Virus record (IMG/VR): IMGVR_UViG_3300023313_000001
Span: 62,001 to 126,000 of that record
Strand: one strand, 5' to 3'
Length of the DNA: 64,000 nucleotides
In this document: positions 1-64,000 of the stretch, in pieces
Layout of the letters: every line of letters starts with the position of its first letter
Numbering within the stretch: position 1 is the first letter of the stretch
Made by a program: the position numbers and the translations under genes
Notes under the pieces: model-generated
What the model saw: the letters and a program-made list of their open reading frames with translations, nothing else
The model's database searches: none
Told to the model about the DNA's origin: nothing

Positions 1-74
1 ACATACAGCATACTGGTTTACCCAAGCTATTGGCGACGATTTAATTACATTATTGACAACATAAGGACAATGAC

Positions 75-575
75 ATGAGATTGGCTATTATTTTATTTGT
101 ACTCAGTTTGACTGGGTGCACCTCAACAACAACACTACACACTGGAAGCATCGTAGTAAATACACCTACGCATCAACATCAAACTTCCATGGTGTATTGG
201 ACTACAACGGATAGACCTTTTTGGTTTGGAACAGAGTCTGGTACGATACGCTTACTAACTTCATGTAGTACCAATACTATCCAGTTTGATGAACAGCCAA
301 ATGGCATTATTTTTAGACGAAGACAGACAGACGTTCCAGTGGTGGGTGATATACCATTGAATGGAGTATGTGGAAGAATCGAAAACGCTGATACTATTCG
401 TGATGTTGATGATGAACTAGTATTGACACTATCCTGTCAAAACGAGTCAAATGCATTCACAGTAACCAATACAGAGTATCCTGTAGCATCAGTTAATTCA
501 TACGTTATCCCAATCACATCAATTGAACTGACAGATGATGATAAGTTACCTACACTAGAATGCAAGTCACAATAA
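75..575 (+). CDS. putative lipoprotein
   Basis: Short hydrophobic N-terminus ending in a lipobox-like LTGC; no other recognisable motif. Confidence 0.5.
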   Translation: MRLAIILFVLSLTGCTSTTTLHTGSIVVNTPTHQHQTSMVYWTTTDRPFWFGTESGTIRLLTSCSTNTIQFDEQPNGIIFRRRQTDVPVVGDIPLNGVCGRIENADTIRDVDDELVLTLSCQNESNAFTVTNTEYPVASVNSYVIPITSIELTDDDKLPTLECKSQ

Positions 576-576
576 T

Positions 577-1113
577 ATGATAAAAATATGTGTGGCAGTA
601 GATACTTCTGGTGGGTTTGCCAAAAACAATAACATCCCTTGGAATATTCCTGAAGATTTTTCTCACTTCATGAAGACTACAAAGGGGTCATATTGCATCA
701 CTGGTAGACAATCTTATCAAGAAATGGCCAAGATTAAGCAGGAAAGAATGGGAGATAAATATGATCCTAATGCCCCCATTCTGTCAAACAGGGACACATA
801 TGTTGTAACATCTACATTATCCAACTTAACAGATGCTACAGCAGTGACCTCTCTCTCCAGCACTATAGATCTCTTAGTAGCTAAACAGGACAAAGATATA
901 TTCATTTTGGGTGGGGAGCAGATGTTCGTAGAGGCATTTCCGGTAGTAGATGAGGTGATCATGACAGTAGTTGATGAGTTTTACGACTGTGATCGACTGT
1001 TTCCTCTACAATATCTCACCAAGTATTTCAAACTTGTTGAAGGGACACCATTAGACACAAAAGAACATGGCCAACTCAAGATATTGAAATACGTAAGGGT
1101 ACTCCGCGGATAA
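577..1113 (+). CDS. folA: dihydrofolate reductase
   Basis: N-terminal GGFAKNNNIPWNIPEDFSHF, ITGRQSY, IFILGGEQMF and CDRLFP match DHFR signatures. Confidence 0.9.
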   Translation: MIKICVAVDTSGGFAKNNNIPWNIPEDFSHFMKTTKGSYCITGRQSYQEMAKIKQERMGDKYDPNAPILSNRDTYVVTSTLSNLTDATAVTSLSSTIDLLVAKQDKDIFILGGEQMFVEAFPVVDEVIMTVVDEFYDCDRLFPLQYLTKYFKLVEGTPLDTKEHGQLKILKYVRVLRG

Positions 1114-1177
1114 CTCGTCCTGCTGTACCATTCCGACACTAAATACTACAATCGCCCATACTACACTTACTTTAGGA

Positions 1178-1942
1178 GTGAGACTGATGAGTTCTATTGT
1201 ACGAAATGAAGTTGAAGAAGATGAAACAGAATCTGCTTTTCAGATTACAGAAGCTGTAAATACCCAACGCATCATAAACATATATCTCAATGATACGTTA
1301 GATTCTCCACATATGTATGTAGCCGTATTGGACAAGTTTCGAACTGCATCCCCACAAGACTTGTTCTACGTATATTTGAACACACCAGGGGGATATGTTG
1401 ATACTGGTGTACAACTTATAAATGCTATGAAAGATACTAAGGCTAGAGTAATAACAGTACTTGATGGTACTGTATGTTCCATGGGCGCATTATTGTTCTT
1501 AGCTGCGGATGAATTCATTGTACATGATAATTGTAGACTGATGTTTCATAATTACAGTGGGGGGACATATGGTAAAGGTCATGAGCAAATTGCTCAGCTA
1601 GCATCATCTGTTGAATGGTATACTACCATGGTTACAGAAATATGCTTTCCATTCCTAGATGAGGACGAAATCGATAGTGTGATCTCTGGACAGGATTTAT
1701 GGTTATCCAGTGATGAAGTCAGAGAGCGGTTGGAAGTTGTAGTAGCATATGCAGAAGAAGTTCAACGGCTGTTGGATGAAGATACTGAAAAAGAGCAACA
1801 AAATGCTCGTAAAAAAGAACTATTAACTGAATTGAAAAAGATCGAAGCAAAGGAACTCCGTGCGGAGAAAAAACGACTGAAACAAGAAGAGAAGGAACGA
1901 GAGCGAGAACAAAAGAAAGCAAAAACGGAAGAGCCAAACTAA
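1178..1942 (+). CDS. clpP: ClpP-family serine protease with charged C-terminal coiled tail (start may be ATG 1187)
   Basis: YLNTPGGYV, CSMG (catalytic Ser) and MFHN (catalytic His) motifs of the ClpP/crotonase fold. Confidence 0.85.
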   Translation: MRLMSSIVRNEVEEDETESAFQITEAVNTQRIINIYLNDTLDSPHMYVAVLDKFRTASPQDLFYVYLNTPGGYVDTGVQLINAMKDTKARVITVLDGTVCSMGALLFLAADEFIVHDNCRLMFHNYSGGTYGKGHEQIAQLASSVEWYTTMVTEICFPFLDEDEIDSVISGQDLWLSSDEVRERLEVVVAYAEEVQRLLDEDTEKEQQNARKKELLTELKKIEAKELRAEKKRLKQEEKEREREQKKAKTEEPN

Positions 1943-2010
1943 TATAATTGGCATCCAACTTTTACTTAGTAACCATTTTATTAAAAGTTAAACAGTAGTA
2001 TACTGATCTC

Positions 2011-3036
2011 ATGGATGATATATCACTAGAACATGCAATCAGACAACACGTACATTTTCCAACTAGATCGAGTCTTAAAGGTTGGAATGTATGTAAGTGT
2101 GCAGTGTGCAGTGATTATAAAAAACGTGGTGGGTTCAGGTTTGATGGAGATGTATCATCATATCATTGCTTTAACTGTAACCATGTAGCTAAACACGACC
2201 CTCACGAATACGCATCCATATCTTCTAATATGCAACAAGTATTAGATAGTTTTGGTGTCCCAGATGATGAGTACAAACAGATAGTATTCAACGCATTGAA
2301 ATTACGTAACTCTGGGTACAAACACGAGTCCCAGGCAGTAGATCCAGATACTAAATTAGTGAAGGTTCCTCTACCTGAGCCATTCATTCCCCTAGAGCAT
2401 GCAACAGATACTTGGGCTACAATAGCTCGTGAATATCTCAAATACGATAGAGGAGTAGACCCATCGACGTACCCATTCTACCTATTAGAAGAACCAGAAC
2501 AGGATAAATTTTTTGAGCGAAAATGGCGAGGACGGTTGATCATTCCATACTATAGAAATAAACAGGTGGTATGGTATCAAGGGAGAGACTTACGACCAAA
2601 TTCTAATATGAGATATTTGAACGCTGAAACTGAAAGCGATTGTATACTTAGTGAATATGATAACTTGTTTGACCACTCAGACGACCCATTGTATATAGTA
2701 GAAGGGTTCTTCGATGCTATAGCTATCGGTGGAGTTGCTATATTCGGTAACTCGTTGAAATCTGGCCAAATTAAAATATTAAATAAATCATCCAGACAAA
2801 AAGTATACATACCTGATATCAGAGGTGATGGGTATATTGGAGCATTACAATCACTTCGACATAATTGGGATGTGAGTGTCCCAGACATAGGATCATCCAA
2901 AGATATTAGTGAGGCAGTTGGTAAGTATGGAAAATTGTATGTGATGAAGTCTATAAAACAATATACCATGTCGGGTTATCATGCTGAAATCCGTGTCAGA
3001 GCGCTATGCAAACCAGATAATAGAAGGAATCGATAA
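2011..3036 (+). CDS. DNA primase (T4 gp61-like)
   Basis: N-terminal Zn finger (CAVC...YHCFNC), RLIIPY...YQGR, TOPRIM IVEGFFDA and PD...DG motifs. Confidence 0.85.
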   Translation: MDDISLEHAIRQHVHFPTRSSLKGWNVCKCAVCSDYKKRGGFRFDGDVSSYHCFNCNHVAKHDPHEYASISSNMQQVLDSFGVPDDEYKQIVFNALKLRNSGYKHESQAVDPDTKLVKVPLPEPFIPLEHATDTWATIAREYLKYDRGVDPSTYPFYLLEEPEQDKFFERKWRGRLIIPYYRNKQVVWYQGRDLRPNSNMRYLNAETESDCILSEYDNLFDHSDDPLYIVEGFFDAIAIGGVAIFGNSLKSGQIKILNKSSRQKVYIPDIRGDGYIGALQSLRHNWDVSVPDIGSSKDISEAVGKYGKLYVMKSIKQYTMSGYHAEIRVRALCKPDNRRNR

Positions 3037-3482
3037 TGACTAAAACTGTTGAAATAAAAGTGACTCAAGTCGCAAATACCCAGATGAATGTGTGGTACTC
3101 TCGAAGTATGTTGGTGAAGTTAATGCATGAATTAACTAAACGTGACTACTACGGTGGGTTTTGGGATAACTTTGTATCTTCACGAGCACCAGATGAAGTT
3201 AATGTTCCACTAAGTGCAGTGAGCCATGTTATTAAGTCACTATTTTTCAAAAGTACGTCAGACCAATGGTTGTATGCTGAAGTTACACTCAATGATACTC
3301 CTGCTGGGAAATTGGCTCAAGGTTTAGTCAATAGTGGACACAAATTACGGGGAAGATTGGCCGCAATAGGAACAACATCTACTGCAAGAGAAGTTATAGG
3401 TATTACTGCATTTACAATCCATATTGATACAGATAATACTAGTAAGTCCAACACATTAAATGCACCCTTAGATTCTATTTAA
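3036..3482 (+). CDS. degenerate homolog of T4 gp21-type prohead protease (catalytic residues apparently lost)
   Basis: VSHVIKSL and LNDTPAGKLAQGLV..G resemble the gp21 family; GELxHP and VSSRG catalytic motifs are absent. Confidence 0.5.
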   Translation: MTKTVEIKVTQVANTQMNVWYSRSMLVKLMHELTKRDYYGGFWDNFVSSRAPDEVNVPLSAVSHVIKSLFFKSTSDQWLYAEVTLNDTPAGKLAQGLVNSGHKLRGRLAAIGTTSTAREVIGITAFTIHIDTDNTSKSNTLNAPLDSI

Positions 3483-3492
3483 GGATGATTAC

Positions 3493-5301
3493 ATGGCTAC
3501 TAAATTAACTGAAGAATTTGTATCTGAATATATTGCCAGTCATCAAAACGAACTAATATCATCATACGTTAATTCGATAACACCTATTACCATTAGATGT
3601 AAATGTGGGCAAATATATTGTCGTGCGTTTGAAAGATTTAAACACAACAAAGTTAAAAGTTGTGGAAATTGTAACAGTAGCACCAGACATAGTCGCACTC
3701 ATTCATACCAACATGTTCAACAGTACGTGTCCGATCAAGGATGTCGTTTATTGTCAACATCTTATCAATCACAACATGACGTACTGACGATTCAGTGCGG
3801 ATGTGGACAACGATTTGATAGAACATTTCAACATTTTAAGCAATTAAAACGTAACGTGTGCAGTGTATGCAGCGGCAAATCAGTAAAATGGACAACGGCT
3901 AGTGTCAATGCATATTTGTCGTCTCTCAACAGTGAACTAGTGACTGATAAATTTACTGGAGTAGCTCACATTCATCAATTCAAATGTAACACGTGCTCCG
4001 AACCATTCAGCACAAGGTTTGACGATCTCAAACGAAGTCGTCATCCTGGTTCTTGTCAGTCATGCACTTATGATCAAAACAAGAACATTAGATTAAATCC
4101 TCAACTGGTTAGCGATTATATATCTCAACGTGGATGTGTTTTACTATCGACTTATAACAACATATCAACCCAGCTACAAATACGTTGTAGATGTAACCGC
4201 GTATATAAACAATCATTTGGAGTGTTTCGAAGTAGACCTCACCCAGAATGTCCTAGATGTTCCGTCATCCGAACACATAATTTATCTCACGGCCAATTAG
4301 ATAAATTGAGCGATTCTGCCTACCTATCAAATGCAAATGAGACCAAAACACTACATGAAATTGCAGGGGATATTGGGGTCAGCTTGCAAACTGTATGCAA
4401 TTATTTTCACAAATTAAAGATACCTATAACACGACATAACCAGTCTAGGGGTGAACGTGAGTTGGCTCTTAAACTTACTGATATGGAGTTGAATGTGGAG
4501 TTGGGACAGAGGAATATTATTCCCCCATACGAACTTGATTTATACTTGCCTGACCATAAATTAGCGATAGAGTATTGTGGATTATATTGGCATAGTGATC
4601 AAGTCCAACACGACATACAATATCATAAACGTAAACACGATATGTGTAAAGAGATGAACATTCAGTTATTTACATTATTTGAAGATGAATGGGAACACAA
4701 TTCACAGGCAGTTATTAAAAAGATTACTAATGCTGTTGGGTTAGATGTGAAATCCTTGTATGCTCGAAATACTGTGATATCTGAAATATCTTCTAAAACA
4801 GCTGCTACGTTTTTAGACAAATATCATATACAACGGTCTGGATCTGGATCTATCAGGTACGGGCTATATCACGGAAGAGAATTAGTTGCTGTTATGCTGT
4901 TTAGTAAGCTGAATAAAATGACAGGGTCATATACGTTAACCAGGTATGCGTCATCCCAACGAGTGGTCGGTGGTTTCAGTAAACTATTGAAGAAGTTTGA
5001 GCGTAGTCACGCTTGGACTAATATTGTATCATTTGCTGACCAACGTTGGAGTAATGGAAAGCTATATTTCAGTTGTGGTTTTGAGCTGGATAAAATTATT
5101 CCACCAGATTACTACTATGTTAAAGGATTGACTCGTTACCATAAATTCAATTTCAGACACAGTAAGATAGCACATCGATTTACCAACTATGACTCAATGT
5201 TGAGTGAATCACAGAACTGTAAGATGAATGGCTATTCCAAGTTATGGGATTGTGGGAAAATGAAGTTTGTAAGAACTAATAGGAATATACATGACAAATA
5301 A
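3493..5301 (+). CDS. free-standing homing endonuclease-like protein, family B (Zn-ribbon repeats + HTH + Vsr/DUF559-like nuclease + GNAT-like domain)
   Basis: Four CxC...CxxC modules, HTH (TLHEIAGDIGVSLQTV), ELDLYLPDHKLAIEYCGLYWHS; overlaps topoisomerase start. Confidence 0.75.
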   Translation: MATKLTEEFVSEYIASHQNELISSYVNSITPITIRCKCGQIYCRAFERFKHNKVKSCGNCNSSTRHSRTHSYQHVQQYVSDQGCRLLSTSYQSQHDVLTIQCGCGQRFDRTFQHFKQLKRNVCSVCSGKSVKWTTASVNAYLSSLNSELVTDKFTGVAHIHQFKCNTCSEPFSTRFDDLKRSRHPGSCQSCTYDQNKNIRLNPQLVSDYISQRGCVLLSTYNNISTQLQIRCRCNRVYKQSFGVFRSRPHPECPRCSVIRTHNLSHGQLDKLSDSAYLSNANETKTLHEIAGDIGVSLQTVCNYFHKLKIPITRHNQSRGERELALKLTDMELNVELGQRNIIPPYELDLYLPDHKLAIEYCGLYWHSDQVQHDIQYHKRKHDMCKEMNIQLFTLFEDEWEHNSQAVIKKITNAVGLDVKSLYARNTVISEISSKTAATFLDKYHIQRSGSGSIRYGLYHGRELVAVMLFSKLNKMTGSYTLTRYASSQRVVGGFSKLLKKFERSHAWTNIVSFADQRWSNGKLYFSCGFELDKIIPPDYYYVKGLTRYHKFNFRHSKIAHRFTNYDSMLSESQNCKMNGYSKLWDCGKMKFVRTNRNIHDK

Positions 5302-7156
5302 GTATACGAGCAGTGATATTGCAGTGTTATCTGACATCGAGCACGTCAGAACTAGGACACAGATATACCTAGGGAATATGAATAATACAGAATACACAAT
5401 GCCGTCGTTTTTAAATGGATTATTTAGTACGAACTCGTTTTCATTCGTACCTGCTGTGTTCAAATCCGTTGGTGAAATTCTAGATAATAGCATCGATGAA
5501 CTGTCCCAATTAAGCAAACGGACTAAGACGATACAAATTATAGCCAACCCTGACATTGGTGAATACACTATCAGAGACAATGGTCGTGGTATTCCTATTA
5601 GCAAACATGAGACTGGAAAATACACTCCGGAAATTGCATTAGGATCGTTGCGAGCTGGACGAAACTTTGGAGAAACTGCAGCTGGGGTAATTGGTCAAAA
5701 TGGTGTTGGGTCAGCATGCACCAACTATTGTAGCACAAAGTTCGACATTAAAATTAATCGTGAAAAGAAAGTGTATACTCAATCATTTTCAAATGGGTCA
5801 GATACAATTAGTAAACCTAAAATAGTTTCCGGTCCGGCTAAAACAGGCACTGAAGTCTCCTTTAAATTAGATCCAACCGTATTTAAAAATGGTACATCGT
5901 TGCCAGCTGACATGGTACATAACAGGGCTATAGAAATAGCATTCAACAATCCTGGAGTTACAGTAAGATATAATGAATTTATATACAAGTTCAACAATGG
6001 ACTGGAAGACCTTATACGAAAATTCTCCAACAAGTACTATAAGTTTGAGACAGATGGGATGGAATTCTATGTAGTGTTCGATAATCACGAAGGGGTCGAT
6101 GAACAAATATTTACTTGGGTAAATAGTTCATTATTATTTGACGGTGGGTTGTGTAACACTCAGTTTCTGAATGCTTTTTGTGATAAGACAGCTGCAACAT
6201 TGGCCGGAGCTGCAAAGAAAGAGAGGTGCACTGTGACTAAAAATGATGTCCGACAGAACCTACTAGTATTTGGATGCCTTAAAATTTCGAAACCGGAATA
6301 TGATGCTCAGTCTAAGACTAGGTTAACTGGTCCTAATTTACGTAAAGAGATTAATGAATTGTTGGATTGTCAATGGAAGACATTCCACAGGAATAATAAA
6401 GACTGGTTTGAAAAAGTGTTAACGCAGGCAGCAGAACGACATCATGCAAATGCTACTAAAAAAGTTATTAAAGAAATGACTAAGCCATCCAAGGCTAAGG
6501 TTGTAGGTTTAACTGATGCAACTGGAAAACAGCGGGATGTATGTAGTTTGATTGTAACTGAAGGGTTATCTGCATCCAGCATGATTACAGAGGTTAGGGA
6601 TCCTCTTACTATAGGATCCTTTCCCTTGACAGGAAAGATAAATAACGTCTTTGGTTGTTCGCCTGGAGAAATATTGAAAATGCCAAAGCTAACCAATTTA
6701 TTAAAGGCCATTGGACTAGTTCCAGGACAGGAAGCACATGTTGCCAGATTGAGGTTTGGAAAACTATACATAGCCACAGATGCAGACCCAGACGGAGATG
6801 ATATTATGACCCTTATAGTATGTTTACTATTCACATTCTGGCCAGAATTGTTCGACCAAACTAAAAAACCTTTTGTGTATAGGTTGGTTGCACCAAACGT
6901 TGTTGCTAGTAAGGGTGATAAAAGAATACATTTTGCCAACAGAGCAACATATGAAGCTAAAAAGAGTCGGTATAAGACCTGGACTATAGAATACTTCAAA
7001 GGTTTAGGATCGATGTGGGAGCAAGACTGGAAAATGATTTTAGACGACGGAAGTGATACACTCATCCCTATTATAGATACTGGGACGATGGCTGATACAC
7101 TTAATTTATTATTTAATGATAAATTAGCAGATGAGCGCAAGACGTGGTTAAATTAA
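5291..7156 (+). CDS. DNA topoisomerase II large subunit (T4 gp39+gp60 fused, GyrB/ParE-like)
   Basis: GHKL ATPase motifs EILDNSIDE, DNGRGIP, GQNGVG; TOPRIM TEGLSA, PLTGK, ATDADPDG, YFKGLG. Confidence 0.95.
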   Translation: MTNKYTSSDIAVLSDIEHVRTRTQIYLGNMNNTEYTMPSFLNGLFSTNSFSFVPAVFKSVGEILDNSIDELSQLSKRTKTIQIIANPDIGEYTIRDNGRGIPISKHETGKYTPEIALGSLRAGRNFGETAAGVIGQNGVGSACTNYCSTKFDIKINREKKVYTQSFSNGSDTISKPKIVSGPAKTGTEVSFKLDPTVFKNGTSLPADMVHNRAIEIAFNNPGVTVRYNEFIYKFNNGLEDLIRKFSNKYYKFETDGMEFYVVFDNHEGVDEQIFTWVNSSLLFDGGLCNTQFLNAFCDKTAATLAGAAKKERCTVTKNDVRQNLLVFGCLKISKPEYDAQSKTRLTGPNLRKEINELLDCQWKTFHRNNKDWFEKVLTQAAERHHANATKKVIKEMTKPSKAKVVGLTDATGKQRDVCSLIVTEGLSASSMITEVRDPLTIGSFPLTGKINNVFGCSPGEILKMPKLTNLLKAIGLVPGQEAHVARLRFGKLYIATDADPDGDDIMTLIVCLLFTFWPELFDQTKKPFVYRLVAPNVVASKGDKRIHFANRATYEAKKSRYKTWTIEYFKGLGSMWEQDWKMILDDGSDTLIPIIDTGTMADTLNLLFNDKLADERKTWLN

Positions 7157-8271
7157 CAGCGTTTATTGCTAAGGCACAACAGGTTCATGATAGGGTATAT
7201 ACATATCACAATTCGATATATGTCAATACTCACACAAAATTGCTAGTTACGTGCAATGAACATGGTGATTTTTTAGTAACTCCAAACAATCATATTTCCA
7301 AACTCAGTGGATGTAAACAGTGTAGTATATCTAGGCGTGCAACTAAGCGTTCGCTAACTACAGCACAATGGGTGGAACGAGCAAATACTGTTCATGCTGG
7401 GTTTTACGATTACGGTTTAGTGGATTACGTAAACATTCACAGTAAAGTTACTATTGTGTGTCCAGATCATGGAATATTTACACAACAACCCATTAATCAT
7501 ACTAAGCAACAACAAGGGTGTCCGACGTGTTATCGCGAAACACCAAAAAATATGTTTGAGAGCAAAGCAAATATGGTGCATAAAAACAAGTATTGCTATT
7601 CATTGTCTAACTATATTCACTCAAACACTCCAATAACAATAATTTGTAACAAACATGGTCAATTTTCTCAGACACCCAATAACCATTTATTAGGACATGG
7701 ATGTTCAAAATGTTCAAATACATACACTCCACCAGTAGGAGTGTTTTTTGATATTTGTAACCAGGTTCACCAACATGGGTTTGATTACGACGAATCATCG
7801 TATATCAACCTTAAATCGAAACTACGTATTACGTGTAGTGACCATGGTGAGTTTATCCAATCAGCTAGTACACATATGCATGGCGGCATTTGTCCCAAGT
7901 GTATGTATAAAATGAATTTAGGATACTCTAATATATTCTTTGCCAAGTATCCATATAAAAAAGTGCAACCATGTATAGTATATTTAGTTCGATTAACAAG
8001 CGGGCATGAAGAATTTTATAAGATAGGGATAACAGTAAGAGATGTGGTTCGACGATTTAGAGTGCAAAATAAATACACAGTGGAACAACTATGTACGATA
8101 CCAACCACGTTGTACTGGGCTGTAGTATTAGAACAAGATTTATTAGATTTGGTGATGATAGATTCCCAAAAATATATTCCCAGACAACAGCTATCTGGCA
8201 AACATGAATGTTTTGTTACCTCTAACATTCAACCATACATAGATGCGTTTGCACATATTGCAGCACAGTAG
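7144..8271 (+). CDS. free-standing homing endonuclease-like protein, family A (4 Zn-binding repeats + GIY-YIG-like nuclease)
   Basis: Four repeats ICxxHG.F.Q....H....GCxxC; C-terminal VYLVRL...FYKIGIT...HEC. Confidence 0.75.
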   Translation: MVKLTAFIAKAQQVHDRVYTYHNSIYVNTHTKLLVTCNEHGDFLVTPNNHISKLSGCKQCSISRRATKRSLTTAQWVERANTVHAGFYDYGLVDYVNIHSKVTIVCPDHGIFTQQPINHTKQQQGCPTCYRETPKNMFESKANMVHKNKYCYSLSNYIHSNTPITIICNKHGQFSQTPNNHLLGHGCSKCSNTYTPPVGVFFDICNQVHQHGFDYDESSYINLKSKLRITCSDHGEFIQSASTHMHGGICPKCMYKMNLGYSNIFFAKYPYKKVQPCIVYLVRLTSGHEEFYKIGITVRDVVRRFRVQNKYTVEQLCTIPTTLYWAVVLEQDLLDLVMIDSQKYIPRQQLSGKHECFVTSNIQPYIDAFAHIAAQ

Positions 8272-8287
8272 TTGAGGTAATAAACTG

Positions 8288-8767
8288 ATGATTACAGAGA
8301 TTATGAAAACAACCAACAAAACTCCTAAAGGTACATATGCGTCTGTTAAGTATGACGAACACTCTACAGAACAGTTGTATCAATTTTGTAAAGATAATAA
8401 CATTCCGAAACCACTAAGGCGGGATAAGTACCATTCTACTTTAATATACAGTAGCAACCATCTGCCTGAGTTTAAGGCACAGTCTAAGGTACGTTGGTAC
8501 GCCAACCCTATTGGGTTTGAAACGTGGGCATCTACATCCAACAGTGATAAAGTGACACAATGTTTAGTTATGCGTATTGAATGCAAAGAATTGACAGATA
8601 GATTCAACTATATTATGGATAACTATGACGCAATATATGATTTCGATGAATATAAACCACACATAACGCTATCGTACGATGTTGGAGATGATTTCGAAAT
8701 AGATGATTTAAAGTATACTGGAGATCCGCTGGTTATCACATCAGAACACACAGAAGACTTAATATAA
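8288..8767 (+). CDS. acb1: 2H phosphodiesterase, Acb1 (T4 57B)-like anti-CBASS nuclease
   Basis: Two HxT motifs (YHSTLIYS, YKPHITLSYD), about 160 aa, N-terminal GTYASVKY, as in T4 57B/Acb1. Confidence 0.8.
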   Translation: MITEIMKTTNKTPKGTYASVKYDEHSTEQLYQFCKDNNIPKPLRRDKYHSTLIYSSNHLPEFKAQSKVRWYANPIGFETWASTSNSDKVTQCLVMRIECKELTDRFNYIMDNYDAIYDFDEYKPHITLSYDVGDDFEIDDLKYTGDPLVITSEHTEDLI

Positions 8768-8777
8768 GGCAAATGTA

Positions 8778-10097
8778 ATGAAATCAGTTGGGGCAGAATA
8801 CATTAAATCTAAACGACGTGATTTTGCGTTGTATATTTTGAGCAATAGATCAATACCAGCAATATCAGATGGGTTAAAGCCTGCAGCTAGACGGGTGTTG
8901 TGGACAGCTCGAGATGGAAAAAAAATAAAGAGTGCAACACTAGCTGGTGCAACAATGCCGATCCACCCTCATGCATCCCCAGAAGGTATAATCAATACCA
9001 TCGCAGGACCATACGGAAATAATATCCCACTACTGACTGGTATTGGAGCATTTGGTACACTATTGGCACCTGATGCGTATGGAGCAAGTAGATACACTAG
9101 TGTGAAAATTTCTGAGTTTACCAAGGATGTAATTTTTCGAGATATTGAAATAATCCCAATGAAAGAGAATTATGACTCCACATTAATGGAACCTTGTCAT
9201 TTCTTACCTTTGGTCCCCATATCGTTGATTAATCCTAGTGAGGGAATAGCTATCGGATACTCCACTACAATACTTCCACGCAAATTGGAAGATGTTGTAA
9301 TGGCCCAGTTAACCCACCTAGGTGGAGGTGAGATAACCTCGTTGACACCAACGTTTGTTCCAACGAACAATGTGGCAGAGAAGGTAGACGACAAGTGGAT
9401 GTTTAACGGATCTGTGGAACGAATAAATTCAACCAATGTGAAGATTACAAAAATACCGTTTGGAAGTACCCACGCCAAAATTGTCGGGAATGAAAAAAGT
9501 AAGTTAAACAAACTGCTAGAGAATGGAACCATCCTAGATTATGAGGACCATTCCAGTAAACAGATTGATATCAGAGTAAAATTCAAACGTGGAGCGTTGG
9601 CGAAGATAAACGATAATAAGTTAATTAGCATGTTTGGATTGGCTGTTAACGCGATAGAGCATATGAATTTAATCAACTTTGACGGAACGTCCATATTAAC
9701 CACGAGTGATGTAGAAGTGATTAGGTCGTTTACAGACTGGAGACTTAAATGGTATGTACCACGGTATGAACGATTAAACGACATGCTATCTATTGATATT
9801 CAACGATATAAAGACGTGATCACTGCTATTGAGAATAATGCAGGCCAGGTGGCATCCACACTAAAAGACAAGAAGAAATTGCAGGAATGGCTATCTAGTT
9901 TAGGTATAGTATACGATGACTACATTGCGTCATTGCCGTCCTACCGGTACACCATCGACGAACGAAACAAAACCGAAACCTTGCTGGGTAAAGCTCTGCG
10001 ACAGCAGCTCATATATGAAGGAATTCTCAGTTCAGAAATCAAACGTAAAAACATATATAAAAATGAACTTAAAGAACTTTTAACCAGATTTAAATAA
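8778..10097 (+). CDS. DNA topoisomerase II medium subunit (T4 gp52, GyrA/ParC-like)
   Basis: RSIPAISDGLKPAARR, HPH, catalytic GASRYT, INPSEGIAIGYST. Confidence 0.95.
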   Translation: MKSVGAEYIKSKRRDFALYILSNRSIPAISDGLKPAARRVLWTARDGKKIKSATLAGATMPIHPHASPEGIINTIAGPYGNNIPLLTGIGAFGTLLAPDAYGASRYTSVKISEFTKDVIFRDIEIIPMKENYDSTLMEPCHFLPLVPISLINPSEGIAIGYSTTILPRKLEDVVMAQLTHLGGGEITSLTPTFVPTNNVAEKVDDKWMFNGSVERINSTNVKITKIPFGSTHAKIVGNEKSKLNKLLENGTILDYEDHSSKQIDIRVKFKRGALAKINDNKLISMFGLAVNAIEHMNLINFDGTSILTTSDVEVIRSFTDWRLKWYVPRYERLNDMLSIDIQRYKDVITAIENNAGQVASTLKDKKKLQEWLSSLGIVYDDYIASLPSYRYTIDERNKTETLLGKALRQQLIYEGILSSEIKRKNIYKNELKELLTRFK

Positions 10098-10107
10098 AGG
10101 AGATACC

Positions 10108-10308
10108 ATGAAAAATTATAGTGACAATGCAATAGATAGATCAGATGTCTTAGATTTCATAGTGAAATCAGTAGATGACTCGTCTGTACAACGGGATGAA
10201 CAACATGAGCATTTATGTACAAAAGTATCACTATTAGTGAAAGCTGTGACTGTTATCACTGTGTGTAATGCCTTGGCCATTGCCTGGATAATAACTGCAT
10301 TGACGTAG
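10108..10308 (+). CDS. small protein with C-terminal transmembrane segment
   Basis: AGGAG RBS; hydrophobic C-terminal helix. Confidence 0.55.
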   Translation: MKNYSDNAIDRSDVLDFIVKSVDDSSVQRDEQHEHLCTKVSLLVKAVTVITVCNALAIAWIITALT

Positions 10309-10326
10309 AAAGGTGGACCATATTAG

Positions 10327-10355
10327 TTGCAATTTACACCTGGACAGGGTATAAT
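10327..10355 (+). promoter_or_regulatory. sigma70-type early promoter
   Basis: TTGCAA-17 nt-TATAAT upstream of ORF 10394. Confidence 0.75.
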
Positions 10356-10393
10356 CGATATACGAAGTATATCGATTAAATTTTGAGGTTTAT

Positions 10394-10879
10394 ATGTGTA
10401 ATTATACCTGTATTGCAAATAATATTGTCGTAGATGGTAAACTATTTAATAGTTACCCTACTGTGGAACAAGCTGTGGCGGAATTATTACCATCGTTCGT
10501 GATGGAACCAGCAGTGCGGCAAGCATATATTATATCAATGATTACTAATATACTTAGTGGTAAAGTAGTTGAACTGTCCAGCCTGGCAGAGGTGGATAAC
10601 TCTCTAAACACCATGTATAACACCACCATCCAGGAAGAACAACTCAGCGATAGACTGTTTGATTATTATGAATGCAAGATCGATTGGGTGACTAAAGAGG
10701 CTGACATAATTGACGATTTTAATGAATTAATTGCAACCATAAACGTCACAGACATATTGAATGATAAACATCGGACTATATCTATAGAAGAAGCTGTCCG
10801 ACTTAAATTAGTGAATGATGGTGTAATTTTACCGTATGATGTCATTTCAAAAATAGACGAAGTTAATATAGTTCAATAG
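10394..10879 (+). CDS. hypothetical protein
   Basis: GAGG RBS, ORF fills the gap downstream of the promoter; no motif recognised. Confidence 0.6.
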   Translation: MCNYTCIANNIVVDGKLFNSYPTVEQAVAELLPSFVMEPAVRQAYIISMITNILSGKVVELSSLAEVDNSLNTMYNTTIQEEQLSDRLFDYYECKIDWVTKEADIIDDFNELIATINVTDILNDKHRTISIEEAVRLKLVNDGVILPYDVISKIDEVNIVQ

Positions 10880-10888
10880 CTGGATGTA

Positions 10889-12577
10889 TTACTGTAATGT
10901 AAAAACTAGATTGCCGCAATCCCAAATTCTACAGTACCCGTTGTTAACCATATTTTCGTATTCTGTTTGATTAGGATCAAACGTTGATAGTACTTTGTGC
11001 AATTTATGCTTTTGAAACATCACTCGACTAAACAATTTATTTGGGTCATGTCTCCAGTAGAAATAATTTGGTTTACTGATATGAGATAGTTCAAACCCTA
11101 ACGTGTGATATAACTGCCCAGAACTTCGACGCCTATCAGCGTATGATATTATACTGCCTTGATGATTTCGACGAAAATGGGTCAACAATTTGCCTGCTCC
11201 ACCAACTACAGACATCCCTACTTTATTACAAAACCGAATCAGTTCATAGTCCAGCTTGTTAGAATATCTACTGCGACCAAATGTCATTACAGCAACAATA
11301 TTACTATCATACAATAATCCGTACCTGTAGCTACTAGTATCACTCCCTTGCAGATGGTTATCATTTAAGAACTCATTCGCCTGGGCAGCAGATAGATCAA
11401 CTATGCTACATTGTCTAGCTCCTAGTTTTGAAGTAGCTACATTCAATCTATTAGCTAACATACTTTTCCAAATGTTTCGTTTGACTGGATTACGCCACTC
11501 GTTTTCAAATATATGAACAAGGTCATAACCGTGTTTTTTTGCTACCTCAGTTTTATGCAAGTGATATGTTGAAGTTATTCGGTCGTGACAGTCACTGTGC
11601 CAATATATTCCATCACATTCAATAGCTATATTAGCTTGGGCTACAACAATATCTAATTCCTTACCTGATAAAATTGCTCGGTCATTTGTGATCACACGAT
11701 GTGGATATATTTGATCAACCCACGATGTTACTTCACGTTCAAATCCGGATTGGTGTTGTTGATACGGTATGTTGTGTCGTTTAAGCCAGTTCAGTACTGT
11801 ACCATAGTATACCCCAGTCTCGTCACCGATAGATTTAATGCCACGTTGAAGATCCACATGTTGATGCTTTAACCAGTCCTTATCTTGCAATCGAACATCT
11901 GACAAATCGTATATTGACTGGACTCTACGTTGAATTATCGAGCTATTTTCCTGGTCTGTTCGTTTCAAGGCTGTAATGTTTCTTTTTTCTACTACCTCTG
12001 GTATATGTGACGGATTGGTTACTCCACTCCCATACAATCGAGATAACGTTTGTTGTCTGCGTTCCTGATATTCCTTAGTTTGGGTAAAGTGTTTTCCGTT
12101 ATACTTCTCTCGTATTTGGCTTTGCTTCTTGCTTTGATTTTCGTTATTGGAACTAATATTAGATGCTCCATATTTCGTTTTGATCGTTTCCTGTTTAGAT
12201 AAATATAATGTGGACTGCTTAGAGAAATTATGAATGGCACCATACTTGTTCAACATGGTTTGCTGTTTCTTAGTTATAGATTCTTGTGATATTTGCTTCC
12301 CTACAGATGCTTGAGACGCACACTGGGTAGAGCAATACTTAGCATATCCCTGGGTCATTCCTCTGTATTTAACAGCGCTAGGACATTGAGTCAGTGCACA
12401 CAATACCCCAGACTTAATAGTATTGATTACGCAGTACACACGTTCATTTATACTAACATCTTCTGGTAAAAAACATGTTTGATCCAATAGTTTGGTTAGC
12501 AGAGAATTGTCCTTGAGGATATACGATTTCATATACCTGGGGCGAATTGACTTATCTAATAATCCTTGGAGTATCAT
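10889..12577 (-). CDS. free-standing homing endonuclease-like protein, family B
   Basis: K..T...KYG helical repeats, HTH, ELDIVV...IAIECDGIYWHS nuclease, C-terminal GNAT-like domain; 2 nt after nrdB stop. Confidence 0.75.
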   Translation of the reverse strand: MILQGLLDKSIRPRYMKSYILKDNSLLTKLLDQTCFLPEDVSINERVYCVINTIKSGVLCALTQCPSAVKYRGMTQGYAKYCSTQCASQASVGKQISQESITKKQQTMLNKYGAIHNFSKQSTLYLSKQETIKTKYGASNISSNNENQSKKQSQIREKYNGKHFTQTKEYQERRQQTLSRLYGSGVTNPSHIPEVVEKRNITALKRTDQENSSIIQRRVQSIYDLSDVRLQDKDWLKHQHVDLQRGIKSIGDETGVYYGTVLNWLKRHNIPYQQHQSGFEREVTSWVDQIYPHRVITNDRAILSGKELDIVVAQANIAIECDGIYWHSDCHDRITSTYHLHKTEVAKKHGYDLVHIFENEWRNPVKRNIWKSMLANRLNVATSKLGARQCSIVDLSAAQANEFLNDNHLQGSDTSSYRYGLLYDSNIVAVMTFGRSRYSNKLDYELIRFCNKVGMSVVGGAGKLLTHFRRNHQGSIISYADRRRSSGQLYHTLGFELSHISKPNYFYWRHDPNKLFSRVMFQKHKLHKVLSTFDPNQTEYENMVNNGYCRIWDCGNLVFTLQ

Positions 12578-12579
12578 AT

Positions 12580-13674
12580 TCAGAATTCAAAATCGTTGAA
12601 ATCATTATCCTCTAAGTCTGAGTTAATAGCTCCAACTAGGTATGACTCTTTTTCAGTCTCTTGCGGTGCTTCTTGCACACCTTTGCTATTTAACCAATTA
12701 GACATCCAATTTAATGGATTTTTCGTGAAAGGAAATGCTGGAGATAATCCTACTGTACGCATACGTTTATTGGTCATATGATCAATATATCGATGTAACA
12801 CGTTGGATGTTAATCCAATCATCGCTCCATGCTCAAATAGATAATCTGCCCATAATTTCTCTTGAGTAGCAGCATCATTGAACATTTGCTCACTCAGGGG
12901 AATACATTCTTCAGCAATTTGAGCCCATTCAGCTCCCTCGTCACCTTGTCTTAGTGTTTTCAACACATTTTGAGTGAGAGCTAGATGTTGAGACTCATCT
13001 CTAGCAATCAATCCCATAATTTTTGCAGTTCCTTCCATAGTTTTGTTTTCTCCAAAAGCAAAGTTGCATGCAAATGATATATAGAACCGTACACCCTCGA
13101 GAATATTAATACACATTAGTGCTAAATATAGTTTTCGTTTAAGATACGGCAAATCTACAGATGTAGGATCAACCAAATACCGATGCATACATTCAATAAA
13201 GTCGTCGTAATACTTACCAATGGATGCTGCTCTATCGATTATTTCAGGAATATCTAAAATATGATCCAATACTTCACTAGGATCTGCAAATAAATTTCGT
13301 ATCATGTGAGTGTATGAACGACTGTGAAGAGTTTCAAAGAACCCCCAAGTAATTGTAGCTGCTTCAAATTCAGGGTTAGTAATAATAGGTAGAAATGCAT
13401 TCAACACTCCTCTGCTTTGCATTGAGTCTAGCAATATTTGGTATTTTAGATTAGATACAAATATAAACTGTTCACCTTCGGTTAATTTTTTGAAATCTAC
13501 ACGATCCTTATTTAATCCAACTTCTTCAGGACGCCAGAAGAACCCTAACATGGTGTTATTAGCTTTCTCAAATATCGGATATTTAGGATCAGCATATTCT
13601 TGTATGTTGACCCCATTTGTTCCGAAAAATATTGGTTCTTGTTTAAAATCTATTTTATTATGTGAAAATATCAT
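12580..13674 (-). CDS. nrdB: ribonucleotide reductase class Ia beta subunit
   Basis: FFWRPEEV, LLDSMQ, ETLHSRSY (radical Tyr), LEGVRFY, RDESQH, APQETE. Confidence 0.97.
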   Translation of the reverse strand: MIFSHNKIDFKQEPIFFGTNGVNIQEYADPKYPIFEKANNTMLGFFWRPEEVGLNKDRVDFKKLTEGEQFIFVSNLKYQILLDSMQSRGVLNAFLPIITNPEFEAATITWGFFETLHSRSYTHMIRNLFADPSEVLDHILDIPEIIDRAASIGKYYDDFIECMHRYLVDPTSVDLPYLKRKLYLALMCINILEGVRFYISFACNFAFGENKTMEGTAKIMGLIARDESQHLALTQNVLKTLRQGDEGAEWAQIAEECIPLSEQMFNDAATQEKLWADYLFEHGAMIGLTSNVLHRYIDHMTNKRMRTVGLSPAFPFTKNPLNWMSNWLNSKGVQEAPQETEKESYLVGAINSDLEDNDFNDFEF

Positions 13675-13677
13675 TTC

Positions 13678-14820
13678 TCACTCCGTTAAAGTAATTTTAT
13701 TAAAATGTATGTTACCTAACATATCTATCAGAATTTGTAATTTATCTGAGTTAATATTCAAGCATTCAGTATAGCCATTAAATTTTTCTATTGGGTGATA
13801 TTGGTCACTACTATGCATGTTTAAAATATTTTGTTCCAGTTTAAATGCATCAAACAATGTTAGTGGAGCTGATGCTAATAGTGTACCATTAAATTTAGTA
13901 TACGATCCCATTCGTGACGTTAAGTTTTTCGTTATTCCTACTTTAACAAAAGTGTCGTCGTGTTGCACCAATTGCACTAAGTAGATAAATCCTGGGGTGT
14001 CACCTAGCAATGGATCAGTATTCAGTCTATTATAATCATATCCACCTAACTTATTACATCTTATGCATCCATATCCACCAACAGTGTGGCTATTGGGTTT
14101 CTGTAAGAAAACCCCATGCTTAGGACATTCGATCGCTACTTTGGTATGTACGTTGACATAATCTACTTGATCATACCTATAATAATTATCATGAATACGA
14201 TTTGCATCTATTATAAATTGGCGCTTGTGGACAATCAACCGATTTTCTTGCTTGCATCCAGGACACTGTCCACTATTGCTTAAATGAGTAGTTGGAGATT
14301 GAGTGAATATACCATGATTGGGACATATAATGGTCACATGTCGCTTCATAGTAGTATACTCTGTTAACGAATAATCATATTGGTTGTGATGTTTTTGACT
14401 AGCTAGTTCTATGAATTCATCTCTGGTTTGCATACGGCAATTACATAGTTTACACCCAGATCCTTTCAAATGATCTGAAGGTCTCTGCTCGAAATATCCA
14501 TGTTTAGGACACTCAATTGATACTTTGGTGTAGCTGTTCACATAGTTAACATTAGCATAATTATATTTGCTGTCATGTCTAATGTTGGCACGCTTGATAA
14601 AAGCTTCTACACCTAATGATACACGTTCTTTGCCACAAGACGGACATCCATAACCTGAAAGATGATCGCTGGCTTTTTGTTGAAACCTCCCGTGTTTGTT
14701 ACATATTATAGATAAGGAACCTAACGATCCAGCGTATATCACCTCACTGTAGTCGTACATGTTTCCATGTTTGGATTTAGCTTTGCATATATAATCGTCT
14801 GTTGTTATTTTTTTAGGCAA
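13678..14820 (-). CDS. free-standing homing endonuclease-like protein, family A (4 repeats)
   Basis: Four ECPKHG.F.Q..S.H..G.GCxxC repeats; FIYLVQL...FVKVGIT...YTEC. Confidence 0.75.
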   Translation of the reverse strand: MPKKITTDDYICKAKSKHGNMYDYSEVIYAGSLGSLSIICNKHGRFQQKASDHLSGYGCPSCGKERVSLGVEAFIKRANIRHDSKYNYANVNYVNSYTKVSIECPKHGYFEQRPSDHLKGSGCKLCNCRMQTRDEFIELASQKHHNQYDYSLTEYTTMKRHVTIICPNHGIFTQSPTTHLSNSGQCPGCKQENRLIVHKRQFIIDANRIHDNYYRYDQVDYVNVHTKVAIECPKHGVFLQKPNSHTVGGYGCIRCNKLGGYDYNRLNTDPLLGDTPGFIYLVQLVQHDDTFVKVGITKNLTSRMGSYTKFNGTLLASAPLTLFDAFKLEQNILNMHSSDQYHPIEKFNGYTECLNINSDKLQILIDMLGNIHFNKITLTE

Positions 14821-14832
14821 TTGATATCCAGT

Positions 14833-16128
14833 CTATTGTAAATTCAACTTGATTTCATTGAGAGTAATAAAATCAAGTTGAATGCATTCGGTATGACCAC
14901 TAAACTTGTGTTTGGGAGAATATCTAGGATACTTATCAACTAACTCTTGTTCTATAGTAAATGCAGAGTACATATTAGTATGTTTGCAACACTCCAATTC
15001 CACAGTGTAGTGGTGAGACATGGTATGGATCCTGTGATCGATATCGGTAGTGATGCCTACTTTATAAAAATTTTCATCATTGCTGTACAATCTCATTAGA
15101 TATACCTGTCCTTGTTTATTTTTCAACCTTGGATATTTCATAAATCTAGTTTCGTTATAAATTCCTATTTGGCCACACTTAGGACATCCATATCCGTTGA
15201 GATGATCATTTGGTCGTTGTTCAAAACTTCCATGGGTGGAGCATATTATCAGAACTTTCTTCTTGCAAGTGAGATATTCTACTAAAGAATAATTATACTT
15301 GTCCTCGTGCACTTCATTTGCATCAGTGATAAAATCTTCTGTGGTTTTGGTTCGACTATCTATGGCACATAATTTACATCCAAACTGTCTATTCAGATGG
15401 TCATATGGTGTTTGATTAGTGGGTCCATGTTTGGGACATGTTACTGTTATCTGTTTGGTTAAACCATCATATTCTGTCTGATCATAATCGTATACAATCT
15501 TGTGTGTCGATCTAGCTGCAGTAACAAACTGATCAAACGGAATTTTTCTATCTTCGATAGTGCACGTTGGACATCCACACCCTTGGAGATGTGCACTGGG
15601 TGTTTGTTTAAACATCCCATGTGCATGACATTCGATATTAACTGTGCTATAGCTATTAATATAAACTACTGAGTCATATGAATATTTGGTTGCATGAATA
15701 AGGTGGGCTTGGTCTATAAATTGATCCTTAGTGCTAGTCTGTGATTGAACAGCACATGACGGACACCCCTGACCATTTAAATGATCATGAGATCGTTGTT
15801 TAAATAATCCATGTTGTTTGCATATTATATCGACTTTGGTACGGGAGTTGTGATACTTTGTAGCTGTGTAATCGTATACTGTGCCATGAACCATGGTGGA
15901 TCGATGTATAAATTCAGACGTAGTAATCCTTTTTCGATGGTTAATACACTCTATGCATCCCTGCCCTCTGAGATGTAATGATGGTGTTTGGTTAAATTTG
16001 CCATGAGTATGACAAATAATGGTTACTGGAATTTTGCTAGTGACATATTGGGCCAATGAATAGTCATATATGTCACCAAATTTTGCACACGCTTTTTCAA
16101 TGAAATTATCCTTAGACAATTTCATCAT
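14833..16128 (-). CDS. free-standing homing endonuclease-like protein, family A (5 repeats); start placed at ATGA overlap with nrdA stop
   Basis: Five IICxxHG.F.Q....HL.G.GCxxC repeats; VYLMRL...FYKVGIT...HTEC. Confidence 0.75.
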   Translation of the reverse strand: MMKLSKDNFIEKACAKFGDIYDYSLAQYVTSKIPVTIICHTHGKFNQTPSLHLRGQGCIECINHRKRITTSEFIHRSTMVHGTVYDYTATKYHNSRTKVDIICKQHGLFKQRSHDHLNGQGCPSCAVQSQTSTKDQFIDQAHLIHATKYSYDSVVYINSYSTVNIECHAHGMFKQTPSAHLQGCGCPTCTIEDRKIPFDQFVTAARSTHKIVYDYDQTEYDGLTKQITVTCPKHGPTNQTPYDHLNRQFGCKLCAIDSRTKTTEDFITDANEVHEDKYNYSLVEYLTCKKKVLIICSTHGSFEQRPNDHLNGYGCPKCGQIGIYNETRFMKYPRLKNKQGQVYLMRLYSNDENFYKVGITTDIDHRIHTMSHHYTVELECCKHTNMYSAFTIEQELVDKYPRYSPKHKFSGHTECIQLDFITLNEIKLNLQ

Positions 16129-18392
16129 ATGGCACATGCCCCACCAGCACATCCAACTTCACTCGGATCGTCAGTTTTCCCATCATATGTGTTCAAATAG
16201 TATGCAGTTTTCATTCCCAATCTATACCCATACATCAAGTTTCGCATGACATCCTTCACTGGCAACTCTCCATTTGGGTAATGACTGGGGACATAATATT
16301 GATTAATTGAAATGGCTTGATCAAAATATTTTTGGATTACTGCCATTAATCTCATGTACCCATCATTACTGTAATCCTCATCCCACGCATATTGATAATA
16401 ATCTTTCAGTTTACGATGGTCAGGAATCACCATACGTAAATTTCCTTTCTTCGACTTCTTGATAGTCAAGTCGCTTCTAGGAGGTTCAATACCGTTCGTC
16501 TCATTCGATGTTACACTACTCGATTCCGATGGCATTTGGGCAGATAGCGTTGAATTGCGGATTCCGTGTTTTTTTAGTTGTACCCGAAGGTCTTCCCAGT
16601 CAAGTTCTAACTGTCTGGTGCAAATTTGATCGACGTCTTTACGATATGTGTCAATTGGCAGCACGCCATGACCATATTGAGTGTCATCCAATCCTTCACA
16701 TGCTCCAGCTTCACTAGCTAGTTTTACAGAAGCCTCAATCAAATGGTACTGGAAAGATTCCGTAACTCGATCGGTTAATTCAATAGCTTCATCACTACAA
16801 TATTTAACTTTATTCAACGCTAAGAAGTGAGCCAGTCCTATAAATCCCACTCCAATAGAGCGCCGTTTGCGCATGGATAATTTTGCTGCTAATATGGGAT
16901 ACTCTTGAAGATCAACTATTTCATCCAGTGCACGGACCGCTAGATCACATCTATGTGCCATCTGCTCATGGAGTTTAGATACATCAATTTTTCCCAGATT
17001 TACTGCAGATAAAATACATAGTGCTATTTCTCCATCAGGATCATCATACGTTTGTAGCGGTTCTGTAGGAAGAGTTATCTCCTGACAGAGGTTAGACATT
17101 CTAATAGGAATACTGAAACTGGAATGTTGATTCACATTATCTATATTCATAATGTATATTCGCCCAGTCTCAACACGCTCCCTTACCAGATCAGCAAAAA
17201 GTTGACGTGCATTAATTTTAATTGAGGATATTCCAACTCGACGTTCGGCAGTTAAATACAACTCTTCGAATTGCTCGTCTCCAAAATGTTCATATAAATC
17301 AGGAACATCATGCGGTGAAAATAATGTTATCTCAGCATTATCTACTACGCGTTTATAAAAGACACTATTCAATTGAATACTGTAGTCTAGTTTACGTACC
17401 CGATTATCTTCAGTTCCTTTATTATTTTTAAGAACAATTATGTCTTCAATCTCCTTGTGCCAAAACGGAAAGTGAACAGTAGCTGAACCACCACGTACGC
17501 CATTCTGAGTACAGCATTTTACACTAGTCTCAAAGCTTTTTAAAAATGGAAGCACTCCAGTGTGAACTACCTCACCCCCACGGATCTTAGAATTAACAGC
17601 GCGAATACGTCCAGCATTAATGCCTATTCCAGCACGTTGTGAAGTGTATTTCTTTATGGCACCATCTGAATGAATAATACTATCCATGGTGTCGTCTACA
17701 TCAATTAACACACAAGAGGAGTACTGTCTCATTGGTGTTCTAGCTCCACATAGGATAGGAGTTGGTAAGTTAATATGAAACTGACTAATTGCATCATAAT
17801 AATTTTTAACATATTTGAGTCGCACATCTCTGCCAAATCTATCATATTTTGCAAATAAAGTCATTGCAATCATCATGTACATGTATTGTGGGGTCTCGAA
17901 TATAGTATCTGTATCTCTGTCTTTAAGTAGGTACTTGTCGATACATTGTTGGATGCCAGCTGATCTGAATAAATCGTCACGTGTATGCTTAATGTATCGA
18001 TCAAAATTGTTAATTTCTTTGATAGAATAGTTACTGAGAACCACTGGATCGTATACTCCGTGATCAATGTTTGCATCAATTACTTCGCGAAGTGGTGGAG
18101 TTATAAAATCTCCAAAAACATTCTTACGTAGGTTGTAGTTTGTTAATCGTGCTGCAACTATTTCATAATTTGGCGATTCTGTGGATATAAGATCTACTGC
18201 AGATTTGATTAATATTGAATGTATGTCTACTGTCTTAATTTTATTACGAAATTGAAGAGAGGCATTCATTTCAATATCTGATACGGATACTCCAGACAGT
18301 TTATCAGTGGCTTCTTCTAGGATGAAATGAATTTTATTGTAGTCGAGTTCTGTTAGTTGACCGTTACGTTTAGTTACAAAAATTCCAGGCAT
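16125..18392 (-). CDS. nrdA: ribonucleotide reductase class Ia alpha subunit with ATP cone
   Basis: VTKRNG ATP cone, YSSCVL, SNLCQEI, ALCILS, TAYY, C-terminal CAGGAC. Confidence 0.97.
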   Translation of the reverse strand: MPGIFVTKRNGQLTELDYNKIHFILEEATDKLSGVSVSDIEMNASLQFRNKIKTVDIHSILIKSAVDLISTESPNYEIVAARLTNYNLRKNVFGDFITPPLREVIDANIDHGVYDPVVLSNYSIKEINNFDRYIKHTRDDLFRSAGIQQCIDKYLLKDRDTDTIFETPQYMYMMIAMTLFAKYDRFGRDVRLKYVKNYYDAISQFHINLPTPILCGARTPMRQYSSCVLIDVDDTMDSIIHSDGAIKKYTSQRAGIGINAGRIRAVNSKIRGGEVVHTGVLPFLKSFETSVKCCTQNGVRGGSATVHFPFWHKEIEDIIVLKNNKGTEDNRVRKLDYSIQLNSVFYKRVVDNAEITLFSPHDVPDLYEHFGDEQFEELYLTAERRVGISSIKINARQLFADLVRERVETGRIYIMNIDNVNQHSSFSIPIRMSNLCQEITLPTEPLQTYDDPDGEIALCILSAVNLGKIDVSKLHEQMAHRCDLAVRALDEIVDLQEYPILAAKLSMRKRRSIGVGFIGLAHFLALNKVKYCSDEAIELTDRVTESFQYHLIEASVKLASEAGACEGLDDTQYGHGVLPIDTYRKDVDQICTRQLELDWEDLRVQLKKHGIRNSTLSAQMPSESSSVTSNETNGIEPPRSDLTIKKSKKGNLRMVIPDHRKLKDYYQYAWDEDYSNDGYMRLMAVIQKYFDQAISINQYYVPSHYPNGELPVKDVMRNLMYGYRLGMKTAYYLNTYDGKTDDPSEVGCAGGACAI

Positions 18393-18409
18393 GGATACTT
18401 CCTTTAGTA

Positions 18410-18814
18410 TTATTCAGTTGTAGTTATATGGTGACTGTCAATACCGTGAGCTAGTAAGTATTGTATGCCATCTTCGTTATTATATTCGTCATCGTAGTAC
18501 ACTGTAGATATAGCTGACTTAACTATGATCTTTGCACATTCGACACAAGGTGCTGTGGTCACAAACAGTATAGCTCCGTTGGTGACATAATGTAACTTTC
18601 GTAGTGCGTTGTCTTCAGCATGGATCACTTCAGGACGAGTCACATTGTCAATTTCGCAAATATTTTCAAACCCAGGTGGAGTACCATTGTATCCTATACT
18701 GATTACACGGTCTCCATCCACTATGATACATCCTACTTTTCGGCGTATACAATACGATGCTTTAGCGTACGCATGAGCAGCATTCATATGTGCGATTATC
18801 ATTCTTGGTTTCAT
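18410..18814 (-). CDS. dCMP deaminase
   Basis: RRKVGC, IGYNGTP, HAEDNA and PCVEC zinc-binding motifs. Confidence 0.92.
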   Translation of the reverse strand: MKPRMIIAHMNAAHAYAKASYCIRRKVGCIIVDGDRVISIGYNGTPPGFENICEIDNVTRPEVIHAEDNALRKLHYVTNGAILFVTTAPCVECAKIIVKSAISTVYYDDEYNNEDGIQYLLAHGIDSHHITTTE

Positions 18815-18832
18815 ATCATAAAATTGTAGAGT

Positions 18833-18840
18833 TATTTATA
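18833..18840 (-). promoter_or_regulatory. T4-like late promoter
   Basis: TATAAATA on minus strand 18 nt upstream of the dCMP deaminase ATG. Confidence 0.6.
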
Positions 18841-18908
18841 TGACACACTGACAACCGTTTCTGGATCTACATACTTCGGTGCGTTCAGTGTGACATAAAT
18901 ATAATAGC

Positions 18909-18916
18909 TATAAATA
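18909..18916 (+). promoter_or_regulatory. T4-like late promoter
   Basis: TATAAATA 29 nt upstream of ORF 18946. Confidence 0.65.
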
Positions 18917-18945
18917 CTATAAACGTGAACAGTTGAGTCAGTCTA

Positions 18946-19713
18946 ATGAAAATGCTAAGAGAAATATACGATGATGTAACATGCAACATTAATTGGTCAC
19001 AAGATCCCAATTGTATTGCACAATTCAATGATAGTGCAGGTAATATCCACAACATCAAATTCACCATAGTCGAATCTTCTAAATGGGAAGTAGCTGTTGA
19101 TGACTCCATTCACCACCATCTGAATACATATTCAACTATATTCTCAGCGTTCTCACAAATGTTCGAACATTTATATCCGTTTGAGTTGACTATACATTGC
19201 AATCCACTCAATGAAAAGCATGCTATTCAGGTAATTAAAGAAATTAATAGCATATATGATTACAGTGCAATCAAGACCTCAACAGGGTTTGTCTTAACCC
19301 GCGGGGTGGACGTGGATAATGAAATATTGACTGAAGAGCCTAATACCAGTTTAATGTATCATAAGTTGTTTCCAGACAAACGATTACTACGAGATTTGGA
19401 ATCTCGTGGGTATACGTTCCAGATGGGGAATGGGTTGAAAATATATAAACAGTATTATTCTAGTGTTCATCGTGGATCTGGCCCATCTAAACGGCGTACC
19501 CTACAGTCGATTGTCATTCTCAAGGATGGACGATTGTTTAGAAAAATTCCTAAGGCTAAGTGGGTTCAGTTAGCAGATCCATCGGATCAACACTCAGATA
19601 CTTGGGGAACCTTATTCATGCGTAAGATGAAAAAACATGAACAAGACAGGATCCAAACTCGGAAACAAAAACTTCAAGATCATAGAAAAGCACGATTAAC
19701 TAAGTCTAATTGA
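18946..19713 (+). CDS. hypothetical protein (possible head-internal protein)
   Basis: Late promoter upstream; MKMLREI start and several [ILV]xE motifs. Confidence 0.55.
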   Translation: MKMLREIYDDVTCNINWSQDPNCIAQFNDSAGNIHNIKFTIVESSKWEVAVDDSIHHHLNTYSTIFSAFSQMFEHLYPFELTIHCNPLNEKHAIQVIKEINSIYDYSAIKTSTGFVLTRGVDVDNEILTEEPNTSLMYHKLFPDKRLLRDLESRGYTFQMGNGLKIYKQYYSSVHRGSGPSKRRTLQSIVILKDGRLFRKIPKAKWVQLADPSDQHSDTWGTLFMRKMKKHEQDRIQTRKQKLQDHRKARLTKSN

Positions 19714-19714
19714 G

Positions 19715-19743
19715 TTGACCACATCAGTCCAGTGTGGTACTGT
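19715..19743 (+). promoter_or_regulatory. sigma70-type early promoter
   Basis: TTGACC-17 nt-TACTGT with extended TG. Confidence 0.55.
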
Positions 19744-19773
19744 CGTAATATCATTATCAAGTGGAGAAATTAT

Positions 19774-20736
19774 ATGAAGAAGTGGACAGATATTGCACAA
19801 TTTACTCATGTAGTTAAGTACGTGAGGACACATTATAGCAATCTACCAACATTGTTGTTTAGAGGAACTGTAAAATTGCACGGATCCAATGCAGGTATTC
19901 GCAGAGAGAATGGAGTATATTACGCTCAAGGTCGAAATAGAATGTTAGCGATAGGTGACGATAACTATGGTTTTGCTGCTTGGCTAGACAATAAACTTAA
20001 AGGTGATGCATTTAAACTGAATTTAGATATAATGTTTGACAGCATCCAAGAATCAGAACATGATGTAATTACAGTATTCGGAGAGTGGTGTGGGAAGGGC
20101 ATACAGTCCATAGTGGCAATATCAGACTTACCATCTAAAAAATTTGTAATTTTTGCTGCCCATGTGAACGATCGATATGTGGAAAACACTAAATCATTAA
20201 ATATTCCCGATGATGACATCGCTAACGTATTGGACGCTGGAGCGTGCTTTGTTGGAATAGATTTTAACAACCCAGCTGCTTCGTTAGAAGATATTGAAAA
20301 AATGACGATGGCGGTGGATGCACAGTGTCCATTTGGCATGATCTACGGGATCGATGGTATAGGAGAAGGTCTAGTATGGTCATGTGTTGAGTTGCCTATA
20401 AATACTGATCTGATGTTTAAATCTAAAGGTCCTAGTCATGTAGGTAGTAAAAAAACACGAAAGATTGTAACAGTAGACCCCGAAAAACTCGCAAAGATTT
20501 CTGATGTGGTGGAGCACGTCCTACCAGATTGGCGATTACAGCAAGGATTTGAACATGTTGACAAGTTAGATATAACTTGTACAGGCCAGTACTTAAAATG
20601 GATTGGGCAAGATGTAAAGAAAGAAGAAACGGATACTCTGGAGGTAAACGATTTGGTATGGACTGATATAGCTAAACAGGTAAATCTCCGTGCTAAAGAG
20701 CATTTCATGCAGAGTTTAAATGCTAGTATATTTTAA
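19774..20736 (+). CDS. RNA ligase (Rnl2-like nucleotidyltransferase)
   Basis: Motif I TVKLHGSN, FGEWCGKGIQ, GEGLVW, FKSKG; start chosen after GGAGA RBS. Confidence 0.8.
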   Translation: MKKWTDIAQFTHVVKYVRTHYSNLPTLLFRGTVKLHGSNAGIRRENGVYYAQGRNRMLAIGDDNYGFAAWLDNKLKGDAFKLNLDIMFDSIQESEHDVITVFGEWCGKGIQSIVAISDLPSKKFVIFAAHVNDRYVENTKSLNIPDDDIANVLDAGACFVGIDFNNPAASLEDIEKMTMAVDAQCPFGMIYGIDGIGEGLVWSCVELPINTDLMFKSKGPSHVGSKKTRKIVTVDPEKLAKISDVVEHVLPDWRLQQGFEHVDKLDITCTGQYLKWIGQDVKKEETDTLEVNDLVWTDIAKQVNLRAKEHFMQSLNASIF

Positions 20737-20772
20737 ACTCGTAATTTTAACAATTATTATAAGGTAATACCA

Positions 20773-21057
20773 ATGGACTACAAACGTAAGTTACGTACCC
20801 CACACAAACGACATCAAGCTACAGAGATCGATGTTGACCACGTTATTAGATATTTATCCAGGCAATTCAGACAGCGAACAGAGTCCTACGGCAGATTCAC
20901 TGCAGTAAAGGGAACAGAGTTGTATGACCTTCAGGTAAATTTTTCGTATTTGTTAGACAGCATCAAGCGTGGTCCTACCTATCATGCGAGTAAGGTTATA
21001 GCTATCACGAATGATTTCTTAGATAAAATTAAACCTAGTCCATCTCGCGTCCATTAA
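20773..21057 (+). CDS. hypothetical protein
   Basis: AAGG RBS, contiguous ORF. Confidence 0.55.
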   Translation: MDYKRKLRTPHKRHQATEIDVDHVIRYLSRQFRQRTESYGRFTAVKGTELYDLQVNFSYLLDSIKRGPTYHASKVIAITNDFLDKIKPSPSRVH

Positions 21058-21086
21058 CTACTAGCGAGTCTTTAATAAATACCAAT

Positions 21087-21635
21087 ATGAAGGTATTGGA
21101 CTTGTTCGGAACACTACATACACGTCGATCTGTACAACCATTATTAGGTGAACAGATCGACGTTATCAGACATAAATGCTCTCAATTTATTGTGGAGTCT
21201 AAAGGAGTGCCTGTATATAAGTGTTTGGATAAGATATGTACATTTACTAAATTGAAAGCTAGGGTAAAAAAACGTAGTGATACCTTTTCTGAGTCGTTCA
21301 ATAATGCGTTTGCACCAAAACTCAGACAACGAGCTATATACGCTCATGGTGGGTTATCTGAATCACTAACTCCGTCATATTACATCTTTCCCATAAATGG
21401 ATATAAGTATGTATTCAACACCCAGATTGAAAACTCTTCGATATATGAAACTGTTTATAACCATATAGACAGTGATGAATTGTTTGCAGAATTACTCCAA
21501 CACAGTTACTCAAACACCAACTTAGTTGAAGGAATCAAATCTGGCTCAGAAATTTTATTCCATAATATTCCATGTTGCTATGCTATCAATACTCAAGCGT
21601 ATGAGCAGTATGATGAGTTGTTGTCTATTCTGTAA
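21087..21635 (+). CDS. hypothetical protein
   Basis: AATAAATA late-promoter-like motif at 21074-21081; ORF fills region. Confidence 0.6.
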   Translation: MKVLDLFGTLHTRRSVQPLLGEQIDVIRHKCSQFIVESKGVPVYKCLDKICTFTKLKARVKKRSDTFSESFNNAFAPKLRQRAIYAHGGLSESLTPSYYIFPINGYKYVFNTQIENSSIYETVYNHIDSDELFAELLQHSYSNTNLVEGIKSGSEILFHNIPCCYAINTQAYEQYDELLSIL

Positions 21636-21671
21636 GTCTTTCGTATAGTCTACAACTACGGGAGTAAATAT

Positions 21672-21872
21672 ATGACATATGTATCACACCTATTCATGCC
21701 TCAAGAGACCATTCATGCCATTATCAAAAAATATAATACCACTGAACTATCTAGGAGTCAGTTAACTGAGATGATGGACTGGTTCAATAATGAAAATGGA
21801 CTATCGGTGCCAAGAGTAGGTCAACGATACAAAATCCCTGTTAACAACTCATTAACTCAACATAAGGAATAA
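21672..21872 (+). CDS. small LysM-like protein
   Basis: ETIHAIIKKYN...N.L...VGQRYKIP resembles the LysM consensus. Confidence 0.45.
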   Translation: MTYVSHLFMPQETIHAIIKKYNTTELSRSQLTEMMDWFNNENGLSVPRVGQRYKIPVNNSLTQHKE

Positions 21873-21874
21873 AT

Positions 21875-22228
21875 ATGGACAAGTCAGAAATTTTTAAAGA
21901 CATAGTAAAACACAATCGCATTGTATCATTGCGTATGGTAACAGGAGAAGAAGTTATTGCTCGAGTGCAAAATGTTTACGATAGCTACATAACTATAGAC
22001 CAACCTCGTGTGTTAATTGCTGAATTGCGACGTAAACCAGATGGTACTCCGTTTATGGCTGCTAACATACTAAACTGGTTGAATGCTGATCCTGATAATA
22101 ATTGTAACGTATGTTATACAGATATTGTCACGATAATTGTGCCTGATGGTGGAATAGAGTCTGAGTACATCAGATTTACTACAGGAATCGAGTTGGCAGA
22201 GTCTGCTAACAATAAAATTATTACATAA
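21875..22228 (+). CDS. hypothetical protein, Sm-like fold
   Basis: IVSLRMVTGEEVIARV resembles small Sm-like proteins of T4-like phages. Confidence 0.45.
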   Translation: MDKSEIFKDIVKHNRIVSLRMVTGEEVIARVQNVYDSYITIDQPRVLIAELRRKPDGTPFMAANILNWLNADPDNNCNVCYTDIVTIIVPDGGIESEYIRFTTGIELAESANNKIIT

Positions 22229-22237
22229 GGATGAACC

Positions 22238-23221
22238 ATGAGTATAGTAGTTTACCAATGCGACACGTGCAATAGAGATATCGATATTGTCCGTAACGAA
22301 CACGGATTAGATACCATTAATAGGTGTGTTATTACTCATGGGTGTAAAGGAACTCTTCATCAAATTCAAGAACGTCCTACTGGAGTTCGGGGGACACCCA
22401 CTGAAGATGTTGATGGACTAGATAATTTTAGACAACGAAATATTCTGCATGTACACGATCAGACATTGTCGTCATCGTCTTGGACAGTTAATCATAACTT
22501 GAATACAGATCCGTCAAGCCATGTTTATATCCATACTATTGCGCTAGATGGCAACAGATCGACTAAGTTAGTAGATCCAGAGACATATGTGGTAACGTAT
22601 ATTGATGCTGATACTAGTGTGATAGAGTTTGCCTCTGCTACTACTGGGGTAGTCCATTCTGTGGCGAGATCTTCTAACCCAGCAGATGATCAAGTTAAAC
22701 TAGCAGATCCAATATTTGTGCAGGTATCAGCTAATGCAATATTGACAATTGCTACAGCAGAGTTTAGTGGACAAAGTGTGATCCAAATGATGAGTTTTAT
22801 TTCTCCATCTACTGGGTCGGTTGTTGTAACTCCTGTAGAGTTTACTGCACATAAGGATGACACTACAAGTGAAATTGCCTTGTTTAATACCCCTTGGCAA
22901 GATACAGATACTGTACTAGCAAACGGTCAACCGTATAAGGTACGTAGTGTGCGGATAAGTGACATAATACAGTCACAAAACATAGAGCCTGGATCTCCTT
23001 TTTTCTTCAATAACCCATCAGATTTCATCTTATTGCTATCAACAGCTCCCTACGAGTCCAGTGTGGATCATAACTTAAATTCCACAGTATTGCCAGAAGA
23101 TATCATCTCATCTGGAACTGTGTTCAACTCACATGTATTAAATGATGAGTTACACGTTGATGGTATCACCACTACAGAGTATCATCCAGCCATTAAAATT
23201 ATTACTACTATTTTTGGATAA
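22238..23221 (+). CDS. putative virion protein with N-terminal Zn motif and WxVxHNL module
   Basis: CDTC...C...GC; WTVNHNLN motif shared with tail-region proteins. Confidence 0.5.
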   Translation: MSIVVYQCDTCNRDIDIVRNEHGLDTINRCVITHGCKGTLHQIQERPTGVRGTPTEDVDGLDNFRQRNILHVHDQTLSSSSWTVNHNLNTDPSSHVYIHTIALDGNRSTKLVDPETYVVTYIDADTSVIEFASATTGVVHSVARSSNPADDQVKLADPIFVQVSANAILTIATAEFSGQSVIQMMSFISPSTGSVVVTPVEFTAHKDDTTSEIALFNTPWQDTDTVLANGQPYKVRSVRISDIIQSQNIEPGSPFFFNNPSDFILLLSTAPYESSVDHNLNSTVLPEDIISSGTVFNSHVLNDELHVDGITTTEYHPAIKIITTIFG

Positions 23222-23230
23222 TATTGCCTT

Positions 23231-24589
23231 ATGACTACATCGATAGATACCACTTACGAAAAACAAAAGATTCTAGTAGAGAGTTTATTAGCATCTCCCG
23301 ACTTGTTTATGTTATGCTCAAATATAATAAGTTCTGCGTATTTCATGCCTGAGTTTAAAAACACTGTGGACTTTATCCAAGAGTACTATGGAATGTATAA
23401 CAGTCTACCATCCATTAAAGTCATCAAGGCTGAGACTGGTGTAGTGTTAGACGTAGCTGAAAAACTACTGTTAGATGAATTCGACTATGCAGCTAACGAG
23501 ATTGAATCGTTCTGTAAAGAGAAAGCGGTACTCAATGAGGTGTTGGATGCAGGGAAATACATTGATTCTGGAGATTTCGGAACACTAGTGGAACGATTGG
23601 AGGCTGCAGTGTTGATCTCGTTGCAACGAGATCTCGGAACTAATGTTATGGATGATGTTGCAGCTAGAATAGAGTCGCGAAAAAATAGTAGACAACCCAT
23701 TTCCACAGGGTGGCCTAATGTGGATAAGATATTGGGCGGAGGACTTCAACGCACTGAATTGCTTATGTGTTCAGCAAACTCTGGTGGTGGAAAATCTGTA
23801 ATGTTAGGAAATTTAGCGTTAAATTTCGTACAACAAGGACATGACGTCTTGTATGTATCTTTAGAGTTGAATGAAGACATGGTGTCTGATCGGATAGAAA
23901 CGATGATCACTGCTAGAGGTAGAGAGGAAAAGTTTAACAGAATAGCTGAAACAGCAACTGAGGTAGAACAGTTCAGTTCTGAGAACGGAGCAACAATATA
24001 TGTAAAATATATGGATGCTGAATCAAATTCAAACGATATCAGGGCATACCTGAAAGAATTCGAATTATGTTACAATAAAGTTCCGACACTACTTATTGTA
24101 GATTACTTAGACATCTTTGGAACAAATGAGCGTCAGCCATTTTCTAGTGTATATGATAAAGATAAAGCGTCATCTACCCAGTTACGTGCAATTGGTAATA
24201 ATCCTCATTATAACATGGTCATGGCTACTGCGTCTCAACAAAACCGAACAGCAGTGAATGAGGTTCAAATGAATCATAGTCATATAGCTGGAGGATTAAG
24301 TAAAATTAATATTGTTGATATATACTTATCAATTATTATGACAGATGCAATGAGAGCTGAAGGAGTGGCAGATTTTGCATTTCTTAAAACAAGATCCTCA
24401 GGCGGAGTTGGAGAGTCGGCTCATATGAGTTGGGATCCGATAGCGTTGAAGTTCGACAGCCTAGATCGTACGTCGATAAATACTAGTGTAGCCAACACTA
24501 CAGCACGGCAACCTGAATCTACAGATAAATCTTCAAGGAATATCGTCGAAACTGGTGGTGAGTTGTTGAGTTTAATGGATTTTGAATAG
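23231..24589 (+). CDS. replicative DNA helicase (T4 gp41/DnaB-like)
   Basis: ISTGWPNVD, Walker A ANSGGGKS, SLEL, Walker B IVDYLD, TASQQNR, KTR. Confidence 0.92.
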   Translation: MTTSIDTTYEKQKILVESLLASPDLFMLCSNIISSAYFMPEFKNTVDFIQEYYGMYNSLPSIKVIKAETGVVLDVAEKLLLDEFDYAANEIESFCKEKAVLNEVLDAGKYIDSGDFGTLVERLEAAVLISLQRDLGTNVMDDVAARIESRKNSRQPISTGWPNVDKILGGGLQRTELLMCSANSGGGKSVMLGNLALNFVQQGHDVLYVSLELNEDMVSDRIETMITARGREEKFNRIAETATEVEQFSSENGATIYVKYMDAESNSNDIRAYLKEFELCYNKVPTLLIVDYLDIFGTNERQPFSSVYDKDKASSTQLRAIGNNPHYNMVMATASQQNRTAVNEVQMNHSHIAGGLSKINIVDIYLSIIMTDAMRAEGVADFAFLKTRSSGGVGESAHMSWDPIALKFDSLDRTSINTSVANTTARQPESTDKSSRNIVETGGELLSLMDFE

Positions 24590-24630
24590 TTTAATATAAA
24601 CATACATAATATAATTTTTAGGAGAACATA

Positions 24631-24897
24631 ATGGAAACAATTAATATAGATAATGAAACGATTCGTGTAGCAGATTTACCGAATGGACTACAAAATATGG
24701 TAATACTGTATGAAAAGGTAGTGCAGGCAGAAATAGACGCTCGTGTGGAGTTAGCAATTCAAGAAGCTGCTAAAGTCGAAATCACACGCAGAGTAGTTAC
24801 TGGGTATCGTGAATATAAAGAGTCTGATAAAGCAGAGGATCTAACACCAACTGAAGCAGCAGAGGATGCAGTTGATGAAACCACACCAGCTGTGTAA
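24631..24897 (+). CDS. hypothetical protein
   Basis: AGGAG RBS; short coiled-coil. Confidence 0.6.
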   Translation: METINIDNETIRVADLPNGLQNMVILYEKVVQAEIDARVELAIQEAAKVEITRRVVTGYREYKESDKAEDLTPTEAAEDAVDETTPAV

Positions 24898-25171
24898 TAT
24901 CACATACACTAAATCAGCAGATGAAGTAACTGAACGTACCATTATTCCGGTGTCAGTTCCGTCCAAAGTGGTGTTTTCTATTGATGTATCTGATCTATCT
25001 AAGGAAGATGCTGACAAAATGTTGAAACTATATCTGAAATATGAGCAGTATCGAGATCGGCATATGTCTATGCTGTTTAATTTTACTGAGTGGGCGGATC
25101 ATACAAACCCATCGATTGATACTAATACAATTAAGTATAGATCGTTCTCTGTCAATAAAATTGCAGAATAG
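24866..25171 (+). CDS. hypothetical protein, possibly WYL-like
   Basis: ITYTKSADEVTERTIIP resembles the start of WYL-type SH3 folds. Confidence 0.4.
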   Translation: MQLMKPHQLCNITYTKSADEVTERTIIPVSVPSKVVFSIDVSDLSKEDADKMLKLYLKYEQYRDRHMSMLFNFTEWADHTNPSIDTNTIKYRSFSVNKIAE

Positions 25172-25195
25172 TCTTAGTTGGTGTAGTGAGACATT

Positions 25196-25223
25196 AAAAA
25201 AGGCTGCTTTTGCAGCCTTTTTT
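25196..25223. terminator. bidirectional intrinsic terminator
   Basis: AAAAAAGGCTGC-TTTT-GCAGCCTTTTTT. Confidence 0.85.
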
Positions 25224-25232
25224 AATGTCTGT

Positions 25233-25240
25233 AATAAATA
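25233..25240 (+). promoter_or_regulatory. T4-like late promoter
   Basis: AATAAATA just after the terminator and ahead of the 25296 cluster. Confidence 0.55.
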
Positions 25241-25295
25241 CATTTACATATATGTGTGCAACTTAATTCATAAATAACATAACAGTGAGAATCAT

Positions 25296-25514
25296 ATGAC
25301 CCTAGATGAAATATTAGTAGAAACTGCTGCAGCTGGCTCGATTGGTGGTCATTCGGTAGCTGGTGGAAGAAATTCCTTGTTTGGCGGGAAAGGAGTGTCG
25401 TCAAGTATGCTAAGACGAATGACCCCTGCAGGTGGATCTATTCTCAAGTTAAATAGTAAGAAACGTAAAAAGGTTGCAGGTATCCCCGTAATAAACTTTG
25501 AAAGTGAGGCTTAA
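25296..25514 (+). CDS. small basic hypothetical protein (possible head-internal)
   Basis: MTLDEILVET start; follows late promoter. Confidence 0.55.
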   Translation: MTLDEILVETAAAGSIGGHSVAGGRNSLFGGKGVSSSMLRRMTPAGGSILKLNSKKRKKVAGIPVINFESEA

Positions 25515-25516
25515 TA

Positions 25517-26557
<1,041 letters not shown>

Positions 26558-26558
26558 T

Positions 26559-27455
26559 ATGAATAACATGGAATTTACTGCAGGTACAGATCCTGTACGA
26601 CAGGAACGTTCAAACGAAGGTGCAGATGCTCTCATCCAGGGGATCTTAACTAATATTTTAGGAGCTTCTCCGTCTGCAACTAGTAGAATATTGAACATGC
26701 TCAACTCCAGCGGAGAAGGAATGGCTGTGCGTCAACATGTAAAGGTATTGTCGTTGACTGCACATTCCAAGTTAAATCAAGTGTTAGATATGTTGGATTC
26801 CCCAGATGATATGGATGATATGGATGATATGGATGATATGGATGATATGGATGATATGGATGATATGGATTCCCCAGACGATATGGACGATATGGATGAT
26901 ATGGATGATATGGATGATATGGATGATATGGATGATATGGATGATATGGATGATTCCCCATTGTCTGGACCAGATGACCCACGTAATCCCAATATGATGG
27001 ATCATTCTGGATTGCGTCCCCAGGATAATTCTTCTTGGAATCCTGAGGATAATCTCGATGATAGTCGACGTGACAGAATGAGAGCTCCAGATGTGGCTGA
27101 CGTAGATGACTACTCAGCTGAAGCTAGACAAGATCGCATACGAGAGTCTAAGTCGTTTATTGGGTATCTGTTGAATGAAATGAACGATGAGAAAGTAGAT
27201 GCTGAGTTGGCAGCAATGGGAGATGATACAGATGCTGATCTAGATCCAGCAACGCTGCGGAGAGTGCAACAGGCACAAAAAAGTGGAAATACAGACGCTG
27301 CAAATAAATTACGCCAACAGGGCCTCCGCAGGAAGCGAGCTTCAACTCCAAAGCAGCCTGAAAGTCCAACTTCGTTACAAGTAATGAGGAAGAAGCAGGA
27401 GTTGGCAGATGCGGTCAAACGTGATAGAGCAGCCCAACAACGGAGATCCCAATGA
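26559..27455 (+). CDS. hypothetical protein with Asp-Asp-Met tandem repeat
   Basis: Open frame through the repeat; IRES and LNE motifs before a basic C-terminus. Confidence 0.6.
   Translation: MNNMEFTAGTDPVRQERSNEGADALIQGILTNILGASPSATSRILNMLNSSGEGMAVRQHVKVLSLTAHSKLNQVLDMLDSPDDMDDMDDMDDMDDMDDMDDMDSPDDMDDMDDMDDMDDMDDMDDMDDMDDSPLSGPDDPRNPNMMDHSGLRPQDNSSWNPEDNLDDSRRDRMRAPDVADVDDYSAEARQDRIRESKSFIGYLLNEMNDEKVDAELAAMGDDTDADLDPATLRRVQQAQKSGNTDAANKLRQQGLRRKRASTPKQPESPTSLQVMRKKQELADAVKRDRAAQQRRSQ
26796..26960 (+). repeat. 9-bp tandem repeat GATGATATG, organised as DSP(DDM)7 DSP(DDM)8 DDSP
   Basis: Directly visible; only two units use GAC in place of GAT. Confidence 0.95.
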
Positions 27456-28405
27456 GTTTAATAACATATTTACACAATAACAGTGCTGATGTTGAGATTA
27501 TCAGTGATTATGAATACAACAATCTGGACGAAGGAGCTCAACGGGCTTTTCGTAGAGTAGCAAATAATATTACACAGTATTATCGGTGCACATCTGGTCC
27601 AAAAAAAGGTAAATTGGCTAGTGATCCATCTAAGTGTGGTCAACGGAAAGATCCAGCCAAAGTACGCCACGGAAGACGTGTTGCTAAACAAAAAGGTGCT
27701 ATTAGAGTGCGAAAGACTATTGCTAGAAAACGTACTCAGGTGTCTAAACGAGTGACCAAATTGAATAGAGTGTTAAAAAGCAGACGGGCTGGCGGAACGA
27801 GAAAGCCCAAGAAACTTGGAGAATCGTTTATAGAATACTTAATCAACGGTGCACTCATCAACGAAAGTAAAAAACATAGAACAGATGACAGTATACCTAC
27901 TCGTCAAGAAATTATAGACGATGTAGTTGAGCATGGTCCTGATTCCGAATGGTTGTTTCTTATACCATATAAAGATTTAGAGCAACTAGTTACCTCAGGA
28001 AAATTGGACGAGGACATATACATGCATTGGGATAATGTCCAGGAAGATATGAGAATAATGCGGGCTGATGCTGCAGCTGAGTTCGGAGAGTCTGTAGTGG
28101 AGACCACTGTGGATATGATAATGGAGAGTATCCACTCAGAGGGAGATATGACTAAGTTTATGCACGATATTAAAATGGCAACTGATTTAAGTACAGTACT
28201 TGACGGTCCTAGATTAGATCACATTTTACAAACTAATGGATATAGTGATAAACAAATTGTCGATGTTGCACAAGTGAGGTACAAAATTGAAGGTACTACA
28301 GTATCACTTATTGTAACTTTTCGGTATAAAGATGGCACAGAGCACGATAAACATGGTACAGTGTATTTAACGAGCGATGGCAGACAATGGAACGCAAAAC
28401 TCTAA
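27452..28405 (+). CDS. hypothetical protein with basic central domain (possible head-internal DNA-binding protein)
   Basis: Arg/Lys-rich YRCTSGPKKG...KC segment bounded by LDE and GES/INE motifs. Confidence 0.6.
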   Translation: MSLITYLHNNSADVEIISDYEYNNLDEGAQRAFRRVANNITQYYRCTSGPKKGKLASDPSKCGQRKDPAKVRHGRRVAKQKGAIRVRKTIARKRTQVSKRVTKLNRVLKSRRAGGTRKPKKLGESFIEYLINGALINESKKHRTDDSIPTRQEIIDDVVEHGPDSEWLFLIPYKDLEQLVTSGKLDEDIYMHWDNVQEDMRIMRADAAAEFGESVVETTVDMIMESIHSEGDMTKFMHDIKMATDLSTVLDGPRLDHILQTNGYSDKQIVDVAQVRYKIEGTTVSLIVTFRYKDGTEHDKHGTVYLTSDGRQWNAKL

Positions 28406-28406
28406 T

Positions 28407-29072
28407 ATGTTTAATCATATAAACACACCAGAGTTTGTTGAGTTAGATGCAAAAATAAAACGTGGTCAACGTTGGTATACTACTCCAACAGGTGATCAAT
28501 ACCCATCTGTTACCACAGTATTGAGTAATCAGAAGAAGGCTGGGTTAGAAGCTTGGAAGCAAGCATTAGGTCCGAAAAAAGCCCTACGAGAGACCGCACG
28601 TTGTGCTGATAGGGGTACTGCCGTCCATACCATGATTGAAAACTTCATTGAAAACATGGAAATGCCAGACATAATTAAAGACCAGGAATATTCTAATGTT
28701 CGAGTGTTCAACCAGATGAAGACTCGGTTGAAAAAGATAAACAATGTTAGAGTTCAGGAAGTTCCATTATACAGCAATCGATTAAAACTTGCAGGTAGGG
28801 TAGATTGTGTAGCAGAGTATAATGGAGTACTATCCATAATAGATTTCAAGACATCGAACAATACTAAATATGGCGATATGGTTGAAGACTATTTTTTACA
28901 ATGCACTGCATATGCAATAATGTATAGTGAAATGTTTGAAGAGGCTATTGAAGACATTGTTGTTATAATTGGTGTAGAAAAAGGATTAGCTCCAATGCTA
29001 TACCGAAAAAAGATAGACAATTATGTTGCACCATTACTGAAACGTATTCGAACATTTTATAACGAGAATTAA
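28407..29072 (+). CDS. PD-(D/E)XK exonuclease (lambda-exonuclease-like)
   Basis: YPSVTTVL, RGTAVH, LAGRVDC, IIDFKTS, YFLQCTAY. Confidence 0.85.
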   Translation: MFNHINTPEFVELDAKIKRGQRWYTTPTGDQYPSVTTVLSNQKKAGLEAWKQALGPKKALRETARCADRGTAVHTMIENFIENMEMPDIIKDQEYSNVRVFNQMKTRLKKINNVRVQEVPLYSNRLKLAGRVDCVAEYNGVLSIIDFKTSNNTKYGDMVEDYFLQCTAYAIMYSEMFEEAIEDIVVIIGVEKGLAPMLYRKKIDNYVAPLLKRIRTFYNEN

Positions 29073-29073
29073 T

Positions 29074-30072
29074 ATGAACATTATTGAAAAAGTCCAGGGA
29101 TCCGCTACTAGTATAAGTTATAGTGACATCACACACCTGGAGCAAACGTTTCGCCAAAAAGGGTTAGGAAAGTTTCCTGAAAACATCTTGGTTCAAGGGA
29201 TCAATTATCACTATCATGAATCTACTAACTATGGTTGGGAAGATTTGATTCAAGCAAAAAAGAAAGCTATATCTATTTTTACAGTAACACCATCCAAAGA
29301 TAACTTAGCCAGATTTAAGCAATTTGAGACAGAGGATGCAGATGATGTGAACCATCCAAAACGACGATTAGTGTTAATGTGGGATGTCAATCGAGACATG
29401 AAAATTGTTCCTACTGCTGCCAGATTTATGACAAGATATCGTGAGATGCATGTCTCTTCACATGGATTTAATGAAAGTATAGAGTTAGGATTTACTGGAC
29501 AAATTGTAATTAATAATATCAACGGAAACCAACCAATTCCGTGTAAAATAGATACAGGAGCAGATATGTGCTCATTGCATGCAGAGAATGTAGATATTCA
29601 AAATGGTTCTGTAACATTCATTATTAACGGAAAACAGTATAGAATGCCAGTGTCTGGGTCTCAAACAGTAAAGCAAGCTGATAGCAATCAGGAAACAAGA
29701 CCCACAGTGAAGTTTGATATAGAGCTGTCTGGTCAGACTATTTCGGGTGTGGAGTGTAATCTTAATGACCGTACTGGAATGTCCCCTATGTTGGTTGGTA
29801 AGAATTTGTTAGCTAAGGGTGATTTTATCATCAATACAAACTTAACTGAAGGGTACGTAGAACCTCCGATGACAGAAGATGATTGGTCTCATATTACTGC
29901 ATTGTTGGAGCATGTGACAGCTCCAGAACCAACCCATGTATCGAATGTTCACCAAGAAGATATTGATAATATTTTACATTATATGTTAGAGACTGATTGT
30001 TCTATGAAAGATTTGATTTATTATATTCAATTGAATGCTATAACCACACTAAATGAAGATGTGACATATTAA
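29074..30072 (+). CDS. retropepsin-like aspartic protease (RimK-associated type) with N- and C-terminal extensions
   Basis: CKIDTGADMCSLHA and LNDR...PMLVGKN.L motifs. Confidence 0.75.
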   Translation: MNIIEKVQGSATSISYSDITHLEQTFRQKGLGKFPENILVQGINYHYHESTNYGWEDLIQAKKKAISIFTVTPSKDNLARFKQFETEDADDVNHPKRRLVLMWDVNRDMKIVPTAARFMTRYREMHVSSHGFNESIELGFTGQIVINNINGNQPIPCKIDTGADMCSLHAENVDIQNGSVTFIINGKQYRMPVSGSQTVKQADSNQETRPTVKFDIELSGQTISGVECNLNDRTGMSPMLVGKNLLAKGDFIINTNLTEGYVEPPMTEDDWSHITALLEHVTAPEPTHVSNVHQEDIDNILHYMLETDCSMKDLIYYIQLNAITTLNEDVTY

Positions 30073-30680
30073 TGAATAAGTCTCCATTCGTGGTGTTAGA
30101 TAAATTTATATCTCCATTATTATGTGAGGAGATTGTAGACGAAGTTGGATTCGCTCCTGCAGACTACGATCCAGATAGTAAGCGAGTATCTCCACAATCA
30201 TCATATGACGAAGAATTTGAAAAGATTATTTTCGAGCAGGTAACTCCATATATTCCGTCACTGGAAGAGTATTATGAGTTTAAATATAAAGGAACAGAAC
30301 GAGTAGTATTCGAACGATACCAACAAGGTGCATATCGTCAACCTCAATGTGAAAGTAGCGAATTTTTAACTAACCGTTGGGTTAAAACTAAATTGAGAGA
30401 TTTTTGTTGTGTGCTGTTTTTATGTGATTATAATGATCAACCGCCCTTTGATGATGAATTTGAATGTTACGGTGGAAAGCTGGAATTTATAAATCATCAG
30501 TTTGGATTTAATCCAACTAGAGGTACTATGATTGTATATCCTAGTGATCCTAGATTTACCAACGCTACCACTGAAATATTTGCTGGATGTTTATATCAAG
30601 TTAGACTCCACATCGCTGCAGATACTCCCTACATATACAATCCTAAACAATTTCCTGGTAACTATACAACGTGGTTTTAA
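30072..30680 (+). CDS. 2OG-Fe(II) oxygenase-fold protein with degenerate metal ligands
   Basis: ERYQQG, LFLCDY, YGGKLEF, PTRGTMIVYPS fit the fold; HxD reads QCE and the distal His reads N. Confidence 0.7.
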   Translation: MNKSPFVVLDKFISPLLCEEIVDEVGFAPADYDPDSKRVSPQSSYDEEFEKIIFEQVTPYIPSLEEYYEFKYKGTERVVFERYQQGAYRQPQCESSEFLTNRWVKTKLRDFCCVLFLCDYNDQPPFDDEFECYGGKLEFINHQFGFNPTRGTMIVYPSDPRFTNATTEIFAGCLYQVRLHIAADTPYIYNPKQFPGNYTTWF

Positions 30681-30689
30681 CAGCATCAT

Positions 30690-31601
30690 ATGAGAAAGCT
30701 GACGACTGAAGAGTTTATAGCTAAAGCTGATGTCACACACCATGGCAAGTACATTTACGACTCAGTAGTATACACTAAAAGTACATCAAAAGTCGCTATA
30801 ATATGTCCAAAACATGGAACGTTTAATCAACGAGCAAGTGCACATTTGCATGGGAGTGGATGTTTGGAATGTGGTGGATGTAAACAGAGTAGTACTACTG
30901 AGTTCATTGCTAAATCCGAAGTAATTCATTCAAATAAATACAATTATACTCTAACCAAATATATCAATACTCATTCTAAAGTGAATATTACATGCGATAT
31001 CCATGGAACATTCAGTCAGAGACCTAACGACCATCTAAAGGGGAATGGATGTCCTCAGTGCTGTGCTAATGTCAAATTGTCTACTTCAAGCTTCATTACC
31101 AAATCTCGTCAAGTACATGGAGATAGATACGATTACAGTAACTCAGTATATCAATCCAACAGTTCACCCATTATCATTACCTGTTCCATTCATGGTGATT
31201 TCCTTCAACGACCCAGCGTGCATTTGGACGGATGTGGCTGCTCATACTGCAATAAAGTTGGAGGATATAGTAAAGAAAAACTCACATCATATCTGACGTT
31301 AGGGCAACGAATGGGAAGTTTGTACCTGGTGTTGCTCTCCAGTAACGACGAACAGTTCTACAAAGTTGGGATATCCTCCACTGTTAGTCATAGGTTAACA
31401 TACATGTCTTCTACATATACTGTTGAGACAATTAATATAGTTAATATGATGCTAATAGATGCATTCAATCTGGAGCAAAAAATATTATCAATGTTCACTC
31501 CATACTATCCTACTAACAAATTTGGTGGCCACACAGAATGCTTGGTGTTAACCGATGATGATGTAACTAACGTTATGAAGATAATGACCTGTTATGCTTA
31601 G
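30690..31601 (+). CDS. free-standing homing endonuclease-like protein, family A (3 repeats)
   Basis: Three ICPKHG.F.QR...HL.G.GCxxC repeats; LYLVLL...FYKVGIS...HTEC. Confidence 0.75.
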   Translation: MRKLTTEEFIAKADVTHHGKYIYDSVVYTKSTSKVAIICPKHGTFNQRASAHLHGSGCLECGGCKQSSTTEFIAKSEVIHSNKYNYTLTKYINTHSKVNITCDIHGTFSQRPNDHLKGNGCPQCCANVKLSTSSFITKSRQVHGDRYDYSNSVYQSNSSPIIITCSIHGDFLQRPSVHLDGCGCSYCNKVGGYSKEKLTSYLTLGQRMGSLYLVLLSSNDEQFYKVGISSTVSHRLTYMSSTYTVETINIVNMMLIDAFNLEQKILSMFTPYYPTNKFGGHTECLVLTDDDVTNVMKIMTCYA

Positions 31602-31647
31602 ATTTTTTCAGTTTGGTGGATTATTATAATTAACAATCACCCTCGAT

Positions 31648-31655
31648 TATAAATA
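31648..31655 (+). promoter_or_regulatory. T4-like late promoter
   Basis: TATAAATA upstream of the fibre/collagen operon. Confidence 0.7.
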
Positions 31656-31715
31656 TAGATACTGCTCATAACTAATGGAGCAATTTCAATCTTTTAACTA
31701 AGGGGTATTTCAAAA

Positions 31716-34628
31716 ATGATTGTAGACGGTATTAATCTCATCGATGGGGTGATCAAGAACGCTGCTGTAGAATCCGGCATAACTCTTCCGCTCACTAACC
31801 TAGATACAGGACGTTTATTTTATCTGTCACAAATTGACGGGATTCATTCCCCAGGTCTGTACGTGTACAATGGTACTGATTGGGAAACATCTGGTCAAGT
31901 TGGCGATATTACTGGCGTAGTTGCTGGTACAGGATTAACTGGTGGTGGTAACACTGGATCAGTTCAATTAGATATCGACCCAGCGGTCGTTGCTACTATT
32001 GCAGTAACAGATAATTTAAATTCAACAAAAGTGAATAAAACAGGGGATCTCATGTCTGGAGCGTTAGACATGGGTACGAACGGAATTGTCAACCTATCAA
32101 GTCCCACATTGAGTACGGATGCTGCTAATAAGCAGTATGTTGATGCTGCATTGGGTACAGTGGATTTATCAGGTAAAGTTAGTATAGCTGGCGATACCAT
32201 GACAGGATTTTTATGGTTCCAGGCTGGTGTTGGATTGTATTGGTCGGACAGTAATTTAACAGTGCTACCAGATGCGAGTAGTGCGGGAGGCTTAGTCGTT
32301 GCTACCAGTGTAGCAGCAGCGATTCACCGGTTTGTCGTAGCTGGGGTGGACACTCTGAAAATATCACAAACTGCTGTTACTGTGGCTCCAGGAGTAGACT
32401 TAATATTAAATACAACTCCTGTATCAGATCAACATGCAGCAAATAAATTATACGTCGATAATGCTGTACTTGGGGTGGATTTATCATCACGAGTTGCAAA
32501 AACTGGCGATTCCATGACTGGGTCATTATCGTTTCAATCAGGTACTGGTTTATCTTGGCCATCAAACAGTGTGACATTGTTGCCTGATGGTGGTTCCGGT
32601 TTGGTAATTTCAACAAACTCAGTAACAGCTTCTCATAAATTTGCGGTGGGTGGTTCCGTTCAAATGGCCATCTCGTTAACTGACGTGTCATTAGCTGCTG
32701 GTGTGAGTCTTACGCTTGCACAAGATCCTACACTAAACCTACAAGCTTCGACAAAGCAATACGTTGATAATGCAGTGCTAGCAGTAGATCTATCGTCACG
32801 TGTGGCTAAAGCTGGTGATGCAATGACAGGCAGTTTGAGTATGGGTACCAATAGTGTGAGCTTTACAGGTGTTGGTGCTGCGGGGGTTGGTGGAGAGCTT
32901 TCCTTTGTAGGGGCTTCAACTACAGTATACGCTCCGTCTGTGGCTGGAGGTTTGACGTTTGACGCGCCCGCAACTGGATCATTCGTCAATGTAGTCAATG
33001 CTAATGCTATCACTACAGTTGATACTGGCGGATTAACTATTAACTCAGGGAATATTACACTAAATGCAGATCCAACTCTAGCGTTACAAGCTGCTACCAA
33101 ACAGTATGTAGATGGTAGTGTGGTGAATATCACTGGTAAGGTGAATGTTGCAGGCGACACAATGACTGGTGCATTAATTCTTAATGCGGATCCTTCAGTT
33201 GCATTAGGAGCTGCTACTAAACAATATGTTGATGCTGCTGAAACAGCTAGCGTTACTAAAGCTGGCGACACAATGACTGGTGCATTAATTCTTAATGCGG
33301 ATCCTTCAGTTGCATTAGGAGCTGCTACTAAACAATATGTTGACAGTGGAATTGGAGGAATCAATTTATCAGGTCTAGTTGCTAAAGCTGGCGACACAAT
33401 GACTGGTGCATTGACGCTTAATGCTGATCCTATCAACGATTTACATGCTGCTACAAAAAGATATGTTGATGGTGTTGCTACAGGACTAGATGTAAAAGCC
33501 TCTGTGCGTGTAGCTACCGTTGCTAATATTACATTATCAGGAGCACAAACAATTGATGGCGTCGCTGTAATAGCTGGTGACAGAGTTCTTGTAAAAGATC
33601 AATCGATTGGATCACAGAATGGTATATATGATGCTGCATCTGGTGCTTGGATTAGATCTTCGGATGCCGATAATACCCCAGCTAATGAAGTAACGTCTGG
33701 AATGTTCACTTTTGTAGAAGAAGGTTTATTGAATGCGAGTTCTGGTTGGGCATTAGCGACTGCAGATCCAATCACATTGGATGTTACATCATTATCGTTC
33801 TCCCAATTTAGTGGAGCTGGACAAATTACCGCTGGAACGGGTATATCAAAATCTGGTGATACACTAAGTTTAGATACTGGCAACAGTAGAAACGTAGACC
33901 ACTCAACAATCGATATGATCGCTGGCACCGGTATGACTGGTGGTGGTACTATCACAGGTAACAGAACATTTAATGTGGTCGGTGGGAATGGTATTGTAGC
34001 TAACGCTAATGATATAGCATTGGATACAGGTAATGTTCGTAATGTATCTCACAGTGCTGTGTCTATAGTTGCTGGTAGTGGTTTATCTGGTGGTGGTGAT
34101 ATTACTGCATCCAGAACACTCAATATCGGTGCTGGGACAGGTATTACTGTAGCTGCTAATAGTATTGCGTTTGACACAATATTTGGTGATGCAAGATATA
34201 TTCAACAAGCTGAAAATGCTGCATCTGCTACCAAATTAAATACAGCACGCACCATTTCATTGGGTGGCGATCTATCTGGTAGTGCATCATTTGATGGAAC
34301 TGCCAATATTACGATCACAGCTACTGTAGATAATACTGGGACTTATACTGATAACAGAACTACTAATAAAACGTTAGTTAGCCTGGAGACTGTATTTGTT
34401 AATACCTCTGCCGGAATTCTAACAATGACGTTGCCAGGAGCTCCTACATTGGGAGATCAAGTTACTATCATAGATTTGAAAGGCACGTTTGGAACCAACA
34501 AATGTATTGTTGGTAGAAATGGTGGAGTTATCATGGGTCTAACACAAAACATGGATATTACTACAAATAACGCTAGTGTTACACTCATCTACAGTAATGC
34601 TGCTGATGGCTGGAGAATTAAGCAATAA
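31716..34628 (+). CDS. long fibre-like virion protein
   Basis: Repeated GDTMTG.L...A.K.YVD shaft units, GLDVKASVR domain, C-terminal domain resembling T4 gp34 N-terminal repeats. Confidence 0.75.
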   Translation: MIVDGINLIDGVIKNAAVESGITLPLTNLDTGRLFYLSQIDGIHSPGLYVYNGTDWETSGQVGDITGVVAGTGLTGGGNTGSVQLDIDPAVVATIAVTDNLNSTKVNKTGDLMSGALDMGTNGIVNLSSPTLSTDAANKQYVDAALGTVDLSGKVSIAGDTMTGFLWFQAGVGLYWSDSNLTVLPDASSAGGLVVATSVAAAIHRFVVAGVDTLKISQTAVTVAPGVDLILNTTPVSDQHAANKLYVDNAVLGVDLSSRVAKTGDSMTGSLSFQSGTGLSWPSNSVTLLPDGGSGLVISTNSVTASHKFAVGGSVQMAISLTDVSLAAGVSLTLAQDPTLNLQASTKQYVDNAVLAVDLSSRVAKAGDAMTGSLSMGTNSVSFTGVGAAGVGGELSFVGASTTVYAPSVAGGLTFDAPATGSFVNVVNANAITTVDTGGLTINSGNITLNADPTLALQAATKQYVDGSVVNITGKVNVAGDTMTGALILNADPSVALGAATKQYVDAAETASVTKAGDTMTGALILNADPSVALGAATKQYVDSGIGGINLSGLVAKAGDTMTGALTLNADPINDLHAATKRYVDGVATGLDVKASVRVATVANITLSGAQTIDGVAVIAGDRVLVKDQSIGSQNGIYDAASGAWIRSSDADNTPANEVTSGMFTFVEEGLLNASSGWALATADPITLDVTSLSFSQFSGAGQITAGTGISKSGDTLSLDTGNSRNVDHSTIDMIAGTGMTGGGTITGNRTFNVVGGNGIVANANDIALDTGNVRNVSHSAVSIVAGSGLSGGGDITASRTLNIGAGTGITVAANSIAFDTIFGDARYIQQAENAASATKLNTARTISLGGDLSGSASFDGTANITITATVDNTGTYTDNRTTNKTLVSLETVFVNTSAGILTMTLPGAPTLGDQVTIIDLKGTFGTNKCIVGRNGGVIMGLTQNMDITTNNASVTLIYSNAADGWRIKQ
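33153..33343 (+). repeat. 80-bp identical direct repeat, 111-bp period, in the fibre gene
   Basis: 33153-33232 equals 33264-33343; partial third copy near 33390-33412. Confidence 0.9.
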
Positions 34629-34640
34629 GGGAGCAGTGAT

Positions 34641-35438
34641 ATGAGTAATTGGTTAAGTTATGCACGATCTGGAAATAAAGGTGTCAAAGGAGCCAAAGGG
34701 GTTAATGGTGTCAAAGGAGCCAAAGGCTTGCTGGGAGATAAAGGAGATCCTGGAGACTTAGGTGTTTCTGGTGGTCCTGGTCCTAGTGGTGATATTGGGG
34801 TTCAAGGCGCTCAGGGTCCTGCTAATAATACAACAGGTCCACAAGGCGCTCAGGGTCCACAAGGTCCACAGGGTGGAATCGGTGCTCAAGGCGGGACAGG
34901 GGCAACTGGTCCCGTTGGTGCTCAGGGTCCGTTAGGTCCTGCAGGATCGCCAGGCCCAACAGGGTCAAAAGGAATCGCCGGTTCTACTGGTGCCACTGGT
35001 ACTAAAGGAAGTGCTGGAGGTGCTGGAGCAAAAGGTGCAGCTGGTCAGAAGGGCTCCACTGGAGTTACTGGTCCAGGAGGGTCTCAAGGCATTCAAGGTG
35101 CCCAAGGTGCCCAAGGGGTAGCAGGTCAGAAAGGTTCGATTGGAGCGACAGGGGCTGGTGGGTCTACCGGAGCTGTTGGTCAAAAAGGTGGAGCAGGTCC
35201 AACAGGTAACACTGGTGCTAAGGGATCTGCTGGTGCTAAGGGGTCGGACGGTCCAGCTGGAGCACAAGGTGCTCTTGGCATTCAGGGCGATCTAGGTGGT
35301 GCTGGTACGCCAGGGCCAAATGGTATTCCAGGAGCTACAGGATCGAAAGGTCAGAAAGGTCAGAAAGGTGCTCTTGGAGCTCAAGGGACTAAAGGGGCTA
35401 AAGGTCAGAAAGGTCAGAAAGGTGCCCCAGGTGTCTAA
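34641..35438 (+). CDS. collagen-like protein 1 (about 83 Gly-X-Y triplets)
   Basis: Continuous Gly-X-Y from residue 11 with a single NNTT interruption. Confidence 0.9.
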   Translation: MSNWLSYARSGNKGVKGAKGVNGVKGAKGLLGDKGDPGDLGVSGGPGPSGDIGVQGAQGPANNTTGPQGAQGPQGPQGGIGAQGGTGATGPVGAQGPLGPAGSPGPTGSKGIAGSTGATGTKGSAGGAGAKGAAGQKGSTGVTGPGGSQGIQGAQGAQGVAGQKGSIGATGAGGSTGAVGQKGGAGPTGNTGAKGSAGAKGSDGPAGAQGALGIQGDLGGAGTPGPNGIPGATGSKGQKGQKGALGAQGTKGAKGQKGQKGAPGV

Positions 35439-35464
35439 TATGAATAACACAGAAGGATATAAAT

Positions 35465-36670
35465 ATGAGTAATTTTGAAGATTTTAATTATAGAACTTCG
35501 GGCGTTATTGGTGACCAGGGAGTCGCTGGGGTTCTGGGTGCTAAGGGTACCAAAGGTACCAAAGGTACCAAAGGTACTAAAGGTGTTCCTGGAATAATTG
35601 GACCCAAAGGATTAAAAGGAGTTGCAGGCCCTCAAGGTGTTGTAGGTGTAAATGGGTCTACTGGGCCAGTTGGTATAGCCGGAGATATTGGTCAAATAGG
35701 TCCAACTGGTGCTACTGGTGCTACTGGTCCTACTGGGCCTGCCAGTGTTGTTACTGGTCCACCTGGTACGGTGGGAGCTGTTGGTCAGCCAGGAGATAAA
35801 GGAGCAGTAGGTGCTCAGGGACCAGTAGGTCCAACTGGTGCTACTGGTCCTCAAGGTGTGAAGGGGACCAAAGGGTTACCTGGTCCTGGAGGTCCTACCG
35901 GTGCTCAAGGCGCTCAAGGTTCTACTGGTGGAGTAGGGTCTAAGGGAAATAAAGGAACAGCTGGAGATAAAGGAAACAAAGGAACTACTGGAAGTAAAGG
36001 TGATAAGGGTGTACTTGGCCCTCAAGGGACTGCAGGATTATCAGGTCCGTCGGGAGCCACTGGATCTCAAGGAATTGCAGGCCCTCAAGGTCCAGCAGGT
36101 CCCAAAGGTATTAAGGGCATTAAAGGTATAACTGGATCCCCTGGAGCCACTGGGACACCAGGAGCCAAGGGTGCAAAAGGTCCTAAAGGAGCTCCTATAA
36201 TAGGAGATCCAGGAGCTCTAGGACAGAAAGGACAGAAAGGTGTAAAAGGACAGCCTCAAGGTGGGTTAACCGCAGGACAGACCATTTCATCTAATGTTGC
36301 AAACACAAATGCTGTGGTTGTATCAAACGTCACTTTCAATTCTAACGGGACTACAACGTTTGCACTTAACAGCAATGCGACTACACCTGGTCCTAACTGG
36401 ACAACCGATGCTGGTGGATCTGCATACAACATATCTTGGACTGTGGGAGCTGCAGTGGGTACACGCTCTCCTACATCTAACGCCAGCAATGTGTCAATGG
36501 CTGCATCACAAACGTTCAGTTCAACAGACACCCTCACAGGGGCAGTAGCTTCCACGTCCACATGGACTATCACGCTAACCCATGTATTGTCTGGAAATAC
36601 TCAAGTATGGACTGCAAACACATCTGCTGAAAAACTTGGTGGTGGTGGTGGTGGTGCAATAATATTATAA
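35465..36670 (+). CDS. collagen-like protein 2 (about 82 triplets + C-terminal beta-rich domain)
   Basis: Gly-X-Y with SVVT and II interruptions, then about 135 aa Thr/Ser-rich domain ending GGGGGGAIIL. Confidence 0.9.
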   Translation: MSNFEDFNYRTSGVIGDQGVAGVLGAKGTKGTKGTKGTKGVPGIIGPKGLKGVAGPQGVVGVNGSTGPVGIAGDIGQIGPTGATGATGPTGPASVVTGPPGTVGAVGQPGDKGAVGAQGPVGPTGATGPQGVKGTKGLPGPGGPTGAQGAQGSTGGVGSKGNKGTAGDKGNKGTTGSKGDKGVLGPQGTAGLSGPSGATGSQGIAGPQGPAGPKGIKGIKGITGSPGATGTPGAKGAKGPKGAPIIGDPGALGQKGQKGVKGQPQGGLTAGQTISSNVANTNAVVVSNVTFNSNGTTTFALNSNATTPGPNWTTDAGGSAYNISWTVGAAVGTRSPTSNASNVSMAASQTFSSTDTLTGAVASTSTWTITLTHVLSGNTQVWTANTSAEKLGGGGGGAIIL

Positions 36671-37296
36671 TGGGTATTATGTTGTTACAAAATGTGTTCA
36701 GTGATAGTGACTATGTGATTAGTTTAGCTGAACACATGGGATTTGAGCCAGCTCCAGTAATATCTCAATGTGTTACTGATGCTAGTGGGAATATACTTCC
36801 GATGAAAGATTTATTAGAGGTTAACCATCCAGATCCCTCATTCTTCAACGCAGATAAGGTGTTCATCCATCGAGGCAGTTCTGAGTTTGATGAAATTATT
36901 ACAGTATGTGACAACATATTAACAACAGTATTTTCTGAATACGATGTTGAACTAGTAACAGATGATTGGCCAGGGACATATAAGTTAGATTATGTTTCTG
37001 TTGTTAGGTACAATTGTGGTGGCTTTTTTCACAACCACTCAGACTTGCTAGTTCAACCAGGCGGGAATTTTCGGAGTTTTACAATAATTGCTTATATGAG
37101 CGATTTTGCGGGTGGTGATTTGGTTTTTGCAGATCATGATATTAAACTATCCCCACAGAAAGGAGATGTTGTAGTTTTTCCTTGTGGTGAACAATACAGA
37201 CACGAGTCTACTGTGGTTACTGAGGGGGTTAAATATGCTCTTACCTTATGGCCATTGGTAAACACAGAATTAAAATTAAAAGTAGGGACTAATTAA
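36670..37296 (+). CDS. 2OG-Fe(II) dioxygenase, prolyl-4-hydroxylase-like
   Basis: Intact HxD (HNHSD), distal His (YRHES), 2OG-binding Lys (GVKY), RY..GG.F and GGDLVF motifs. Confidence 0.85.
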   Translation: MGIMLLQNVFSDSDYVISLAEHMGFEPAPVISQCVTDASGNILPMKDLLEVNHPDPSFFNADKVFIHRGSSEFDEIITVCDNILTTVFSEYDVELVTDDWPGTYKLDYVSVVRYNCGGFFHNHSDLLVQPGGNFRSFTIIAYMSDFAGGDLVFADHDIKLSPQKGDVVVFPCGEQYRHESTVVTEGVKYALTLWPLVNTELKLKVGTN

Positions 37297-38078
37297 TGAG
37301 TAATTTAAATGATTTTTTAATCGCTGGAGCTAAAGGTGATATTGGTGCAGTGGGTGCTGTTGGACTTGTTGGACTTGTTGGTGGAATTGGAGACCTTGGG
37401 AATGGTGGCATTACCGGACCACAGGGATCTGCAGGTTCTCAAGGATCGATTGGTCCTCAGGGTTTGATAGGTGCTCAAGGTCCTCTGGGTGCTCAAGGTA
37501 TTAAGGGAGTTAAGGGGTTAAAGGGAACTGTCACTGGACCTAAGGGTAATAAGGGGTTTGTTGGAGGAGCAGGAGCTCCCGGCACACAAGGTCCTCAAGG
37601 CCCACAAGGAGCGAAAGGTGTTGCAGGAGCTATAGGTACAGTGGGTGCTGTTGGAGCTCAAGGTCCTACAGGTACTACTGGAGTAGCTGGTGCTTCTGGT
37701 GCAATTGGTGCAATTGGTGCTACTGGTGCTACTGGTGCTATAGGTACTACTGGTGGATTAGGGGCTAAAGGTGTTGCAGGAGTTAAAGGGACTAAAGGGG
37801 CTGCAGGAACGCCTGGGGCTAAGGGGTTGAAGGGAGCTAAAGGAGCTCAAGGTGGTCCTGGTGGCGCTGGAGCTAAAGGTCCAGATGGAGCTGTGGGATC
37901 TATTGGTATCACAGGGGCTATAGGAACTGCTGGTCCTCAAGGGGCTCAAGGACCTGTTGGTATAAATGGGTTAGGTGGACCACCTGGTACAAATGGTGCT
38001 ACTGGAGCATTTGGTGACAATCATATCGGGGTTAAAGGAACCAAAGGTCAAAAAGGTCAGAAAGGTATTACAGGTTAA
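37296..38078 (+). CDS. collagen-like protein 3 (about 82 triplets)
   Basis: Gly-X-Y from residue 11 with T and HI interruptions. Confidence 0.9.
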   Translation: MSNLNDFLIAGAKGDIGAVGAVGLVGLVGGIGDLGNGGITGPQGSAGSQGSIGPQGLIGAQGPLGAQGIKGVKGLKGTVTGPKGNKGFVGGAGAPGTQGPQGPQGAKGVAGAIGTVGAVGAQGPTGTTGVAGASGAIGAIGATGATGAIGTTGGLGAKGVAGVKGTKGAAGTPGAKGLKGAKGAQGGPGGAGAKGPDGAVGSIGITGAIGTAGPQGAQGPVGINGLGGPPGTNGATGAFGDNHIGVKGTKGQKGQKGITG

Positions 38079-38093
38079 CATCACACACGATTT

Positions 38094-38118
38094 AAAAGGT
38101 TCCATATGGAACCTTTTT
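38094..38118. terminator. bidirectional intrinsic terminator closing the fibre/collagen operon
   Basis: AAAAGGTTCC-ATAT-GGAACCTTTTT. Confidence 0.85.
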
Positions 38119-38133
38119 ATGTCTGATTCAAAT

Positions 38134-38162
38134 TTGACAATCTACGCGTAATATATTATACT
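38134..38162 (+). promoter_or_regulatory. sigma70-type early promoter
   Basis: TTGACA-17 nt-TATACT. Confidence 0.85.
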
Positions 38163-38192
38163 CAGTTTTTAATAATACACTGAGGAAATGAA

Positions 38193-38486
38193 ATGTCACA
38201 ACTTGAACACCATGGTTTAATTTTACCTAGCAGTCCTGAAGATCGAAAACGTTTGATGGGTGGAATAGACGAGATTATAAATTGTCTAGCTCAAATGAAT
38301 TCTCAACGAGAGGCCAAGAAAGAAATTATAGAGCATCTATACGAAGAATTTGGTATTGACAAAAAACTGTTAAATAAAGTTGCGGCAACTTTATTTAAGG
38401 ATAATTTTCAACAGGTTGCAGCTGAAAATGAAGATTTTGAATTGTTAGTAGAAACTTTGCGAACTAAACAACAAGCGTCTACCTAA
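38193..38486 (+). CDS. dsbA: T4 DsbA-like dsDNA-binding protein
   Basis: 97 aa helical protein with KEII..L.EEFGIDKK..NK.....F.DNF pattern typical of phage DsbA. Confidence 0.65.
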   Translation: MSQLEHHGLILPSSPEDRKRLMGGIDEIINCLAQMNSQREAKKEIIEHLYEEFGIDKKLLNKVAATLFKDNFQQVAAENEDFELLVETLRTKQQAST

Positions 38487-38493
38487 GTATATT

Positions 38494-38523
38494 GCAGGGT
38501 AATCATATTGCCCTGCTCTTTTT
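38494..38523 (+). terminator. intrinsic terminator
   Basis: GCAGGGTAAT-CAT-ATTGCCCTGC followed by TCTTTTT. Confidence 0.75.
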
Positions 38524-38541
38524 ATCTAACTGGAATACCCA

Positions 38542-39039
38542 ATGGCAACAGAGATTGAGCGGAAGTTTTTGGTTAGTTGTCCGGATAAGGTCACTCAATC
38601 TTGGCGACCACATCGTGATATAGTGCAGTGTTACACCACAGCTGCAGATGACGCGTGTTCTCGTATTCGTGCTTCCAGTATAACTACTAGAGGAATAACC
38701 ATACATAGCTTTACTACAACTCATAAAATACGTAAGACTGATATGACACGTACAGAGTTGGAACATGACGTAAGCATGTATATAGCACTTCAACAATTCC
38801 GCCAATCGCCCAATCCACTAATATATAAAACCAGATACCTAGTGCCATACAATGACTCACTACAGTGGGAGATTGATGTATTCCACGCAGATAATCATGG
38901 GTTAATCGTTGCAGAAATTGAACTGCCTCATGAATCATATCAATTAACTATACCATCGTGGATTGGTGATGAAGTGACTAATGATATGAAATATACTAAT
39001 GTTCAATTGAGTGGCAATCCGTTTTGTAACTGGGAATAA
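38542..39039 (+). CDS. CYTH (triphosphate tunnel metalloenzyme) domain protein
   Basis: EIERKF (ExExK), RIR, KTRY, WEIDVF, VAEIEL, KYTN. Confidence 0.88.
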   Translation: MATEIERKFLVSCPDKVTQSWRPHRDIVQCYTTAADDACSRIRASSITTRGITIHSFTTTHKIRKTDMTRTELEHDVSMYIALQQFRQSPNPLIYKTRYLVPYNDSLQWEIDVFHADNHGLIVAEIELPHESYQLTIPSWIGDEVTNDMKYTNVQLSGNPFCNWE

Positions 39040-39065
39040 ATATATCTTACTTAATTGGAGATATT

Positions 39066-39836
39066 ATGAAAATTCACAGTAAACAGTTCGGAGAAGGAAT
39101 CGTTCAAATAGAGACTGGTTCAGTTTTACCTAGAGGCACCCCATTTGACGATGGTCGAATATTTTTCCTCCAAGAGATTGTTGATAAAAATCCCAAAGGA
39201 TTTTACGTATACGATGCAACTAAAGCACGTTGGACGTTGATCAACGAACATAGAAGTTTAGAGTTGACACATGTATGTACTACTGATGGAATCACATATA
39301 GTCTAACTGCAGAAACTGGAGCCACTGGTAATACTTACGCAACAGTGGTGTTATCCCCTGATAACACTCATGCTAGAATTACTGTGAAGGGAAGTGGATC
39401 TGGTGAGGCAGAGGGGTTTATATTTAGAAATGCTGATATTGGACATGATGTGATTCGCGCTGATAATGAATCGTTTGAATGGATGGGTAATAAGGTGTGG
39501 CATGATAAAAATTTGCATCCCATCAAGTTTCAACCAAGAGAGCGTGCCATTGATGTAAGAGTAAATCACTTGGCTCAAGGTCAAGAAACTTTGTTTGTTA
39601 ATACTACTGCTGGTGAAATTATAGTGAAATTGCCTCATTTAATCACAGTAGGGGATCGAGTTACAATCATAGATGATGCTGGAACTTTTGGGGACATTAA
39701 TTGTATAGTTAATGGACGAGGCCAAAACATAAATGGAATGGGCGACGATTACATCCTAAACAAGAGCAACACAGCGTATACCTTCGTATATCAAAACGCT
39801 AATCGTGGATGGCGTGTTTTAAAGCAACTGAGTTAA
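39066..39836 (+). CDS. virion fibre-associated adaptor protein
   Basis: N-terminal module and C-terminal gp34-like domain both shared with ORF 31716; AATAAATA at 39035-39042. Confidence 0.6.
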   Translation: MKIHSKQFGEGIVQIETGSVLPRGTPFDDGRIFFLQEIVDKNPKGFYVYDATKARWTLINEHRSLELTHVCTTDGITYSLTAETGATGNTYATVVLSPDNTHARITVKGSGSGEAEGFIFRNADIGHDVIRADNESFEWMGNKVWHDKNLHPIKFQPRERAIDVRVNHLAQGQETLFVNTTAGEIIVKLPHLITVGDRVTIIDDAGTFGDINCIVNGRGQNINGMGDDYILNKSNTAYTFVYQNANRGWRVLKQLS

Positions 39837-39841
39837 TATCC

Positions 39842-39849
39842 TATAAATA
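39842..39849 (+). promoter_or_regulatory. T4-like late promoter
   Basis: TATAAATA upstream of the tail fibre gene. Confidence 0.7.
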
Positions 39850-39877
39850 CCTCATATGAAAATTTTGAGGTATTTAA

Positions 39878-42667
39878 ATGAAAATTGATGGTCTAAGTTT
39901 TATTAACGATAGTAGAATGACTGATGCTGTAGTAGAGTCTGGTACAACGTTACCTGTTGCTAACGCACAAGATAACGGTCGGTTGTTCTTCCTTACACAA
40001 ACTCAAGGAGCTAATACTCCTGGGTTATACCTATATAATGCAAGTAGTGTATCGTGGGCCATAGTCAATGATAATACTGCAGTTAATGCAGTAAATACAG
40101 ATACTCTGGACAATCTTGACAGCCTCGATTTCGTTCGGTCTACTGGCTTCGTAAATCAAATCATAAATGGTCAAAAAACATTGACTGGTAGATTAACTAG
40201 TGATTTGACAGTTGCTGGGGTAAATTACAGGGCATATGATACTGCCAACAATAACAGATTCGATATCTCAGTGACAACTGGATCCGCATCTAGTTCTGGA
40301 GCTTACCTAAATTCCACATGGAATACTGGTGGAACTGGTAATATACATCTCCAGTATGCTAGTAATACCAAATTAAAGATACACAGCACAGGCATAGATG
40401 TTACTGGAACTATCAGTGCATCTGAGCCCATCACAGTATCTTCTGCAAACGATTCCATGTTAAGGTTTAATGTTCCATCTGGAAGCGCCAATGAGTGGAG
40501 TTATATATCTTGGTACGGTTCTGATGGTGCTAGAGATTCGTACTTTGGAATTAATTCTGCTGGATTTCCTATATGGGCTAAGGACGGTGGTACTATTGTT
40601 ACATTATCAGATACCGGAATATCGATGACTGGTAACATCTCAGTTACTGGAGCAGTTGATGGTAGAGACATTGCTGTGGATGGTAGCAAATTAGATACCA
40701 TTGCATCCAGTGCAAATAATTACACTCATCCAAACTATTCTTCAACAAATCAATCATTAACAAACGATAACGTAGTGGGTTCCATAACTACAAATGCCAC
40801 TGGACATGTGACAGGAATGACCAATAGGCAGTTACTTCCTGAAGATTTGGGTGGAACTAGGCTGGTAACAGGTGGAGGAGGATGGGGAAGCTTCTTATCA
40901 GTTGGTGGTGGTGGTGTATCCTATAATCAAAGCAACAAAACAGGTCATATTCAGATCAAACTACCAGTTCTATGGTCTAGTCATATGCTACAGTTTCATG
41001 TGGACGTGTTCGATTATATAGCAGACAAGTTAGTATCCTTCCATATCGCAGGATATAACTATGCTGGGTCATTATCCTGGAACAGAACATCAGTTCACCA
41101 AACTGGTGGAATTAGTGACATTCCTGTATATTTTGGTGACGATGGAGTTAACGCCTGCATATGGATAGGATCTCCAGCGTATGTATGGCAGTATCCCAAA
41201 GTTATTATCAGAGATGTACTCGTAGGGTTTACTACGGTAACCAACGCTACCTGGAAAGATGGTTGGAGCGTGACTGTTAACACCACACCACGAATTACTA
41301 CTAATGTAACTCATTCTAACCCTCAAGGATTTGGTCCTCGTAAAACAGATACATCTGCATTTGCAGGTCCGGTGACTACTGTGGGCAAATTGACGGTGGG
41401 CACCGAATTATCTAGTCCTGTTATGTACACTGGGACTTCATCTTCTTCCAATGGTTATTTCTATTCTGATATTCCTGGAAGAACATCCTTTCGCAACGGA
41501 GATTTTTACATACAGAATACTGTTATTAACTCTTTTAACTATGCCACTAACCAGTATGTAGGTAACGTTAGTGGATCTACTATTAGATTTAGAGGAAACA
41601 CTTTAACTGCTGATAACTGGGGGATTAACACTAGTGGAGTAGCTACCTTTGCAGGAGCTATAGTTGGTGATACGATTAACGCAGGAGATGTTGCTGCAAC
41701 TGGTGGTGGTGTTGGATTGCAAATTAAATATAATGGTGCAGATATACTAAACTCATTTGGTGCGTCGTATTCTACTGGCGATACATTTATTGGGAGAGGG
41801 TTGCGTAGTTCAACTACGACTGCGGCTACATATACATCGACAACTGCAACTAATGCAACAAGAGGGTTAGTTGAAGTTAGCGACAAGATAATATTTAGGA
41901 ATGCACCAATTTCTAATGCTACTGTAGGTTCTGTTGTATCTACTACAGAAAGATTTAGAATTGATGCCAGTGGGAATTTGACCTTGACAGGGACTGTTGA
42001 TGGAAGAAATGTTTCAGCAGATGGCAGTAAATTGGATACTATAGCATCCAATGCAAACAACTATACTCATCCAAATTACTCAGCAACAAATATCAATACA
42101 TCTGGGGCGACGGTAGTTGACATTATTACAACAAATTCGACAGGGCATGTTACTACGTTAGGCACACGTACTTTAACAGCAGCAAATATTGGTGCAGCCA
42201 CTAGTGGTCATACCCATACTACAATTACCCCTGTGGATGAATCTGTGGACACAATTTGCTATCCTGCCTTTTTCAATACTGCTACTGGCAACCAGGCTAT
42301 TAAAACAGGTACAAATTTAACATTCAACGCTTCGTCAGGCCAGTTGACAGCTACTATCCTAAATAGTTCAGATAGAGCGCTAAAGAAAAATATAACTGAC
42401 TATGTCGGTTATACCACATCTGGGATCCAAGCAAAATTGTATGAGTTTAAAGATTCATCTAAAGGAGGCCCTGGGATAAAGGTAGGGTATATCGCTGATG
42501 AGGTTGAATTAGTCTTACCAGAGGCAGTATCTGGTACTCCAGGCAACCAAGCGGTGGATTATACGATGGTTCACACTACAAAAATTGCAGAGTTGGAACG
42601 TCTTGTGGAACGTCAACAACAACAGATAGACAATTTAATAAAGGTATTAAATGACTCAATTAACTAA
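39878..42667 (+). CDS. tail fibre with C-terminal intramolecular chaperone (peptidase S74)
   Basis: SSDRALKKNI cleavage motif, GYIADEV, terminal coiled coil; beta-rich shaft. Confidence 0.85.
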   Translation: MKIDGLSFINDSRMTDAVVESGTTLPVANAQDNGRLFFLTQTQGANTPGLYLYNASSVSWAIVNDNTAVNAVNTDTLDNLDSLDFVRSTGFVNQIINGQKTLTGRLTSDLTVAGVNYRAYDTANNNRFDISVTTGSASSSGAYLNSTWNTGGTGNIHLQYASNTKLKIHSTGIDVTGTISASEPITVSSANDSMLRFNVPSGSANEWSYISWYGSDGARDSYFGINSAGFPIWAKDGGTIVTLSDTGISMTGNISVTGAVDGRDIAVDGSKLDTIASSANNYTHPNYSSTNQSLTNDNVVGSITTNATGHVTGMTNRQLLPEDLGGTRLVTGGGGWGSFLSVGGGGVSYNQSNKTGHIQIKLPVLWSSHMLQFHVDVFDYIADKLVSFHIAGYNYAGSLSWNRTSVHQTGGISDIPVYFGDDGVNACIWIGSPAYVWQYPKVIIRDVLVGFTTVTNATWKDGWSVTVNTTPRITTNVTHSNPQGFGPRKTDTSAFAGPVTTVGKLTVGTELSSPVMYTGTSSSSNGYFYSDIPGRTSFRNGDFYIQNTVINSFNYATNQYVGNVSGSTIRFRGNTLTADNWGINTSGVATFAGAIVGDTINAGDVAATGGGVGLQIKYNGADILNSFGASYSTGDTFIGRGLRSSTTTAATYTSTTATNATRGLVEVSDKIIFRNAPISNATVGSVVSTTERFRIDASGNLTLTGTVDGRNVSADGSKLDTIASNANNYTHPNYSATNINTSGATVVDIITTNSTGHVTTLGTRTLTAANIGAATSGHTHTTITPVDESVDTICYPAFFNTATGNQAIKTGTNLTFNASSGQLTATILNSSDRALKKNITDYVGYTTSGIQAKLYEFKDSSKGGPGIKVGYIADEVELVLPEAVSGTPGNQAVDYTMVHTTKIAELERLVERQQQQIDNLIKVLNDSIN

Positions 42668-43256
42668 CGCTGTACTAGATACATTATTCGAACCAAGAGG
42701 GGCAACAACTAAGCGTGCTGATATTGGAATTCAGACAAATGGTATTGATATATCTAACAGATATATGCAACCTAGTCAGGGCGGAACAGCAACTGCAACA
42801 GCAACAAATATAATGAGCAATGGATTGGATATTGCCACATTGTTTACTCAAATTGGTACTGTAATCAATCAATCTATTACGTGGGTTGGTTCTATATCAC
42901 TGAGTGCTACAGGGACCACGTTGGCTATTGTGAATTTCTCATTAGGGTCAGATGGTACTACTGCACAAACAGGCACCGGCACTACAGTTGGTGATTGGTT
43001 GACTACAGTGGGTGCAGGGAACGGGTCATTATATGAATGTCGTGCTTCCAGTATTTCCGGTAGTGTGTTGAGCAGTGGCCCCACAGTGTTTACTCCAATC
43101 AGCTCCAATGTGTTGTTTAGTTTAAATGGTAACTCTACTAAGTCCACATCATTTAATGTTGATATAAGAGAAATAGCAAACCCAGCGAATACGTTCACGC
43201 GTGCTTGTACATTGAGTATAACAGTTACCGGTGGCGGCTTCGGAGGGGGGCTTTAA
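42651..43256 (+). CDS. tail-fibre-associated (tip/adhesin-like) protein
   Basis: Overlaps the fibre stop; Thr/Ser-rich beta domain, Gly-rich C-terminus. Confidence 0.5.
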   Translation: MTQLTNAVLDTLFEPRGATTKRADIGIQTNGIDISNRYMQPSQGGTATATATNIMSNGLDIATLFTQIGTVINQSITWVGSISLSATGTTLAIVNFSLGSDGTTAQTGTGTTVGDWLTTVGAGNGSLYECRASSISGSVLSSGPTVFTPISSNVLFSLNGNSTKSTSFNVDIREIANPANTFTRACTLSITVTGGGFGGGL

Positions 43257-43264
43257 TATACTAG

Positions 43265-43293
43265 TTTACTGTGTATTAATACCAATGTATGAT
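43265..43293 (+). promoter_or_regulatory. sigma70-type promoter of the DNA polymerase operon
   Basis: TTTACT-17 nt-TATGAT with extended TG; two GTATTAATAC palindromes overlap or flank it. Confidence 0.65.
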
Positions 43294-43319
43294 GTATTAA
43301 TACATAGGAGAACAGTAAC

Positions 43320-44918
43320 TTGAGTTATATTTCAGCTTGGAGAAAATTAAATGACGTGATAGTTTGGGAGCGAGATCCAGACGGGAAGCGTTATAAAACT
43401 ACCTACCCAGGAATATTTGAGTTTTACTCCAAACATGTAGGTGGTTCGTATGCCAATATATATGGTGACAACTTAATTAAACACGAATTTAAAACGTGGT
43501 TTGATATGCACTCAGCTAAAAAACAATTCACTGAACGAGCGGAATTGTTATATGAGTCAGACATATTACCAGAAATGAAAGTACTGTCAGAACACTATTA
43601 TCAGGCAGAACCTCCTAAACTTCACTATACACTGTGGGATATCGAAGTTGATTATGACCCATCCCTAGCATATGCAGATACAGCAATTGATAATGCAGTT
43701 GCTCCCATAAACGCAGTAGCAATACATCATAAATGGAGTGGTGAATCCATAGTAATAGCTGTTCCTCCACCATCATGGACTGGATCATTAAAAGAATCTA
43801 CCGAGAAACTTAGTGATCTAGCTACAGAAACCAATACAACTATACTACTAGTAGCAACAGAGGCAGATTTGATAACCACATTGTTGGATGAATTTGAGGG
43901 CTCTGATGTTATTAGTGGGTGGAATTCATCCTGGTTTGACACCCCATATTTAGCGAAACGAGTATTATCAGTGCTGGGACCAAAAGCGTTTAACCGACTA
44001 TCATTTGCTGGAGCAGGCAAACCTTCTTTTAGAACAGTTGAAGTTTTTGGACAAGAGCGTATTACAATCGATTTAAGTGGGCGCATTAGTTGGGATTACA
44101 TGGAACTGTTTAAAAAATTCGAAATGAATGAACGCCCATCATATAGCTTAGAGGCAATCTCTAATGAAATACTTCCAGACTTACCTAAGCTGGAATACGA
44201 CGGAACTTTGCATGAATTGTATAATAACGATTTCGAACATTTCATACGATATAATATTCGTGATACCGAAGTGTTGGCAGGGTTCGAAGATAAACTTGGG
44301 TATCTAGCATTAGCTAACGTATTGTACCATTCATCTTGTGGACAACCAAATCAGATCTTTGGGACCATACGGTTAGCTGATCACGCCATCATTAATTATT
44401 GTCACAACGAATTAAATCGTAAAGTTCCAGATTGGGACATGTATAAGCAGGATGGTCGTATTGCAGGTGCAATGGTACTTACCCCCCAAATAGGACTACA
44501 TCAGAATATAGGGAGTATTGATATCACAAGTCTGTATCCGTCTGCAATTAGATGTATTAACATATCTCCAGAAACTCTCATTGGACAAATGAATGGTACG
44601 TTAGATATGGATGATCGAGCTAAGCATTCTGCATGGGATAGTGTGTATCGTAGTGACACTAGGGATCCAATTACATTAATCTACGACAATGGGGTAGATG
44701 GGTGGTCCGGTGCTGAAACTCATACTGGAAAGGAATGGCAGCAAATTTTAGTTGATCGGAAGTGGGCAATCTCTGGATACGGAACAATATTCCGACAGGA
44801 TGTACAGGGAATGATTCCTGCGGTATTAACAGAGTGGTTTGGTCAACGCAAAAAATATAAAAAACTAATGGTAGAAGCAAAAGACTCAGCTGAAGCCATC
44901 CTCGATAAGTATCGATGA
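43320..44918 (+). CDS. polB: family B DNA polymerase, N-terminal part (3'-5' exonuclease + motif A); TTG start
   Basis: WDIEVD, SGWNSSWFDTPY, YNIRDTE, SIDITSLYPSAI, WFGQRKKYKK; AGGAG RBS. Confidence 0.92.
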   Translation: MSYISAWRKLNDVIVWERDPDGKRYKTTYPGIFEFYSKHVGGSYANIYGDNLIKHEFKTWFDMHSAKKQFTERAELLYESDILPEMKVLSEHYYQAEPPKLHYTLWDIEVDYDPSLAYADTAIDNAVAPINAVAIHHKWSGESIVIAVPPPSWTGSLKESTEKLSDLATETNTTILLVATEADLITTLLDEFEGSDVISGWNSSWFDTPYLAKRVLSVLGPKAFNRLSFAGAGKPSFRTVEVFGQERITIDLSGRISWDYMELFKKFEMNERPSYSLEAISNEILPDLPKLEYDGTLHELYNNDFEHFIRYNIRDTEVLAGFEDKLGYLALANVLYHSSCGQPNQIFGTIRLADHAIINYCHNELNRKVPDWDMYKQDGRIAGAMVLTPQIGLHQNIGSIDITSLYPSAIRCINISPETLIGQMNGTLDMDDRAKHSAWDSVYRSDTRDPITLIYDNGVDGWSGAETHTGKEWQQILVDRKWAISGYGTIFRQDVQGMIPAVLTEWFGQRKKYKKLMVEAKDSAEAILDKYR

Positions 44919-44921
44919 TTT

Positions 44922-46814
44922 ATGAAAAAGGATGCAGCCAGTTTAGTTGATGTTGAACAAAGCTTGACCGATGCAGGGGTGTTAAACTTCGCGGAAAATA
45001 AAATATCAGCCAATCGTGCACGAGCTTGGATTAAGTGTAATGATGATACATTAATCAGATATTACACTAGGTTTTTACCTGCCAGTGCTGAATATATGGA
45101 GAGATTGTATTGTATATTGAATGATATCTGGCAACTTCCACGATGTGTTGTTTGTACGAAAACACACACACGGTTTGATGGGTCAGTGAAAGGATATAAG
45201 AAACATTGTAGTATGGCCTGTACTACAAAAGATCCTGATGTTCGTGATAAAAAGAATAAAACTATGGTTAAACGGTATGGTGTTAAGCACGCTCTCCAAA
45301 GTCCAGAGTTACGTGACAAATGTAAGCAAACCAACATGGATAGGTTTGGTACAGAATATGCATCCTCAAGTGCCCAGGTAAAAGATCGTGTTAAACAAAC
45401 TAACATGAAGCGTTTTGGTACTCCGTGCTCACTACAATACGATGCTGTTGCACGCAAATCTGACAGTACAATGATGGATAAGTATGGTGTTAAGCATGCA
45501 TTACAAAATAAAGATTTATTGCTAAAAAAAGAACATACATGTTTGATTAAGTATGGTGAGAAACAATATCCACAGACGGATGAGTTTAAGCAAAAGTTTA
45601 AACAAGCTATGGTTGACAGGTTTGGTGTAGATCACCCTTCTAAATCTACAGAGCTGCGTAACAAAGCTAAACAATCGATGATGGAGAGGTATGGAGTAGA
45701 ATATACACTACAGTCCCCCGAATTGATGGATGCCTATATCACCACTATGATGGATGTGTGGGGAACGTCAAACCCACAACGGATTCATTTAGTAGGAGAT
45801 GTACTGGATAACTTAAATAACCCTGATTGGTTATTCGATCAACACTATACCCAGAGAAAATCAATACTCCAAATATCTAAGGAATTGCAAATTACTAGAG
45901 AGACTTTAAGTAGATGGTTTTCCACTCATAATATAACTATACAACAACGTGGATATTCGGTATCATCTGAAGAACAGGAATTGATTGATTTCATAACAAC
46001 TAATTATACAGGAACAGTAATAACAAACAATAGATCTGTGATACACCCACACGAATTGGATATAATATTACCAGATATCAATGTGGCGTTTGAATATTGT
46101 GGGTTATATTGGCATTCAGATGTACATAATCATATTACCCACAATTATCATAAAACTAAGATGGATGCATGCACTGACGTTGGGTTGACATTATATACAA
46201 TTTTTTCTGACGAGTGGTGTATAACTAAGGATATAGTAAAATCTAAGGTATTACATCTCATTGGTTGTTCAAAGGTGCAGCGAACATATGCAAGATTATG
46301 TGGAGTTGTATCTGTAGATACACAAACTAAGAGATCTTTTTTTAACAAAAATCACATTCAACGAAGTGGTCCAGGATCTATTACCTACGGGTTAACATAC
46401 AATGATGAAATAATATCTGTAATGACTTTTATCAAAAAATCAGATAATGTTTTTGTATTAAACAGATTTGCGTCCAGTAGGTCTGTCGTAGGTGGATTTT
46501 CAAAATTGTTGAAACATTTCAAGAAACACAATACATGGTCTGTTATAGAAACATTTGCAGATCTTAGGTGGAGTCGTGGTAATTTATATACTAGTACAGG
46601 TTTCACCTTATGTAGATTGCTCAAACCAGACTATTATTATGTTGTTGGAAATAAACGAATTCATAAGTTCAATTATAGACGAAAAATGTTACCTACGAAA
46701 TTGTCTGTATTCAATCCAGAACTATCCGAGGTTGAAAATTGTAAATTGAATGGGGTTTACCGAATATGGGATTGTGGAAAGATAAAATACATTACCAAAA
46801 ACGAGGAACTATAA
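44922..46814 (+). CDS. free-standing homing endonuclease-like protein, family B, inserted between the polymerase halves
   Basis: T.M.RYGV.HALQ repeats, HTH, ELDIILPDINVAFEYCGLYWHS, GNAT-like C-terminus. Confidence 0.78.
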   Translation: MKKDAASLVDVEQSLTDAGVLNFAENKISANRARAWIKCNDDTLIRYYTRFLPASAEYMERLYCILNDIWQLPRCVVCTKTHTRFDGSVKGYKKHCSMACTTKDPDVRDKKNKTMVKRYGVKHALQSPELRDKCKQTNMDRFGTEYASSSAQVKDRVKQTNMKRFGTPCSLQYDAVARKSDSTMMDKYGVKHALQNKDLLLKKEHTCLIKYGEKQYPQTDEFKQKFKQAMVDRFGVDHPSKSTELRNKAKQSMMERYGVEYTLQSPELMDAYITTMMDVWGTSNPQRIHLVGDVLDNLNNPDWLFDQHYTQRKSILQISKELQITRETLSRWFSTHNITIQQRGYSVSSEEQELIDFITTNYTGTVITNNRSVIHPHELDIILPDINVAFEYCGLYWHSDVHNHITHNYHKTKMDACTDVGLTLYTIFSDEWCITKDIVKSKVLHLIGCSKVQRTYARLCGVVSVDTQTKRSFFNKNHIQRSGPGSITYGLTYNDEIISVMTFIKKSDNVFVLNRFASSRSVVGGFSKLLKHFKKHNTWSVIETFADLRWSRGNLYTSTGFTLCRLLKPDYYYVVGNKRIHKFNYRRKMLPTKLSVFNPELSEVENCKLNGVYRIWDCGKIKYITKNEEL

Positions 46815-48439
46815 TGCCTATTAGACAAGGGTTAGAATTATCTGATGCAGATGCCATAGAATATGATAGATTGGTAGAGTTGGCATCTTACTATGATAGA
46901 TTACAATACACCATGAAGATTAAGCTTAATAGCTTGTACGGAGCACTCACGAACTTTTATTTTAGATTCTTTGATTTGCGATTAGGGCAAAGTACTACCG
47001 GAACAGGTAGGGCTATATTAGATCATATGTGCTCACAGACAGCACTAATACTAGATGGTAAGTATGACATGTTTTCAGAGTCCATAGCGTACGGTGATTC
47101 GGTGGCAGCAAAATCTTCAATATTCACCTCAAAAGGACGTGTGAATATTGAAGATTTGTATGGGACTACAGATGTGTACTTTACTACGATGGGATCGAAT
47201 GATAAGGAATATTGCTACCCAAACCAGTTGAAAGTGTTGACATTTGATCCAAAAACCGAGCAGCTATGTTTTCGTGACGTAAGATATGTTATGCGACACA
47301 AAGTGCAAAAGCAAATGTATCAAATAACAACTTGCTATGGCGATACTGTAGTTGTGACTGAAGACCATTCATTAATGGTGTTGGACAGTAACTCAGTATT
47401 AACTGAAGCTACTCCAGCGGATTGTATAGCCAACGAATCTATAGGTATGAGGTGTGATTTTGACGGGACTAGCATATTCAACACCACTATAACTAAAATC
47501 ACACCTGTGGAATATGATGGTTATGTATATGACATCGAAGTAGATGACACCCACACTTTTTTTGCAAATGATGTTTTGGTACATAACACTGACTCAGTAT
47601 ATTTTAAGACAAATGCTGAATATGGATCTGATGGAATGTCTACTGAGGAGATTAACCTTAGAGCAATTGCAATTGCTGATAAGATCGGAGAATTAGCAGA
47701 TGCATCCTTTCCAGAATTCTGTAAAAAAGCTTTTTGCATCCAGCCAGAGTATGAAAATATAATCAAGTGTGATAGAGAGGTAGTGGCTAAACGTGGAATT
47801 TTTGTATCTAAAAAACGCTATGTGCTCAAACTCGTGGATTTAGATGGGTACCGTTGTGACAAGTTAAAAGCAATGGGGTTAGAAATGAAAAAAACCACTA
47901 CTCCAAAAATTATTCAAAAGTTTTTAGAGGATGTTATTAACCTAATATTGAATGGAGAAACTGAGTGGGATGACATTGATAATTTCATTGTGGATTATAG
48001 AGACCAAGTAAAGACAGCCTTACCAGTTATTGATATCGGATTACCTAAAGGGGTTAAAAAAGTGGAGTTCTACACAGCGCAACACATTGCAGGCGTTAAT
48101 GATAAAGGAGAGAAGCCGAGGTTGCCTGGACATGTAGCTGCATCCATTCACTACAATGAGTGTTTGAAACACTTCAACGATACTGATAGCCAGCCAATTA
48201 AAACTGGCAGTAAGATTAAAGTATTCTATTTAACCGAAAAATATGGAAAATTTAAAAGCATTGCCATACCTACTGAAGCTAAACACTTACCTACATGGTT
48301 CAGTGACTATTGTGAAGTTGATCGGGAAATTCATGAACAGAAGTTAATAGATAACAACCTGGAAAAGATTTTTACAGCAATTGGCCGAGATGTGCCAGAC
48401 GCTCAATCACAATTCAATGATTCGTTAATAGAGTGGTGA
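46814..48439 (+). CDS. polB: family B DNA polymerase, C-terminal part (motifs B and C, thumb), intein-containing
   Basis: KIKLNSLYG, YGD|TDS split by an intein, KKRY, MGLE; TAATG overlap and GAGGA RBS support the 46814 start. Confidence 0.92.
   Translation: MPIRQGLELSDADAIEYDRLVELASYYDRLQYTMKIKLNSLYGALTNFYFRFFDLRLGQSTTGTGRAILDHMCSQTALILDGKYDMFSESIAYGDSVAAKSSIFTSKGRVNIEDLYGTTDVYFTTMGSNDKEYCYPNQLKVLTFDPKTEQLCFRDVRYVMRHKVQKQMYQITTCYGDTVVVTEDHSLMVLDSNSVLTEATPADCIANESIGMRCDFDGTSIFNTTITKITPVEYDGYVYDIEVDDTHTFFANDVLVHNTDSVYFKTNAEYGSDGMSTEEINLRAIAIADKIGELADASFPEFCKKAFCIQPEYENIIKCDREVVAKRGIFVSKKRYVLKLVDLDGYRCDKLKAMGLEMKKTTTPKIIQKFLEDVINLILNGETEWDDIDNFIVDYRDQVKTALPVIDIGLPKGVKKVEFYTAQHIAGVNDKGEKPRLPGHVAASIHYNECLKHFNDTDSQPIKTGSKIKVFYLTEKYGKFKSIAIPTEAKHLPTWFSDYCEVDREIHEQKLIDNNLEKIFTAIGRDVPDAQSQFNDSLIEW
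47099..47587 (+). mobile_element. mini-intein (163 aa, no endonuclease) in polymerase motif C
   Basis: YGD|SVAAKS...VTEDHSL (block B)...VYDIEV (block F)...NDVLVHN|TDS. Confidence 0.95.
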
Positions 48440-48490
48440 TATGTTGATTTTGGTGGAGCTAAAATGTATAGTTCCGTATGGAGGAACGAT

Positions 48491-49210
48491 ATGAGATTAG
48501 ATAACAATTTGCTGGTATTACTCAAACGAGCAACTGCTGTGGCCAAACAAATGGGCATTAGTGAGTTGTCCATGGAAGATAATAACATAGGAACAATGTT
48601 CCGTGGGATGTCAGATTTGGGTGGAACTCCAGTCATATTACACCATATGTTGGATGAAGATCTTCCATTTGGAGGTCTTGCAATTAAAGACACTGGGTCA
48701 TTCATAGCTAAGTTAAACTTAGCTACAGATAAAGACGAGAACTTCAAGATATTCCTAAATGTGGATGAACGGAAAAACCATGTAAAAAGTATTGAGTTAA
48801 AAGGAACCAAATTCAAAATGTCATTCATTACTGGATCAGCTGATGCGGTGAAGGCTCCTAAACGACTGAAGGACCCTAGTAAGTATAGTTTTCAAATGGA
48901 ACCAGATGATGTTAAGACTCTGGATAAAGCTATTAAAGCAATGGCCGGAACTTTTGTCACTTTTGTTAGCGACGGTAATGAGGTGTCGTTTGAAATTAGA
49001 GTAGGGAAATCAGATGTTTTTAGTTATAAATTTTGTGACGAAGTGTTATCTATGGATGGAGATGATGCATCGTTTGCATTTTCGTATCCAGTAAAAACAA
49101 TCACCACATTAATCAAAAATAGTGAGAGTGGTATATTTCAAGTAAGTAAAAAAGGAATATTTAATGGCATTATGCAAGACACTAATGTGTTTATATTTCC
49201 GAGGGTGTAA
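48491..49210 (+). CDS. probable DNA sliding clamp (T4 gp45-like)
   Basis: About 240 aa directly after the polymerase; two-domain beta-alpha pattern resembling gp45; GGAGG RBS. Confidence 0.5.
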   Translation: MRLDNNLLVLLKRATAVAKQMGISELSMEDNNIGTMFRGMSDLGGTPVILHHMLDEDLPFGGLAIKDTGSFIAKLNLATDKDENFKIFLNVDERKNHVKSIELKGTKFKMSFITGSADAVKAPKRLKDPSKYSFQMEPDDVKTLDKAIKAMAGTFVTFVSDGNEVSFEIRVGKSDVFSYKFCDEVLSMDGDDASFAFSYPVKTITTLIKNSESGIFQVSKKGIFNGIMQDTNVFIFPRV

Positions 49211-49212
49211 TT

Positions 49213-49557
49213 ATGTTGGTTAGTAATAAACGGTATGAACAGGACAATAGAAAAACTAGTGATCTATTAATAACGTTAGTAGATAAAATAGCATCATTGG
49301 AGTTGATCAGTGATAACTTACAATATCAGGTGAAGGTGCTCAACGATATCCGTGCACGTAAGGTTAGTGATGAGCCTTGGGTGGAAGTAATTGGTGGGGA
49401 CATAGACCCTGAAAAGGGTTTGCAGTTGAAGCTCGATTGGAACGATGCGTTTATTGATCAACTGAGGTCTAAAGGATTTAAAGGAACTTCAGAGAGCTCG
49501 TTGATTGGAGAATATCTGCTACAACTAAGTCAGATGATGACTCAAGATGACAAATAG
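49213..49557 (+). CDS. conserved hypothetical protein
   Basis: EPWVEV...LDWNDAFI..L...GF.G pattern resembles a T4-superfamily hypothetical family. Confidence 0.55.
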   Translation: MLVSNKRYEQDNRKTSDLLITLVDKIASLELISDNLQYQVKVLNDIRARKVSDEPWVEVIGGDIDPEKGLQLKLDWNDAFIDQLRSKGFKGTSESSLIGEYLLQLSQMMTQDDK

Positions 49558-49569
49558 ACTGGTGACATA

Positions 49570-50487
49570 ATGAAGACATTTATTTGCTTAGATATGTCGA
49601 ATTTGCTACACCGAACATTCTTCGCTGGGTATAAGATGGGTGGCAATACAGATGACGATACTATGGCTGGTTTGGCCTTACATTCAGCGTTTACTACACT
49701 GAACAAGTACTTCAAGAAGTACTCACCAGACCAAGTCATTTGTACCTTTGATAGACCGAATTGGAGAAAAGCATACACAAAATCTGATATGTGTTTGTCT
49801 GGTAAAGTATATAAAGCTAATCGCCGTCAAAACATGACTCCAAACGAAGAGAACCGATATAACAAATTCAAAGAACACATCACTGAGTTTGAACAAATCA
49901 TTCGAACGAAAACATCTATGATATGTATGGCAGCTGATCAACTAGAAGCAGATGATATCATGGCTGGATTCGTTGAAGCATACCCAGACGATAGAGTATT
50001 TGTGATTAGTGCAGATAAGGATCTAATACAACTACTAAAATTTCCTAATGTTCGATTAATAGACCCAGCTACAGACAAAGATAGAGAGTGCGATGATGTA
50101 GAATGGTTTATGTTTCTCAAGTGTATTCGAGGAGATCGTGGAGACAATGTACATAGTGCATACCCTAGAGTCAGGGAAACTAAGGTCCGTGAAGCATTTG
50201 ATGATGAATTCAAAAGACTAACCATGTTGAATACCAAGATAACTATATTGGTTAAAGATGAACCAGTAGAATTACTTGTAGGGGATTTGTTTGAAGAGAA
50301 TAAGTTGTTGATGGATCTTTATACGCAACCAGCTCCAGTTAAACGATTGATTACAAAGACTATATCAGATGCGATGGCTAATCCTGGTAAATACAGTCAC
50401 TTCCACTTCATTAAATTCTGTGGACAACAAAACTTATTAGCTATAGCTAAAAATGTTGATCAATATATTAAAATGCTATCGAGGTAA
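49570..50487 (+). CDS. rnh: RNase H / 5'-3' exonuclease (FEN-like, T4 rnh)
   Basis: LDMSN, YKANR, EADDIMA, SADKDLIQL, GDRGDNV. Confidence 0.9.
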   Translation: MKTFICLDMSNLLHRTFFAGYKMGGNTDDDTMAGLALHSAFTTLNKYFKKYSPDQVICTFDRPNWRKAYTKSDMCLSGKVYKANRRQNMTPNEENRYNKFKEHITEFEQIIRTKTSMICMAADQLEADDIMAGFVEAYPDDRVFVISADKDLIQLLKFPNVRLIDPATDKDRECDDVEWFMFLKCIRGDRGDNVHSAYPRVRETKVREAFDDEFKRLTMLNTKITILVKDEPVELLVGDLFEENKLLMDLYTQPAPVKRLITKTISDAMANPGKYSHFHFIKFCGQQNLLAIAKNVDQYIKMLSR

Positions 50488-50490
50488 TTC

Positions 50491-50943
50491 ATGAAAGATA
50501 TATCCATCCCATTAGTTGACGTAATTAGCGCAACTCAGTCTGATGTTATAGAATATAACATGGTGTCGGAATCCCGTAAGTTTACACGATGTACTGGGAA
50601 TTACATTATCGGAATCAAGTATAACAATGACATATATGAAGTAAGTGCTGATGTGTTGTGTTTTGAGACTAGGTACAGTGCTTCAGAAACTATGTCAGGG
50701 GATTACTCTTGGAATATTCATTCTACGAATATGGCAGTACAGAGTATATTAATGTCCAGTGATACTACCAATGTGGTCAACACACTAAAGCGTTCAGATC
50801 GTATAGATATTGATGTGCAGAGTCGATTGAGTAATGGTGACTTATTGTGCAGAGATCGATATTATAATGCATCCATAGTAGATATAGTTAAACAGGATGA
50901 AGTTGACAATACAACAAACTACATTATCAACTTCAGGGTATAG
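50491..50943 (+). CDS. hypothetical protein
   Basis: Contiguous ORF at the operon end. Confidence 0.55.
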   Translation: MKDISIPLVDVISATQSDVIEYNMVSESRKFTRCTGNYIIGIKYNNDIYEVSADVLCFETRYSASETMSGDYSWNIHSTNMAVQSILMSSDTTNVVNTLKRSDRIDIDVQSRLSNGDLLCRDRYYNASIVDIVKQDEVDNTTNYIINFRV

Positions 50944-50947
50944 TGGG

Positions 50948-51307
50948 TTATTCCACTTTACCAGTCCATTTACGACCACTGTTGGTATATAGACCAAATA
51001 CAATTGCCGCTGCTCCAACCATAACAGTAACCAACGCAGTATATCCTGACGGTTGGCCTATAACCTGTGTTACAGAGCATGCAATAGCCTTTGCTTCTGC
51101 TAGTGGAACATGCTCTCTCATTAAAACATTTAATGTAGCAGAGTCACACTCTGTTACATATTGTACATCGTAATTTATATACCAATCTATAATCCACGCG
51201 ACCCCAGCAACATACGTTCCTAAAATTAATCGAGGTACTACGCGAAGCGCATCAATCACTTCCGCACCAGTTATGATGCGTTGTGTCCAAGTTTTCTGGT
51301 TATCCAT
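50948..51307 (-). CDS. two-TM membrane protein (holin-like candidate)
   Basis: AGGAG RBS; two hydrophobic helices flanking a loop with two Cys. Confidence 0.5.
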   Translation of the reverse strand: MDNQKTWTQRIITGAEVIDALRVVPRLILGTYVAGVAWIIDWYINYDVQYVTECDSATLNVLMREHVPLAEAKAIACSVTQVIGQPSGYTALVTVMVGAAAIVFGLYTNSGRKWTGKVE

Positions 51308-51405
51308 AATATATTCTCCTTAGTAATTGTTAATGGTAACTGTGTTTTTTGTGCAGATAAATAACTTCACAATCAATTAAAAATAATTAACAAAGGAGTT
51401 ATTAT

Positions 51406-51882
51406 ATGGCTTATCCACATCTTGAGTGGTTGGACCTTCAACAAAACGGGGTACTGACTGAGTGTGCTGTCATGAAGAAAGACCCTAACGGTAATATTTA
51501 TCATTTCTCCGTAGCATCGTTAGATGCTATAGATAAGAATCGATTACGTAATATTCTAACTGGCAGAAACTCTGCTAATTTCCCATTGTGGGATCTAATG
51601 CAACAGGTGACGTTAGGCAATGGGGTTAATGCGTTAGACTATTTTCATCAATTAGTTAAAGTACAAACTCCAGGTGGTCAGATTATCGATCCAGTGCAGG
51701 GTCGTATTGGAGCAGCAGGCACAGTGCAAACTCCACAACCAACACCTGCCCCAACCACTCCCACAGTAACTCAGGTCAACGAGAACGCTACTAATGTTGG
51801 AAGTGTTGACACTAGAACTCCTTCAGAAAAACGTGCTGCTACAATGGCTGCGAAAAAGGCTGCTGAAGGGAAAGCTAAATAG
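51406..51882 (+). CDS. hypothetical protein with Pro/Thr linker and basic tail
   Basis: AAGGAG RBS; GATAAATA late-like motif at 51356-51363. Confidence 0.65.
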   Translation: MAYPHLEWLDLQQNGVLTECAVMKKDPNGNIYHFSVASLDAIDKNRLRNILTGRNSANFPLWDLMQQVTLGNGVNALDYFHQLVKVQTPGGQIIDPVQGRIGAAGTVQTPQPTPAPTTPTVTQVNENATNVGSVDTRTPSEKRAATMAAKKAAEGKAK

Positions 51883-51896
51883 TTAACTACACAGGA

Positions 51897-52448
51897 TTAT
51901 TGATTGATCTTGAGTTTTAATTTATTTCCCAGATCAATCAGCTTTGTGTATAACAATTGGGGGCTGACGGAAATCTCGTCCAGTCCCATTAACTTGGCTA
52001 CGTATTCTGAACATATTTCACCACTAAAATTTCTATGTTTAATATCAATCCATTTACTAAAAAATTCTCTAAACCCTATATAGAACACATCTAACCAACT
52101 ATAGTTGATTTGACCAAGATGAGCTAATGCCTCGTCTGAATATCCAATCCAATCTTTAGGACTGGCAACTATAGTCATTTTACGTTCAGAATAATAACTC
52201 ATATTAATTATACGTCTTTTAGTCAAACGTTGTGCTTCAGCAATCATGAGACGTCGTTGAGTTGTTCCTTGAACTCTCATCCAAAAAGCGATCCCTACGT
52301 GGGTGAATTGACTACGGGTAATGGTTGCTATTAAGTAAGACACGATGGTGTGTTTTTTATGAATAAATACTATATCACCATCTTGGATGTTTGAGCGCTG
52401 CTCTTGATATGTGGACAATGTGAGTACCCTTATATGGTTGAATTGCAC
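51897..52448 (-). CDS. permuted papain-like NlpC/P60 (YiiX/YebB-type) enzyme
   Basis: IQDGDIVF, FTHVGI (His), C-terminal ICSEYVA (Cys). Confidence 0.75.
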   Translation of the reverse strand: MQFNHIRVLTLSTYQEQRSNIQDGDIVFIHKKHTIVSYLIATITRSQFTHVGIAFWMRVQGTTQRRLMIAEAQRLTKRRIINMSYYSERKMTIVASPKDWIGYSDEALAHLGQINYSWLDVFYIGFREFFSKWIDIKHRNFSGEICSEYVAKLMGLDEISVSPQLLYTKLIDLGNKLKLKINQ

Positions 52449-52478
52449 CAGTATTTAGGATAAACTACTAATTTGAAA

Positions 52479-52526
52479 ATTTATAGTGTCTTAATATTGG
52501 ATCAACGGCAGTAAGACACTATAAAT
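52479..52526. repeat. 15-bp perfect inverted repeat with 18-nt spacer carrying outward TATAAAT motifs
   Basis: ATTTATAGTGTCTTA ... TAAGACACTATAAAT. Confidence 0.9.
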
Positions 52527-52544
52527 AATATTGTGTGACATATA

Positions 52545-53726
52545 CTACGTAGTTCTAGCAACTACGATGTTTAATGTATATGTTATAGAAAGCACCCGAT
52601 CTTTACTTTTGAGCACAGGCGAAAATACTAGGTGAGTAACCATGCGTTCACGTTCAGTAAGTGGATTAATTGGGTCATTTCGCACTCCTGCGTTCTGTCC
52701 AGGTACAGTAGACTCAAGTCCAGCAAACCCAGTTAATGCCATGAATAGTGTACTATCCGTTAGTGTAATGGATGATGTAGCACCACTAGTGTTACTTTCA
52801 AAATGTAAGAATCCGAACGTTTCGGCACCACCAGTTTGGGTTGGATTATTATCTGTGATAGATGCTACTGCTCCAGCAGTATCTAGGTCTGCTCCAGGAA
52901 CATTTAATATAGTTATTAAGTCTGCATATGTTATAGCATTGATTGGTGCTGTGATTCCATCCCCAGTACCTACAGCTGGAGCAATTACTGTCACCAGTTG
53001 ACTACCAGTGCCATCCACGTCGATATTGAATTGATACACTGTACTCGGAGTTAACCCAGTGTCAGATAGTGCTTCCTTACTTCCTACATTAACGTCTTGA
53101 CTCCCAGGAGTATTAACGTCGGGAGCACCAAACGAGAATAGTCCTATTTCATCAAACATAAAGTCTGCTTCAGGATTTGTTTCACCATTGACACCACCCT
53201 GTTGGGAGATTACTTGACCAGAAGGCTCGTTAGGATTTAAAACAGAGTTGATAACTACGCTGGATACAGTGGCACCTACAGTTAGATCTTCAGCACTTCT
53301 GACTCCAGGACCAGATACATGTTCAATAGATATAGGGTCTCCGCTGGGTGTAGCTCCAGCTCCACTACCAATTGAAGTGTTACTGTCATCAATCACTTCT
53401 GAATAAGTTTCGTGATATAATCTAGCTTGCCAGTGGTTGTCTCCTGGATTTAATCCATCACGTGGAGGATTGAATAAGATGTTGCTAGCTACATCAATTT
53501 CTGTACCACCATTACCAAATCCGATTCGGTGAATGAAATAATTAGGCTCATTCGCCAAGGCTCTAGCGAACATTCGTGCCATATTTTGGGGATGAACTGC
53601 ATTATGTTTGTCCACAACTACTTTTCCACCATCTTGTAAAACCAAATTACCATTTTGTGTGGTATATTTGTGCTCTTTTATAAGACAATGACCTATGATT
53701 TTTGTGGTGAGGGTTTCAGCAACCAT
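52545..53726 (-). CDS. virion structural protein (tail/baseplate)
   Basis: FGNGGT, FDEIGLF and FSPVLKSKDRVLSITYTL resemble baseplate/tail-fibre-base proteins; CATAAATA late-like motif at 53760-53767. Confidence 0.6.
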   Translation of the reverse strand: MVAETLTTKIIGHCLIKEHKYTTQNGNLVLQDGGKVVVDKHNAVHPQNMARMFARALANEPNYFIHRIGFGNGGTEIDVASNILFNPPRDGLNPGDNHWQARLYHETYSEVIDDSNTSIGSGAGATPSGDPISIEHVSGPGVRSAEDLTVGATVSSVVINSVLNPNEPSGQVISQQGGVNGETNPEADFMFDEIGLFSFGAPDVNTPGSQDVNVGSKEALSDTGLTPSTVYQFNIDVDGTGSQLVTVIAPAVGTGDGITAPINAITYADLITILNVPGADLDTAGAVASITDNNPTQTGGAETFGFLHFESNTSGATSSITLTDSTLFMALTGFAGLESTVPGQNAGVRNDPINPLTERERMVTHLVFSPVLKSKDRVLSITYTLNIVVARTT

Positions 53727-53802
53727 TGGTTATTTCTCCGATAATATTATGTTGTGTTATATTTATGAGAGAGGGCCAAGAGGAGGATTGTGATATATAA
53801 GT

Positions 53803-53826
53803 AAAAACTGGCATATGCCAGTTTTT
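53803..53826. terminator. bidirectional intrinsic terminator
   Basis: Perfect palindrome AAAAACTGGCAT-ATGCCAGTTTTT. Confidence 0.8.
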
Positions 53827-53840
53827 TGGGTTGGACAATA

Positions 53841-54062
53841 TTATGCTATGATAGCAGTACCTGTACCAGGACTGGTGAAGTGGATATTACAATTGTTAAT
53901 ATCAACAAACTCTACCATATCTGGTAGAACTTTTATAGTTTCTGCGTTGACTACCAGCCAAGCGTCAACTATTGGGGCTTTAATCCCTAGGTTATGATTC
54001 ACTGTCCATACATCTGATGCAAATGACTGGATGTGTTCGTATGTTGTTACAGCAGCAAACAT
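53841..54062 (-). CDS. small virion protein, single WxVxHNL module
   Basis: HIQSFASDVWTVNHNLG...F...GTGTAII. Confidence 0.6.
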   Translation of the reverse strand: MFAAVTTYEHIQSFASDVWTVNHNLGIKAPIVDAWLVVNAETIKVLPDMVEFVDINNCNIHFTSPGTGTAIIA

Positions 54063-54074
54063 CGTGTTAGCTCC

Positions 54075-54680
54075 TTATATTAGTCTAGCAGTGCCGACTG
54101 TTGGGCTAGAGAACGTGACTGTAGTTTGTGTGATAGAGTCATGCACAATTGATAACGGTTGAACTTCTTGGTTACCTACAAATACTCTAACTAGCGGGTT
54201 GTATCCTAATCCATGCATAATGATCCATGATGTTAGAGCTGATGTTTGCTCATGAACATATGCATATGATGGAACGCCATCACCAGTTAATTCACCAGAC
54301 ATCACTACCAATCGTCCAGCTTTGGCTGCACCGAGAGATACTGTTAATTGATTTCCGTCTACTATAGTTATATTGTCTGGAATAAACATCTGTTGAGTTG
54401 CTTCTTCGTATAAATGCACTATAGGTGAGGTTGAATTTAAATTATGTGTTACTGTCCAAATATTAGAAGCAGCAGTTTGTTGATGTACATGAGTGTTGAT
54501 AACGTTGGTCATCGGTACCCACACTACGTTTCCAGCACTGATATCTGCTGCAATAAATACGCGCTGTTGTCGGAATATAACTCGTCCAACTGGGGGATTT
54601 GCAGGAAAGTTAGTTTCCAACTCAAACGCAGCAGATTGGATCTGGTTATTATTCAGGTCGATATGGCCATGAAATTTCAT
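54075..54680 (-). CDS. virion protein, docking N-terminus + two WxVxHNL modules
   Basis: WTVTHNLN and WIIMHGLG modules. Confidence 0.65.
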   Translation of the reverse strand: MKFHGHIDLNNNQIQSAAFELETNFPANPPVGRVIFRQQRVFIAADISAGNVVWVPMTNVINTHVHQQTAASNIWTVTHNLNSTSPIVHLYEEATQQMFIPDNITIVDGNQLTVSLGAAKAGRLVVMSGELTGDGVPSYAYVHEQTSALTSWIIMHGLGYNPLVRVFVGNQEVQPLSIVHDSITQTTVTFSSPTVGTARLI

Positions 54681-54701
54681 TAATGATCTCCAATATATTA
54701 G

Positions 54702-54727
54702 CTAGGGGGTGATTAATCACCCCCTAG
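54702..54727. repeat. 26-bp perfect palindrome directly downstream of a minus-strand TAAATA motif
   Basis: CTAGGGGGTGATT-AATCACCCCCTAG. Confidence 0.85.
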
Positions 54728-54740
54728 TATTTACTATTGA

Positions 54741-57284
54741 TTAAAGAGCTGGAACAGCCATTACTACAACTTTACAGTCGATAGCAGTGTTAAATGTTAC
54801 AGTCAATTGGTTAGCAGTGTCGAATGTAATAGATTGTGGGATAATCACTTCATCAAGTGCATCTACAATTGTTACATTACAATACTGACGTGCTAATGAG
54901 TGAGTTACAACGTGAGCCGTTGCAGCAGCACCAGAAGCATACAAGAAGTACATTGGCTTAGCTTGAACAGAACCAGCAGTACCATTCCACATCAATACAT
55001 CACCTGAACTTGAAGCAGCTACACCAACAACATTTGATAAATCATCAATTGCAGCGTTACCCAATAATGCGGTTGCTGTGACATTAACAAATGCAGTACC
55101 ATTCCATCGTAAGATGTCGTTGGCAGCTATTGTTGTCAAAGTTACATCAGTCAACTGACCTGTTGTTGCAGTTAAGTTAAGAGTAACTGTATCTGTTGCT
55201 GATACTGTTGTTGTGATACCAGTACCACCAGCCACGGTCAACGTGTTACCTAAATCTAATACTTCTGTTGTACCAACATCAGCTGCAAGGGAGATGCTAG
55301 AGTTAATTAATGCAGTATTAGGAATTGATACTAGGTCTAGCTGACCTGCAGTTATTGCTAATCCTGAGCTGGGCTTCAGGTCTAATGATAGAGCTGCACC
55401 TGATCCACCTGTGATACCGTTACCAGCGATCGCAGAGTTGATCTCAGAGATTCCTATGCCGCCAGCCGCTACTTGTAGTCCAGTAGATGATTGAGCAAGA
55501 GATGTTCCGCTTAGTAATAAGTACAACGCGTTTCCTGTAAGAGTTCCGCGAGCAGTTCCATCAGGTGTAAGGATCAACGCGCCGTTTGCTGCGTCAAACA
55601 AATCAATACCAACTTCATCAGAAGGTAATTCAGCGATACCAGCACCAAGGTTAACATTAATGATATTACCAGTTTGGCCTAAACCAATACCAGCAGTAAT
55701 CATTCCTGCTCCAGTAAATTGACTGAATTGTAATGGAGTGGTATCAACTGTAAGTGGATCGTTTGTAACTAAAACAAAACCAGCGTCCAAGTTGATTGAA
55801 CCTTCTTCAACGAATGTGAACATTCCAGAAGTAACTTCATTTGCAGGACTTCCGTCTGCATCTTGAGATCTTGTTAAAATAAACGGATTTGCAACATCAC
55901 CAGATGCGGTAACTGTGTAAATACCATGGTCAATATGAGAAACGGCTTCATCTTTAACCAAGATGCGATCACCAACAGTAACCGTGATGCTGTCAACACT
56001 CAATGCTCCGTTAACTGATGCAGTTAATGTTTTACCAGCACCGGTACCAGCAGCTACATGAGCTGGTAATGCAACAACAGTTGCTAATCGAACTGATTCT
56101 TTTACATCGAGGCCTGAAGCGACACTATCTACGTAGTTTTTAGTAGCAGCGTCATCTGCGGCAAGTGGATCTGCTAGAGATGTAATGTTGTTAGTACCCA
56201 TGTTTAGAGCACCAGTCATTGCGTCACCAGCTTTCTCGACCCAAATATCACCAGCTCCACCAGCAACAAGGCCTAATGTAGAACGAACTGTTGTTGGAGT
56301 TTCAAAGGTGTATGAACCTACACCATTACCAACGATAAATTGTCCGTTAGCAACTTGAGTTAGAGCAGCTAAGTCGGTAAGATTTGAATCAAAGGCTTGT
56401 ACATTTGTGCCAATGGTTAGTCCTAGAGAGGCACGAGCAGTTGCTCCACCTTGATATCCGAACGCACCTGCACCAGTACCAACGATAATATCACCTACAT
56501 TGGCTACTGCGCCTAATGTGTTGAAGTCGTCAAGTACTGCACCTTGAGTTTGTGCACCCATAGAGATACGAGCAACTGATCCACTCTCAAATGCGTATGT
56601 TCCAGCACCGGTACCTACAATAAATTGGTTATTAGCTACTGTGCCAAGAAGGGATAGATCGTCGAGAGTCGAGTCATAAGCTTGAACTCCAGTGATTGCT
56701 CCAGGTTGGCCATTAGTATATGCTAGTCCAGTAAAGTATAGTATATCACCAGATGAATCTACACCAGTGGTTACTACATCTCCCAGATCGTTGAGGATTA
56801 ATTCTGCATTAACTGAGTTATTACCAGATCCTGTAAATCGTAATACTTGACCTGCAGAAGGAATTGTCAACGTTACGTCGGTCAATTCTCCTAAGGTGTC
56901 TACTCCAGCTGCTGCTGTGATTGCTGAGTCCATCTGTGTTAATGCATCAAGTAGTGATGATGCTCCAGTTAGACCTGTTATGTTTGTAAGTGCATTAAGT
57001 GCAGCTTCATTGAATACCCCATTGGTACCAACAAATGCTCCTAATGATGCTTCAATTGAATCAACTTCTGATTGAAGTGTTGCAGCATTACCACCTGTAG
57101 CAAATTGAACCCAAGCAGTACCATCATTGAACAAGTAAACGTTGTTCGTGGTGTCGAAGTACATACGACCTTTTTCAGATGCTTGTATTACTGGTTCAGA
57201 TGCCTTAGGCAGACGTTCCACAATCACGTTACGGATCTCAGAGTTACCTTGATCGTTTAGTACGAGATTACCATTAAGTTTCAT
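54741..57284 (-). CDS. long fibre-like virion protein
   Basis: Repeated AR..LGL..G..VQA.D units, GLDVKESVR domain, terminal HxL module. Confidence 0.75.
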   Translation of the reverse strand: MKLNGNLVLNDQGNSEIRNVIVERLPKASEPVIQASEKGRMYFDTTNNVYLFNDGTAWVQFATGGNAATLQSEVDSIEASLGAFVGTNGVFNEAALNALTNITGLTGASSLLDALTQMDSAITAAAGVDTLGELTDVTLTIPSAGQVLRFTGSGNNSVNAELILNDLGDVVTTGVDSSGDILYFTGLAYTNGQPGAITGVQAYDSTLDDLSLLGTVANNQFIVGTGAGTYAFESGSVARISMGAQTQGAVLDDFNTLGAVANVGDIIVGTGAGAFGYQGGATARASLGLTIGTNVQAFDSNLTDLAALTQVANGQFIVGNGVGSYTFETPTTVRSTLGLVAGGAGDIWVEKAGDAMTGALNMGTNNITSLADPLAADDAATKNYVDSVASGLDVKESVRLATVVALPAHVAAGTGAGKTLTASVNGALSVDSITVTVGDRILVKDEAVSHIDHGIYTVTASGDVANPFILTRSQDADGSPANEVTSGMFTFVEEGSINLDAGFVLVTNDPLTVDTTPLQFSQFTGAGMITAGIGLGQTGNIINVNLGAGIAELPSDEVGIDLFDAANGALILTPDGTARGTLTGNALYLLLSGTSLAQSSTGLQVAAGGIGISEINSAIAGNGITGGSGAALSLDLKPSSGLAITAGQLDLVSIPNTALINSSISLAADVGTTEVLDLGNTLTVAGGTGITTTVSATDTVTLNLTATTGQLTDVTLTTIAANDILRWNGTAFVNVTATALLGNAAIDDLSNVVGVAASSSGDVLMWNGTAGSVQAKPMYFLYASGAAATAHVVTHSLARQYCNVTIVDALDEVIIPQSITFDTANQLTVTFNTAIDCKVVVMAVPAL

Positions 57285-57352
57285 TATTCATTATCTCCTT
57301 AAAATAAATGAGTCACAAATTGACAGTTTTAATTTGTAGCCTTTTGTTACCT

Positions 57353-57360
57353 TATTTATA
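57353..57360 (-). promoter_or_regulatory. T4-like late promoter
   Basis: TATAAATA on the minus strand upstream of ORF 57284. Confidence 0.7.
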
Positions 57361-57361
57361 T

Positions 57362-57595
57362 TCAGGTAAGCATCCGACGTACTGATGTTGTTAACTGCTT
57401 GATTGTATTGTTAAAAAAGACTGGTTCAACTTGCATCTTACCCAAGTCAAAATCTAACAATATTTGTTTATCGACATTACCAAATACAAAAGTTCCTTTA
57501 TTGCCAACTAATTCAATAGAATCTAGCTCATACCCACACACTTTGAGAGATGATGCGAGAACAATATCGGACGTTTTATATTGTGTAATTATCAT
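57362..57595 (-). CDS. small hypothetical protein (DUF5659-like)
   Basis: YKTSDIVLASSL...GYEL...FVF pattern. Confidence 0.5.
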   Translation of the reverse strand: MIITQYKTSDIVLASSLKVCGYELDSIELVGNKGTFVFGNVDKQILLDFDLGKMQVEPVFFNNTIKQLTTSVRRMLT

Positions 57596-57601
57596 TATAG
57601 T

Positions 57602-58843
57602 TTATCCAAAAAATACCATATTTACTGTACCTGTAGTGGGTGCACCAAATCGTATCTCGATTGTATTAGCATCTAATATGATTATTCTGTCAGGGATAAT
57701 AATCTCACCACCTTCGACTACTTGAACTAATACTTGAGTTGTATTTCTATTATGAGCAACCGTCCATGTCGATGCAGCAGTTACCTGATCATATTTATCT
57801 CCAATATTTTGGATTAGATTATCTATGTAACCTTTGGTGGCTGCTTCAAGTGCTGTAGTAGGATTGGCATTAAGAATTAATGGACCAGTCATCGTGTCCC
57901 CAGCTTTAGCTACATGTTCCCCTGTGGATGAGAATTTACTAAAATCTAGTGGAGATGTTCCTAACACAATCGGATCGTTAGTTGTTAGTACCCAACCAGT
58001 ATCTGCTAGAATTGTTCCCTCTTCAATGAACGTGAACATTCCTGATGATACTTCAGATGCTGGAGTACCATCTGCATCTAAAGATCTCGCCCACGACCCT
58101 GTAGATACCACATATATTCCATTTTGAGTTGGATCTGCTTGTGCTTTTACTAAAACTCTATCGTTTACTGCGAGTGAGACACTATCTATGGTCTGTACTC
58201 CAGCGAGCGCGATATCAATGACTGTACCCACTCGTACTGATGCCTTTACGTCTAATCCTACAGCAACACTGTCTACATATGATTTTGTAGCTGCTTCAAG
58301 TGCTTGAGTGGGGTCTGCTGGAAGTACAACTGGTCCGGTTAATGTCCCACCAGATAGTGGAAGAAACTGTCCAGACCCAGTACCAATCGCATTGTCAACA
58401 TAATCTTTAGTTACTGCGTGTGATCCCAACGTCGCTGGTTGGGATAATAATAGGTAACCCTGCATGGTGCCACCTGAGGTGAACAATGCATTGTTGTCGA
58501 CATACTGTTTAGGAACCGCATGAAGTGGTTGAAGTGGATCTCCCGACAGCGATAGAATTCCTGTCATCGTGTCGCCAGACTTTAGTACATAGTTGTTATT
58601 TGCTAGATTTTGTTGTGCGTCTAAATCGTTAACATAAGTAAGTAAGTCATTTACTAGAACATCTACATATTGTTTCGGAGTAGCATGAAGGGGATCTATG
58701 GGGTTAGCATTTAACTCCAAGAATCCAGTCATCGTGTCGCCAGTAATATTTACAAATGCATTACTGCCACCACCATTATTATCATTTCTAGCAACGATCT
58801 TTCCTGAGTCCAGATCGATATGTAATATTTTTAAATTAGCCAT
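57602..58843 (-). CDS. fibre-like virion protein
   Basis: GDTMTG.L.L...P.....A.PKQYVD repeats, GLDVKASVR domain, terminal WTVAHNRN module. Confidence 0.7.
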   Translation of the reverse strand: MANLKILHIDLDSGKIVARNDNNGGGSNAFVNITGDTMTGFLELNANPIDPLHATPKQYVDVLVNDLLTYVNDLDAQQNLANNNYVLKSGDTMTGILSLSGDPLQPLHAVPKQYVDNNALFTSGGTMQGYLLLSQPATLGSHAVTKDYVDNAIGTGSGQFLPLSGGTLTGPVVLPADPTQALEAATKSYVDSVAVGLDVKASVRVGTVIDIALAGVQTIDSVSLAVNDRVLVKAQADPTQNGIYVVSTGSWARSLDADGTPASEVSSGMFTFIEEGTILADTGWVLTTNDPIVLGTSPLDFSKFSSTGEHVAKAGDTMTGPLILNANPTTALEAATKGYIDNLIQNIGDKYDQVTAASTWTVAHNRNTTQVLVQVVEGGEIIIPDRIIILDANTIEIRFGAPTTGTVNMVFFG

Positions 58844-59824
58844 CTATACCTCTACGATGATCATCGATCTTATGTCGACCAATATCGTTGTTGGTGATAC
58901 CACAGTGGCTACTTGCTGCAATGCCCCTACTTGTGGAATTGCAGTAGTTATCTGACCAGTAGCATCACAGTATAGTGGAGTATTTGCAGGGACTTGCCAA
59001 TCCCATGCAGGATTTCGGACAAACCCACTGGTTACAAACGTTCCAACTTCAGATATGTATAAATCCTCACGGATGATCCCAGCTATGTCGTGCACCAAAT
59101 CTGTATTGGACGCATACCCTATGGCGTTGTAACCTTTGTATGATATACATTGGAATGCCGCAATATTATCCAGGGCAATTGCTGTCTCTACTTCCGCTTC
59201 AAGTTTGAGTGATGCTGCGTGGGATGCATGAGACGAGAAGTTGGACTCAGTAGTAATGAATTTACCTGCTCGTTTGTGCTTAACTTGACGAACTGGTTCC
59301 CCATCATCGTCAAATAATACAAATCCCGCGTGTACTGTGTCGATTAATCCTACCTGAGTGCCTAATGGATATGGCTGTATCACTCCACCAGATTGGTACT
59401 TCGCTGCAAACACTCGAATCTTTTCAACATATACACCGTTTGTGTATAGTTTCATCGTGGCAGTTGCATTATCAAACCAATGCAATCCGTTAACGGGGGA
59501 CTGTGGTAGTGCAGGTGAATGTACTGGTTCAATTGTAGTGTGCCCAAACGTCCGTACGCCTGTTAGAGGGTCTAAATCCCAGTACAGCCAGTAGTCTGTT
59601 CCAGATACGAACGGTCCACTCCAAGCTGCAGCTACAGAGAGTCTTTCTTCAAATAGGTAATCTGTTGTGAGGCCGTGAGAAAACGTGATTATGGTGGGGT
59701 CAGGTGAGACTAGTAAATCAATAGAACTTCCACCATTTGAAGGCTGAAGAAACGTAGGATTTGGATTCGGCACAGCATTGTCTGTTTGATATCTAACAAT
59801 TCCTTGTCGAAATGGGATTCTCAT
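58844..59824 (-). CDS. virion structural protein
   Basis: AATAAATA late-like motif at 59855-59862; C-terminal G.V....W.W...PLY.DATG.IT decoration-like domain. Confidence 0.6.
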   Translation of the reverse strand: MRIPFRQGIVRYQTDNAVPNPNPTFLQPSNGGSSIDLLVSPDPTIITFSHGLTTDYLFEERLSVAAAWSGPFVSGTDYWLYWDLDPLTGVRTFGHTTIEPVHSPALPQSPVNGLHWFDNATATMKLYTNGVYVEKIRVFAAKYQSGGVIQPYPLGTQVGLIDTVHAGFVLFDDDGEPVRQVKHKRAGKFITTESNFSSHASHAASLKLEAEVETAIALDNIAAFQCISYKGYNAIGYASNTDLVHDIAGIIREDLYISEVGTFVTSGFVRNPAWDWQVPANTPLYCDATGQITTAIPQVGALQQVATVVSPTTILVDIRSMIIVEV

Positions 59825-59900
59825 CTAAATCTGCCTTATATGTTATGTTTATTCTATTTATTAAGAGAGCCATGCATCCATTGAATGACTCTCAATTGAT

Positions 59901-61247
59901 TTAGACTAATCTTGCCTGTCCAACCTGTCCTGAGTTGAAAGATATTACAACTTGATTTAGTGATGTATGTACAATCGATGTCGGAATTAATTCAAAGCCT
60001 CCAGAGAATACCCGTACAATAGGGTAATATCCAAGGTTGTGGTCTACTACCCACATATTGCTCGCTGTTGTTTGAGTAAATAACGATCCCACGCTAGATG
60101 GGTTGGGAATTGGTATGTCTTCAGCTGAAAATACTACAATACCAGTCGGTTGCTGTGGTTCTGGCGGGACAGTGTACATAGCATCCCAATGTACACTATC
60201 ATAAGTTTGACCATCCCACCCCATCCCACTCAACGGGGCACATTGTGGTCCAGATGACCCATTAATTATATACTGTCCATCGTCCCATCCAGCTGGGATG
60301 TCAAAAAATGCTGGGTTATGCTCTTCCCCAGGTGGCACTACGTAGGTGGCGTCTACTGTAGCATCCCATCCAACATTTGGATCGTCATAGCCATACCCAT
60401 CTTGTATCGTGAAGCACTCTGCAATAAATGATTTAGCATTTATATCCGCAGGAGGCTGTTCCACAGCAGTTATTGGGTTTCCGTCCCATTCATACGCATC
60501 AAACATTCCCAGCACGATTACACCATCAGGAATGGATGGATCCAGTGTGTTCTCAAGTAGTGTAATAGTAGTTTCATTAACAATAGGATCATACGTTGCA
60601 CTAAGTACAGTATACACTCCATCATTGAGTGAAGATGAAGAAATGAATACTTGGTTTCCTGTGATAGGGGATCCTGAGACTCCAGATATTTGGGTGGTTC
60701 CACCGTTTTGAGATATGGTGTTAAATATGGACGACACATCATTGTCTATTTTAAAATAATTGGTGCCATATTCGACCGGATTCATTCCATTCAGAGGTGC
60801 ATCCCACGGACGTTGAACTTGAGTGTAATCATCATCTACATTCCCAGTGACAATTTGTCCCTGAATTTGTATGGTTTCTGATATTGTGGTGAACACATAG
60901 TCATAGAATCCTGTAGGAATTTCGTATACTTGACCATTAAATACTATACTACTATGAGTGGTATTGCGAGGAATACAAAACCCATCATTATCTGCTAATA
61001 TGATATCAAACGGAAGTTGATCGTATGGTTTGGTATCCCACCCATCATCATCCCCAGATGCTACAGCTATACTGATTAAGTCGTCACATACAGGGAGTCC
61101 TAGGTCAATGTTAAATACGCACTTCTCAGATATATCAACAGTGATATCATCCGTGGTTACATATTCTACTTCCACTCCGAATATTTTGGTGTGGTATGGC
61201 TTAATGTCATTAACGTACCCAATTAGATTGTCAATTAAGTCTGCCAC
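59901..61247 (-). CDS. virion structural protein (baseplate-like) with acidic GWD repeats and terminal WxVxHNL module
   Basis: IKPYHTKI, repeated GWD motifs, WVVDHNLG. Confidence 0.6.
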   Translation of the reverse strand: MADLIDNLIGYVNDIKPYHTKIFGVEVEYVTTDDITVDISEKCVFNIDLGLPVCDDLISIAVASGDDDGWDTKPYDQLPFDIILADNDGFCIPRNTTHSSIVFNGQVYEIPTGFYDYVFTTISETIQIQGQIVTGNVDDDYTQVQRPWDAPLNGMNPVEYGTNYFKIDNDVSSIFNTISQNGGTTQISGVSGSPITGNQVFISSSSLNDGVYTVLSATYDPIVNETTITLLENTLDPSIPDGVIVLGMFDAYEWDGNPITAVEQPPADINAKSFIAECFTIQDGYGYDDPNVGWDATVDATYVVPPGEEHNPAFFDIPAGWDDGQYIINGSSGPQCAPLSGMGWDGQTYDSVHWDAMYTVPPEPQQPTGIVVFSAEDIPIPNPSSVGSLFTQTTASNMWVVDHNLGYYPIVRVFSGGFELIPTSIVHTSLNQVVISFNSGQVGQARLV

Positions 61248-64000
61248 TATGCTAAAACTCCCGTTGTATCTAGTAACCTAACACCATCTAATTGGATCCA
61301 TGATGTTTTAAATATATCAGTATATTTGCTATTAGTTGCAAGACCGTCGTGCAATGCTGCAAACCAAATGCGATTAATGTGCTCCGGTAAAAACGTTGTG
61401 TATATAAGGTTCATACTCGTTTCTATATTTATAGGGGTGTCAAATAAATTATCTCGTAAGAATTGTTCACGATCTACTGGAAACAAATCAAACGACGGAT
61501 CAGCTATGGATGCCAGTATGATGGCAATTCCACTGGTTTGATCGACGAATGATTGACCATCTCTCAACCCAAATCTATGGGTTGTTTGGTGTATATCGTC
61601 AAACAACACTCGATCTAATGTCGGAACTGGTGATTGCACTCCATTCACTAACTTGCGTCCAGCTACTGCCTCAGTCAATTTATCCCATAATACCTTGTCA
61701 ATATTAAACTTTTGGCGTTCACGAATTAATCCCCAATCTACATGAGTAGTTTTTAATCCGATGGGGGAGTCCTCTATATCATCTCGTAGAGTATAATCTT
61801 TAGTGTACCGCAACTTAAACCTATCATCAGCTTGTATAGTATGTACAATTCCTCGAAATATGGATTGGTCATATCTGTTAGGTAAAACTCCATTGCTGGG
61901 TAATAAATTTTGGAATATTACAAAGGGAACTGGAATGTTGGCTAGCTGGTTTTCTGCACTTCGTAATAATGTGGAATGGTGACTAGTTGCTGTGTTGCTT
62001 GCCCAAAAGAAATAGGTAATGTCAGTATCAATACCATTTGTAGATATACGATTCTGTTGAGCATATCTGTAATCATATTTATATTGCACGTTTATAGTGA
62101 GATCATCTTTGACTAACGGATCAAAAGCTAACTCATCTGTGGTAGGGATGTGTGACGGCAATATAATTGTTATAGTGTCAGCTTCCACAAAATCTATTGG
62201 AATTATTATAGATCCAACGTTGACCACAGTGTAACTATGGAATAAGCCATTTCGGTAGATAGTGACAGTTTGACCATTTGAAATAGTTGGGGGCATTGTA
62301 ATAGTCGTACCAGTAGATGTAGCAATATCTACTGTTAATATTACATCTTCAACTTCAGTCCATGGAGTATCAAACAATCCACTACCTCCTACACTCTGAT
62401 CGCGTAATCTGGTGTACAGAGTACGTTTTGGAATGCCAGATATAGTTTTTCCACCTTGTTGTTGAGCTATAGTGTAAGTTTCATATGCAGATGGATGTAC
62501 TGGTGATTCCACCCATTCGTACAAATTGATAGTACTCCAATCAGCTAACTTGCCCCAGGTGTTTATTCGGTGATCCACCTCTGGAATAATAGACTGGTCG
62601 TAATAGTGGGTGTACCCTAATTTAGATGTATCCCACCAAACTTTCCCAACGTATGGTTGAAGCCATGCAGCGTTTCTGTCTACTTTAAACATGGTGAGGT
62701 TATCCGTATAAAATGCTGGGTCATCCCCTTGATGAGTTACTATGGACTCAGCCGTGTGGTAATGATGACCTCGTGCAGGATCCCATACTGGAATATTTTT
62801 CACATTGGTGTCAGATTTATAATCTATTAACTTGACTGGATTCAGCTTTGTTTTCGCTGGATTTAAACAATATGCAGTGTACGCTATCGACCCAGATATA
62901 GGATTATCACTGAAGTGTATTATAGTTGAATTAACTCGTCTGTAATGAATTCCTTCTCGTAGAGTAGCGTTGCGAATACTAACATTAACAATATCCCCTA
63001 CCTGGGTATTGTTTAGAGTTATAGATAATCCGTCTAGTGACTCTTCGAAGTCGGTAGACGGTGTTCCGTTTACGTTAACTAACACACTATTTGCCCGTGT
63101 GATGATTGGTAGATTAAAGAATACAGTAAATGAACTAGATCCATTTGAAATATACTGAAGGGTATGGTTAGGTTGACTTGCAACAATGGTTGTAGCATCA
63201 CAAATCGTTGGAAGCTTTATATATCCTCCTCCAACTTCAACGTCAGTGAAGCTTATTGTGTCTGTTACTTCTGCATCAAAGAACAAGTTTGGTTCGTTAG
63301 TAAATATTTCACTAAGTTGGCCTGGTTGATTATACCATCTAGTATCGTCGGTCAGTTCAATCCGAATAAAGTTTGGTGGTGTTGGATCATCTGTTCCAAA
63401 ATGTAACATTAACTTGTCAGTCTGGGTGTCTGTGGATTGGAGCTTGATTTCTGGATACACTTGCGGTCTCGAATCACCATACTCAGCTAATTTGTATGCC
63501 CAAAATTCATCTACATTTGCATCAATGAATTGTCTAGAATTTATGAAAGCTTTTACCGCATTGGTAGATCCTTTTTGCTGGATTGCTCCTCTATAGAACA
63601 ATAGCTGGGATTTAGACGTGATTCCCATATTATCAAGGTAGTCCTTATGCTCAAATCCGATCAGTTTGCGTGCAGCAGATATCGCAGCAGAATCTTCATT
63701 TGCTACGTTAGTGTCAAAAAACATTTGAAGCTCATTCACTGCAGCCTCCATATTCTGATACATGTTATCACCTAACAAATAGTGGCCTCCTATGTTTGGT
63801 CGAAATGTTTGAGCAGACTGGCGTCTGAAATTGACACTAAGTCTATTAATGGATGATCCTAAAAATTCGTCAAATAATAGATTCCCTTCCACCGTGCGGG
63901 TGGATAACAGTATCGCATGCTCATACCCGTCTACGAATACATGCATGCCACCAATGTGGAGATTGTCTCTAGTAGATGTGGAAACAATAACATCGTTTGG
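61247..64000 (-). CDS. large baseplate/structural protein, 5' end truncated by the window edge
   Basis: Frame stays open from 63946 to 64000; QQKGSTNA, EFWAYK, WDPARG, YEWVES motifs resemble large jumbo-phage baseplate proteins. Confidence 0.65.
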   Translation of the reverse strand, partial: PNDVIVSTSTRDNLHIGGMHVFVDGYEHAILLSTRTVEGNLLFDEFLGSSINRLSVNFRRQSAQTFRPNIGGHYLLGDNMYQNMEAAVNELQMFFDTNVANEDSAAISAARKLIGFEHKDYLDNMGITSKSQLLFYRGAIQQKGSTNAVKAFINSRQFIDANVDEFWAYKLAEYGDSRPQVYPEIKLQSTDTQTDKLMLHFGTDDPTPPNFIRIELTDDTRWYNQPGQLSEIFTNEPNLFFDAEVTDTISFTDVEVGGGYIKLPTICDATTIVASQPNHTLQYISNGSSSFTVFFNLPIITRANSVLVNVNGTPSTDFEESLDGLSITLNNTQVGDIVNVSIRNATLREGIHYRRVNSTIIHFSDNPISGSIAYTAYCLNPAKTKLNPVKLIDYKSDTNVKNIPVWDPARGHHYHTAESIVTHQGDDPAFYTDNLTMFKVDRNAAWLQPYVGKVWWDTSKLGYTHYYDQSIIPEVDHRINTWGKLADWSTINLYEWVESPVHPSAYETYTIAQQQGGKTISGIPKRTLYTRLRDQSVGGSGLFDTPWTEVEDVILTVDIATSTGTTITMPPTISNGQTVTIYRNGLFHSYTVVNVGSIIIPIDFVEADTITIILPSHIPTTDELAFDPLVKDDLTINVQYKYDYRYAQQNRISTNGIDTDITYFFWASNTATSHHSTLLRSAENQLANIPVPFVIFQNLLPSNGVLPNRYDQSIFRGIVHTIQADDRFKLRYTKDYTLRDDIEDSPIGLKTTHVDWGLIRERQKFNIDKVLWDKLTEAVAGRKLVNGVQSPVPTLDRVLFDDIHQTTHRFGLRDGQSFVDQTSGIAIILASIADPSFDLFPVDREQFLRDNLFDTPINIETSMNLIYTTFLPEHINRIWFAALHDGLATNSKYTDIFKTSWIQLDGVRLLDTTGVLA

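What the first reader, a model, noticed from the sequence alone, without database searches (positions are those of the whole stretch)
34641..38078. Three collagen chains are length-matched, suggesting a heterotrimeric helix
Manual counts give about 83, 82 and 82 triplets. All three begin with a 10-12 aa MSN(W/F/L) leader and end their helix with GQK-GQK. Only chain 2 has a C-terminal globular domain. Independent paralogs would not be expected to keep equal helix length unless they co-assemble. Caveat: the short interruptions fall after triplets 17, 27 and 23, so they are not in register.
Basis: partly seen in the sequence, partly recalled or inferred. Interest (0 to 1): 0.7.

Follow-up and report, generated by a model that had tools for sequence, protein, structure and literature searches.

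The report
Phage three-chain collagen fibre operon
A large uncultured phage from a microbial mat has a late operon encoding three equal-length collagen chains and a prolyl-hydroxylase-like enzyme, and the way the chains' charges and breaks line up suggests one mixed three-chain collagen rod, which has not been described for viruses or bacteria.

Summary
The three ORFs hold 83, 82 and 82 Gly-X-Y triplets. All three have an MSN leader and a GQKGQK end. Only chain 2 has a C-terminal domain (137 aa).

A 2OG-Fe(II) oxygenase of the prolyl-hydroxylase type sits between chains 2 and 3, joined to both by TAATG stop/start overlaps.

Interior sequence identity between the chains is at shuffled level, so equal length is not left over from a recent duplication.

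I numbered each helix from its first Gly. On that numbering:
- The first breaks are the same kind in all three chains (4 residues in a 3-residue slot, then G-P). They lie at 51, 66 and 81, exactly 15 residues apart, so Gly phase matches again from 85 to 232.
- Chains 2 and 3 have their 2-residue break at the same position (232-233) and GQKGQK at 240-245.
- 12 of 14 X-position Asp have a Lys at i-2 in another chain, in one cyclic order (c3 to c2 to c1). In-chain, only 3 of 14 do. Rotation null P about 5e-5.

Ordinary collagen-like proteins keep this Lys-Gly-Asp code within one chain.

An ABC heterotrimer is therefore the best reading (about 0.55), but it is unproven. No relatives exist to test it, the last roughly 20 residues of chain 1 do not fit, and separate equal-length homotrimers remain possible.

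The parts
31648..31655 (+). TATAAATA, a T4-type late-promoter-like motif 60 nt upstream of the 970-aa fibre gene. Presumed start of the transcription unit.
   Evidence: The same motif precedes the 929-aa fibre gene at 39842. The count of this motif in the window is not above chance, so this is an inference.
31716..34628 (+). 970-aa fibre-like structural gene. Its stop lies 12 nt before the start of c1.
   Evidence: PHROG tail-fibre and virion-structural families. It shares an N-terminal module with the 929-aa and 256-aa proteins and a C-terminal module with the 256-aa protein.
34641..35438 (+). Collagen chain 1 (265 aa): 10-aa leader, 83 triplets, 2-residue tail, no globular domain.
34824..34835 (+). 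c1 break NNTT, followed by G-P (helix positions 51-54).
35465..36670 (+). Collagen chain 2 (401 aa): 12-aa leader, 82 triplets, then a 137-aa beta-rich C-terminal domain ending in six Gly and AIIL.
35744..35755 (+). c2 break SVVT, followed by G-P (helix positions 81-84).
36197..36202 (+). c2 second break II (helix positions 232-233), two triplets before GQKGQK.
36257..36667 (+). c2 C-terminal non-collagen domain (pI 5.4), with no detectable homologue.
36670..37296 (+). 2OG-Fe(II) oxygenase of the prolyl-hydroxylase type (208 aa). TAATG overlaps join it to the c2 stop and the c3 start.
   Evidence: PF13640 E 1.8e-14. The best solved relatives are collagen prolyl 3- and 4-hydroxylases.
37296..38078 (+). 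Collagen chain 3 (260 aa): 10-aa leader, 82 triplets, 1-residue tail, no globular domain.
37524..37535 (+). c3 break, read as GTVT followed by G-P (helix positions 66-69). Formally it is one extra Thr.
38022..38027 (+). c3 second break HI (helix positions 232-233), two triplets before GQKGQK.
38094..38118 (+). Perfect palindromic hairpin that runs into a T tract, 16 nt after the c3 stop. Presumed end of the operon.
   Evidence: Read. The consensus scan does not list it because its loop is too short for that scan.

Best explanation
The three genes encode the A, B and C chains of one heterotrimeric collagen rod. The rod would be about 250 residues long, roughly 72 nm, with a net charge near +48. 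It is made late in infection from a fibre operon, together with a dedicated prolyl-hydroxylase-like enzyme.

Shown by the sequence:
- The gene order is one unit: fibre gene, c1, c2, oxygenase, c3, hairpin.
- Stop/start overlaps couple c2, the oxygenase and c3.
- Helix lengths are equal.
- The leaders and the GQKGQK ends are shared.
- The break geometry and the cross-chain Lys/Asp pattern are as described below.

Inferred:
- The oxygenase hydroxylates Y-position prolines (6, 9 and 4 sites) on the unfolded chains.
- The chains then pair 1:1:1 with their first Gly residues level.
- Composition and register are set inside the helix itself by 12 Lys(Y, i) to Asp(X, i+2) salt bridges running c3 to c2 to c1 to c3. 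Half of them lie in the first 42 residues.
- Each chain carries one 'four residues in a three-residue slot' bulge. The bulges are stepped 15 residues apart, so no level has more than one disturbed chain.
- The finished rod carries a single acidic beta-rich head, the C-terminal domain of chain 2, at its far end. The three short MSN leaders dock it on the virion.
- The function is probably a host-adhesion fibre or whisker.
For: (1) Lengths are 83/82/82 triplets, although interior identity is at shuffled level, the c1/c3 collinear segment lies at an offset of 10 triplets and 9-nt tandem repeats are abundant. Length has therefore been kept through compensating insertions and deletions.

(2) Counting residues from the first Gly, c2 and c3 have their second break at the same position (232-233) and GQKGQK at 240-245. 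The sums differ: 76 triplets + 4 in c2 and 77 triplets + 1 in c3.

(3) The first breaks share the pattern x-x-[T/V]-T then G-P. They start at 51, 66 and 81. Each shifts phase by +1, so all three Gly phases match over 0-51 and 85-232.

(4) Salt bridges were counted by the published rule: i to i+2 for leading-to-middle and middle-to-trailing, i to i+5 for trailing-to-leading (PMC11923368).
- ABC registers c3,c2,c1 and c1,c3,c2 each give 12 bridges. This is the top score among all 27 ways of filling the leading, middle and trailing positions. Homotrimers give 4, 3 and 2.
- Triplet shuffles give a mean of 3.9 and a maximum of 10 in 20,000 trials.
- The rotation null gives P(>=12) = 5e-5.
- Sliding the chains by up to +/-20 triplets ranks zero shift 2nd of 1681.

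(5) In 120 metagenomic collagen-like proteins, in-chain K-G-[D/E] is 4.2-fold enriched, and a median of 60% of X-position acidic residues have their own chain's Lys at i-2. In the trio this is 3 of 14 in-chain and 12 of 14 cross-chain.

(6) Operon structure and translational coupling.
Against: - Every characterised prokaryotic or phage collagen-like protein is a homotrimer (review PMC8968730).
- c1 and c3 have no chain-selection domain of the kind animal heterotrimers use.
- All three chains are strongly basic (pI about 10.2), so there is no overall charge complementarity.
- After position 232, c1 has no 2-residue break. Its Gly phase and its final GQKGQK (244-249) no longer match c2 and c3.
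- The Lys/Asp test rests on only 14 Asp. It was devised after looking at the sequences, and 3 of the pairs come from one run of Lys. Per-pair rotation P values are 0.01, 0.04 and 0.19.
- Between 55 and 84 the chains cannot all be in canonical phase.
- ESMFold2 builds a c2 homotrimeric helix without difficulty (ipSAE 0.38, best control 0.00; 21 of 30 known pairs and 0 of 23 single chains reach the mark; partner pLDDT 45-47; run agreement at least 63%). The chains can therefore at least be modelled as homotrimers.
- No relatives exist to show co-variation.
Confidence: 0.55

Rival explanations
1. The chains form three separate homotrimeric fibres of equal length. Each chain trimerises with itself, all dock by the common MSN leader at equivalent virion sites, and all must reach the same distance. 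Only the c2 fibre carries a three-headed tip. c1 and c3 are bare basic rods that act as spacers, struts or non-specific adhesins for anionic surfaces.
For: - Homotrimers are the rule for all known bacterial and phage collagens.
- In a homotrimer every break is automatically in register.
- ESMFold2 models a c2 homotrimeric helix (score 0.38, best control 0.00; 21 of 30 known pairs and 0 of 23 single chains reach the mark; partner pLDDT 45-47; run agreement at least 63%).
- A 137-aa beta-rich domain after a collagen stalk is the layout of BclA and C1q-type trimeric heads. A weak language-model lead points to BclA_C (score 0.76).
- Shared leaders and ends would be expected for fibres with common partners.
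Against: - As homotrimers the chains would have only 4, 3 and 2 Lys-Asp bridges. That is composition level, whereas comparable proteins show 4.2-fold enrichment.
- This reading gives no reason why the Asp of one paralogue should sit two residues after the Lys of another at zero shift (P about 5e-5).
- It gives no reason why c2 and c3 should agree to the residue at 232 and 240.
- It gives no reason why the first breaks should be stepped by exactly 15 residues.
- c1 and c3 lack any trimerisation domain, which known homotrimeric collagens normally have.
- Trimerisation of the C-terminal domain was not supported: the modelled interface covers only residues 215-264.
Confidence: 0.28
2. The chains assemble promiscuously or in another stoichiometry. 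Because the leaders and ends are alike, the chains mix into several trimer species (AAB, ABB and so on), giving fibres with 0 to 3 heads. Equal length is kept simply so that any mixture has flush ends.
For: - There is no chain-selection domain.
- The termini are near-identical (the c2 and c3 leaders are 86% identical over 21 nt).
- Several two-chain combinations score 8-9 bridges, which lies between the homotrimers and ABC.
Against: - ABC in one cyclic order is clearly the best (12 against at most 9), and the reverse order scores only 4. This points to one preferred composition and handedness.
- Gene order and translational coupling suggest equimolar synthesis.
Confidence: 0.1
3. There is no functional coupling. 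The three genes are paralogues that happen not to have changed net length, and the Lys/Asp pattern and break spacing are coincidence or relics of an ancestral in-chain K-G-D code.
For: - There are only three genes and 14 informative Asp, and the statistic was chosen after inspection.
- Two columns (Asp at helix positions 4 and 22) are shared by two chains each, which hints at some retained positional homology.
Against: - Positional identity at zero offset is at chance, and the one significant collinear block is displaced by 10 triplets. Indels did occur and were compensated.
- A relic model predicts in-chain pairs as frequent as cross-chain ones, yet in-chain counts are 1, 1 and 1 against 5, 5 and 2.
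- The rotation and sliding nulls preserve clustering and still place the observed register in the extreme tail.
Confidence: 0.05

Closest known systems
Complement C1q (A, B and C chains)
   Same: Three different chains, each with a short N-terminal segment, a collagen-like region and a C-terminal domain of about 135 aa, co-assemble into one triple helix. Interruptions differ between chains, for example a single inserted Thr in one chain (from established knowledge, not tested here). Chain 2 has the same three-part layout.
   Different: In C1q all three chains carry a gC1q head that drives heterotrimerisation, and disulfides link the N-termini. Here only chain 2 has a head, there are no cysteines, the helix is three times longer, and no homology of the head to gC1q was detected.
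Collagen IX (alpha1, alpha2, alpha3), a FACIT collagen
   Same: It is an ABC heterotrimer of length-matched chains in which only one chain carries a large extra globular domain.
   Different: Chain selection and stagger in collagen IX are set by the non-collagenous NC2 domain (cited in PMC8968730, and PMC11923368). The phage chains have no such domain. The extra domain is N-terminal in collagen IX and C-terminal here.
Designed ABC collagen heterotrimers directed by axial Lys-Asp pairs (Gauba and Hartgerink 2007; Fallas et al. 2009, as cited in PMC11923368)
   Same: Composition and register are encoded only by cross-chain Lys(Y) to Asp(X') axial pairs, with no folding domain. That is the pattern found here (12 cross-chain pairs against 2-4 in homotrimers).
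   Different: The designs are peptides of about 30 residues with one acidic, one basic and one neutral chain. Here the chains are natural, about 250 residues long and all net positive, with sparse Asp and with interruptions.
Bacterial and phage homotrimeric collagen-like proteins (Scl2, BclA, E. coli prophage EPclA)
   Same: They have Gly-X-Y stalks in surface or tail fibres, Lys-rich Y positions, and breaks used as hinges. PHROG tail-fibre families match through the collagen part.
   Different: They are homotrimers with their own trimerisation domains (PMC3368898; PMC8968730) and an in-chain K-G-D/E code. Other phage arrays of tandem collagen genes have very unequal lengths, and each gene has its own C-terminal domain.
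Viral collagen-modifying enzymes (Mimivirus L230 lysyl hydroxylase/glycosyltransferase; chlorovirus prolyl 4-hydroxylase)
   Same: A virus encodes both collagen-like substrates and a 2OG-Fe(II) hydroxylase (PMC8968730).
   Different: Those are giant viruses of eukaryotes. Here the enzyme lies inside the collagen operon of a bacteriophage. It has Lys at distal-His+10, as the Bacillus anthracis P4H does in the alignment. Its substrate has not been tested.

Membership tests
Collagen triple-helix repeat proteins (PF01391) | Long uninterrupted Gly-X-Y runs that match the Pfam model above its cut-off | tested here: met
   E 6.7e-34, 1.4e-34 and 1.3e-29 against a cut-off of 27.2 bits. There are 83, 82 and 82 triplets.
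Collagen triple-helix repeat proteins (PF01391) | The chains actually fold into a triple helix | tested here: inconclusive
   ESMFold2 places residues 215-264 of three c2 copies in a mutual interface (score 0.38, best control 0.00; 21 of 30 known pairs and 0 of 23 single chains reach the mark; pLDDT 45-47; run agreement at least 63%). This is a model, not a measurement. Imino-acid content is low, with 15-27 Pro per chain.
Heterotrimeric (ABC) collagen | Helix lengths matched between different chains | tested here: met
   Helix spans are 253, 252 and 249 residues. c2 and c3 are identical to the residue up to positions 232 and 240.
Heterotrimeric (ABC) collagen | Inter-chain stabilising pairs favour the mixed trimer in one register over homotrimers | tested here: met
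   ABC gives 12 bridges against 2-4 for homotrimers. It is the best of 27 compositions. Rotation null P 5e-5, and zero shift ranks 2nd of 1681 slidings.
Heterotrimeric (ABC) collagen | Gly phase compatible along the whole helix | tested here: inconclusive
   All three chains are in phase over 0-51 and 85-232. Phase is mixed over 55-84. c1 is out of phase with c2 and c3 after 232.
Heterotrimeric (ABC) collagen | A non-collagenous chain-selection or trimerisation domain on the chains (as in collagens I, IV and IX and C1q) | tested here: not met
   c1 and c3 have only a 10-aa leader and a 1-2 residue tail. Only c2 has a domain, and its oligomeric state is undetermined.
Heterotrimeric (ABC) collagen | Physical co-assembly of the three chains | not testable with these tools
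   This needs co-expression, native mass spectrometry, or cross-linking or cryo-EM of virions.
Collagen prolyl hydroxylases (2OG-Fe(II) oxygenase, PF13640) | Double-stranded beta-helix domain matching the family, with His-x-Asp, a distal His and a basic residue 10 positions later | tested here: met
   PF13640 E 1.8e-14. The motifs H-S-D, then H, then K at +10 can be read in the translation. They are aligned with prolyl 3-hydroxylase 1 (E 0.002) and Bacillus anthracis P4H (E 0.15).
Collagen prolyl hydroxylases (2OG-Fe(II) oxygenase, PF13640) | Hydroxylates Pro in Gly-X-Pro of these chains | not testable with these tools
   The only support is context: the gene is translationally coupled between c2 and c3. 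Lys is far more common than Pro at Y (18-25 against 4-9), so lysyl hydroxylation cannot be excluded.
C1q/TNF-like or BclA_C trimeric head | Sequence or fold match of the c2 C-terminal domain to gC1q or BclA_C | tested here: inconclusive
   There is no Pfam hit and no homologue among 1.84 billion representatives or in the word-index search. The AF2 model has pLDDT 39.6 with 8 strands. The only lead is a weak language-model match to BclA_C clusters (score 0.76).
Phage tail fibre | Homology of a non-repeat domain to a known fibre, or demonstrated presence in the virion | tested here: inconclusive
   PHROG tail-fibre hits run through the collagen repeats only. Support comes from context: the flanking fibre-like genes and the late-promoter-like motif.

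The most novel reading that the evidence does not exclude
This would be a natural ABC heterotrimeric collagen with no folding domain, encoded by a bacteriophage. Chain composition and register would be written only in the helix itself. The elements are a cyclic cross-chain Lys-Asp code, one four-in-three bulge per chain stepped by five triplets, and residue-exact length matching. The rod would be matured by a hydroxylase encoded in the same operon and would carry a single head on one chain.
Probability: 0.5. Interest if true: 0.85.

Novelty: new variant of a known kind. Interest (0 to 1): 0.72.

Why it matters
[quoted passage not shown] Heterotrimeric collagens are hard to make recombinantly, because animal ones need large chain-selection domains and designed ones are short peptides.

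A natural 250-residue ABC collagen that selects its partners and its register through the helix itself would be the first viral or prokaryotic heterotrimer. It would also be a ready-made scaffold for recombinant heterotrimers.

It would offer a clean test of the recently proposed Lys-Gly-Asp/Glu 'folding code' (PMC11923368), because here the code appears to have moved from within a chain to between chains.

A collagen hydroxylase inside a phage fibre operon would be of interest in its own right.

For phage biology, it would mean a fibre with a single, asymmetric receptor-binding head on a trimeric stalk.

Tried and rejected
Searches for relatives all failed, so the question of whether lengths co-vary in relatives could not be addressed.
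- Megablast of 31000-40000 against phages found only a 39-nt chance match.
- tblastn with c1 found nothing, because the repeat is masked as low complexity.
- tblastn with the oxygenase found only cyanophage oxygenases, about 35% identical over 85 aa and not next to collagen genes.
- The search for related loci with the oxygenase, c2 and the polymerase found no true relatives.
- The seven c2 hits are generic collagen genes of other architectures.
- The word-index protein search found nothing for the c2 C-terminal domain, only the oxygenase itself, and only generic collagens for c3.
- An exhaustive HMMER search with the C-terminal domain gave 0 hits.
- Leader-plus-GXY DNA patterns found nothing related in viral contigs or metagenomes.
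- A looser pattern found an unrelated family of collagen arrays with an MSNTFVY leader.
- The nearest isolates by polymerase (Xoo-sp13, CM1, RsoM2USA and XacN1, 38-41% identity) have no collagen genes.

Structure and assembly.
- AF2 on the C-terminal domain gave an unusable model (pLDDT 39.6), so no fold search was run.
- The single complex-prediction job went to c2 x3, to ask whether the head trimerises. It confirmed only the helix.
- An ABC-versus-homotrimer comparison was not possible with one job, and its controls (unrelated proteins) would not separate the two.

Ideas rejected.
- One gene broken into three. Each ORF has its own start, ribosome-binding site and leader.
- Recent duplication or gene conversion. 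There are no long shared DNA stretches.
- The TATAAATA at 35458 as a promoter for c2. It overlaps the c2 start codon.

Other.
- Tandem collagen paralogues from other loci gave no comparable cross-chain saturation, but they are too heterogeneous to be a strong control.
- Only assembled contigs are held for the source run, so population indel variation could not be assessed.


Full report
**Where the window comes from.** The window is bases 62001-126000 of a 229.5-kb viral contig that CheckV rates about 65% complete. The contig was assembled from a microbial-mat metagenome. It encodes topoisomerase II subunits, ribonucleotide reductase, a DnaB-like helicase, a DsbA-like late regulator and a split family-B polymerase. 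The polymerase is closest, at 38-41% identity, to jumbo myoviruses of Xanthomonas, Stenotrophomonas and Ralstonia. None of the four checked has any collagen gene. The phage has no close relative in any collection searched.

A mechanical count gives the following.

| Chain | Coordinates | Length | Triplets | Layout |
|---|---|---|---|---|
| c1 | 34641-35438 | 265 aa | 83 | 17, NNTT, 66 |
| c2 | 35465-36670 | 401 aa | 82 | 27, SVVT, 49, II, 6, then 137 non-collagen residues |
| c3 | 37296-38078 | 260 aa | 82 | 23, T, 54, HI, 5 |

- All three chains start MSN, followed by an aromatic or hydrophobic residue, and all end the helix with GQKGQK.
- PF01391 matches all three strongly.
- The genome holds no other substantial collagen gene.
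- Independent Logan contigs at depth about 125-160 reproduce the region without a single mismatch or indel, so the lengths are not assembly artefacts.

**What else lies in the interval.** Between c2 and c3 lies a 208-aa 2OG-Fe(II) oxygenase (PF13640, E 1.8e-14).
- Its closest solved relatives are collagen prolyl 3-hydroxylase 1 and Bacillus anthracis prolyl 4-hydroxylase. These matches are weak but specific.
- The His-x-Asp, distal His and Lys at +10 motifs are all present.
- Its start overlaps the c2 stop, and its stop overlaps the c3 start, both as TAATG.
- c1 starts 12 nt after a 970-aa fibre-like gene, and c2 starts 26 nt after c1.
- A T4-type TATAAATA motif lies 60 nt before the fibre gene.
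- A perfect hairpin running into a T tract follows c3.
- Next comes a near-consensus sigma-70-type promoter for the dsbA-like gene.

The unit therefore reads: late promoter, fibre gene, c1, c2, hydroxylase, c3, terminator. It sits in a cluster of fibre-like genes that share N- and C-terminal modules.

**Equal length is not inherited sameness.**
- At equal triplet index the X/Y identity between chains is 0.17, 0.14 and 0.16. Shuffled triplets give 0.135 +/- 0.025.
- The only ungapped block beyond the shuffled range joins c1 triplets 19-48 to c3 triplets 29-58. That is an offset of 10 triplets, yet the two ends of these chains align at offsets 0 and -1.
- The genes contain many perfect 9-nt tandem repeats, which favour slippage.
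- They share no long DNA stretches apart from 21 nt of the c2 and c3 leaders.
- Insertions and deletions of several triplets did occur, and their net effect was cancelled. This indicates selection on total length.
- For contrast, other phage contigs carry tandem arrays of collagen genes with similar short leaders. Those genes have 43 to 258 triplets, and each has its own C-terminal domain.

**New evidence for a shared register.** I numbered each helix from its first Gly (c1 residue 11, c2 residue 13, c3 residue 11) and counted break residues in the numbering.

1. c2 and c3 have their 2-residue break at the same positions (232-233) and GQKGQK at 240-245. Up to that point c2 has 76 triplets plus a 4-residue break, and c3 has 77 triplets plus a 1-residue break.
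2. The three first breaks are one motif, x-x-[T/V]-T followed by G-P. In c1 it is NNTT at 51-54, in c3 GTVT at 66-69, and in c2 SVVT at 81-84. Each puts four residues into a three-residue slot. They are spaced exactly 15 residues apart and each shifts the Gly phase by +1. After the third break all three chains are in the same phase again, up to 232. The breaks look like deliberately staggered single-chain bulges, comparable in kind to the single-chain interruptions of C1q (from general knowledge).
3. The helices contain no Glu and no Arg. They hold 16 Asp (14 at X positions) and 64 Lys (all at Y positions).

**The salt-bridge count.** I used the published geometric rule: Lys i to Asp/Glu i+2 from leading to middle and from middle to trailing, and i to i+5 from trailing to leading (PMC11923368).
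- The in-register mixed trimer in the cyclic order c3 to c2 to c1 makes 5 + 5 + 2 = 12 bridges.
- The reverse order makes 4, and homotrimers make 4, 3 and 2.
- ABC in this order is the top of all 27 ways of filling the leading, middle and trailing positions.
- The matched pairs are spread from position 2 to position 230 and cross the breaks.

Three nulls were run.
- Triplet shuffles: mean 3.9, maximum 10 in 20,000 trials.
- Rotation of each chain, which keeps clusters intact: P(>=12) = 5e-5.
- Sliding the chains by up to +/-20 triplets: zero shift ranks 2nd of 1681, and the best is a one-triplet shift of c1.

As a reference, I took 120 metagenomic collagen-like proteins chosen for similarity to c3.
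- In these, in-chain K-G-[D/E] is 4.2-fold enriched over composition.
- A median of 60% of their X-position acidic residues have their own chain's Lys at i-2.
- In the trio, only 3 of 14 do so in-chain, which is composition level, while 12 of 14 do so across chains.

The usual collagen salt-bridge code thus appears to have moved from within a chain to between chains. That is the signature used to design ABC heterotrimers.

**Limits of that evidence.**
- The test was devised after inspecting the sequences and rests on 14 Asp.
- Three c1 Asp are served by one run of Lys in c2.
- Per-pair rotation P values are 0.01, 0.04 and 0.19.
- Between positions 55 and 84 the three chains cannot all be in canonical phase.
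- After 232, c1 has no 2-residue break, so it is one residue out of phase with c2 and c3. Its final GQKGQK lies 4 residues later.
- All chains are strongly basic (pI about 10.2, net +14 to +19), so there is no overall charge complementarity.
- c1 and c3 have no chain-selection domain.

**The C-terminal domain of chain 2.**
- It has no Pfam match and no homologue in two very large protein searches.
- Its AF2 model is unusable (pLDDT 39.6, eight strands).
- There is only a weak language-model resemblance to BclA_C-type heads (score 0.76).
- It scored 0.38 against 0.00 for the best control. In the tool's calibration this mark was reached by 21 of 30 proteins solved as pairs and by 0 of 23 single chains. 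Partner pLDDT was 45-47 and the runs agreed in at least 63% of contacts.
- The confident interface covers only residues 215-264, which is the collagen part.
- Whether the head trimerises is therefore undecided. If it did, that would favour a c2 homotrimer.

**Most likely mechanism.**

Shown:
- operon structure and translational coupling;
- equal lengths with compensated indels;
- shared termini;
- stepped breaks of one type;
- exact register between c2 and c3;
- a cross-chain Lys/Asp code in one cyclic order.

Inferred:
- The hydroxylase modifies the unfolded chains. Y-position Pro is the conventional target. Lys cannot be excluded, because it is 3-4 times commoner than Pro at Y.
- The chains then pair 1:1:1 with their N-terminal ends level. 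Half of the bridges lie in the first 42 residues, which suggests that nucleation or registration starts at that end.
- The product is a basic rod of about 72 nm, with one acidic head from c2 and three short leaders for docking. It serves as an adhesion fibre or whisker.

**Confidence across the readings.**

| Reading | Confidence |
|---|---|
| ABC heterotrimer | about 0.55 |
| Three separate equal-length homotrimers | about 0.28 |
| Mixed stoichiometries | about 0.10 |
| No functional coupling | about 0.05 |

**Comparison with what is known.**
- In how it works, the trio is closest to designed ABC heterotrimers directed by axial Lys-Asp pairs, and to C1q and collagen IX among natural proteins.
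- By membership, the chains are collagen-repeat proteins (met), and the enzyme is a P4H-type 2OG oxygenase (met by sequence).
- The trio does not meet the animal-heterotrimer criterion of a chain-selection domain.
- It differs from all described bacterial and phage collagens, which are homotrimers with in-chain codes and their own trimerisation domains.
- I rate it a new variant of a known kind. It is of high interest if the heterotrimer is confirmed, and it is directly testable by co-expression.

Noticed in passing
window 43320-48439: The family-B DNA polymerase is in pieces. The N-terminal part lies at 43320-44918. A 630-aa homing/HNH endonuclease ORF follows at 44922-46814. The C-terminal part at 46766-48439 also carries an intein splicing domain (PF14890).
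   Followed up: partly
window 31716-34628, 39066-39836, 39878-42667: Three fibre-like proteins share an N-terminal module of about 54 aa (52% and 37% identity). The 970-aa and 256-aa proteins also share a C-terminal module of about 78 aa (46% identity). The 929-aa protein ends in a Peptidase_S74 chaperone domain. One of these modules may be the docking site for the collagen leaders; this was not tested.
   Followed up: partly
window 38134-38486: A DsbA-like transcription regulator (PF11126, phrog_639) lies behind a near-consensus sigma-70-type promoter (TTGACA, 17 nt, TATACT), immediately after the collagen operon's hairpin.
   Followed up: no
window 38542-39039: A 165-aa ORF begins MATEIERKFLV. 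It matches phrog_6660 (unknown function) and has no Pfam hit. From memory the N-terminal motif resembles CYTH/triphosphate-tunnel enzymes; this was not tested.
   Followed up: no
window 35728-35834 (inside c2): One low-depth Logan contig (depth 6.9 against about 150) skips 105 nt of c2, including the SVVT break. Only 26 nt lie on its shorter side, so it may be a repeat artefact or a rare deletion variant.
   Followed up: no
loci L025, L026, L028, L031, L032, L035 (IMG/VR contigs): This is an unrelated family of tandem arrays of 2-4 phage collagen genes. They have 10-11 aa leaders (MSNTFVY..., MANSFVY..., MATPFTY...). Each gene has its own C-terminal domain of 100-270 aa, and triplet counts are very unequal (43-258). 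Short leaders directly before Gly-X-Y seem to be a recurring module of phage collagen fibres.
   Followed up: partly
G000:C1:189250-191094 (outside the window): A 614-aa ORF has two short Gly-X-Y runs that flank repeated beta-rich segments. It is the only other collagen-like signal in the contig, and it scores below the Pfam cut-off.
   Followed up: no
window 36637-36667 (end of c2): The c2 C-terminal domain ends with six consecutive Gly (a perfect TGG x 6.7 DNA repeat) followed by AIIL. This looks like a flexible linker with a short hydrophobic tail, possibly a plug for a partner.
   Followed up: no

What the first reader, a model, noticed from the sequence alone, without database searches (positions are those of the whole stretch)
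34641..38078. Collagen cassette with a dedicated, translationally coupled 2OG-Fe(II) hydroxylase
Seen: three Gly-X-Y genes surround a P4H-like dioxygenase with intact HxD...H...K residues. The enzyme is joined by TAATG stop/start overlaps on both sides (36668-36672, 37294-37298). The unit follows a late promoter (31648) and a fibre gene and ends at a terminator (38094). Known: animal collagens need Pro/Lys hydroxylation, whereas most prokaryotic collagen-like proteins are regarded as unhydroxylated. Inference: the phage post-translationally modifies its own collagen-like virion fibres, a eukaryote-like collagen maturation pathway in a virus of bacteria.
Basis: partly seen in the sequence, partly recalled or inferred. 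Interest (0 to 1): 0.85.

Follow-up and report, generated by a model that had tools for sequence, protein, structure and literature searches.

The report
Phage fibre-tip protein with coupled hydroxylase
An uncultured T4-like phage has three equal-length collagen-like fibre genes around an intact prolyl-hydroxylase-type enzyme, but in related phages that enzyme's constant partner is a small non-collagen fibre-tip domain, so it more likely matures a fibre tip than collagen as such.

Summary
Three Gly-X-Y genes (83, 82 and 82 triplets) flank a 208-aa 2OG/Fe(II) oxygenase. TAATG stop/start overlaps sit on both sides of the enzyme. The unit lies in a late fibre operon that ends in a hairpin.

The enzyme has an intact H123/D125/H178/K188 set. 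Its confident model matches prolyl hydroxylases best; the top hit is the Chlorella-virus collagen P4H.

The enzyme has only eight recognisable orthologues among 1.8 billion proteins. In all eight loci the gene just upstream, with overlapping stop and start, is not collagen. It is a small protein with a roughly 130-aa C-terminal domain and a Gly-rich tail. The non-collagen C-terminus of colB is a divergent copy of that domain, and the window holds a canonical copy elsewhere (42651-43256).

The collagens also look "unhydroxylated" in composition: Pro fills 17% of X positions but only 7.7% of Y positions, and Lys fills 26% of Y positions.

Best reading: a conserved pair of fibre-tip domain and P4H-type hydroxylase, fused here to a collagen stalk. 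Collagen hydroxylation remains possible but is not the conserved function. The target residue is unknown.

The parts
31648..31655 (+). T4-type late-promoter motif TATAAATA upstream of the fibre operon
   Evidence: It lies 60 nt before the ATG at 31716. The motif count in the window is not above chance, so it is a plausible promoter, not a proven one.
31716..34628 (+). 970-aa tail-fibre-like protein, first gene of the operon
   Evidence: Matches PHROG tail-fibre and virion structural families (phrog_11518, E 2e-35, and others). No Pfam hit. It lies 12 nt upstream of colA.
34641..35438 (+). colA: collagen-only chain with a 10-aa N-peptide and 83 Gly-X-Y triplets, interrupted once by NNTT; no globular domain
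35465..36670 (+). colB: 12-aa N-peptide, 82 triplets (interruptions SVVT and II), then a 137-aa non-collagen C-terminal domain
36257..36667 (+). C-terminal domain of colB: a divergent member of the 'tipD' domain family that precedes every orthologous oxygenase. It ends in a run of six Gly followed by AIIL.
   Evidence: hhalign against a profile built without colB gives E 1.2e-5 to 3.3e-5. The score is 34.0 against shuffles of mean 10.6, sd 1.9 and maximum 20.2. The tail and the gene position match the family. No hit in Pfam, PHROG, PDB or the protein database.
36670..37296 (+). 208-aa 2OG/Fe(II) oxygenase of the prolyl-hydroxylase fold: Fe ligands H123, D125 and H178; 2OG-binding K188
   Evidence: PF13640, E 1.8e-14. 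AlphaFold2 model with pLDDT 92.3. All of the top 50 Foldseek hits are 2OG/Fe(II) oxygenases, nearly all of them prolyl hydroxylases; the best is vCPH 5c5t at E 3e-11. TAATG overlaps on both sides.
37296..38078 (+). colC: collagen-only chain with a 10-aa N-peptide and 82 triplets (interruptions T and HI); no globular domain
38094..38117 (+). Terminator-like hairpin closing the operon. A strong sigma-70-like promoter for the next unit follows at 38134-38162.
   Evidence: -15.4 kcal/mol, z = -4.0; TTGACA, 17 nt, TATACT; 11 of 12 matches.
39878..42667 (+). 929-aa fibre with a C-terminal Peptidase_S74 intramolecular-chaperone domain. The same gene type precedes tipD and the oxygenase in the orthologous loci.
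   Evidence: PF13884, E 1.3e-6. TATAAATA at 39842.
42651..43256 (+). Canonical tipD-family protein (201 aa) ending in a Gly-rich tail (GGGFGGGL). It is not followed by an oxygenase here.
   Evidence: An HMM built without any window sequence gives E 3.4e-22. It is 54% identical to the oxygenase partner in L086. Sequence read.

Best explanation
The enzyme is one half of a conserved two-gene phage module. The other half is a small fibre-tip protein, whose roughly 130-aa C-terminal domain ('tipD') ends in a Gly-rich tail. The P4H-fold 2OG/Fe(II) protein hydroxylase is translated directly after it through overlapping stop and start codons.

In this phage the tip domain has been fused to an 82-triplet collagen stalk to give colB. 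The pair is flanked by two collagen-only chains of the same length.

Proposed mechanism:
1. Late transcription yields one mRNA carrying the fibre gene, colA, colB, the oxygenase and colC.
2. Coupled translation delivers the enzyme alongside nascent colB.
3. The enzyme uses Fe(II) (ligands H123, D125, H178), 2OG (K188) and O2 to hydroxylate a residue of its partner protein before the fibre assembles. By fold analogy the residue is most likely a proline.

What is shown: the gene anatomy, the intact active site, the prolyl-hydroxylase fold, and the conserved tipD-oxygenase synteny.

What is inferred: that the partner is the substrate, that the residue is Pro, and that the collagen triplets are at most a secondary target acquired in this lineage.
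For: Rarity and active site. An all-against-library phmmer search finds only eight full-length orthologue clusters at 31-44% identity. H123, D125 and H178 are invariant, and position 188 is always K or R.

Conserved partner.
- In all eight orthologous loci the gene immediately upstream carries the tipD domain.
- Stop and start overlap in all nine loci, counting an in-frame GTG in L082.
- In the four longer loci the order is S74 fibre, then tipD, then oxygenase.
- tipD is absent from 114 loci (1.09 Mb) carrying more distant phage PF13640 oxygenases.

colB as a family member. Its C-terminus matches the tipD profile at hhalign E about 1e-5, roughly 12 sd above shuffles. It shares the Gly-rich tail.

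Collagen and tipD together elsewhere. In L082 a fibre with collagen runs is followed by a separate tipD gene. colB therefore looks like a fusion of two parts that are neighbours in another phage.

Fold. The model has pLDDT 92.3. All of the top 50 PDB matches are 2OG/Fe(II) oxygenases and nearly all are prolyl hydroxylases: vCPH, Cr-P4H, PPHD with EF-Tu, PHD2, BaP4H and C-P4H-II.
Against: - No residue, and no Pro, is conserved across all tipD domains. No target site can be named.
- colB's tipD-like domain is very divergent. A plain HMM built without it does not find it.
- The Gly-run codons lie 10-20 nt before the oxygenase start and could partly serve as a Shine-Dalgarno sequence rather than a protein signal. 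However, the tail persists in ORF 42651-43256, which has no downstream oxygenase.
- The window's canonical tipD gene is not next to the oxygenase.
- Only eight orthologous loci exist, and three of them are 1.6 kb or shorter.
- Collagen-like runs are somewhat enriched near the family: 2 of 8 loci against 3 of 114, Fisher p = 0.034.
- There is no biochemical evidence.
Confidence: 0.5

Rival explanations
1. One reading: in this phage the enzyme is a dedicated collagen hydroxylase. It converts Pro in X-Pro-Gly, or Lys in X-Lys-Gly, to the hydroxylated form in all three chains, and so stabilises or cross-links the collagen fibres.
For: - The enzyme sits between collagen genes with TAATG coupling on both sides.
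- The best structural match is a viral collagen P4H, and the best sequence matches in the PDB include P3H1, vCPH and B. anthracis P4H.
- The chains offer 17 X-Pro-Gly tetrapeptide sites (19 Y-position prolines in all) and 64 X-Lys-Gly sites. Y-position Pro falls at the same offsets in the chains: 213 and 219 in colA and colB, 219 in colC. About 0.02 triple coincidences are expected by chance.
- Collagen-like runs recur near 2 of 8 orthologues, against 3 of 114 distant loci.
Against: - None of the eight orthologues has a collagen gene as an immediate neighbour. The conserved partner is non-collagen.
- Pro is X-biased (17% against 7.7% in Y), as in unhydroxylated prokaryotic collagens (PMC3368898).
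- Similarity to the lysyl hydroxylase LH3 is negligible (E 0.2).
- The enrichment of nearby collagen can be explained by the family residing in fibre modules.
Confidence: 0.25
2. The oxygenase-fold protein acts mainly as a stoichiometric fibre assembly factor or tip-bound component. It would occupy the position that Tfa or gp38 chaperones hold after fibre-tip genes, with catalysis secondary or absent.
For: - Its position immediately downstream of a fibre-tip gene, with a strictly overlapping stop and start in 9 of 9 loci, implies roughly equimolar synthesis. That is unusual for a catalyst.
- From established knowledge, animal P4H and P3H complexes also act as collagen chaperones.
Against: - The complete Fe/2OG-binding set is conserved across orthologues that are only 31-44% identical. 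This argues for retained catalysis.
- There is no sequence similarity to Tfa or gp38 families in Pfam or PHROG.
- A clearly degenerate paralogue in the same window (30072-30680) shows what loss of catalysis looks like in this phage.
Confidence: 0.12
3. The enzyme acts on something other than fibre proteins, such as a host protein like EF-Tu or a ribosomal protein, a nucleic acid, or a small molecule. Its place in the fibre operon would then reflect only late expression.
For: - P4H-like oxygenases of unknown role are widespread in phages outside structural modules.
- PiuC-type and EF-Tu-modifying enzymes are among the closest matches.
Against: The tight, overlapping synteny with tipD is conserved across phages with different replication modules: T4-like here and in L084, Pol A-type in L086. 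That is hard to explain without a functional link to tipD.
Confidence: 0.08

Closest known systems
PBCV-1 viral collagen prolyl 4-hydroxylase (vCPH, PDB 5c5t) and algal Cr-P4H
   Same: Both are small, single-domain, virus- or microbe-encoded 2OG/Fe(II) enzymes of the P4H fold with an HxD...H...K set. vCPH is the best Foldseek match (E 3e-11, TM 0.61/0.69) and the profile match is E 5e-7.
   Different: Sequence identity is only about 17%. vCPH belongs to a virus of eukaryotic algae and acts on Pro-rich repeats. Here the conserved genomic partner is a non-collagen fibre-tip domain in tailed phages, and no activity has been shown.
Mimivirus collagen-like proteins with the L230 lysyl hydroxylase/glycosyltransferase (from established knowledge)
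   Same: A virus encodes both collagen-like proteins and a 2OG oxygenase that modifies them. The chains here are rich in X-Lys-Gly (26% of Y positions).
   Different: There is no meaningful similarity to LH-type domains (LH3, E 0.2). There is no glycosyltransferase domain. The 2OG-binding residue is Lys, as in P4Hs, rather than the Arg of LH and P3H enzymes (the last point is from memory).
Bacterial P4Hs: Bacillus anthracis P4H (3itq, 5hv0) and Pseudomonas PPHD with EF-Tu (4iw3)
   Same: Same superfamily and size. These are prokaryotic enzymes that hydroxylate a peptidyl proline in a specific partner protein.
   Different: Those are cellular genes. This family was found only in phage and metagenome contigs and in none of the 185,579 GTDB genomes scanned. 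It is locked to a fibre-tip gene.
Phage fibre-tip gene followed by an assembly chaperone or adhesin (T4 gp37/gp38, Mu/P2 fibre/Tfa)
   Same: Same gene order and tight coupling: a small protein is encoded immediately after the distal fibre gene.
   Different: The downstream protein here is an intact oxygenase, not a member of the Tfa or gp38 families. No Pfam or PHROG match to those families was found.
Unhydroxylated prokaryotic and prophage collagen-like fibre proteins (Scl1/2, E. coli prophage EPclPs; PMC3368898)
   Same: Same Gly-X-Y repeats, X-biased Pro, and Lys/Gln/Thr-rich Y positions. Matches to PHROG tail-fibre families and NCBIfam Scl/Lcl models.
   Different: colA and colC have no trimerisation domain at all. 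The three separate genes have equal triplet counts, and an oxygenase is encoded among them.

Membership tests
P4H superfamily / Pfam PF13640 (2OG-FeII_Oxy_3) | Profile score above the curated threshold | tested here: met
   54.9 bits against a cut-off of 27, E 1.8e-14. Also matches phrog_61 '2OG-Fe(II) oxygenase', E 1.2e-22.
P4H superfamily / Pfam PF13640 (2OG-FeII_Oxy_3) | HxD...H iron-binding triad plus a basic 2OG-binding residue 10 positions after the distal His | tested here: met
   H123, D125, H178 and K188 are present. The first three are invariant and position 188 is K or R in 9 of 9 orthologues.
P4H superfamily / Pfam PF13640 (2OG-FeII_Oxy_3) | Double-stranded beta-helix fold resembling solved prolyl hydroxylases | tested here: met
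   AlphaFold2 model with pLDDT 92.3 and pTM 0.89. All of the top 50 Foldseek PDB hits are 2OG/Fe(II) oxygenases, nearly all of them prolyl hydroxylases, with TM 0.5-0.7.
P4H superfamily / Pfam PF13640 (2OG-FeII_Oxy_3) | 2OG- and Fe(II)-dependent hydroxylase activity | not testable with these tools
   Needs an enzyme assay.
Collagen prolyl 4-hydroxylase (functional class) | Consistent association of orthologues with collagen substrates | tested here: not met
   None of the 8 orthologous loci has a collagen gene adjacent. Only 2 of 8 have any run of 8 or more triplets on the contig.
Collagen prolyl 4-hydroxylase (functional class) | Substrate rich in Y-position Pro (X-Pro-Gly) | tested here: not met
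   Y-position Pro in 19 of 247 triplets (7.7%) against X-position Pro in 17%. Human collagens have about 35% Pro in Y (PMC3368898).
Collagen prolyl 4-hydroxylase (functional class) | Formation of 4-hydroxyproline in Gly-X-Y repeats | not testable with these tools
   Needs MS/MS after co-expression.
Collagen lysyl hydroxylase (PLOD/LH3, mimivirus L230) | Sequence or fold relationship to the LH catalytic domain | tested here: not met
   LH3 scores only E 0.2 with the family profile and is absent from the top 50 Foldseek hits.
Collagen lysyl hydroxylase (PLOD/LH3, mimivirus L230) | X-Lys-Gly sites present in the putative substrate | tested here: met
   64 of 247 Y positions are Lys, and Lys never occupies X.
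Collagen triple-helix repeat proteins (PF01391) | Long uninterrupted Gly-X-Y runs and a Pfam match | tested here: met
   83, 82 and 82 triplets with 1-2 short interruptions each. E values from 1e-29 to 1e-34.
Collagen triple-helix repeat proteins (PF01391) | A non-collagen trimerisation or registration domain, usual for prokaryotic collagens | tested here: inconclusive
   colB has a 137-aa C-terminal domain. colA and colC have only 10-aa N-peptides and 1-2 residues at the C-terminus.
tipD domain family (unnamed; defined here) | Profile similarity of colB residues 265-401 to the domain that precedes orthologous oxygenases | tested here: met
   hhalign E 1.2e-5 and 3.3e-5, probability 72-81%. 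Score 34.0 against a shuffle maximum of 20.2. A plain hmmsearch without colB in the model does not reach E 1, so the copy is divergent.
tipD domain family (unnamed; defined here) | Gly-rich C-terminal tail and a position immediately upstream of the oxygenase with stop/start overlap | tested here: met
   colB ends in six Gly followed by AIIL, and the other loci show a similar Gly run followed by three or four mostly hydrophobic residues.
Tail fibre assembly chaperones (Tfa, gp38) | Sequence membership of a Tfa or gp38 family | tested here: not met
   Only oxygenase families are hit in Pfam, PHROG and NCBIfam.

The most novel reading that the evidence does not exclude
Tailed phages of several lineages mature a fibre-tip (receptor-binding) protein by enzymatic hydroxylation, using a dedicated P4H-type oxygenase translated in step with it. 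In this phage the same enzyme also serves a collagen fibre built from three different chains of equal length (colA, colB and colC, a heterotrimer with a single tip domain). That would make it a hydroxylated, heterotrimeric collagen in a virus of bacteria.
Probability: 0.2. Interest if true: 0.85.

Novelty: new variant of a known kind. Interest (0 to 1): 0.6.

Why it matters
Phage fibres are generally thought to need only chaperones, not oxidative enzymes, to mature. A conserved pairing of a fibre-tip protein with a hydroxylase would add a new kind of step to phage assembly. It could also explain why some fibres fail when expressed alone.

P4H-like genes are very common in marine phages and their roles remain unknown. 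This family offers a defined candidate substrate to test.

If the collagen triplets are hydroxylated as well, a 208-aa enzyme that works in a bacterial cytoplasm would be useful for making hydroxylated recombinant collagens. The accepted view that phage collagens are never hydroxylated (PMC3368898) would then need revision.

The three equal-length chains also raise the testable possibility of a heterotrimeric prokaryotic-type collagen.

Tried and rejected
Searches that led nowhere:
- A word-indexed protein search with the enzyme alone found only itself. With the family profile it recovered two members.
- Scans of IMG/VR, JGI metagenome contigs and GTDB genomes with the family alignment returned no further orthologues, only distant PF13640 genes.
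- A single-sequence AlphaFold2 run on the enzyme failed (pLDDT 28). It was redone with a 104-sequence alignment.
- The tipD domain has no Pfam, PHROG or PDB match.
- colB's C-domain has no relatives in the 5.8-billion-protein database.
- tipD alignments were too variable for pattern-based locus searches.
- Megablast of the cassette against GenBank phages found nothing.

Ideas considered and rejected:
- Recent duplication of the three chains. In-register identity (0.11-0.15) is no higher than out-of-register identity.
- TATAAATA at 35458 as an internal promoter for colB. It overlaps the ATG, so it is more likely an AT-rich spacer.
- Lysyl hydroxylase identity. LH3 scores only E 0.2.
- Oxygenase fusions as Rosetta-stone evidence. 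The multi-domain hits P0010-P0015 are tandem oxygenases and contain no tipD domain.

Literature: searches found no report of a phage collagen-oxygenase or fibre-oxygenase pair.


Full report
**What is there**

The window is part of a 229.5-kb IMG/VR contig. It comes from a deep-branching T4-superfamily phage. It carries topoisomerase II subunits, ribonucleotide reductase, a gp41-like helicase and DNA polymerase. Its best topoisomerase II match to any isolated phage is about 34% identity.

At the finding's coordinates five tightly spaced plus-strand ORFs follow a TATAAATA motif at 31648:
- a 970-aa fibre-like protein (31716-34628)
- colA (34641-35438)
- colB (35465-36670)
- a 208-aa oxygenase (36670-37296)
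- colC (37296-38078)

The spacings between them are 12 nt, 26 nt, -1 nt and -1 nt. A 10-bp hairpin at 38094-38117 closes the unit (-15.4 kcal/mol, z = -4). A strong sigma-70-like promoter for a different gene follows.

Pfam confirms Collagen repeats in the three chains and PF13640 in the enzyme. TATAAATA is not over-represented in the window (10 found against 7.7 expected), so the promoter is plausible rather than shown.

**The enzyme**

H123-x-D125, H178 and K188 are in place. With a 104-sequence alignment AlphaFold2 gives a confident model (pLDDT 92.3, pTM 0.89).

All 50 best Foldseek matches in the PDB are 2OG/Fe(II) oxygenases, and nearly all are prolyl hydroxylases. The first is the Chlorella-virus collagen P4H (5c5t, E 3e-11). 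Then come algal Cr-P4H, the Pseudomonas EF-Tu prolyl hydroxylase, PHD2, B. anthracis P4H and human C-P4H-II.

A family profile against PDB sequences ranks as follows:

| Match | E-value |
|---|---|
| PiuC | 8e-8 |
| P3H1 | 1.3e-7 |
| vCPH | 5e-7 |
| B. anthracis P4H | 4e-6 |
| Lysyl hydroxylase LH3 | 0.2 |

It is thus an apparently active member of the prolyl-hydroxylase clade. Fold alone does not name the substrate.

**The collagens**

The three chains have 83, 82 and 82 Gly-X-Y triplets.
- Pro occupies 17% of X positions but only 7.7% of Y positions.
- Lys occupies 26% of Y positions and never X.
- Acidic residues are few, so all three chains are strongly basic.
- This X-biased Pro pattern is the one described for unhydroxylated bacterial and prophage collagens. 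Animal collagens have about 35% Pro in Y (PMC3368898).

Only colB has a globular part, 137 aa at the C-terminus. colA and colC are essentially pure triple-helix sequence with 10-residue N-peptides.

Counting from the first Gly, several features coincide between chains:
- The two-residue interruptions of colB (II) and colC (HI) fall at the same offset, 232-233.
- Both chains have GQKGQKG at offset 240.
- Y-position Pro falls at offsets 213 and 219 in colA and colB, and at 219 in colC. About 0.02 triple coincidences are expected by chance.

In-register identity is no higher than out-of-register identity, so the chains are not recent duplicates. Equal length in diverged chains suggests a shared length constraint. 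That could mean one A-B-C heterotrimer or three homotrimers of equal length. This remains unresolved.

**The decisive comparison**

The enzyme is nearly an orphan. A full phmmer scan of 1.84 billion representatives finds only eight full-length orthologue clusters, at 31-44% identity. None is in IMG/VR beyond the source contig, in the JGI metagenome set, or in 185,579 GTDB genomes.

I recovered the DNA around all eight. In every one the gene immediately upstream is not collagen. It is a small protein (190-285 aa where complete) whose C-terminal domain of roughly 130 aa forms a clear family, here called tipD. It usually ends in a short Gly run followed by three or four mostly hydrophobic residues.

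Stop and start overlap in all nine loci, counting an in-frame GTG in L082. In the four longer loci the order is: fibre with a Peptidase_S74 chaperone domain, then tipD, then oxygenase.

colB's non-collagen C-terminus is a divergent tipD domain:
- hhalign against profiles that exclude it gives E 1.2e-5 and 3.3e-5.
- Its score of 34.0 stands against shuffles of mean 10.6, sd 1.9 and maximum 20.2.
- It carries the same kind of tail (six Gly followed by AIIL) at the same place.

An HMM trained without any window sequence also finds a canonical tipD gene in the window at 42651-43256 (E 3e-22). It is 54% identical to the oxygenase partner in L086. It sits directly after the window's own S74 fibre (39878-42667), keeps a Gly-rich tail, and has no oxygenase after it.

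In L082 a 1776-aa fibre with short collagen runs is followed by a separate tipD gene. colB looks like a fusion of two such neighbours.

Neither tipD nor collagen accompanies 114 more distant phage PF13640 loci totalling 1.09 Mb. No tipD hit was found there. Three of those loci have collagen runs, all about 7.7 kb from the oxygenase.

**Interpretation**

That test comes out largely positive. The conserved functional partner of this enzyme family is the tipD fibre-tip domain. Collagen is a lineage-specific stalk.

I therefore rank highest (0.5) a module of fibre-tip protein plus dedicated P4H-type hydroxylase. The enzyme, made in step with its partner, would modify it before assembly, probably at a proline.

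Three caveats apply:
- No residue is conserved across all tipD domains, so no site can be proposed.
- The Gly codons of the tail lie 10-20 nt before the oxygenase start and may double as a ribosome-binding site. The tail also persists where no oxygenase follows.
- Only eight loci exist, three of them very short.

Rivals:
- Collagen hydroxylation in this particular phage remains a live rival (0.25). The enzyme is flanked by collagens on both sides, 17 X-Pro-Gly tetrapeptide sites (19 Y-position prolines in all) and 64 X-Lys-Gly sites exist, some Y-position Pro sites are in register, and collagen runs occur near 2 of 8 orthologues against 3 of 114 distant loci (Fisher p = 0.034). That enrichment may only reflect residence in fibre modules.
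- A mainly stoichiometric chaperone role (0.12) fits the strict coupling but not the conserved catalytic set.
- A substrate unrelated to fibres (0.08) does not explain synteny kept across phages with different replication modules.

**Comparison with what is known**

The closest known systems are:
- the PBCV-1 viral P4H
- mimivirus collagen with its lysyl hydroxylase
- bacterial P4Hs with defined protein partners
- the classical gene order of fibre gene followed by a chaperone

The enzyme meets all the testable criteria of the P4H superfamily. It does not meet the testable criteria for a collagen-dedicated P4H or a lysyl hydroxylase (see the membership table).

Literature searches found no description of a phage fibre-oxygenase or collagen-oxygenase pair. 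P4H-like oxygenases in cyanophages are listed only as genes of unknown or speculative role.

I rate this a new variant of a known kind, of moderate to high interest. It is testable by simple co-expression and mass spectrometry.

Noticed in passing
window 30072-30680 (+): A second P4H-superfamily ORF (202 aa) lies 1 kb upstream of the fibre operon. hhalign against the oxygenase alignment gives probability 97.7% and E 2e-12. However, the HxD, the distal His and the 2OG-binding Lys are all replaced, so it is probably a catalytically dead paralogue. It has no Pfam or PHROG hit.
   Followed up: partly
window 42651-43256 (+): A canonical tipD-family protein sits directly after the S74 fibre gene (39878-42667), overlapping it by 17 nt. 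It is 54% identical to the oxygenase partner in locus L086. It ends in a Gly-rich tail but is followed by the DNA polymerase gene, not by an oxygenase.
   Followed up: yes
window 34671-35435, 35501-36256, 37326-38075 (collagen regions): The three diverged chains have 83, 82 and 82 triplets. colB and colC share an interruption at offset 232-233 and GQKGQKG at offset 240. Y-position Pro falls at offset 219 in all three. This may indicate a heterotrimer or a shared length constraint. colA and colC have no trimerisation domain.
   Followed up: partly
window 43320-44918, 44922-46814, 46766-48439 (+): The DNA polymerase gene appears to be interrupted. An N-terminal polymerase ORF (phrog_262) is followed by a 630-aa homing-endonuclease ORF (phrog_3339, E 5e-126) and then another large ORF. 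A similar 602-aa endonuclease ORF (3493-5301) precedes the topoisomerase II large subunit.
   Followed up: no
window 30690-31601 (+): A 303-aa ORF has three repeats of a Cys-rich zinc-finger-like unit and a C-terminal T5orf172 domain (PF10544, E 3e-5). It is a possible mobile nuclease-like gene sitting between the dead oxygenase paralogue and the fibre operon.
   Followed up: no
window 39066-39836 (+) and 31716-34628 (+): The 256-aa ORF and the 970-aa fibre share a similar C-terminal module of about 90 aa. Both hit phrog_31104 and phrog_972, and both end in a closely similar C-terminal motif. This suggests a common attachment or tip domain used by two fibre genes.
   Followed up: no
window 38134-38486 (+): Right after the operon terminator lies a near-consensus sigma-70-like promoter (TTGACA, 17 nt, TATACT). 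It drives a 97-aa ORF matching phrog_639, a transcriptional regulator (E 2e-18). This is an early- or middle-type unit inserted between two late fibre units.
   Followed up: no
L086:2073-2642 and L082:8708-9247: Further tipD-domain genes lacking the Gly-rich hydrophobic tail occur downstream of the oxygenase in L086, and after a 1776-aa PB4_spike fibre with collagen runs in L082. The domain is therefore used more widely than the oxygenase pairing.
   Followed up: partly
window 29074-30072 (+): A 332-aa ORF has a retropepsin-like or ATP-dependent zinc protease domain (PF05618, E 7e-7). Its stop overlaps the start of the dead oxygenase paralogue.
   Followed up: no

What the first reader, a model, noticed from the sequence alone, without database searches (positions are those of the whole stretch)
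43320..48439. DNA polymerase split at the fingers tip by a free-standing endonuclease
The N-half ends just after the first fingers helix (QRKKYKK...DKYR stop). The C-half starts at 46814 before motif B (KIKLNSLYG). The 630-aa endonuclease fills the gap with only 3 nt on one side and a TAATG overlap on the other, leaving no room for an intron core. Split gp43A/B polymerases are known in some T4-like phages; here the split coincides with a mobile nuclease, so a two-subunit enzyme is implied.
Basis: partly seen in the sequence, partly recalled or inferred. Interest (0 to 1): 0.6.

Follow-up and report, generated by a model that had tools for sequence, protein, structure and literature searches.

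The report
Split phage DNA polymerase with nuclease and intein
A jumbo phage from a microbial mat encodes its replicative DNA polymerase as two separate genes with a mobile nuclease gene between them and a self-splicing protein insert (intein) in the second half; each feature has a known precedent, but the combination is new and the split junction appears to move between phages.

Summary
A family-B polymerase N-half (43320-44918) is followed by a 630-aa free-standing nuclease gene (44922-46814) and a C-half (46814-48439). Independent contigs bridge both junctions.

This is the classic 'pol-c' site. The C-half must therefore splice itself before it can work.

The split lies in the fingertip, between the residues equivalent to RB69 R482/K486 and K560/N564. 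This is the region where T4-like gp43A/B polymerases are split. I found no intron, no split intein at the junction, and no second polymerase in the 229-kb contig.

The nuclease belongs to the Vsr-like 'EDxHD' family typified by I-Bth0305I. It has at least 8 paralogs in the contig.

The nuclease probably did not create the split. Eighteen of 119 relatives are split at the same point and share a junction-specific tail and head. Their gaps hold nothing, or unrelated genes. The split state changes at least 9-10 times on the polymerase tree, so the junction looks laterally mobile.

Verdict: a real, ordinary-in-kind two-subunit polymerase. It is a new variant in a new phage lineage. Interest is moderate.

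The parts
43270..43307 (+). Hairpin just upstream of the N-half ribosome-binding site, built from two copies of the palindrome GTATTAATAC (43273-43282 and 43294-43303). Possible translational operator or regulatory element. Inference only.
   Evidence: The motif occurs only twice in the 64-kb window, both here (expected 0.19). The RNA fold gives a 14-bp stem, -17.1 kcal/mol, z -2.9.
43320..44918 (+). Polymerase N-half ('43A-like'), 532 aa. Contains Exo I (DIEVD), Exo II (NSSWFD), Exo III (YNIRD), motif A (DITSLYPS), the first fingers helix with R510/K514, and then a 14-aa junction-specific tail (...SAEAILDKYR).
   Evidence: The TTG start with AGGAG 9 nt upstream matches the MSYISA N-terminus conserved in relatives.
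44896..44935 (+). Predicted RNA stem (CCAUCCU / AGGAUG) enclosing the N-half stop and the nuclease start codon. No Shine-Dalgarno sequence lies before the nuclease ATG. This suggests low, translationally coupled expression of the nuclease.
   Evidence: -18.1 kcal/mol, z -2.3; upstream sequence. Inference by analogy with the hairpins described in PMC2677866.
44922..46814 (+). Free-standing homing-type endonuclease gene, 630 aa. Domains: Cys-rich Zn-ribbon-like segment (about 45144-45221); DUF7487 repeats (about 45234-45782); weak helix-turn-helix (about 45843-45926); Vsr-like/EDxHD nuclease domain (about 45954-46268); Mom-like GNAT-fold domain (about 46287-46811).
   Evidence: PF24308 E 1e-40. 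phrog_3339 'homing endonuclease' E 5e-126. A family profile hits only PDB 3r3p (I-Bth0305I catalytic domain), E 2.4e-8. AlphaFold model pLDDT 96. VIA Z 12.0 (3hrl), 11.7 (Vsr, 1cw0) and 11.3 (3r3p) for model residues 6-110; GNAT and Mom Z 12-13.8 for residues 117-291. At least 8 paralogs in the same contig.
46803..46816 (+). GAGGA ribosome-binding site (46803-46807) inside the 3' end of the nuclease gene, plus the TAATG stop/start overlap (46812-46816) that couples the C-half to the upstream ORF.
   Evidence: The same TAATG overlap joins the two halves directly in relative L016, which has no nuclease.
46814..47098 (+). C-half, N-extein part (residues 1-95). Contains a junction-specific head (MPIRQGLELSDADAIEYD...), the second fingers helix with motif B (KIKLNSLYG; K35/N39 = RB69 K560/N564), and a palm strand ending in YGD.
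   Evidence: Predicted to dock on the N-half.
47099..47587 (+). 163-aa mini-intein with no endonuclease domain, inserted at YGD|TDS (pol-c allele site). It has Ser1, block B TEDH, block F VYDIEVDDTHTFFAN, block G VLVHN, and Thr+1.
   Evidence: PF14890 E 1.9e-16. TIGR01445 and TIGR01443, both above cutoff. PDB 9hth E 5e-13, PI-PkoII and others. Aligned with homologous mini-inteins of L016, L073 and L062 at 44-48% identity with all blocks invariant. The site is as described in PMC549080.
47588..48439 (+). C-half, C-extein part (283 aa). Contains TDS of motif C, the KKRY motif, the rest of the palm, the thumb and the C-terminal tail.
   Evidence: (aligns to RB69 678-838).
48464..50487 (+). Conserved replisome neighbours: sliding-clamp-like protein (48464-49210), a 114-aa protein (49213-49557), and an RNase H / 5'-3' exonuclease (49570-50487). 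The same order follows the unsplit polymerase in Xoo-sp13, XacN1 and L015.

Best explanation
This is the phage's replicative family-B DNA polymerase, made as a two-subunit enzyme from three translationally linked cistrons.

1. The N-half carries the exonuclease domain, motif A and the first fingers helix. It ends at a TGA in the fingertip.
2. A free-standing Vsr-like (EDxHD-type) homing endonuclease gene starts 3 nt later. It has no ribosome-binding site of its own and is probably translated at a low level by reinitiation.
3. The nuclease stop overlaps the start of the C-half (TAATG), and the C-half also has its own GAGGA site. The C-half carries the second fingers helix with motif B, motif C, the palm and the thumb.
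4. The C-half is made as a precursor. Its 163-aa mini-intein excises itself and joins YGD to TDS, restoring motif C.
5. The spliced C-half then associates non-covalently with the N-half. The two fingers helices pack antiparallel, extended by a junction-specific tail (...AILDKYR) and head (MPIRQGLELSDADAIEYD...) that unsplit relatives lack.

The split junction (tail, stop, gap, start, head) is an old element that moves laterally and is shared by many relatives. The nuclease is one of several alternative occupants of its gap. It most likely promotes spread of itself and its flanks by cutting nuclease-free alleles during co-infection.

Shown here: the anatomy, the homologies, the absence of an intron or split intein, the distribution among relatives, and the predicted docking. 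Inferred: actual splicing, actual assembly and activity, nuclease activity and its target, and translational coupling.
For: Anatomy and reading frames.

Nothing is missing from the polymerase. The joined exteins align end to end with the unsplit 882-aa polymerases of Xoo-sp13, XacN1 and RsoM2USA. About 15 residues are extra at the split.

Fingertip mapping to RB69.

All catalytic motifs are intact.

Intein. The site YGD|TDS is the pol-c site (PMC549080).

No group I or II intron in 43000-49000 at E<=10. The same tool finds ORF-less group I introns at 85-91 bits in the C-halves of relatives L073 and L100.

Only one PolB locus, no PolA, and only one intein in the 229-kb contig. Synteny pol-clamp-RNaseH matches relatives.

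The split is conserved. Eighteen of 119 homologous N-parts stop at the same point. Eight split loci were examined, and all have the homologous tail and head. The head motif is in 0 of 101 unsplit relatives and the tail motif in 1 of 101.

The split state needs at least 5 changes on a 69-locus extein tree and at least 10 (9 forced by well-supported branches) on a 119-protein tree.

Complex prediction, N-half plus C-half residues 1-95: ipSAE 0.83 in three runs, best of 3 controls 0.00. This mark was reached by 51 of 78 solved complexes and 2 of 108 mismatched pairs. The runs agree in at least 80% of contacts, and partner pLDDT is at least 79. Tail residues 520-532 touch head residues 4-24.

Precedent: split 43A/43B of Aeromonas phage 25 co-purify and polymerise (PMC2988022, citing Petrov 2010). 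Pfu polymerase split near the fingertip is fully active (PMC3061061).

Nuclease family.

Assembly integrity.
Against: - No expression or protein data exist. The only RNA run from the sample is tiny and holds none of the region.
- The contig is estimated to be 65% complete, so a second polymerase in the missing part cannot be excluded.
- The complex prediction may pass 'from memory', because the two chains are pieces of a well-known single-chain fold. It used only the first 95 residues of the C-half.
- Intein activity is inferred from conserved blocks only.
- No target site for the nuclease was identified. Its closest homologs (36-41% identity) sit in unrelated contexts, so its link to this locus could be recent or incidental.
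Confidence: 0.85

Rival explanations
1. The nuclease ORF lies in a group I (or II) intron, and RNA splicing joins the two halves into one mRNA and one polypeptide.
For: Homing endonucleases of this family do occur in group I introns (I-Bth0305I in recA; PMC3239194, PMC2677866). Relatives L073 and L100 carry group I introns in the same gene, at motif B.
Against: No Rfam intron match anywhere in 43000-49000, even at E<=10, while the relatives' introns score 85-91 bits with the same tool. The ORF fills all but 3 nt of the gap. The N-half stop and the C-half start sit in a tail and head that are conserved as coding sequence in relatives whose halves are 0-12 nt apart, where no intron can fit.
Confidence: 0.03
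2. A 'fractured gene': a split intein flanks the nuclease, and protein trans-splicing rejoins the halves at the fingertip.
For: This arrangement exists in this very polymerase family. L092 has a split intein at motif C with a 334-aa Vsr-like nuclease gene between the pieces. MIJ3 and PA5oct PolB have a split intein with an HNH nuclease (PMC6892783).
Against: The sequence beyond the extein alignment is only about 14 aa (tail) and about 20 aa (head), too short for intein halves. No intein family hits the N-half or the first 95 residues of the C-half. The tail and head lack block A, B, F and G residues and are predicted to be helical extensions of the fingers.
Confidence: 0.02
3. The interrupted gene is a decaying pseudogene disabled by selfish elements. 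Replication depends on another polymerase, either phage-encoded in the unsequenced 35% or supplied by the host.
For: The contig is incomplete. Three interruptions affect one gene. The genome is riddled with nuclease genes.
Against: Both halves keep every catalytic motif and full length. The intein keeps all splicing blocks. Start and stop signals are well formed. The same split is maintained in at least 18 relatives, including a six-member clade with up to 3.7 kb of cargo between the halves. No other PolB or PolA is in the 229 kb. The locus keeps the replisome synteny of relatives with an unsplit gene.
Confidence: 0.05
4. The nuclease itself created the split on insertion, bringing the stop, the start, the tail and the head with it, as proposed for mobE in Aeh1 nrdA. 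The nuclease-free split alleles are later deletion derivatives.
For: In Aeh1, the tails originated with the mobE insertion and are needed for activity (PMC3045599). Dassa et al. propose loss of the free-standing nuclease as a normal later step (PMC2677866). The junction-specific tail and head are absent from unsplit alleles. This fits an origin by insertion of some nuclease cassette.
Against: Among about 23 split alleles seen, only the window carries this nuclease. The others hold nothing, a 68-aa ORF, or unrelated genes. The nearest homologs of this nuclease (at most 41% identity) are elsewhere in other phages. The nuclease ORF is slotted between a KYR-TGA and a TAATG that also exist without it. 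So this particular nuclease is more likely a late arrival, even if an earlier nuclease founded the split.
Confidence: 0.2

Closest known systems
Split gene 43 (43A/43B) of T4-related Aeromonas phages 25, 44RR, 31, 65 and Acinetobacter phage 133 (Petrov et al. 2006, 2010; summarised in PMC2988022 and PMC3061061)
   Same: A family-B replicative polymerase cut in the fingertip between the two fingers helices. Two cistrons lie 2 bp to 3 kb apart. In phage 25, a free-standing homing endonuclease gene sits between the halves and a further self-splicing element sits in the 43B cistron. The halves co-purify and polymerise. There is the same doubt about whether the nuclease caused the split or invaded an already split gene.
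   Different: The phage lineage differs: jumbo phages related to Xoo-sp13, XacN1 and RsoM2USA at 38-41% identity, not T4-like. The nuclease family differs: Vsr-like/EDxHD with DUF7487 repeats and a Mom-like domain, not GIY-YIG seg-like. The downstream element is a mini-intein at motif C, not a group I intron, although relatives L073 and L100 do have the intron. There is no untranslated intercistronic spacer here: the gaps are 3 nt and a 1-nt overlap.
Aeromonas phage Aeh1 nrdA-a / mobE / nrdA-b 'genes in pieces' (Friedrich 2007; Crona et al. 2011, PMC3045599)
   Same: An essential enzyme is cut by a free-standing nuclease gene with no intron or intein at the cut. Unique C- and N-terminal tails at the break are absent from uninterrupted homologs and are implicated in assembly.
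   Different: The enzyme is ribonucleotide reductase and the nuclease is HNH-type. That case is known from a single phage. Here the tail/head junction recurs in many divergent relatives, with or without a nuclease.
[quoted passage not shown] 2009, PMC2677866); I-Bth0305I (Taylor et al. 2011, PMC3239194)
   Same: The same nuclease superfamily, free-standing, sits between two halves of a phage DNA-metabolism gene. Dassa et al. also describe one intein-less case (SbcD-like) with extra residues at the break. A hairpin lies near the nuclease start.
   Different: No split intein at this break. The nuclease is much larger (630 aa against 266 aa for I-Bth0305I) and carries an extra Mom-like GNAT-fold domain after the catalytic domain.
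pol-c allele inteins of family-B polymerases (archaeal Pol-2 inteins such as PI-PkoII; Mimivirus PolB, PMC549080; Salicola phage SCTP-2 mini-intein and the MIJ3 split intein, PMC6892783)
   Same: The insertion point is identical (YGD|TDS), with Ser1 and Thr+1 and HINT blocks A, B, F and G. The C-terminal region resembles PI-PkoII.
   Different: This is a mini-intein without a LAGLIDADG domain, whereas relatives L018 and L072 carry the large form. It sits in a polymerase that is also split 285 nt upstream.
Engineered split Pfu polymerase (Hansen et al. 2011, PMC3061061)
   Same: A termination-reinitiation split near the fingertip, expressed from overlapping stop and start codons, gives a fully active two-piece family-B polymerase.
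   Different: It is artificial and archaeal, with no added tail or head and no mobile elements.

Membership tests
Family-B (PolB, gp43-type) replicative DNA polymerase | Exo I/II/III motifs, motif A (DxxSLYPS), fingers R/K, motif B (KxxxNSxYG), motif C (YGDTDS) and KKRY, in canonical order | tested here: met
   All are present across the two halves. Motif C is reconstituted only after removing residues 96-258 of the C-half.
Bicistronic 'split fingertip' gp43A/B polymerases | The break lies between the two antiparallel fingers helices, with separate stop and start codons and no residues of the catalytic core lost | tested here: met
   The N-half ends about 18 residues after the equivalent of RB69 K486. 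The C-half starts 34 residues before the equivalent of K560. Alignment to unsplit relatives shows only extra residues, none missing.
Bicistronic 'split fingertip' gp43A/B polymerases | The two polypeptides assemble into an active polymerase | tested here: inconclusive
   Only a prediction is available: ipSAE 0.83 against best control 0.00. This mark was reached by 51 of 78 solved complexes and 2 of 108 mismatches. The pass may reflect memory of the single-chain fold.
Class 1 intein, pol-c allele | HINT blocks A, B, F and G with a nucleophile at position 1, TxxH, a terminal HN and a nucleophile at +1; in-frame insertion at YGD|TDS | tested here: met
   Ser1, TEDH, VYDIEVDDTHTFFAN, VLVHN|T. PF14890 at 60.7 bits (cutoff 35.8). 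TIGR01445 at 40.3 bits (cutoff 24.5). TIGR01443 at 29 bits (cutoff 15.6). Site as in PMC549080.
Class 1 intein, pol-c allele | Protein splicing actually occurs | not testable with these tools
   Inferred from intact blocks and from the essential nature of motif C.
EDxHD / Vsr-like homing endonucleases (I-Bth0305I) | Catalytic domain homologous to I-Bth0305I and Vsr in sequence and fold, with the conserved acidic and His residues | tested here: met
   A profile of 61 homologs hits only 3r3p in the whole PDB, E 2.4e-8, aligning the invariant E..G..WH block. The model (pLDDT 96) aligns to 3r3p at Z 11.3 over 95 residues, to Vsr 1cw0 at Z 11.7, and to 3hrl at Z 12.0. E52, H59 and H71 are invariant, and E39 and D41 nearly invariant, in the family alignment.
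EDxHD / Vsr-like homing endonucleases (I-Bth0305I) | Site-specific cleavage of a nuclease-free allele, and homing | not testable with these tools
   Only circumstantial evidence exists. The distribution is sporadic. At least 8 paralogs lie in the contig, next to primase, topoisomerase II and RNR genes. The gene is absent from the closest relative's polymerase gene.
Fractured gene with split intein (Dassa 2009) | Intein N- and C-fragments flanking the free-standing nuclease | tested here: not met
   No intein signal in the N-half or in the first 95 residues of the C-half. The extra residues are too few. Relative L092 shows the true arrangement at another site.
Intron-encoded homing endonuclease | A group I or II ribozyme core around the ORF | tested here: not met
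   Rfam scan negative at E<=10, with a positive control in relatives. Only 3 nt are non-coding.

The most novel reading that the evidence does not exclude
The split junction itself (tail codons, stop, a gap that accepts cargo, start, head codons) is a portable genetic module. It has spread by nuclease-driven gene conversion into many divergent jumbo-phage polB genes. It carries its own helical 'zipper' that makes the break harmless.

In this reading, the free-standing Vsr-like nuclease in the window mobilises in trans not only itself but also the nuclease-less mini-intein 285 nt downstream. In relatives it would do the same for an ORF-less group I intron. This would be an intein version of 'collaborative' or trans homing.

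Three observations hint at this:
- The split state is scattered on the tree although the junction sequences are homologous.
- Within the window's own 17-member clade, the two split alleles (the window and P0014/L016) are placed apart. They are the only two with the mini-intein. The other 15 are 885-912 aa, which is too short to hold an intein. Their intein-less state is inferred from length alone.
- L073 combines the split, the intron and the mini-intein.
Probability: 0.3. Interest if true: 0.65.

Novelty: new variant of a known kind. Interest (0 to 1): 0.45.

Why it matters
This locus extends the split-fingertip polymerase, previously known from a few T4-like phages, to an unrelated group of environmental jumbo phages. 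In that group about 15% of polymerases (18 of 119) are split at one homologous point.

The comparative set is large. It includes unsplit alleles; alleles split with no gap; alleles with a nuclease or with cargo genes; one possibly re-fused allele; and alleles with an intron or with a mini, large or split intein. This makes a natural series for studying how essential genes survive fragmentation and how selfish elements cooperate.

The conserved tail and head pair is a candidate ready-made association module for engineering two-piece family-B polymerases.

The nuclease family (Vsr-like domain plus Mom-like GNAT domain, with hundreds of homologs) has no Pfam model covering its C-terminal 284 residues. 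It may be worth characterising.

Tried and rejected
- **Megablast of the 5.1-kb region against 50,697 phage records:** no match. The phage has no close sequenced relative.
- **The search for related loci with the single N-half:** nothing. It worked only with an alignment.
- **phmmer of the whole nuclease against PDB:** only a marginal GNAT hit. The profile search and the fold search were needed.
- **Pfam on the nuclease C-terminal 284 aa:** no family even at E<=1.
- **RNA evidence:** the one metatranscriptome run from the same sample is tiny (about 4-5 million letters) and holds none of the region. It gives no information on splicing or expression.
- **TGA readthrough or recoding that would fuse the N-half to the in-frame nuclease:** considered and rejected. 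TGA ends 9 other long ORFs in the window.
- **Assembly chimera:** considered and rejected.
- **Co-transfer of the split and the intein as one tract:** not resolved. The 95-residue segment between them is 83% identical to unsplit L015 and 73% identical to split L016. That is the same ranking as the rest of the protein, so there is no sign of a foreign tract. The segment is also too short and too conserved to decide.
- **Nuclease target site:** I did not find a way to identify it in silico.


Full report

Yes, to the base. The window is bases 62001-126000 of a 229.5-kb IMG/VR phage contig estimated to be 65% complete. Run searches trace it to a microbial-mat metagenome.

ORF listing and direct reading give the following layout.
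- A 532-aa ORF runs from 43320 to 44918. It has a TTG start with AGGAG 9 nt upstream, and a TGA stop.
- Three bases (TTT) follow.
- A 630-aa ORF runs from 44922 to 46814.
- A 541-aa ORF starts at 46814 and runs to 48439. Its ATG shares its A with the preceding TAA (TAATG). GAGGA lies 6 nt upstream of that ATG.

The first and third ORFs are the two halves of a family-B polymerase. They hit PF03104 and PF00136, and they cover positions 12-493 and 574-845 of the full-length phage polymerase profile phrog_262.

Independent contigs of the source run bridge both junctions at about 200x without any variant. TAA, TGA and TAG all terminate other long ORFs in the window. The stops are therefore real and the standard code applies.

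**2.

Motif C of the C-half reads ...IAYGD, then a 163-residue insert from S to VLVHN, then TDSVYF. The insert (47099-47587) is a mini-intein.
- It scores 60.7 bits on PF14890.
- It scores above cutoff on TIGR01445 and TIGR01443.
- Its best solved relative is a polymerase intein, 9hth, at E 5e-13. It also resembles PI-PkoII.
- Ser1, TEDH (block B), VYDIEVDDTHTFFAN (block F), VLVHN (block G) and Thr+1 are all present. They are invariant in homologous mini-inteins of three relatives.

The insertion point YGD|TDS is the 'pol-c' allele site described for archaeal and Mimivirus polymerases (PMC549080). Removing the insert restores a canonical YGDTDS. The exteins then align end to end with the unsplit polymerases of Xanthomonas phages Xoo-sp13 and XacN1 (both 882 aa) and Ralstonia phage RsoM2USA.

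**3. Where the split lies**

N-half R510 and K514 align with RB69 gp43 R482 and K486. C-half K35 and N39 align with K560 and N564. According to PMC3061061, these are the fingers residues that hold the incoming nucleotide's phosphates.

Nothing is missing from the polymerase. Instead there are about 15 extra residues at the break.

**4. Rival mechanisms**

- **Intron.** An Rfam scan of 43000-49000 at E<=10 finds no intron. The same scan finds ORF-less group I introns (RF00028, 85-91 bits) in motif B of the C-halves of two relatives, L073 and L100. The negative result for the window is therefore meaningful.
- **Split intein.** The tail and head are far too short to be intein halves and give no intein signal. 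A true 'fractured gene' does exist in relative L092, at motif C. It has an intein N-fragment, a 334-aa Vsr-like nuclease gene, and an intein C-fragment.
- **A second polymerase.** There is no second PolB and no PolA in the 229 kb. The locus keeps the polymerase-clamp-small protein-RNase H order of relatives with an unsplit gene. A second polymerase in the unsequenced third cannot be excluded.

**5. The nuclease**

PHROGs call it a homing endonuclease (phrog_3339, E 5e-126). Pfam sees only DUF7487 repeats in the N-terminal half.

I aligned the C-terminal 291 residues with 60 homologs. A profile of that alignment hits one sequence in the whole PDB, the catalytic domain of I-Bth0305I (3r3p), at E 2.4e-8. 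I-Bth0305I is the prototype of the EDxHD, or Vsr-like, homing endonuclease family (PMC3239194, PMC2677866).

An AlphaFold model of this region has pLDDT 96 and shows two domains.
- Model residues 6-110 match 3hrl (Z 12.0), Vsr with DNA (1cw0, Z 11.7) and 3r3p (Z 11.3).
- Model residues 117-291 have a GNAT fold. They are closest by Foldseek to phage Mu Mom. Atlas neighbours carry PF25680 (Mom).

The contig holds at least 8 paralogs of this nuclease at 32-47% identity. Two of them are in the window, next to primase/topoisomerase II and ribonucleotide reductase genes. Two nuclease genes of another family (phrog_681) lie nearby. This is typical behaviour for free-standing homing endonucleases.

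There is no Shine-Dalgarno sequence before the nuclease ATG. The N-half stop and the nuclease ATG both lie inside a predicted stem (z -2.3). I infer weak, translationally coupled expression.

**6. Relatives**

The closest homologs of the N-half (55-69% identity) are unsplit and 885-912 aa. However, 18 of the best 119 stop at the same point.

I examined 80 IMG/VR loci plus several metagenome contigs. The fingertip-split alleles are as follows.
- **L016 / L031:** TAATG overlap with nothing between the halves. A mini-intein is present.
- **L073:** a 9-nt spacer, plus a group I intron and a mini-intein.
- **L017:** a 68-aa ORF between the halves.
- **L037:** two reverse-strand genes between the halves.
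- **L098:** a GH5 cellulase-family gene and two others, 3.7 kb in total.
- **L099 and L101:** several genes between the halves.
- **L100:** a gap of about 100 nt, plus a group I intron.

Every one of the eight split alleles whose junction I read (all those listed above except L101, plus the window) shares a tail of the form ...[A/S][I/L][L/V]xKY[K/R/N/Q] and a head of the form M[P/S]x..G[I/V]x[I/M][S/T]xEDAxxYD.

Among 101 unsplit relatives, none has the head motif. Only one has the tail motif. That one is P0064/L024, where the tail and a head-like segment are joined by a linker of about 36 residues. It may be a re-fused allele.

The split alleles are nevertheless scattered on the polymerase tree. 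At least 5 changes of state are needed among 69 loci (4 forced by supported branches). At least 10 are needed among 119 proteins (9 forced). The window's sister lineages (L015, P0002, P0003) are unsplit and intein-less.

Homologous junction sequences on non-sister polymerases point to lateral transfer of the junction by recombination. That is what homing would produce.

Only the window carries this nuclease in the gap. The nearest homologs of the nuclease (at most 41% identity) lie after a major capsid gene and near an IMPDH gene in other phages. I therefore think the nuclease is a later occupant of an existing split rather than its author. An earlier nuclease may still have founded the junction. 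The same doubt was raised for Aeromonas phage 25 (PMC2988022).

**7. How it most likely works**

The N-half and the C-half precursor are made separately. The intein splices out of the C-half. The two fingers helices then pack antiparallel, lengthened by the tail and head.

A complex prediction for the N-half with C-half residues 1-95 scored ipSAE 0.83 in three runs, against 0.00 for the best of three controls. This mark was reached by 51 of 78 solved complexes and 2 of 108 mismatched pairs. The runs agree in at least 80% of contacts, and partner pLDDT is at least 79. Tail residues 520-532 touch head residues 4-24, and motif A region residues touch the motif B and C strands.

This prediction supports binding but does not show it. 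It may partly reflect memory of the single-chain fold.

Direct precedents exist. 43A and 43B of phage 25 co-purify and polymerise (PMC2988022). Pfu polymerase split near the fingertip by a stop/start overlap is fully active (PMC3061061). In Aeh1 NrdA, unique tails at a nuclease-made break are required for activity (PMC3045599).

**8. Comparison and novelty**

The kind is known: a bicistronic split-fingertip PolB with a free-standing homing endonuclease and a further self-splicing element downstream (Petrov et al. 2010). These features are new here:
- the phage lineage;
- the nuclease family and its Mom-like extra domain;
- an intein rather than an intron as the third element;
- the evidence that one homologous junction recurs in many divergent polymerases with variable cargo.

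A more novel reading is not excluded: the junction is a portable module, and the nuclease mobilises the nuclease-less intein in trans. Within the window's 17-member clade, only the two split alleles are known to hold the mini-intein. The other 15 are judged intein-less from length alone. This is suggestive but phylogenetically thin.

Noticed in passing
window 3493-5301 (+), 10889-12577 (-); also 7144-8271 (+), 13678-14820 (-): Two paralogs of the polymerase-locus nuclease (phrog_3339/559) and two nuclease genes of another family (phrog_681 with DUF7487-like repeats) lie between primase, the topoisomerase II subunit genes (5291-7156 and 8778-10097) and an RNR small-subunit gene (12580-13674). 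The contig holds at least 8 paralogs in all. This is a very nuclease-rich replication module, reminiscent of mobA and mobE in T4.
   Followed up: partly
window 46287-46811 (nuclease residues 456-630): The homing-type nuclease ends in a strongly conserved GNAT-fold domain. It is closest to phage Mu Mom (Foldseek E 3e-7; VIA Z 12-13.8; Atlas neighbours carry PF25680). Pfam has no match for the C-terminal 284 residues. The domain follows the Vsr-like nuclease domain in hundreds of phage proteins with varied N-terminal DNA-binding modules. Its role is unknown. It could bind DNA, mediate dimerisation or be an enzyme.
   Followed up: partly
window 43270-43307: Two copies of the palindrome GTATTAATAC, the only two in the window, form a 14-bp hairpin ending 2 nt before the polymerase ribosome-binding site (-17.1 kcal/mol, z -2.9). 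It may be a translational operator like the one T4 gp43 uses on its own mRNA (from memory), or another regulatory site.
   Followed up: partly
L073:2864-3105 and L100:6804-7029: ORF-less group I introns (RF00028, 85 and 91 bits) interrupt motif B (KIKLNS|xYGAL) of the C-half cistron in two split relatives. L073 therefore combines the fingertip split, an intron and a mini-intein in one polymerase.
   Followed up: partly
L092:6983-11180: A textbook 'fractured gene'. The polymerase ORF ends in an intein N-fragment at motif C. A free-standing 334-aa Vsr-like nuclease gene follows (9233-10237). The next ORF starts with the intein C-fragment (...VLVHN|S). L049 may hold a related arrangement without a nuclease.
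   Followed up: partly
L018:8732-9985, L072:8861-10051 (also L034, L046, L076/77, L088): Large (about 400-aa) inteins with a LAGLIDADG domain occupy the same YGD|TDS site in unsplit relatives. The family therefore shows the mini, large and split forms of one intein allele.
   Followed up: partly
L024:2423-5191 (protein P0064): An unsplit polymerase has the split-type tail motif (AILHKYD) and a head-like segment joined by a linker of about 36 residues. It may be a split allele healed by loss of the stop codon.
   Followed up: no
L098:6563-10234, L099:6566-9616, L101:6563 onward, L037:8578-10292: In a clade of stably split polymerases, the two halves are separated by 1.7 to over 3.7 kb of unrelated genes. 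These include a GH5 cellulase-family protein, a nucleotidyltransferase-like gene and a GNAT-like gene on the opposite strand. The intercistronic gap behaves as a cargo-insertion hotspot.
   Followed up: partly
window 44916-44924: The N-half and the nuclease ORF are in the same frame, separated only by TGA TTT. A rare readthrough would give an N-half-nuclease fusion. There is no evidence that this is used.
   Followed up: no
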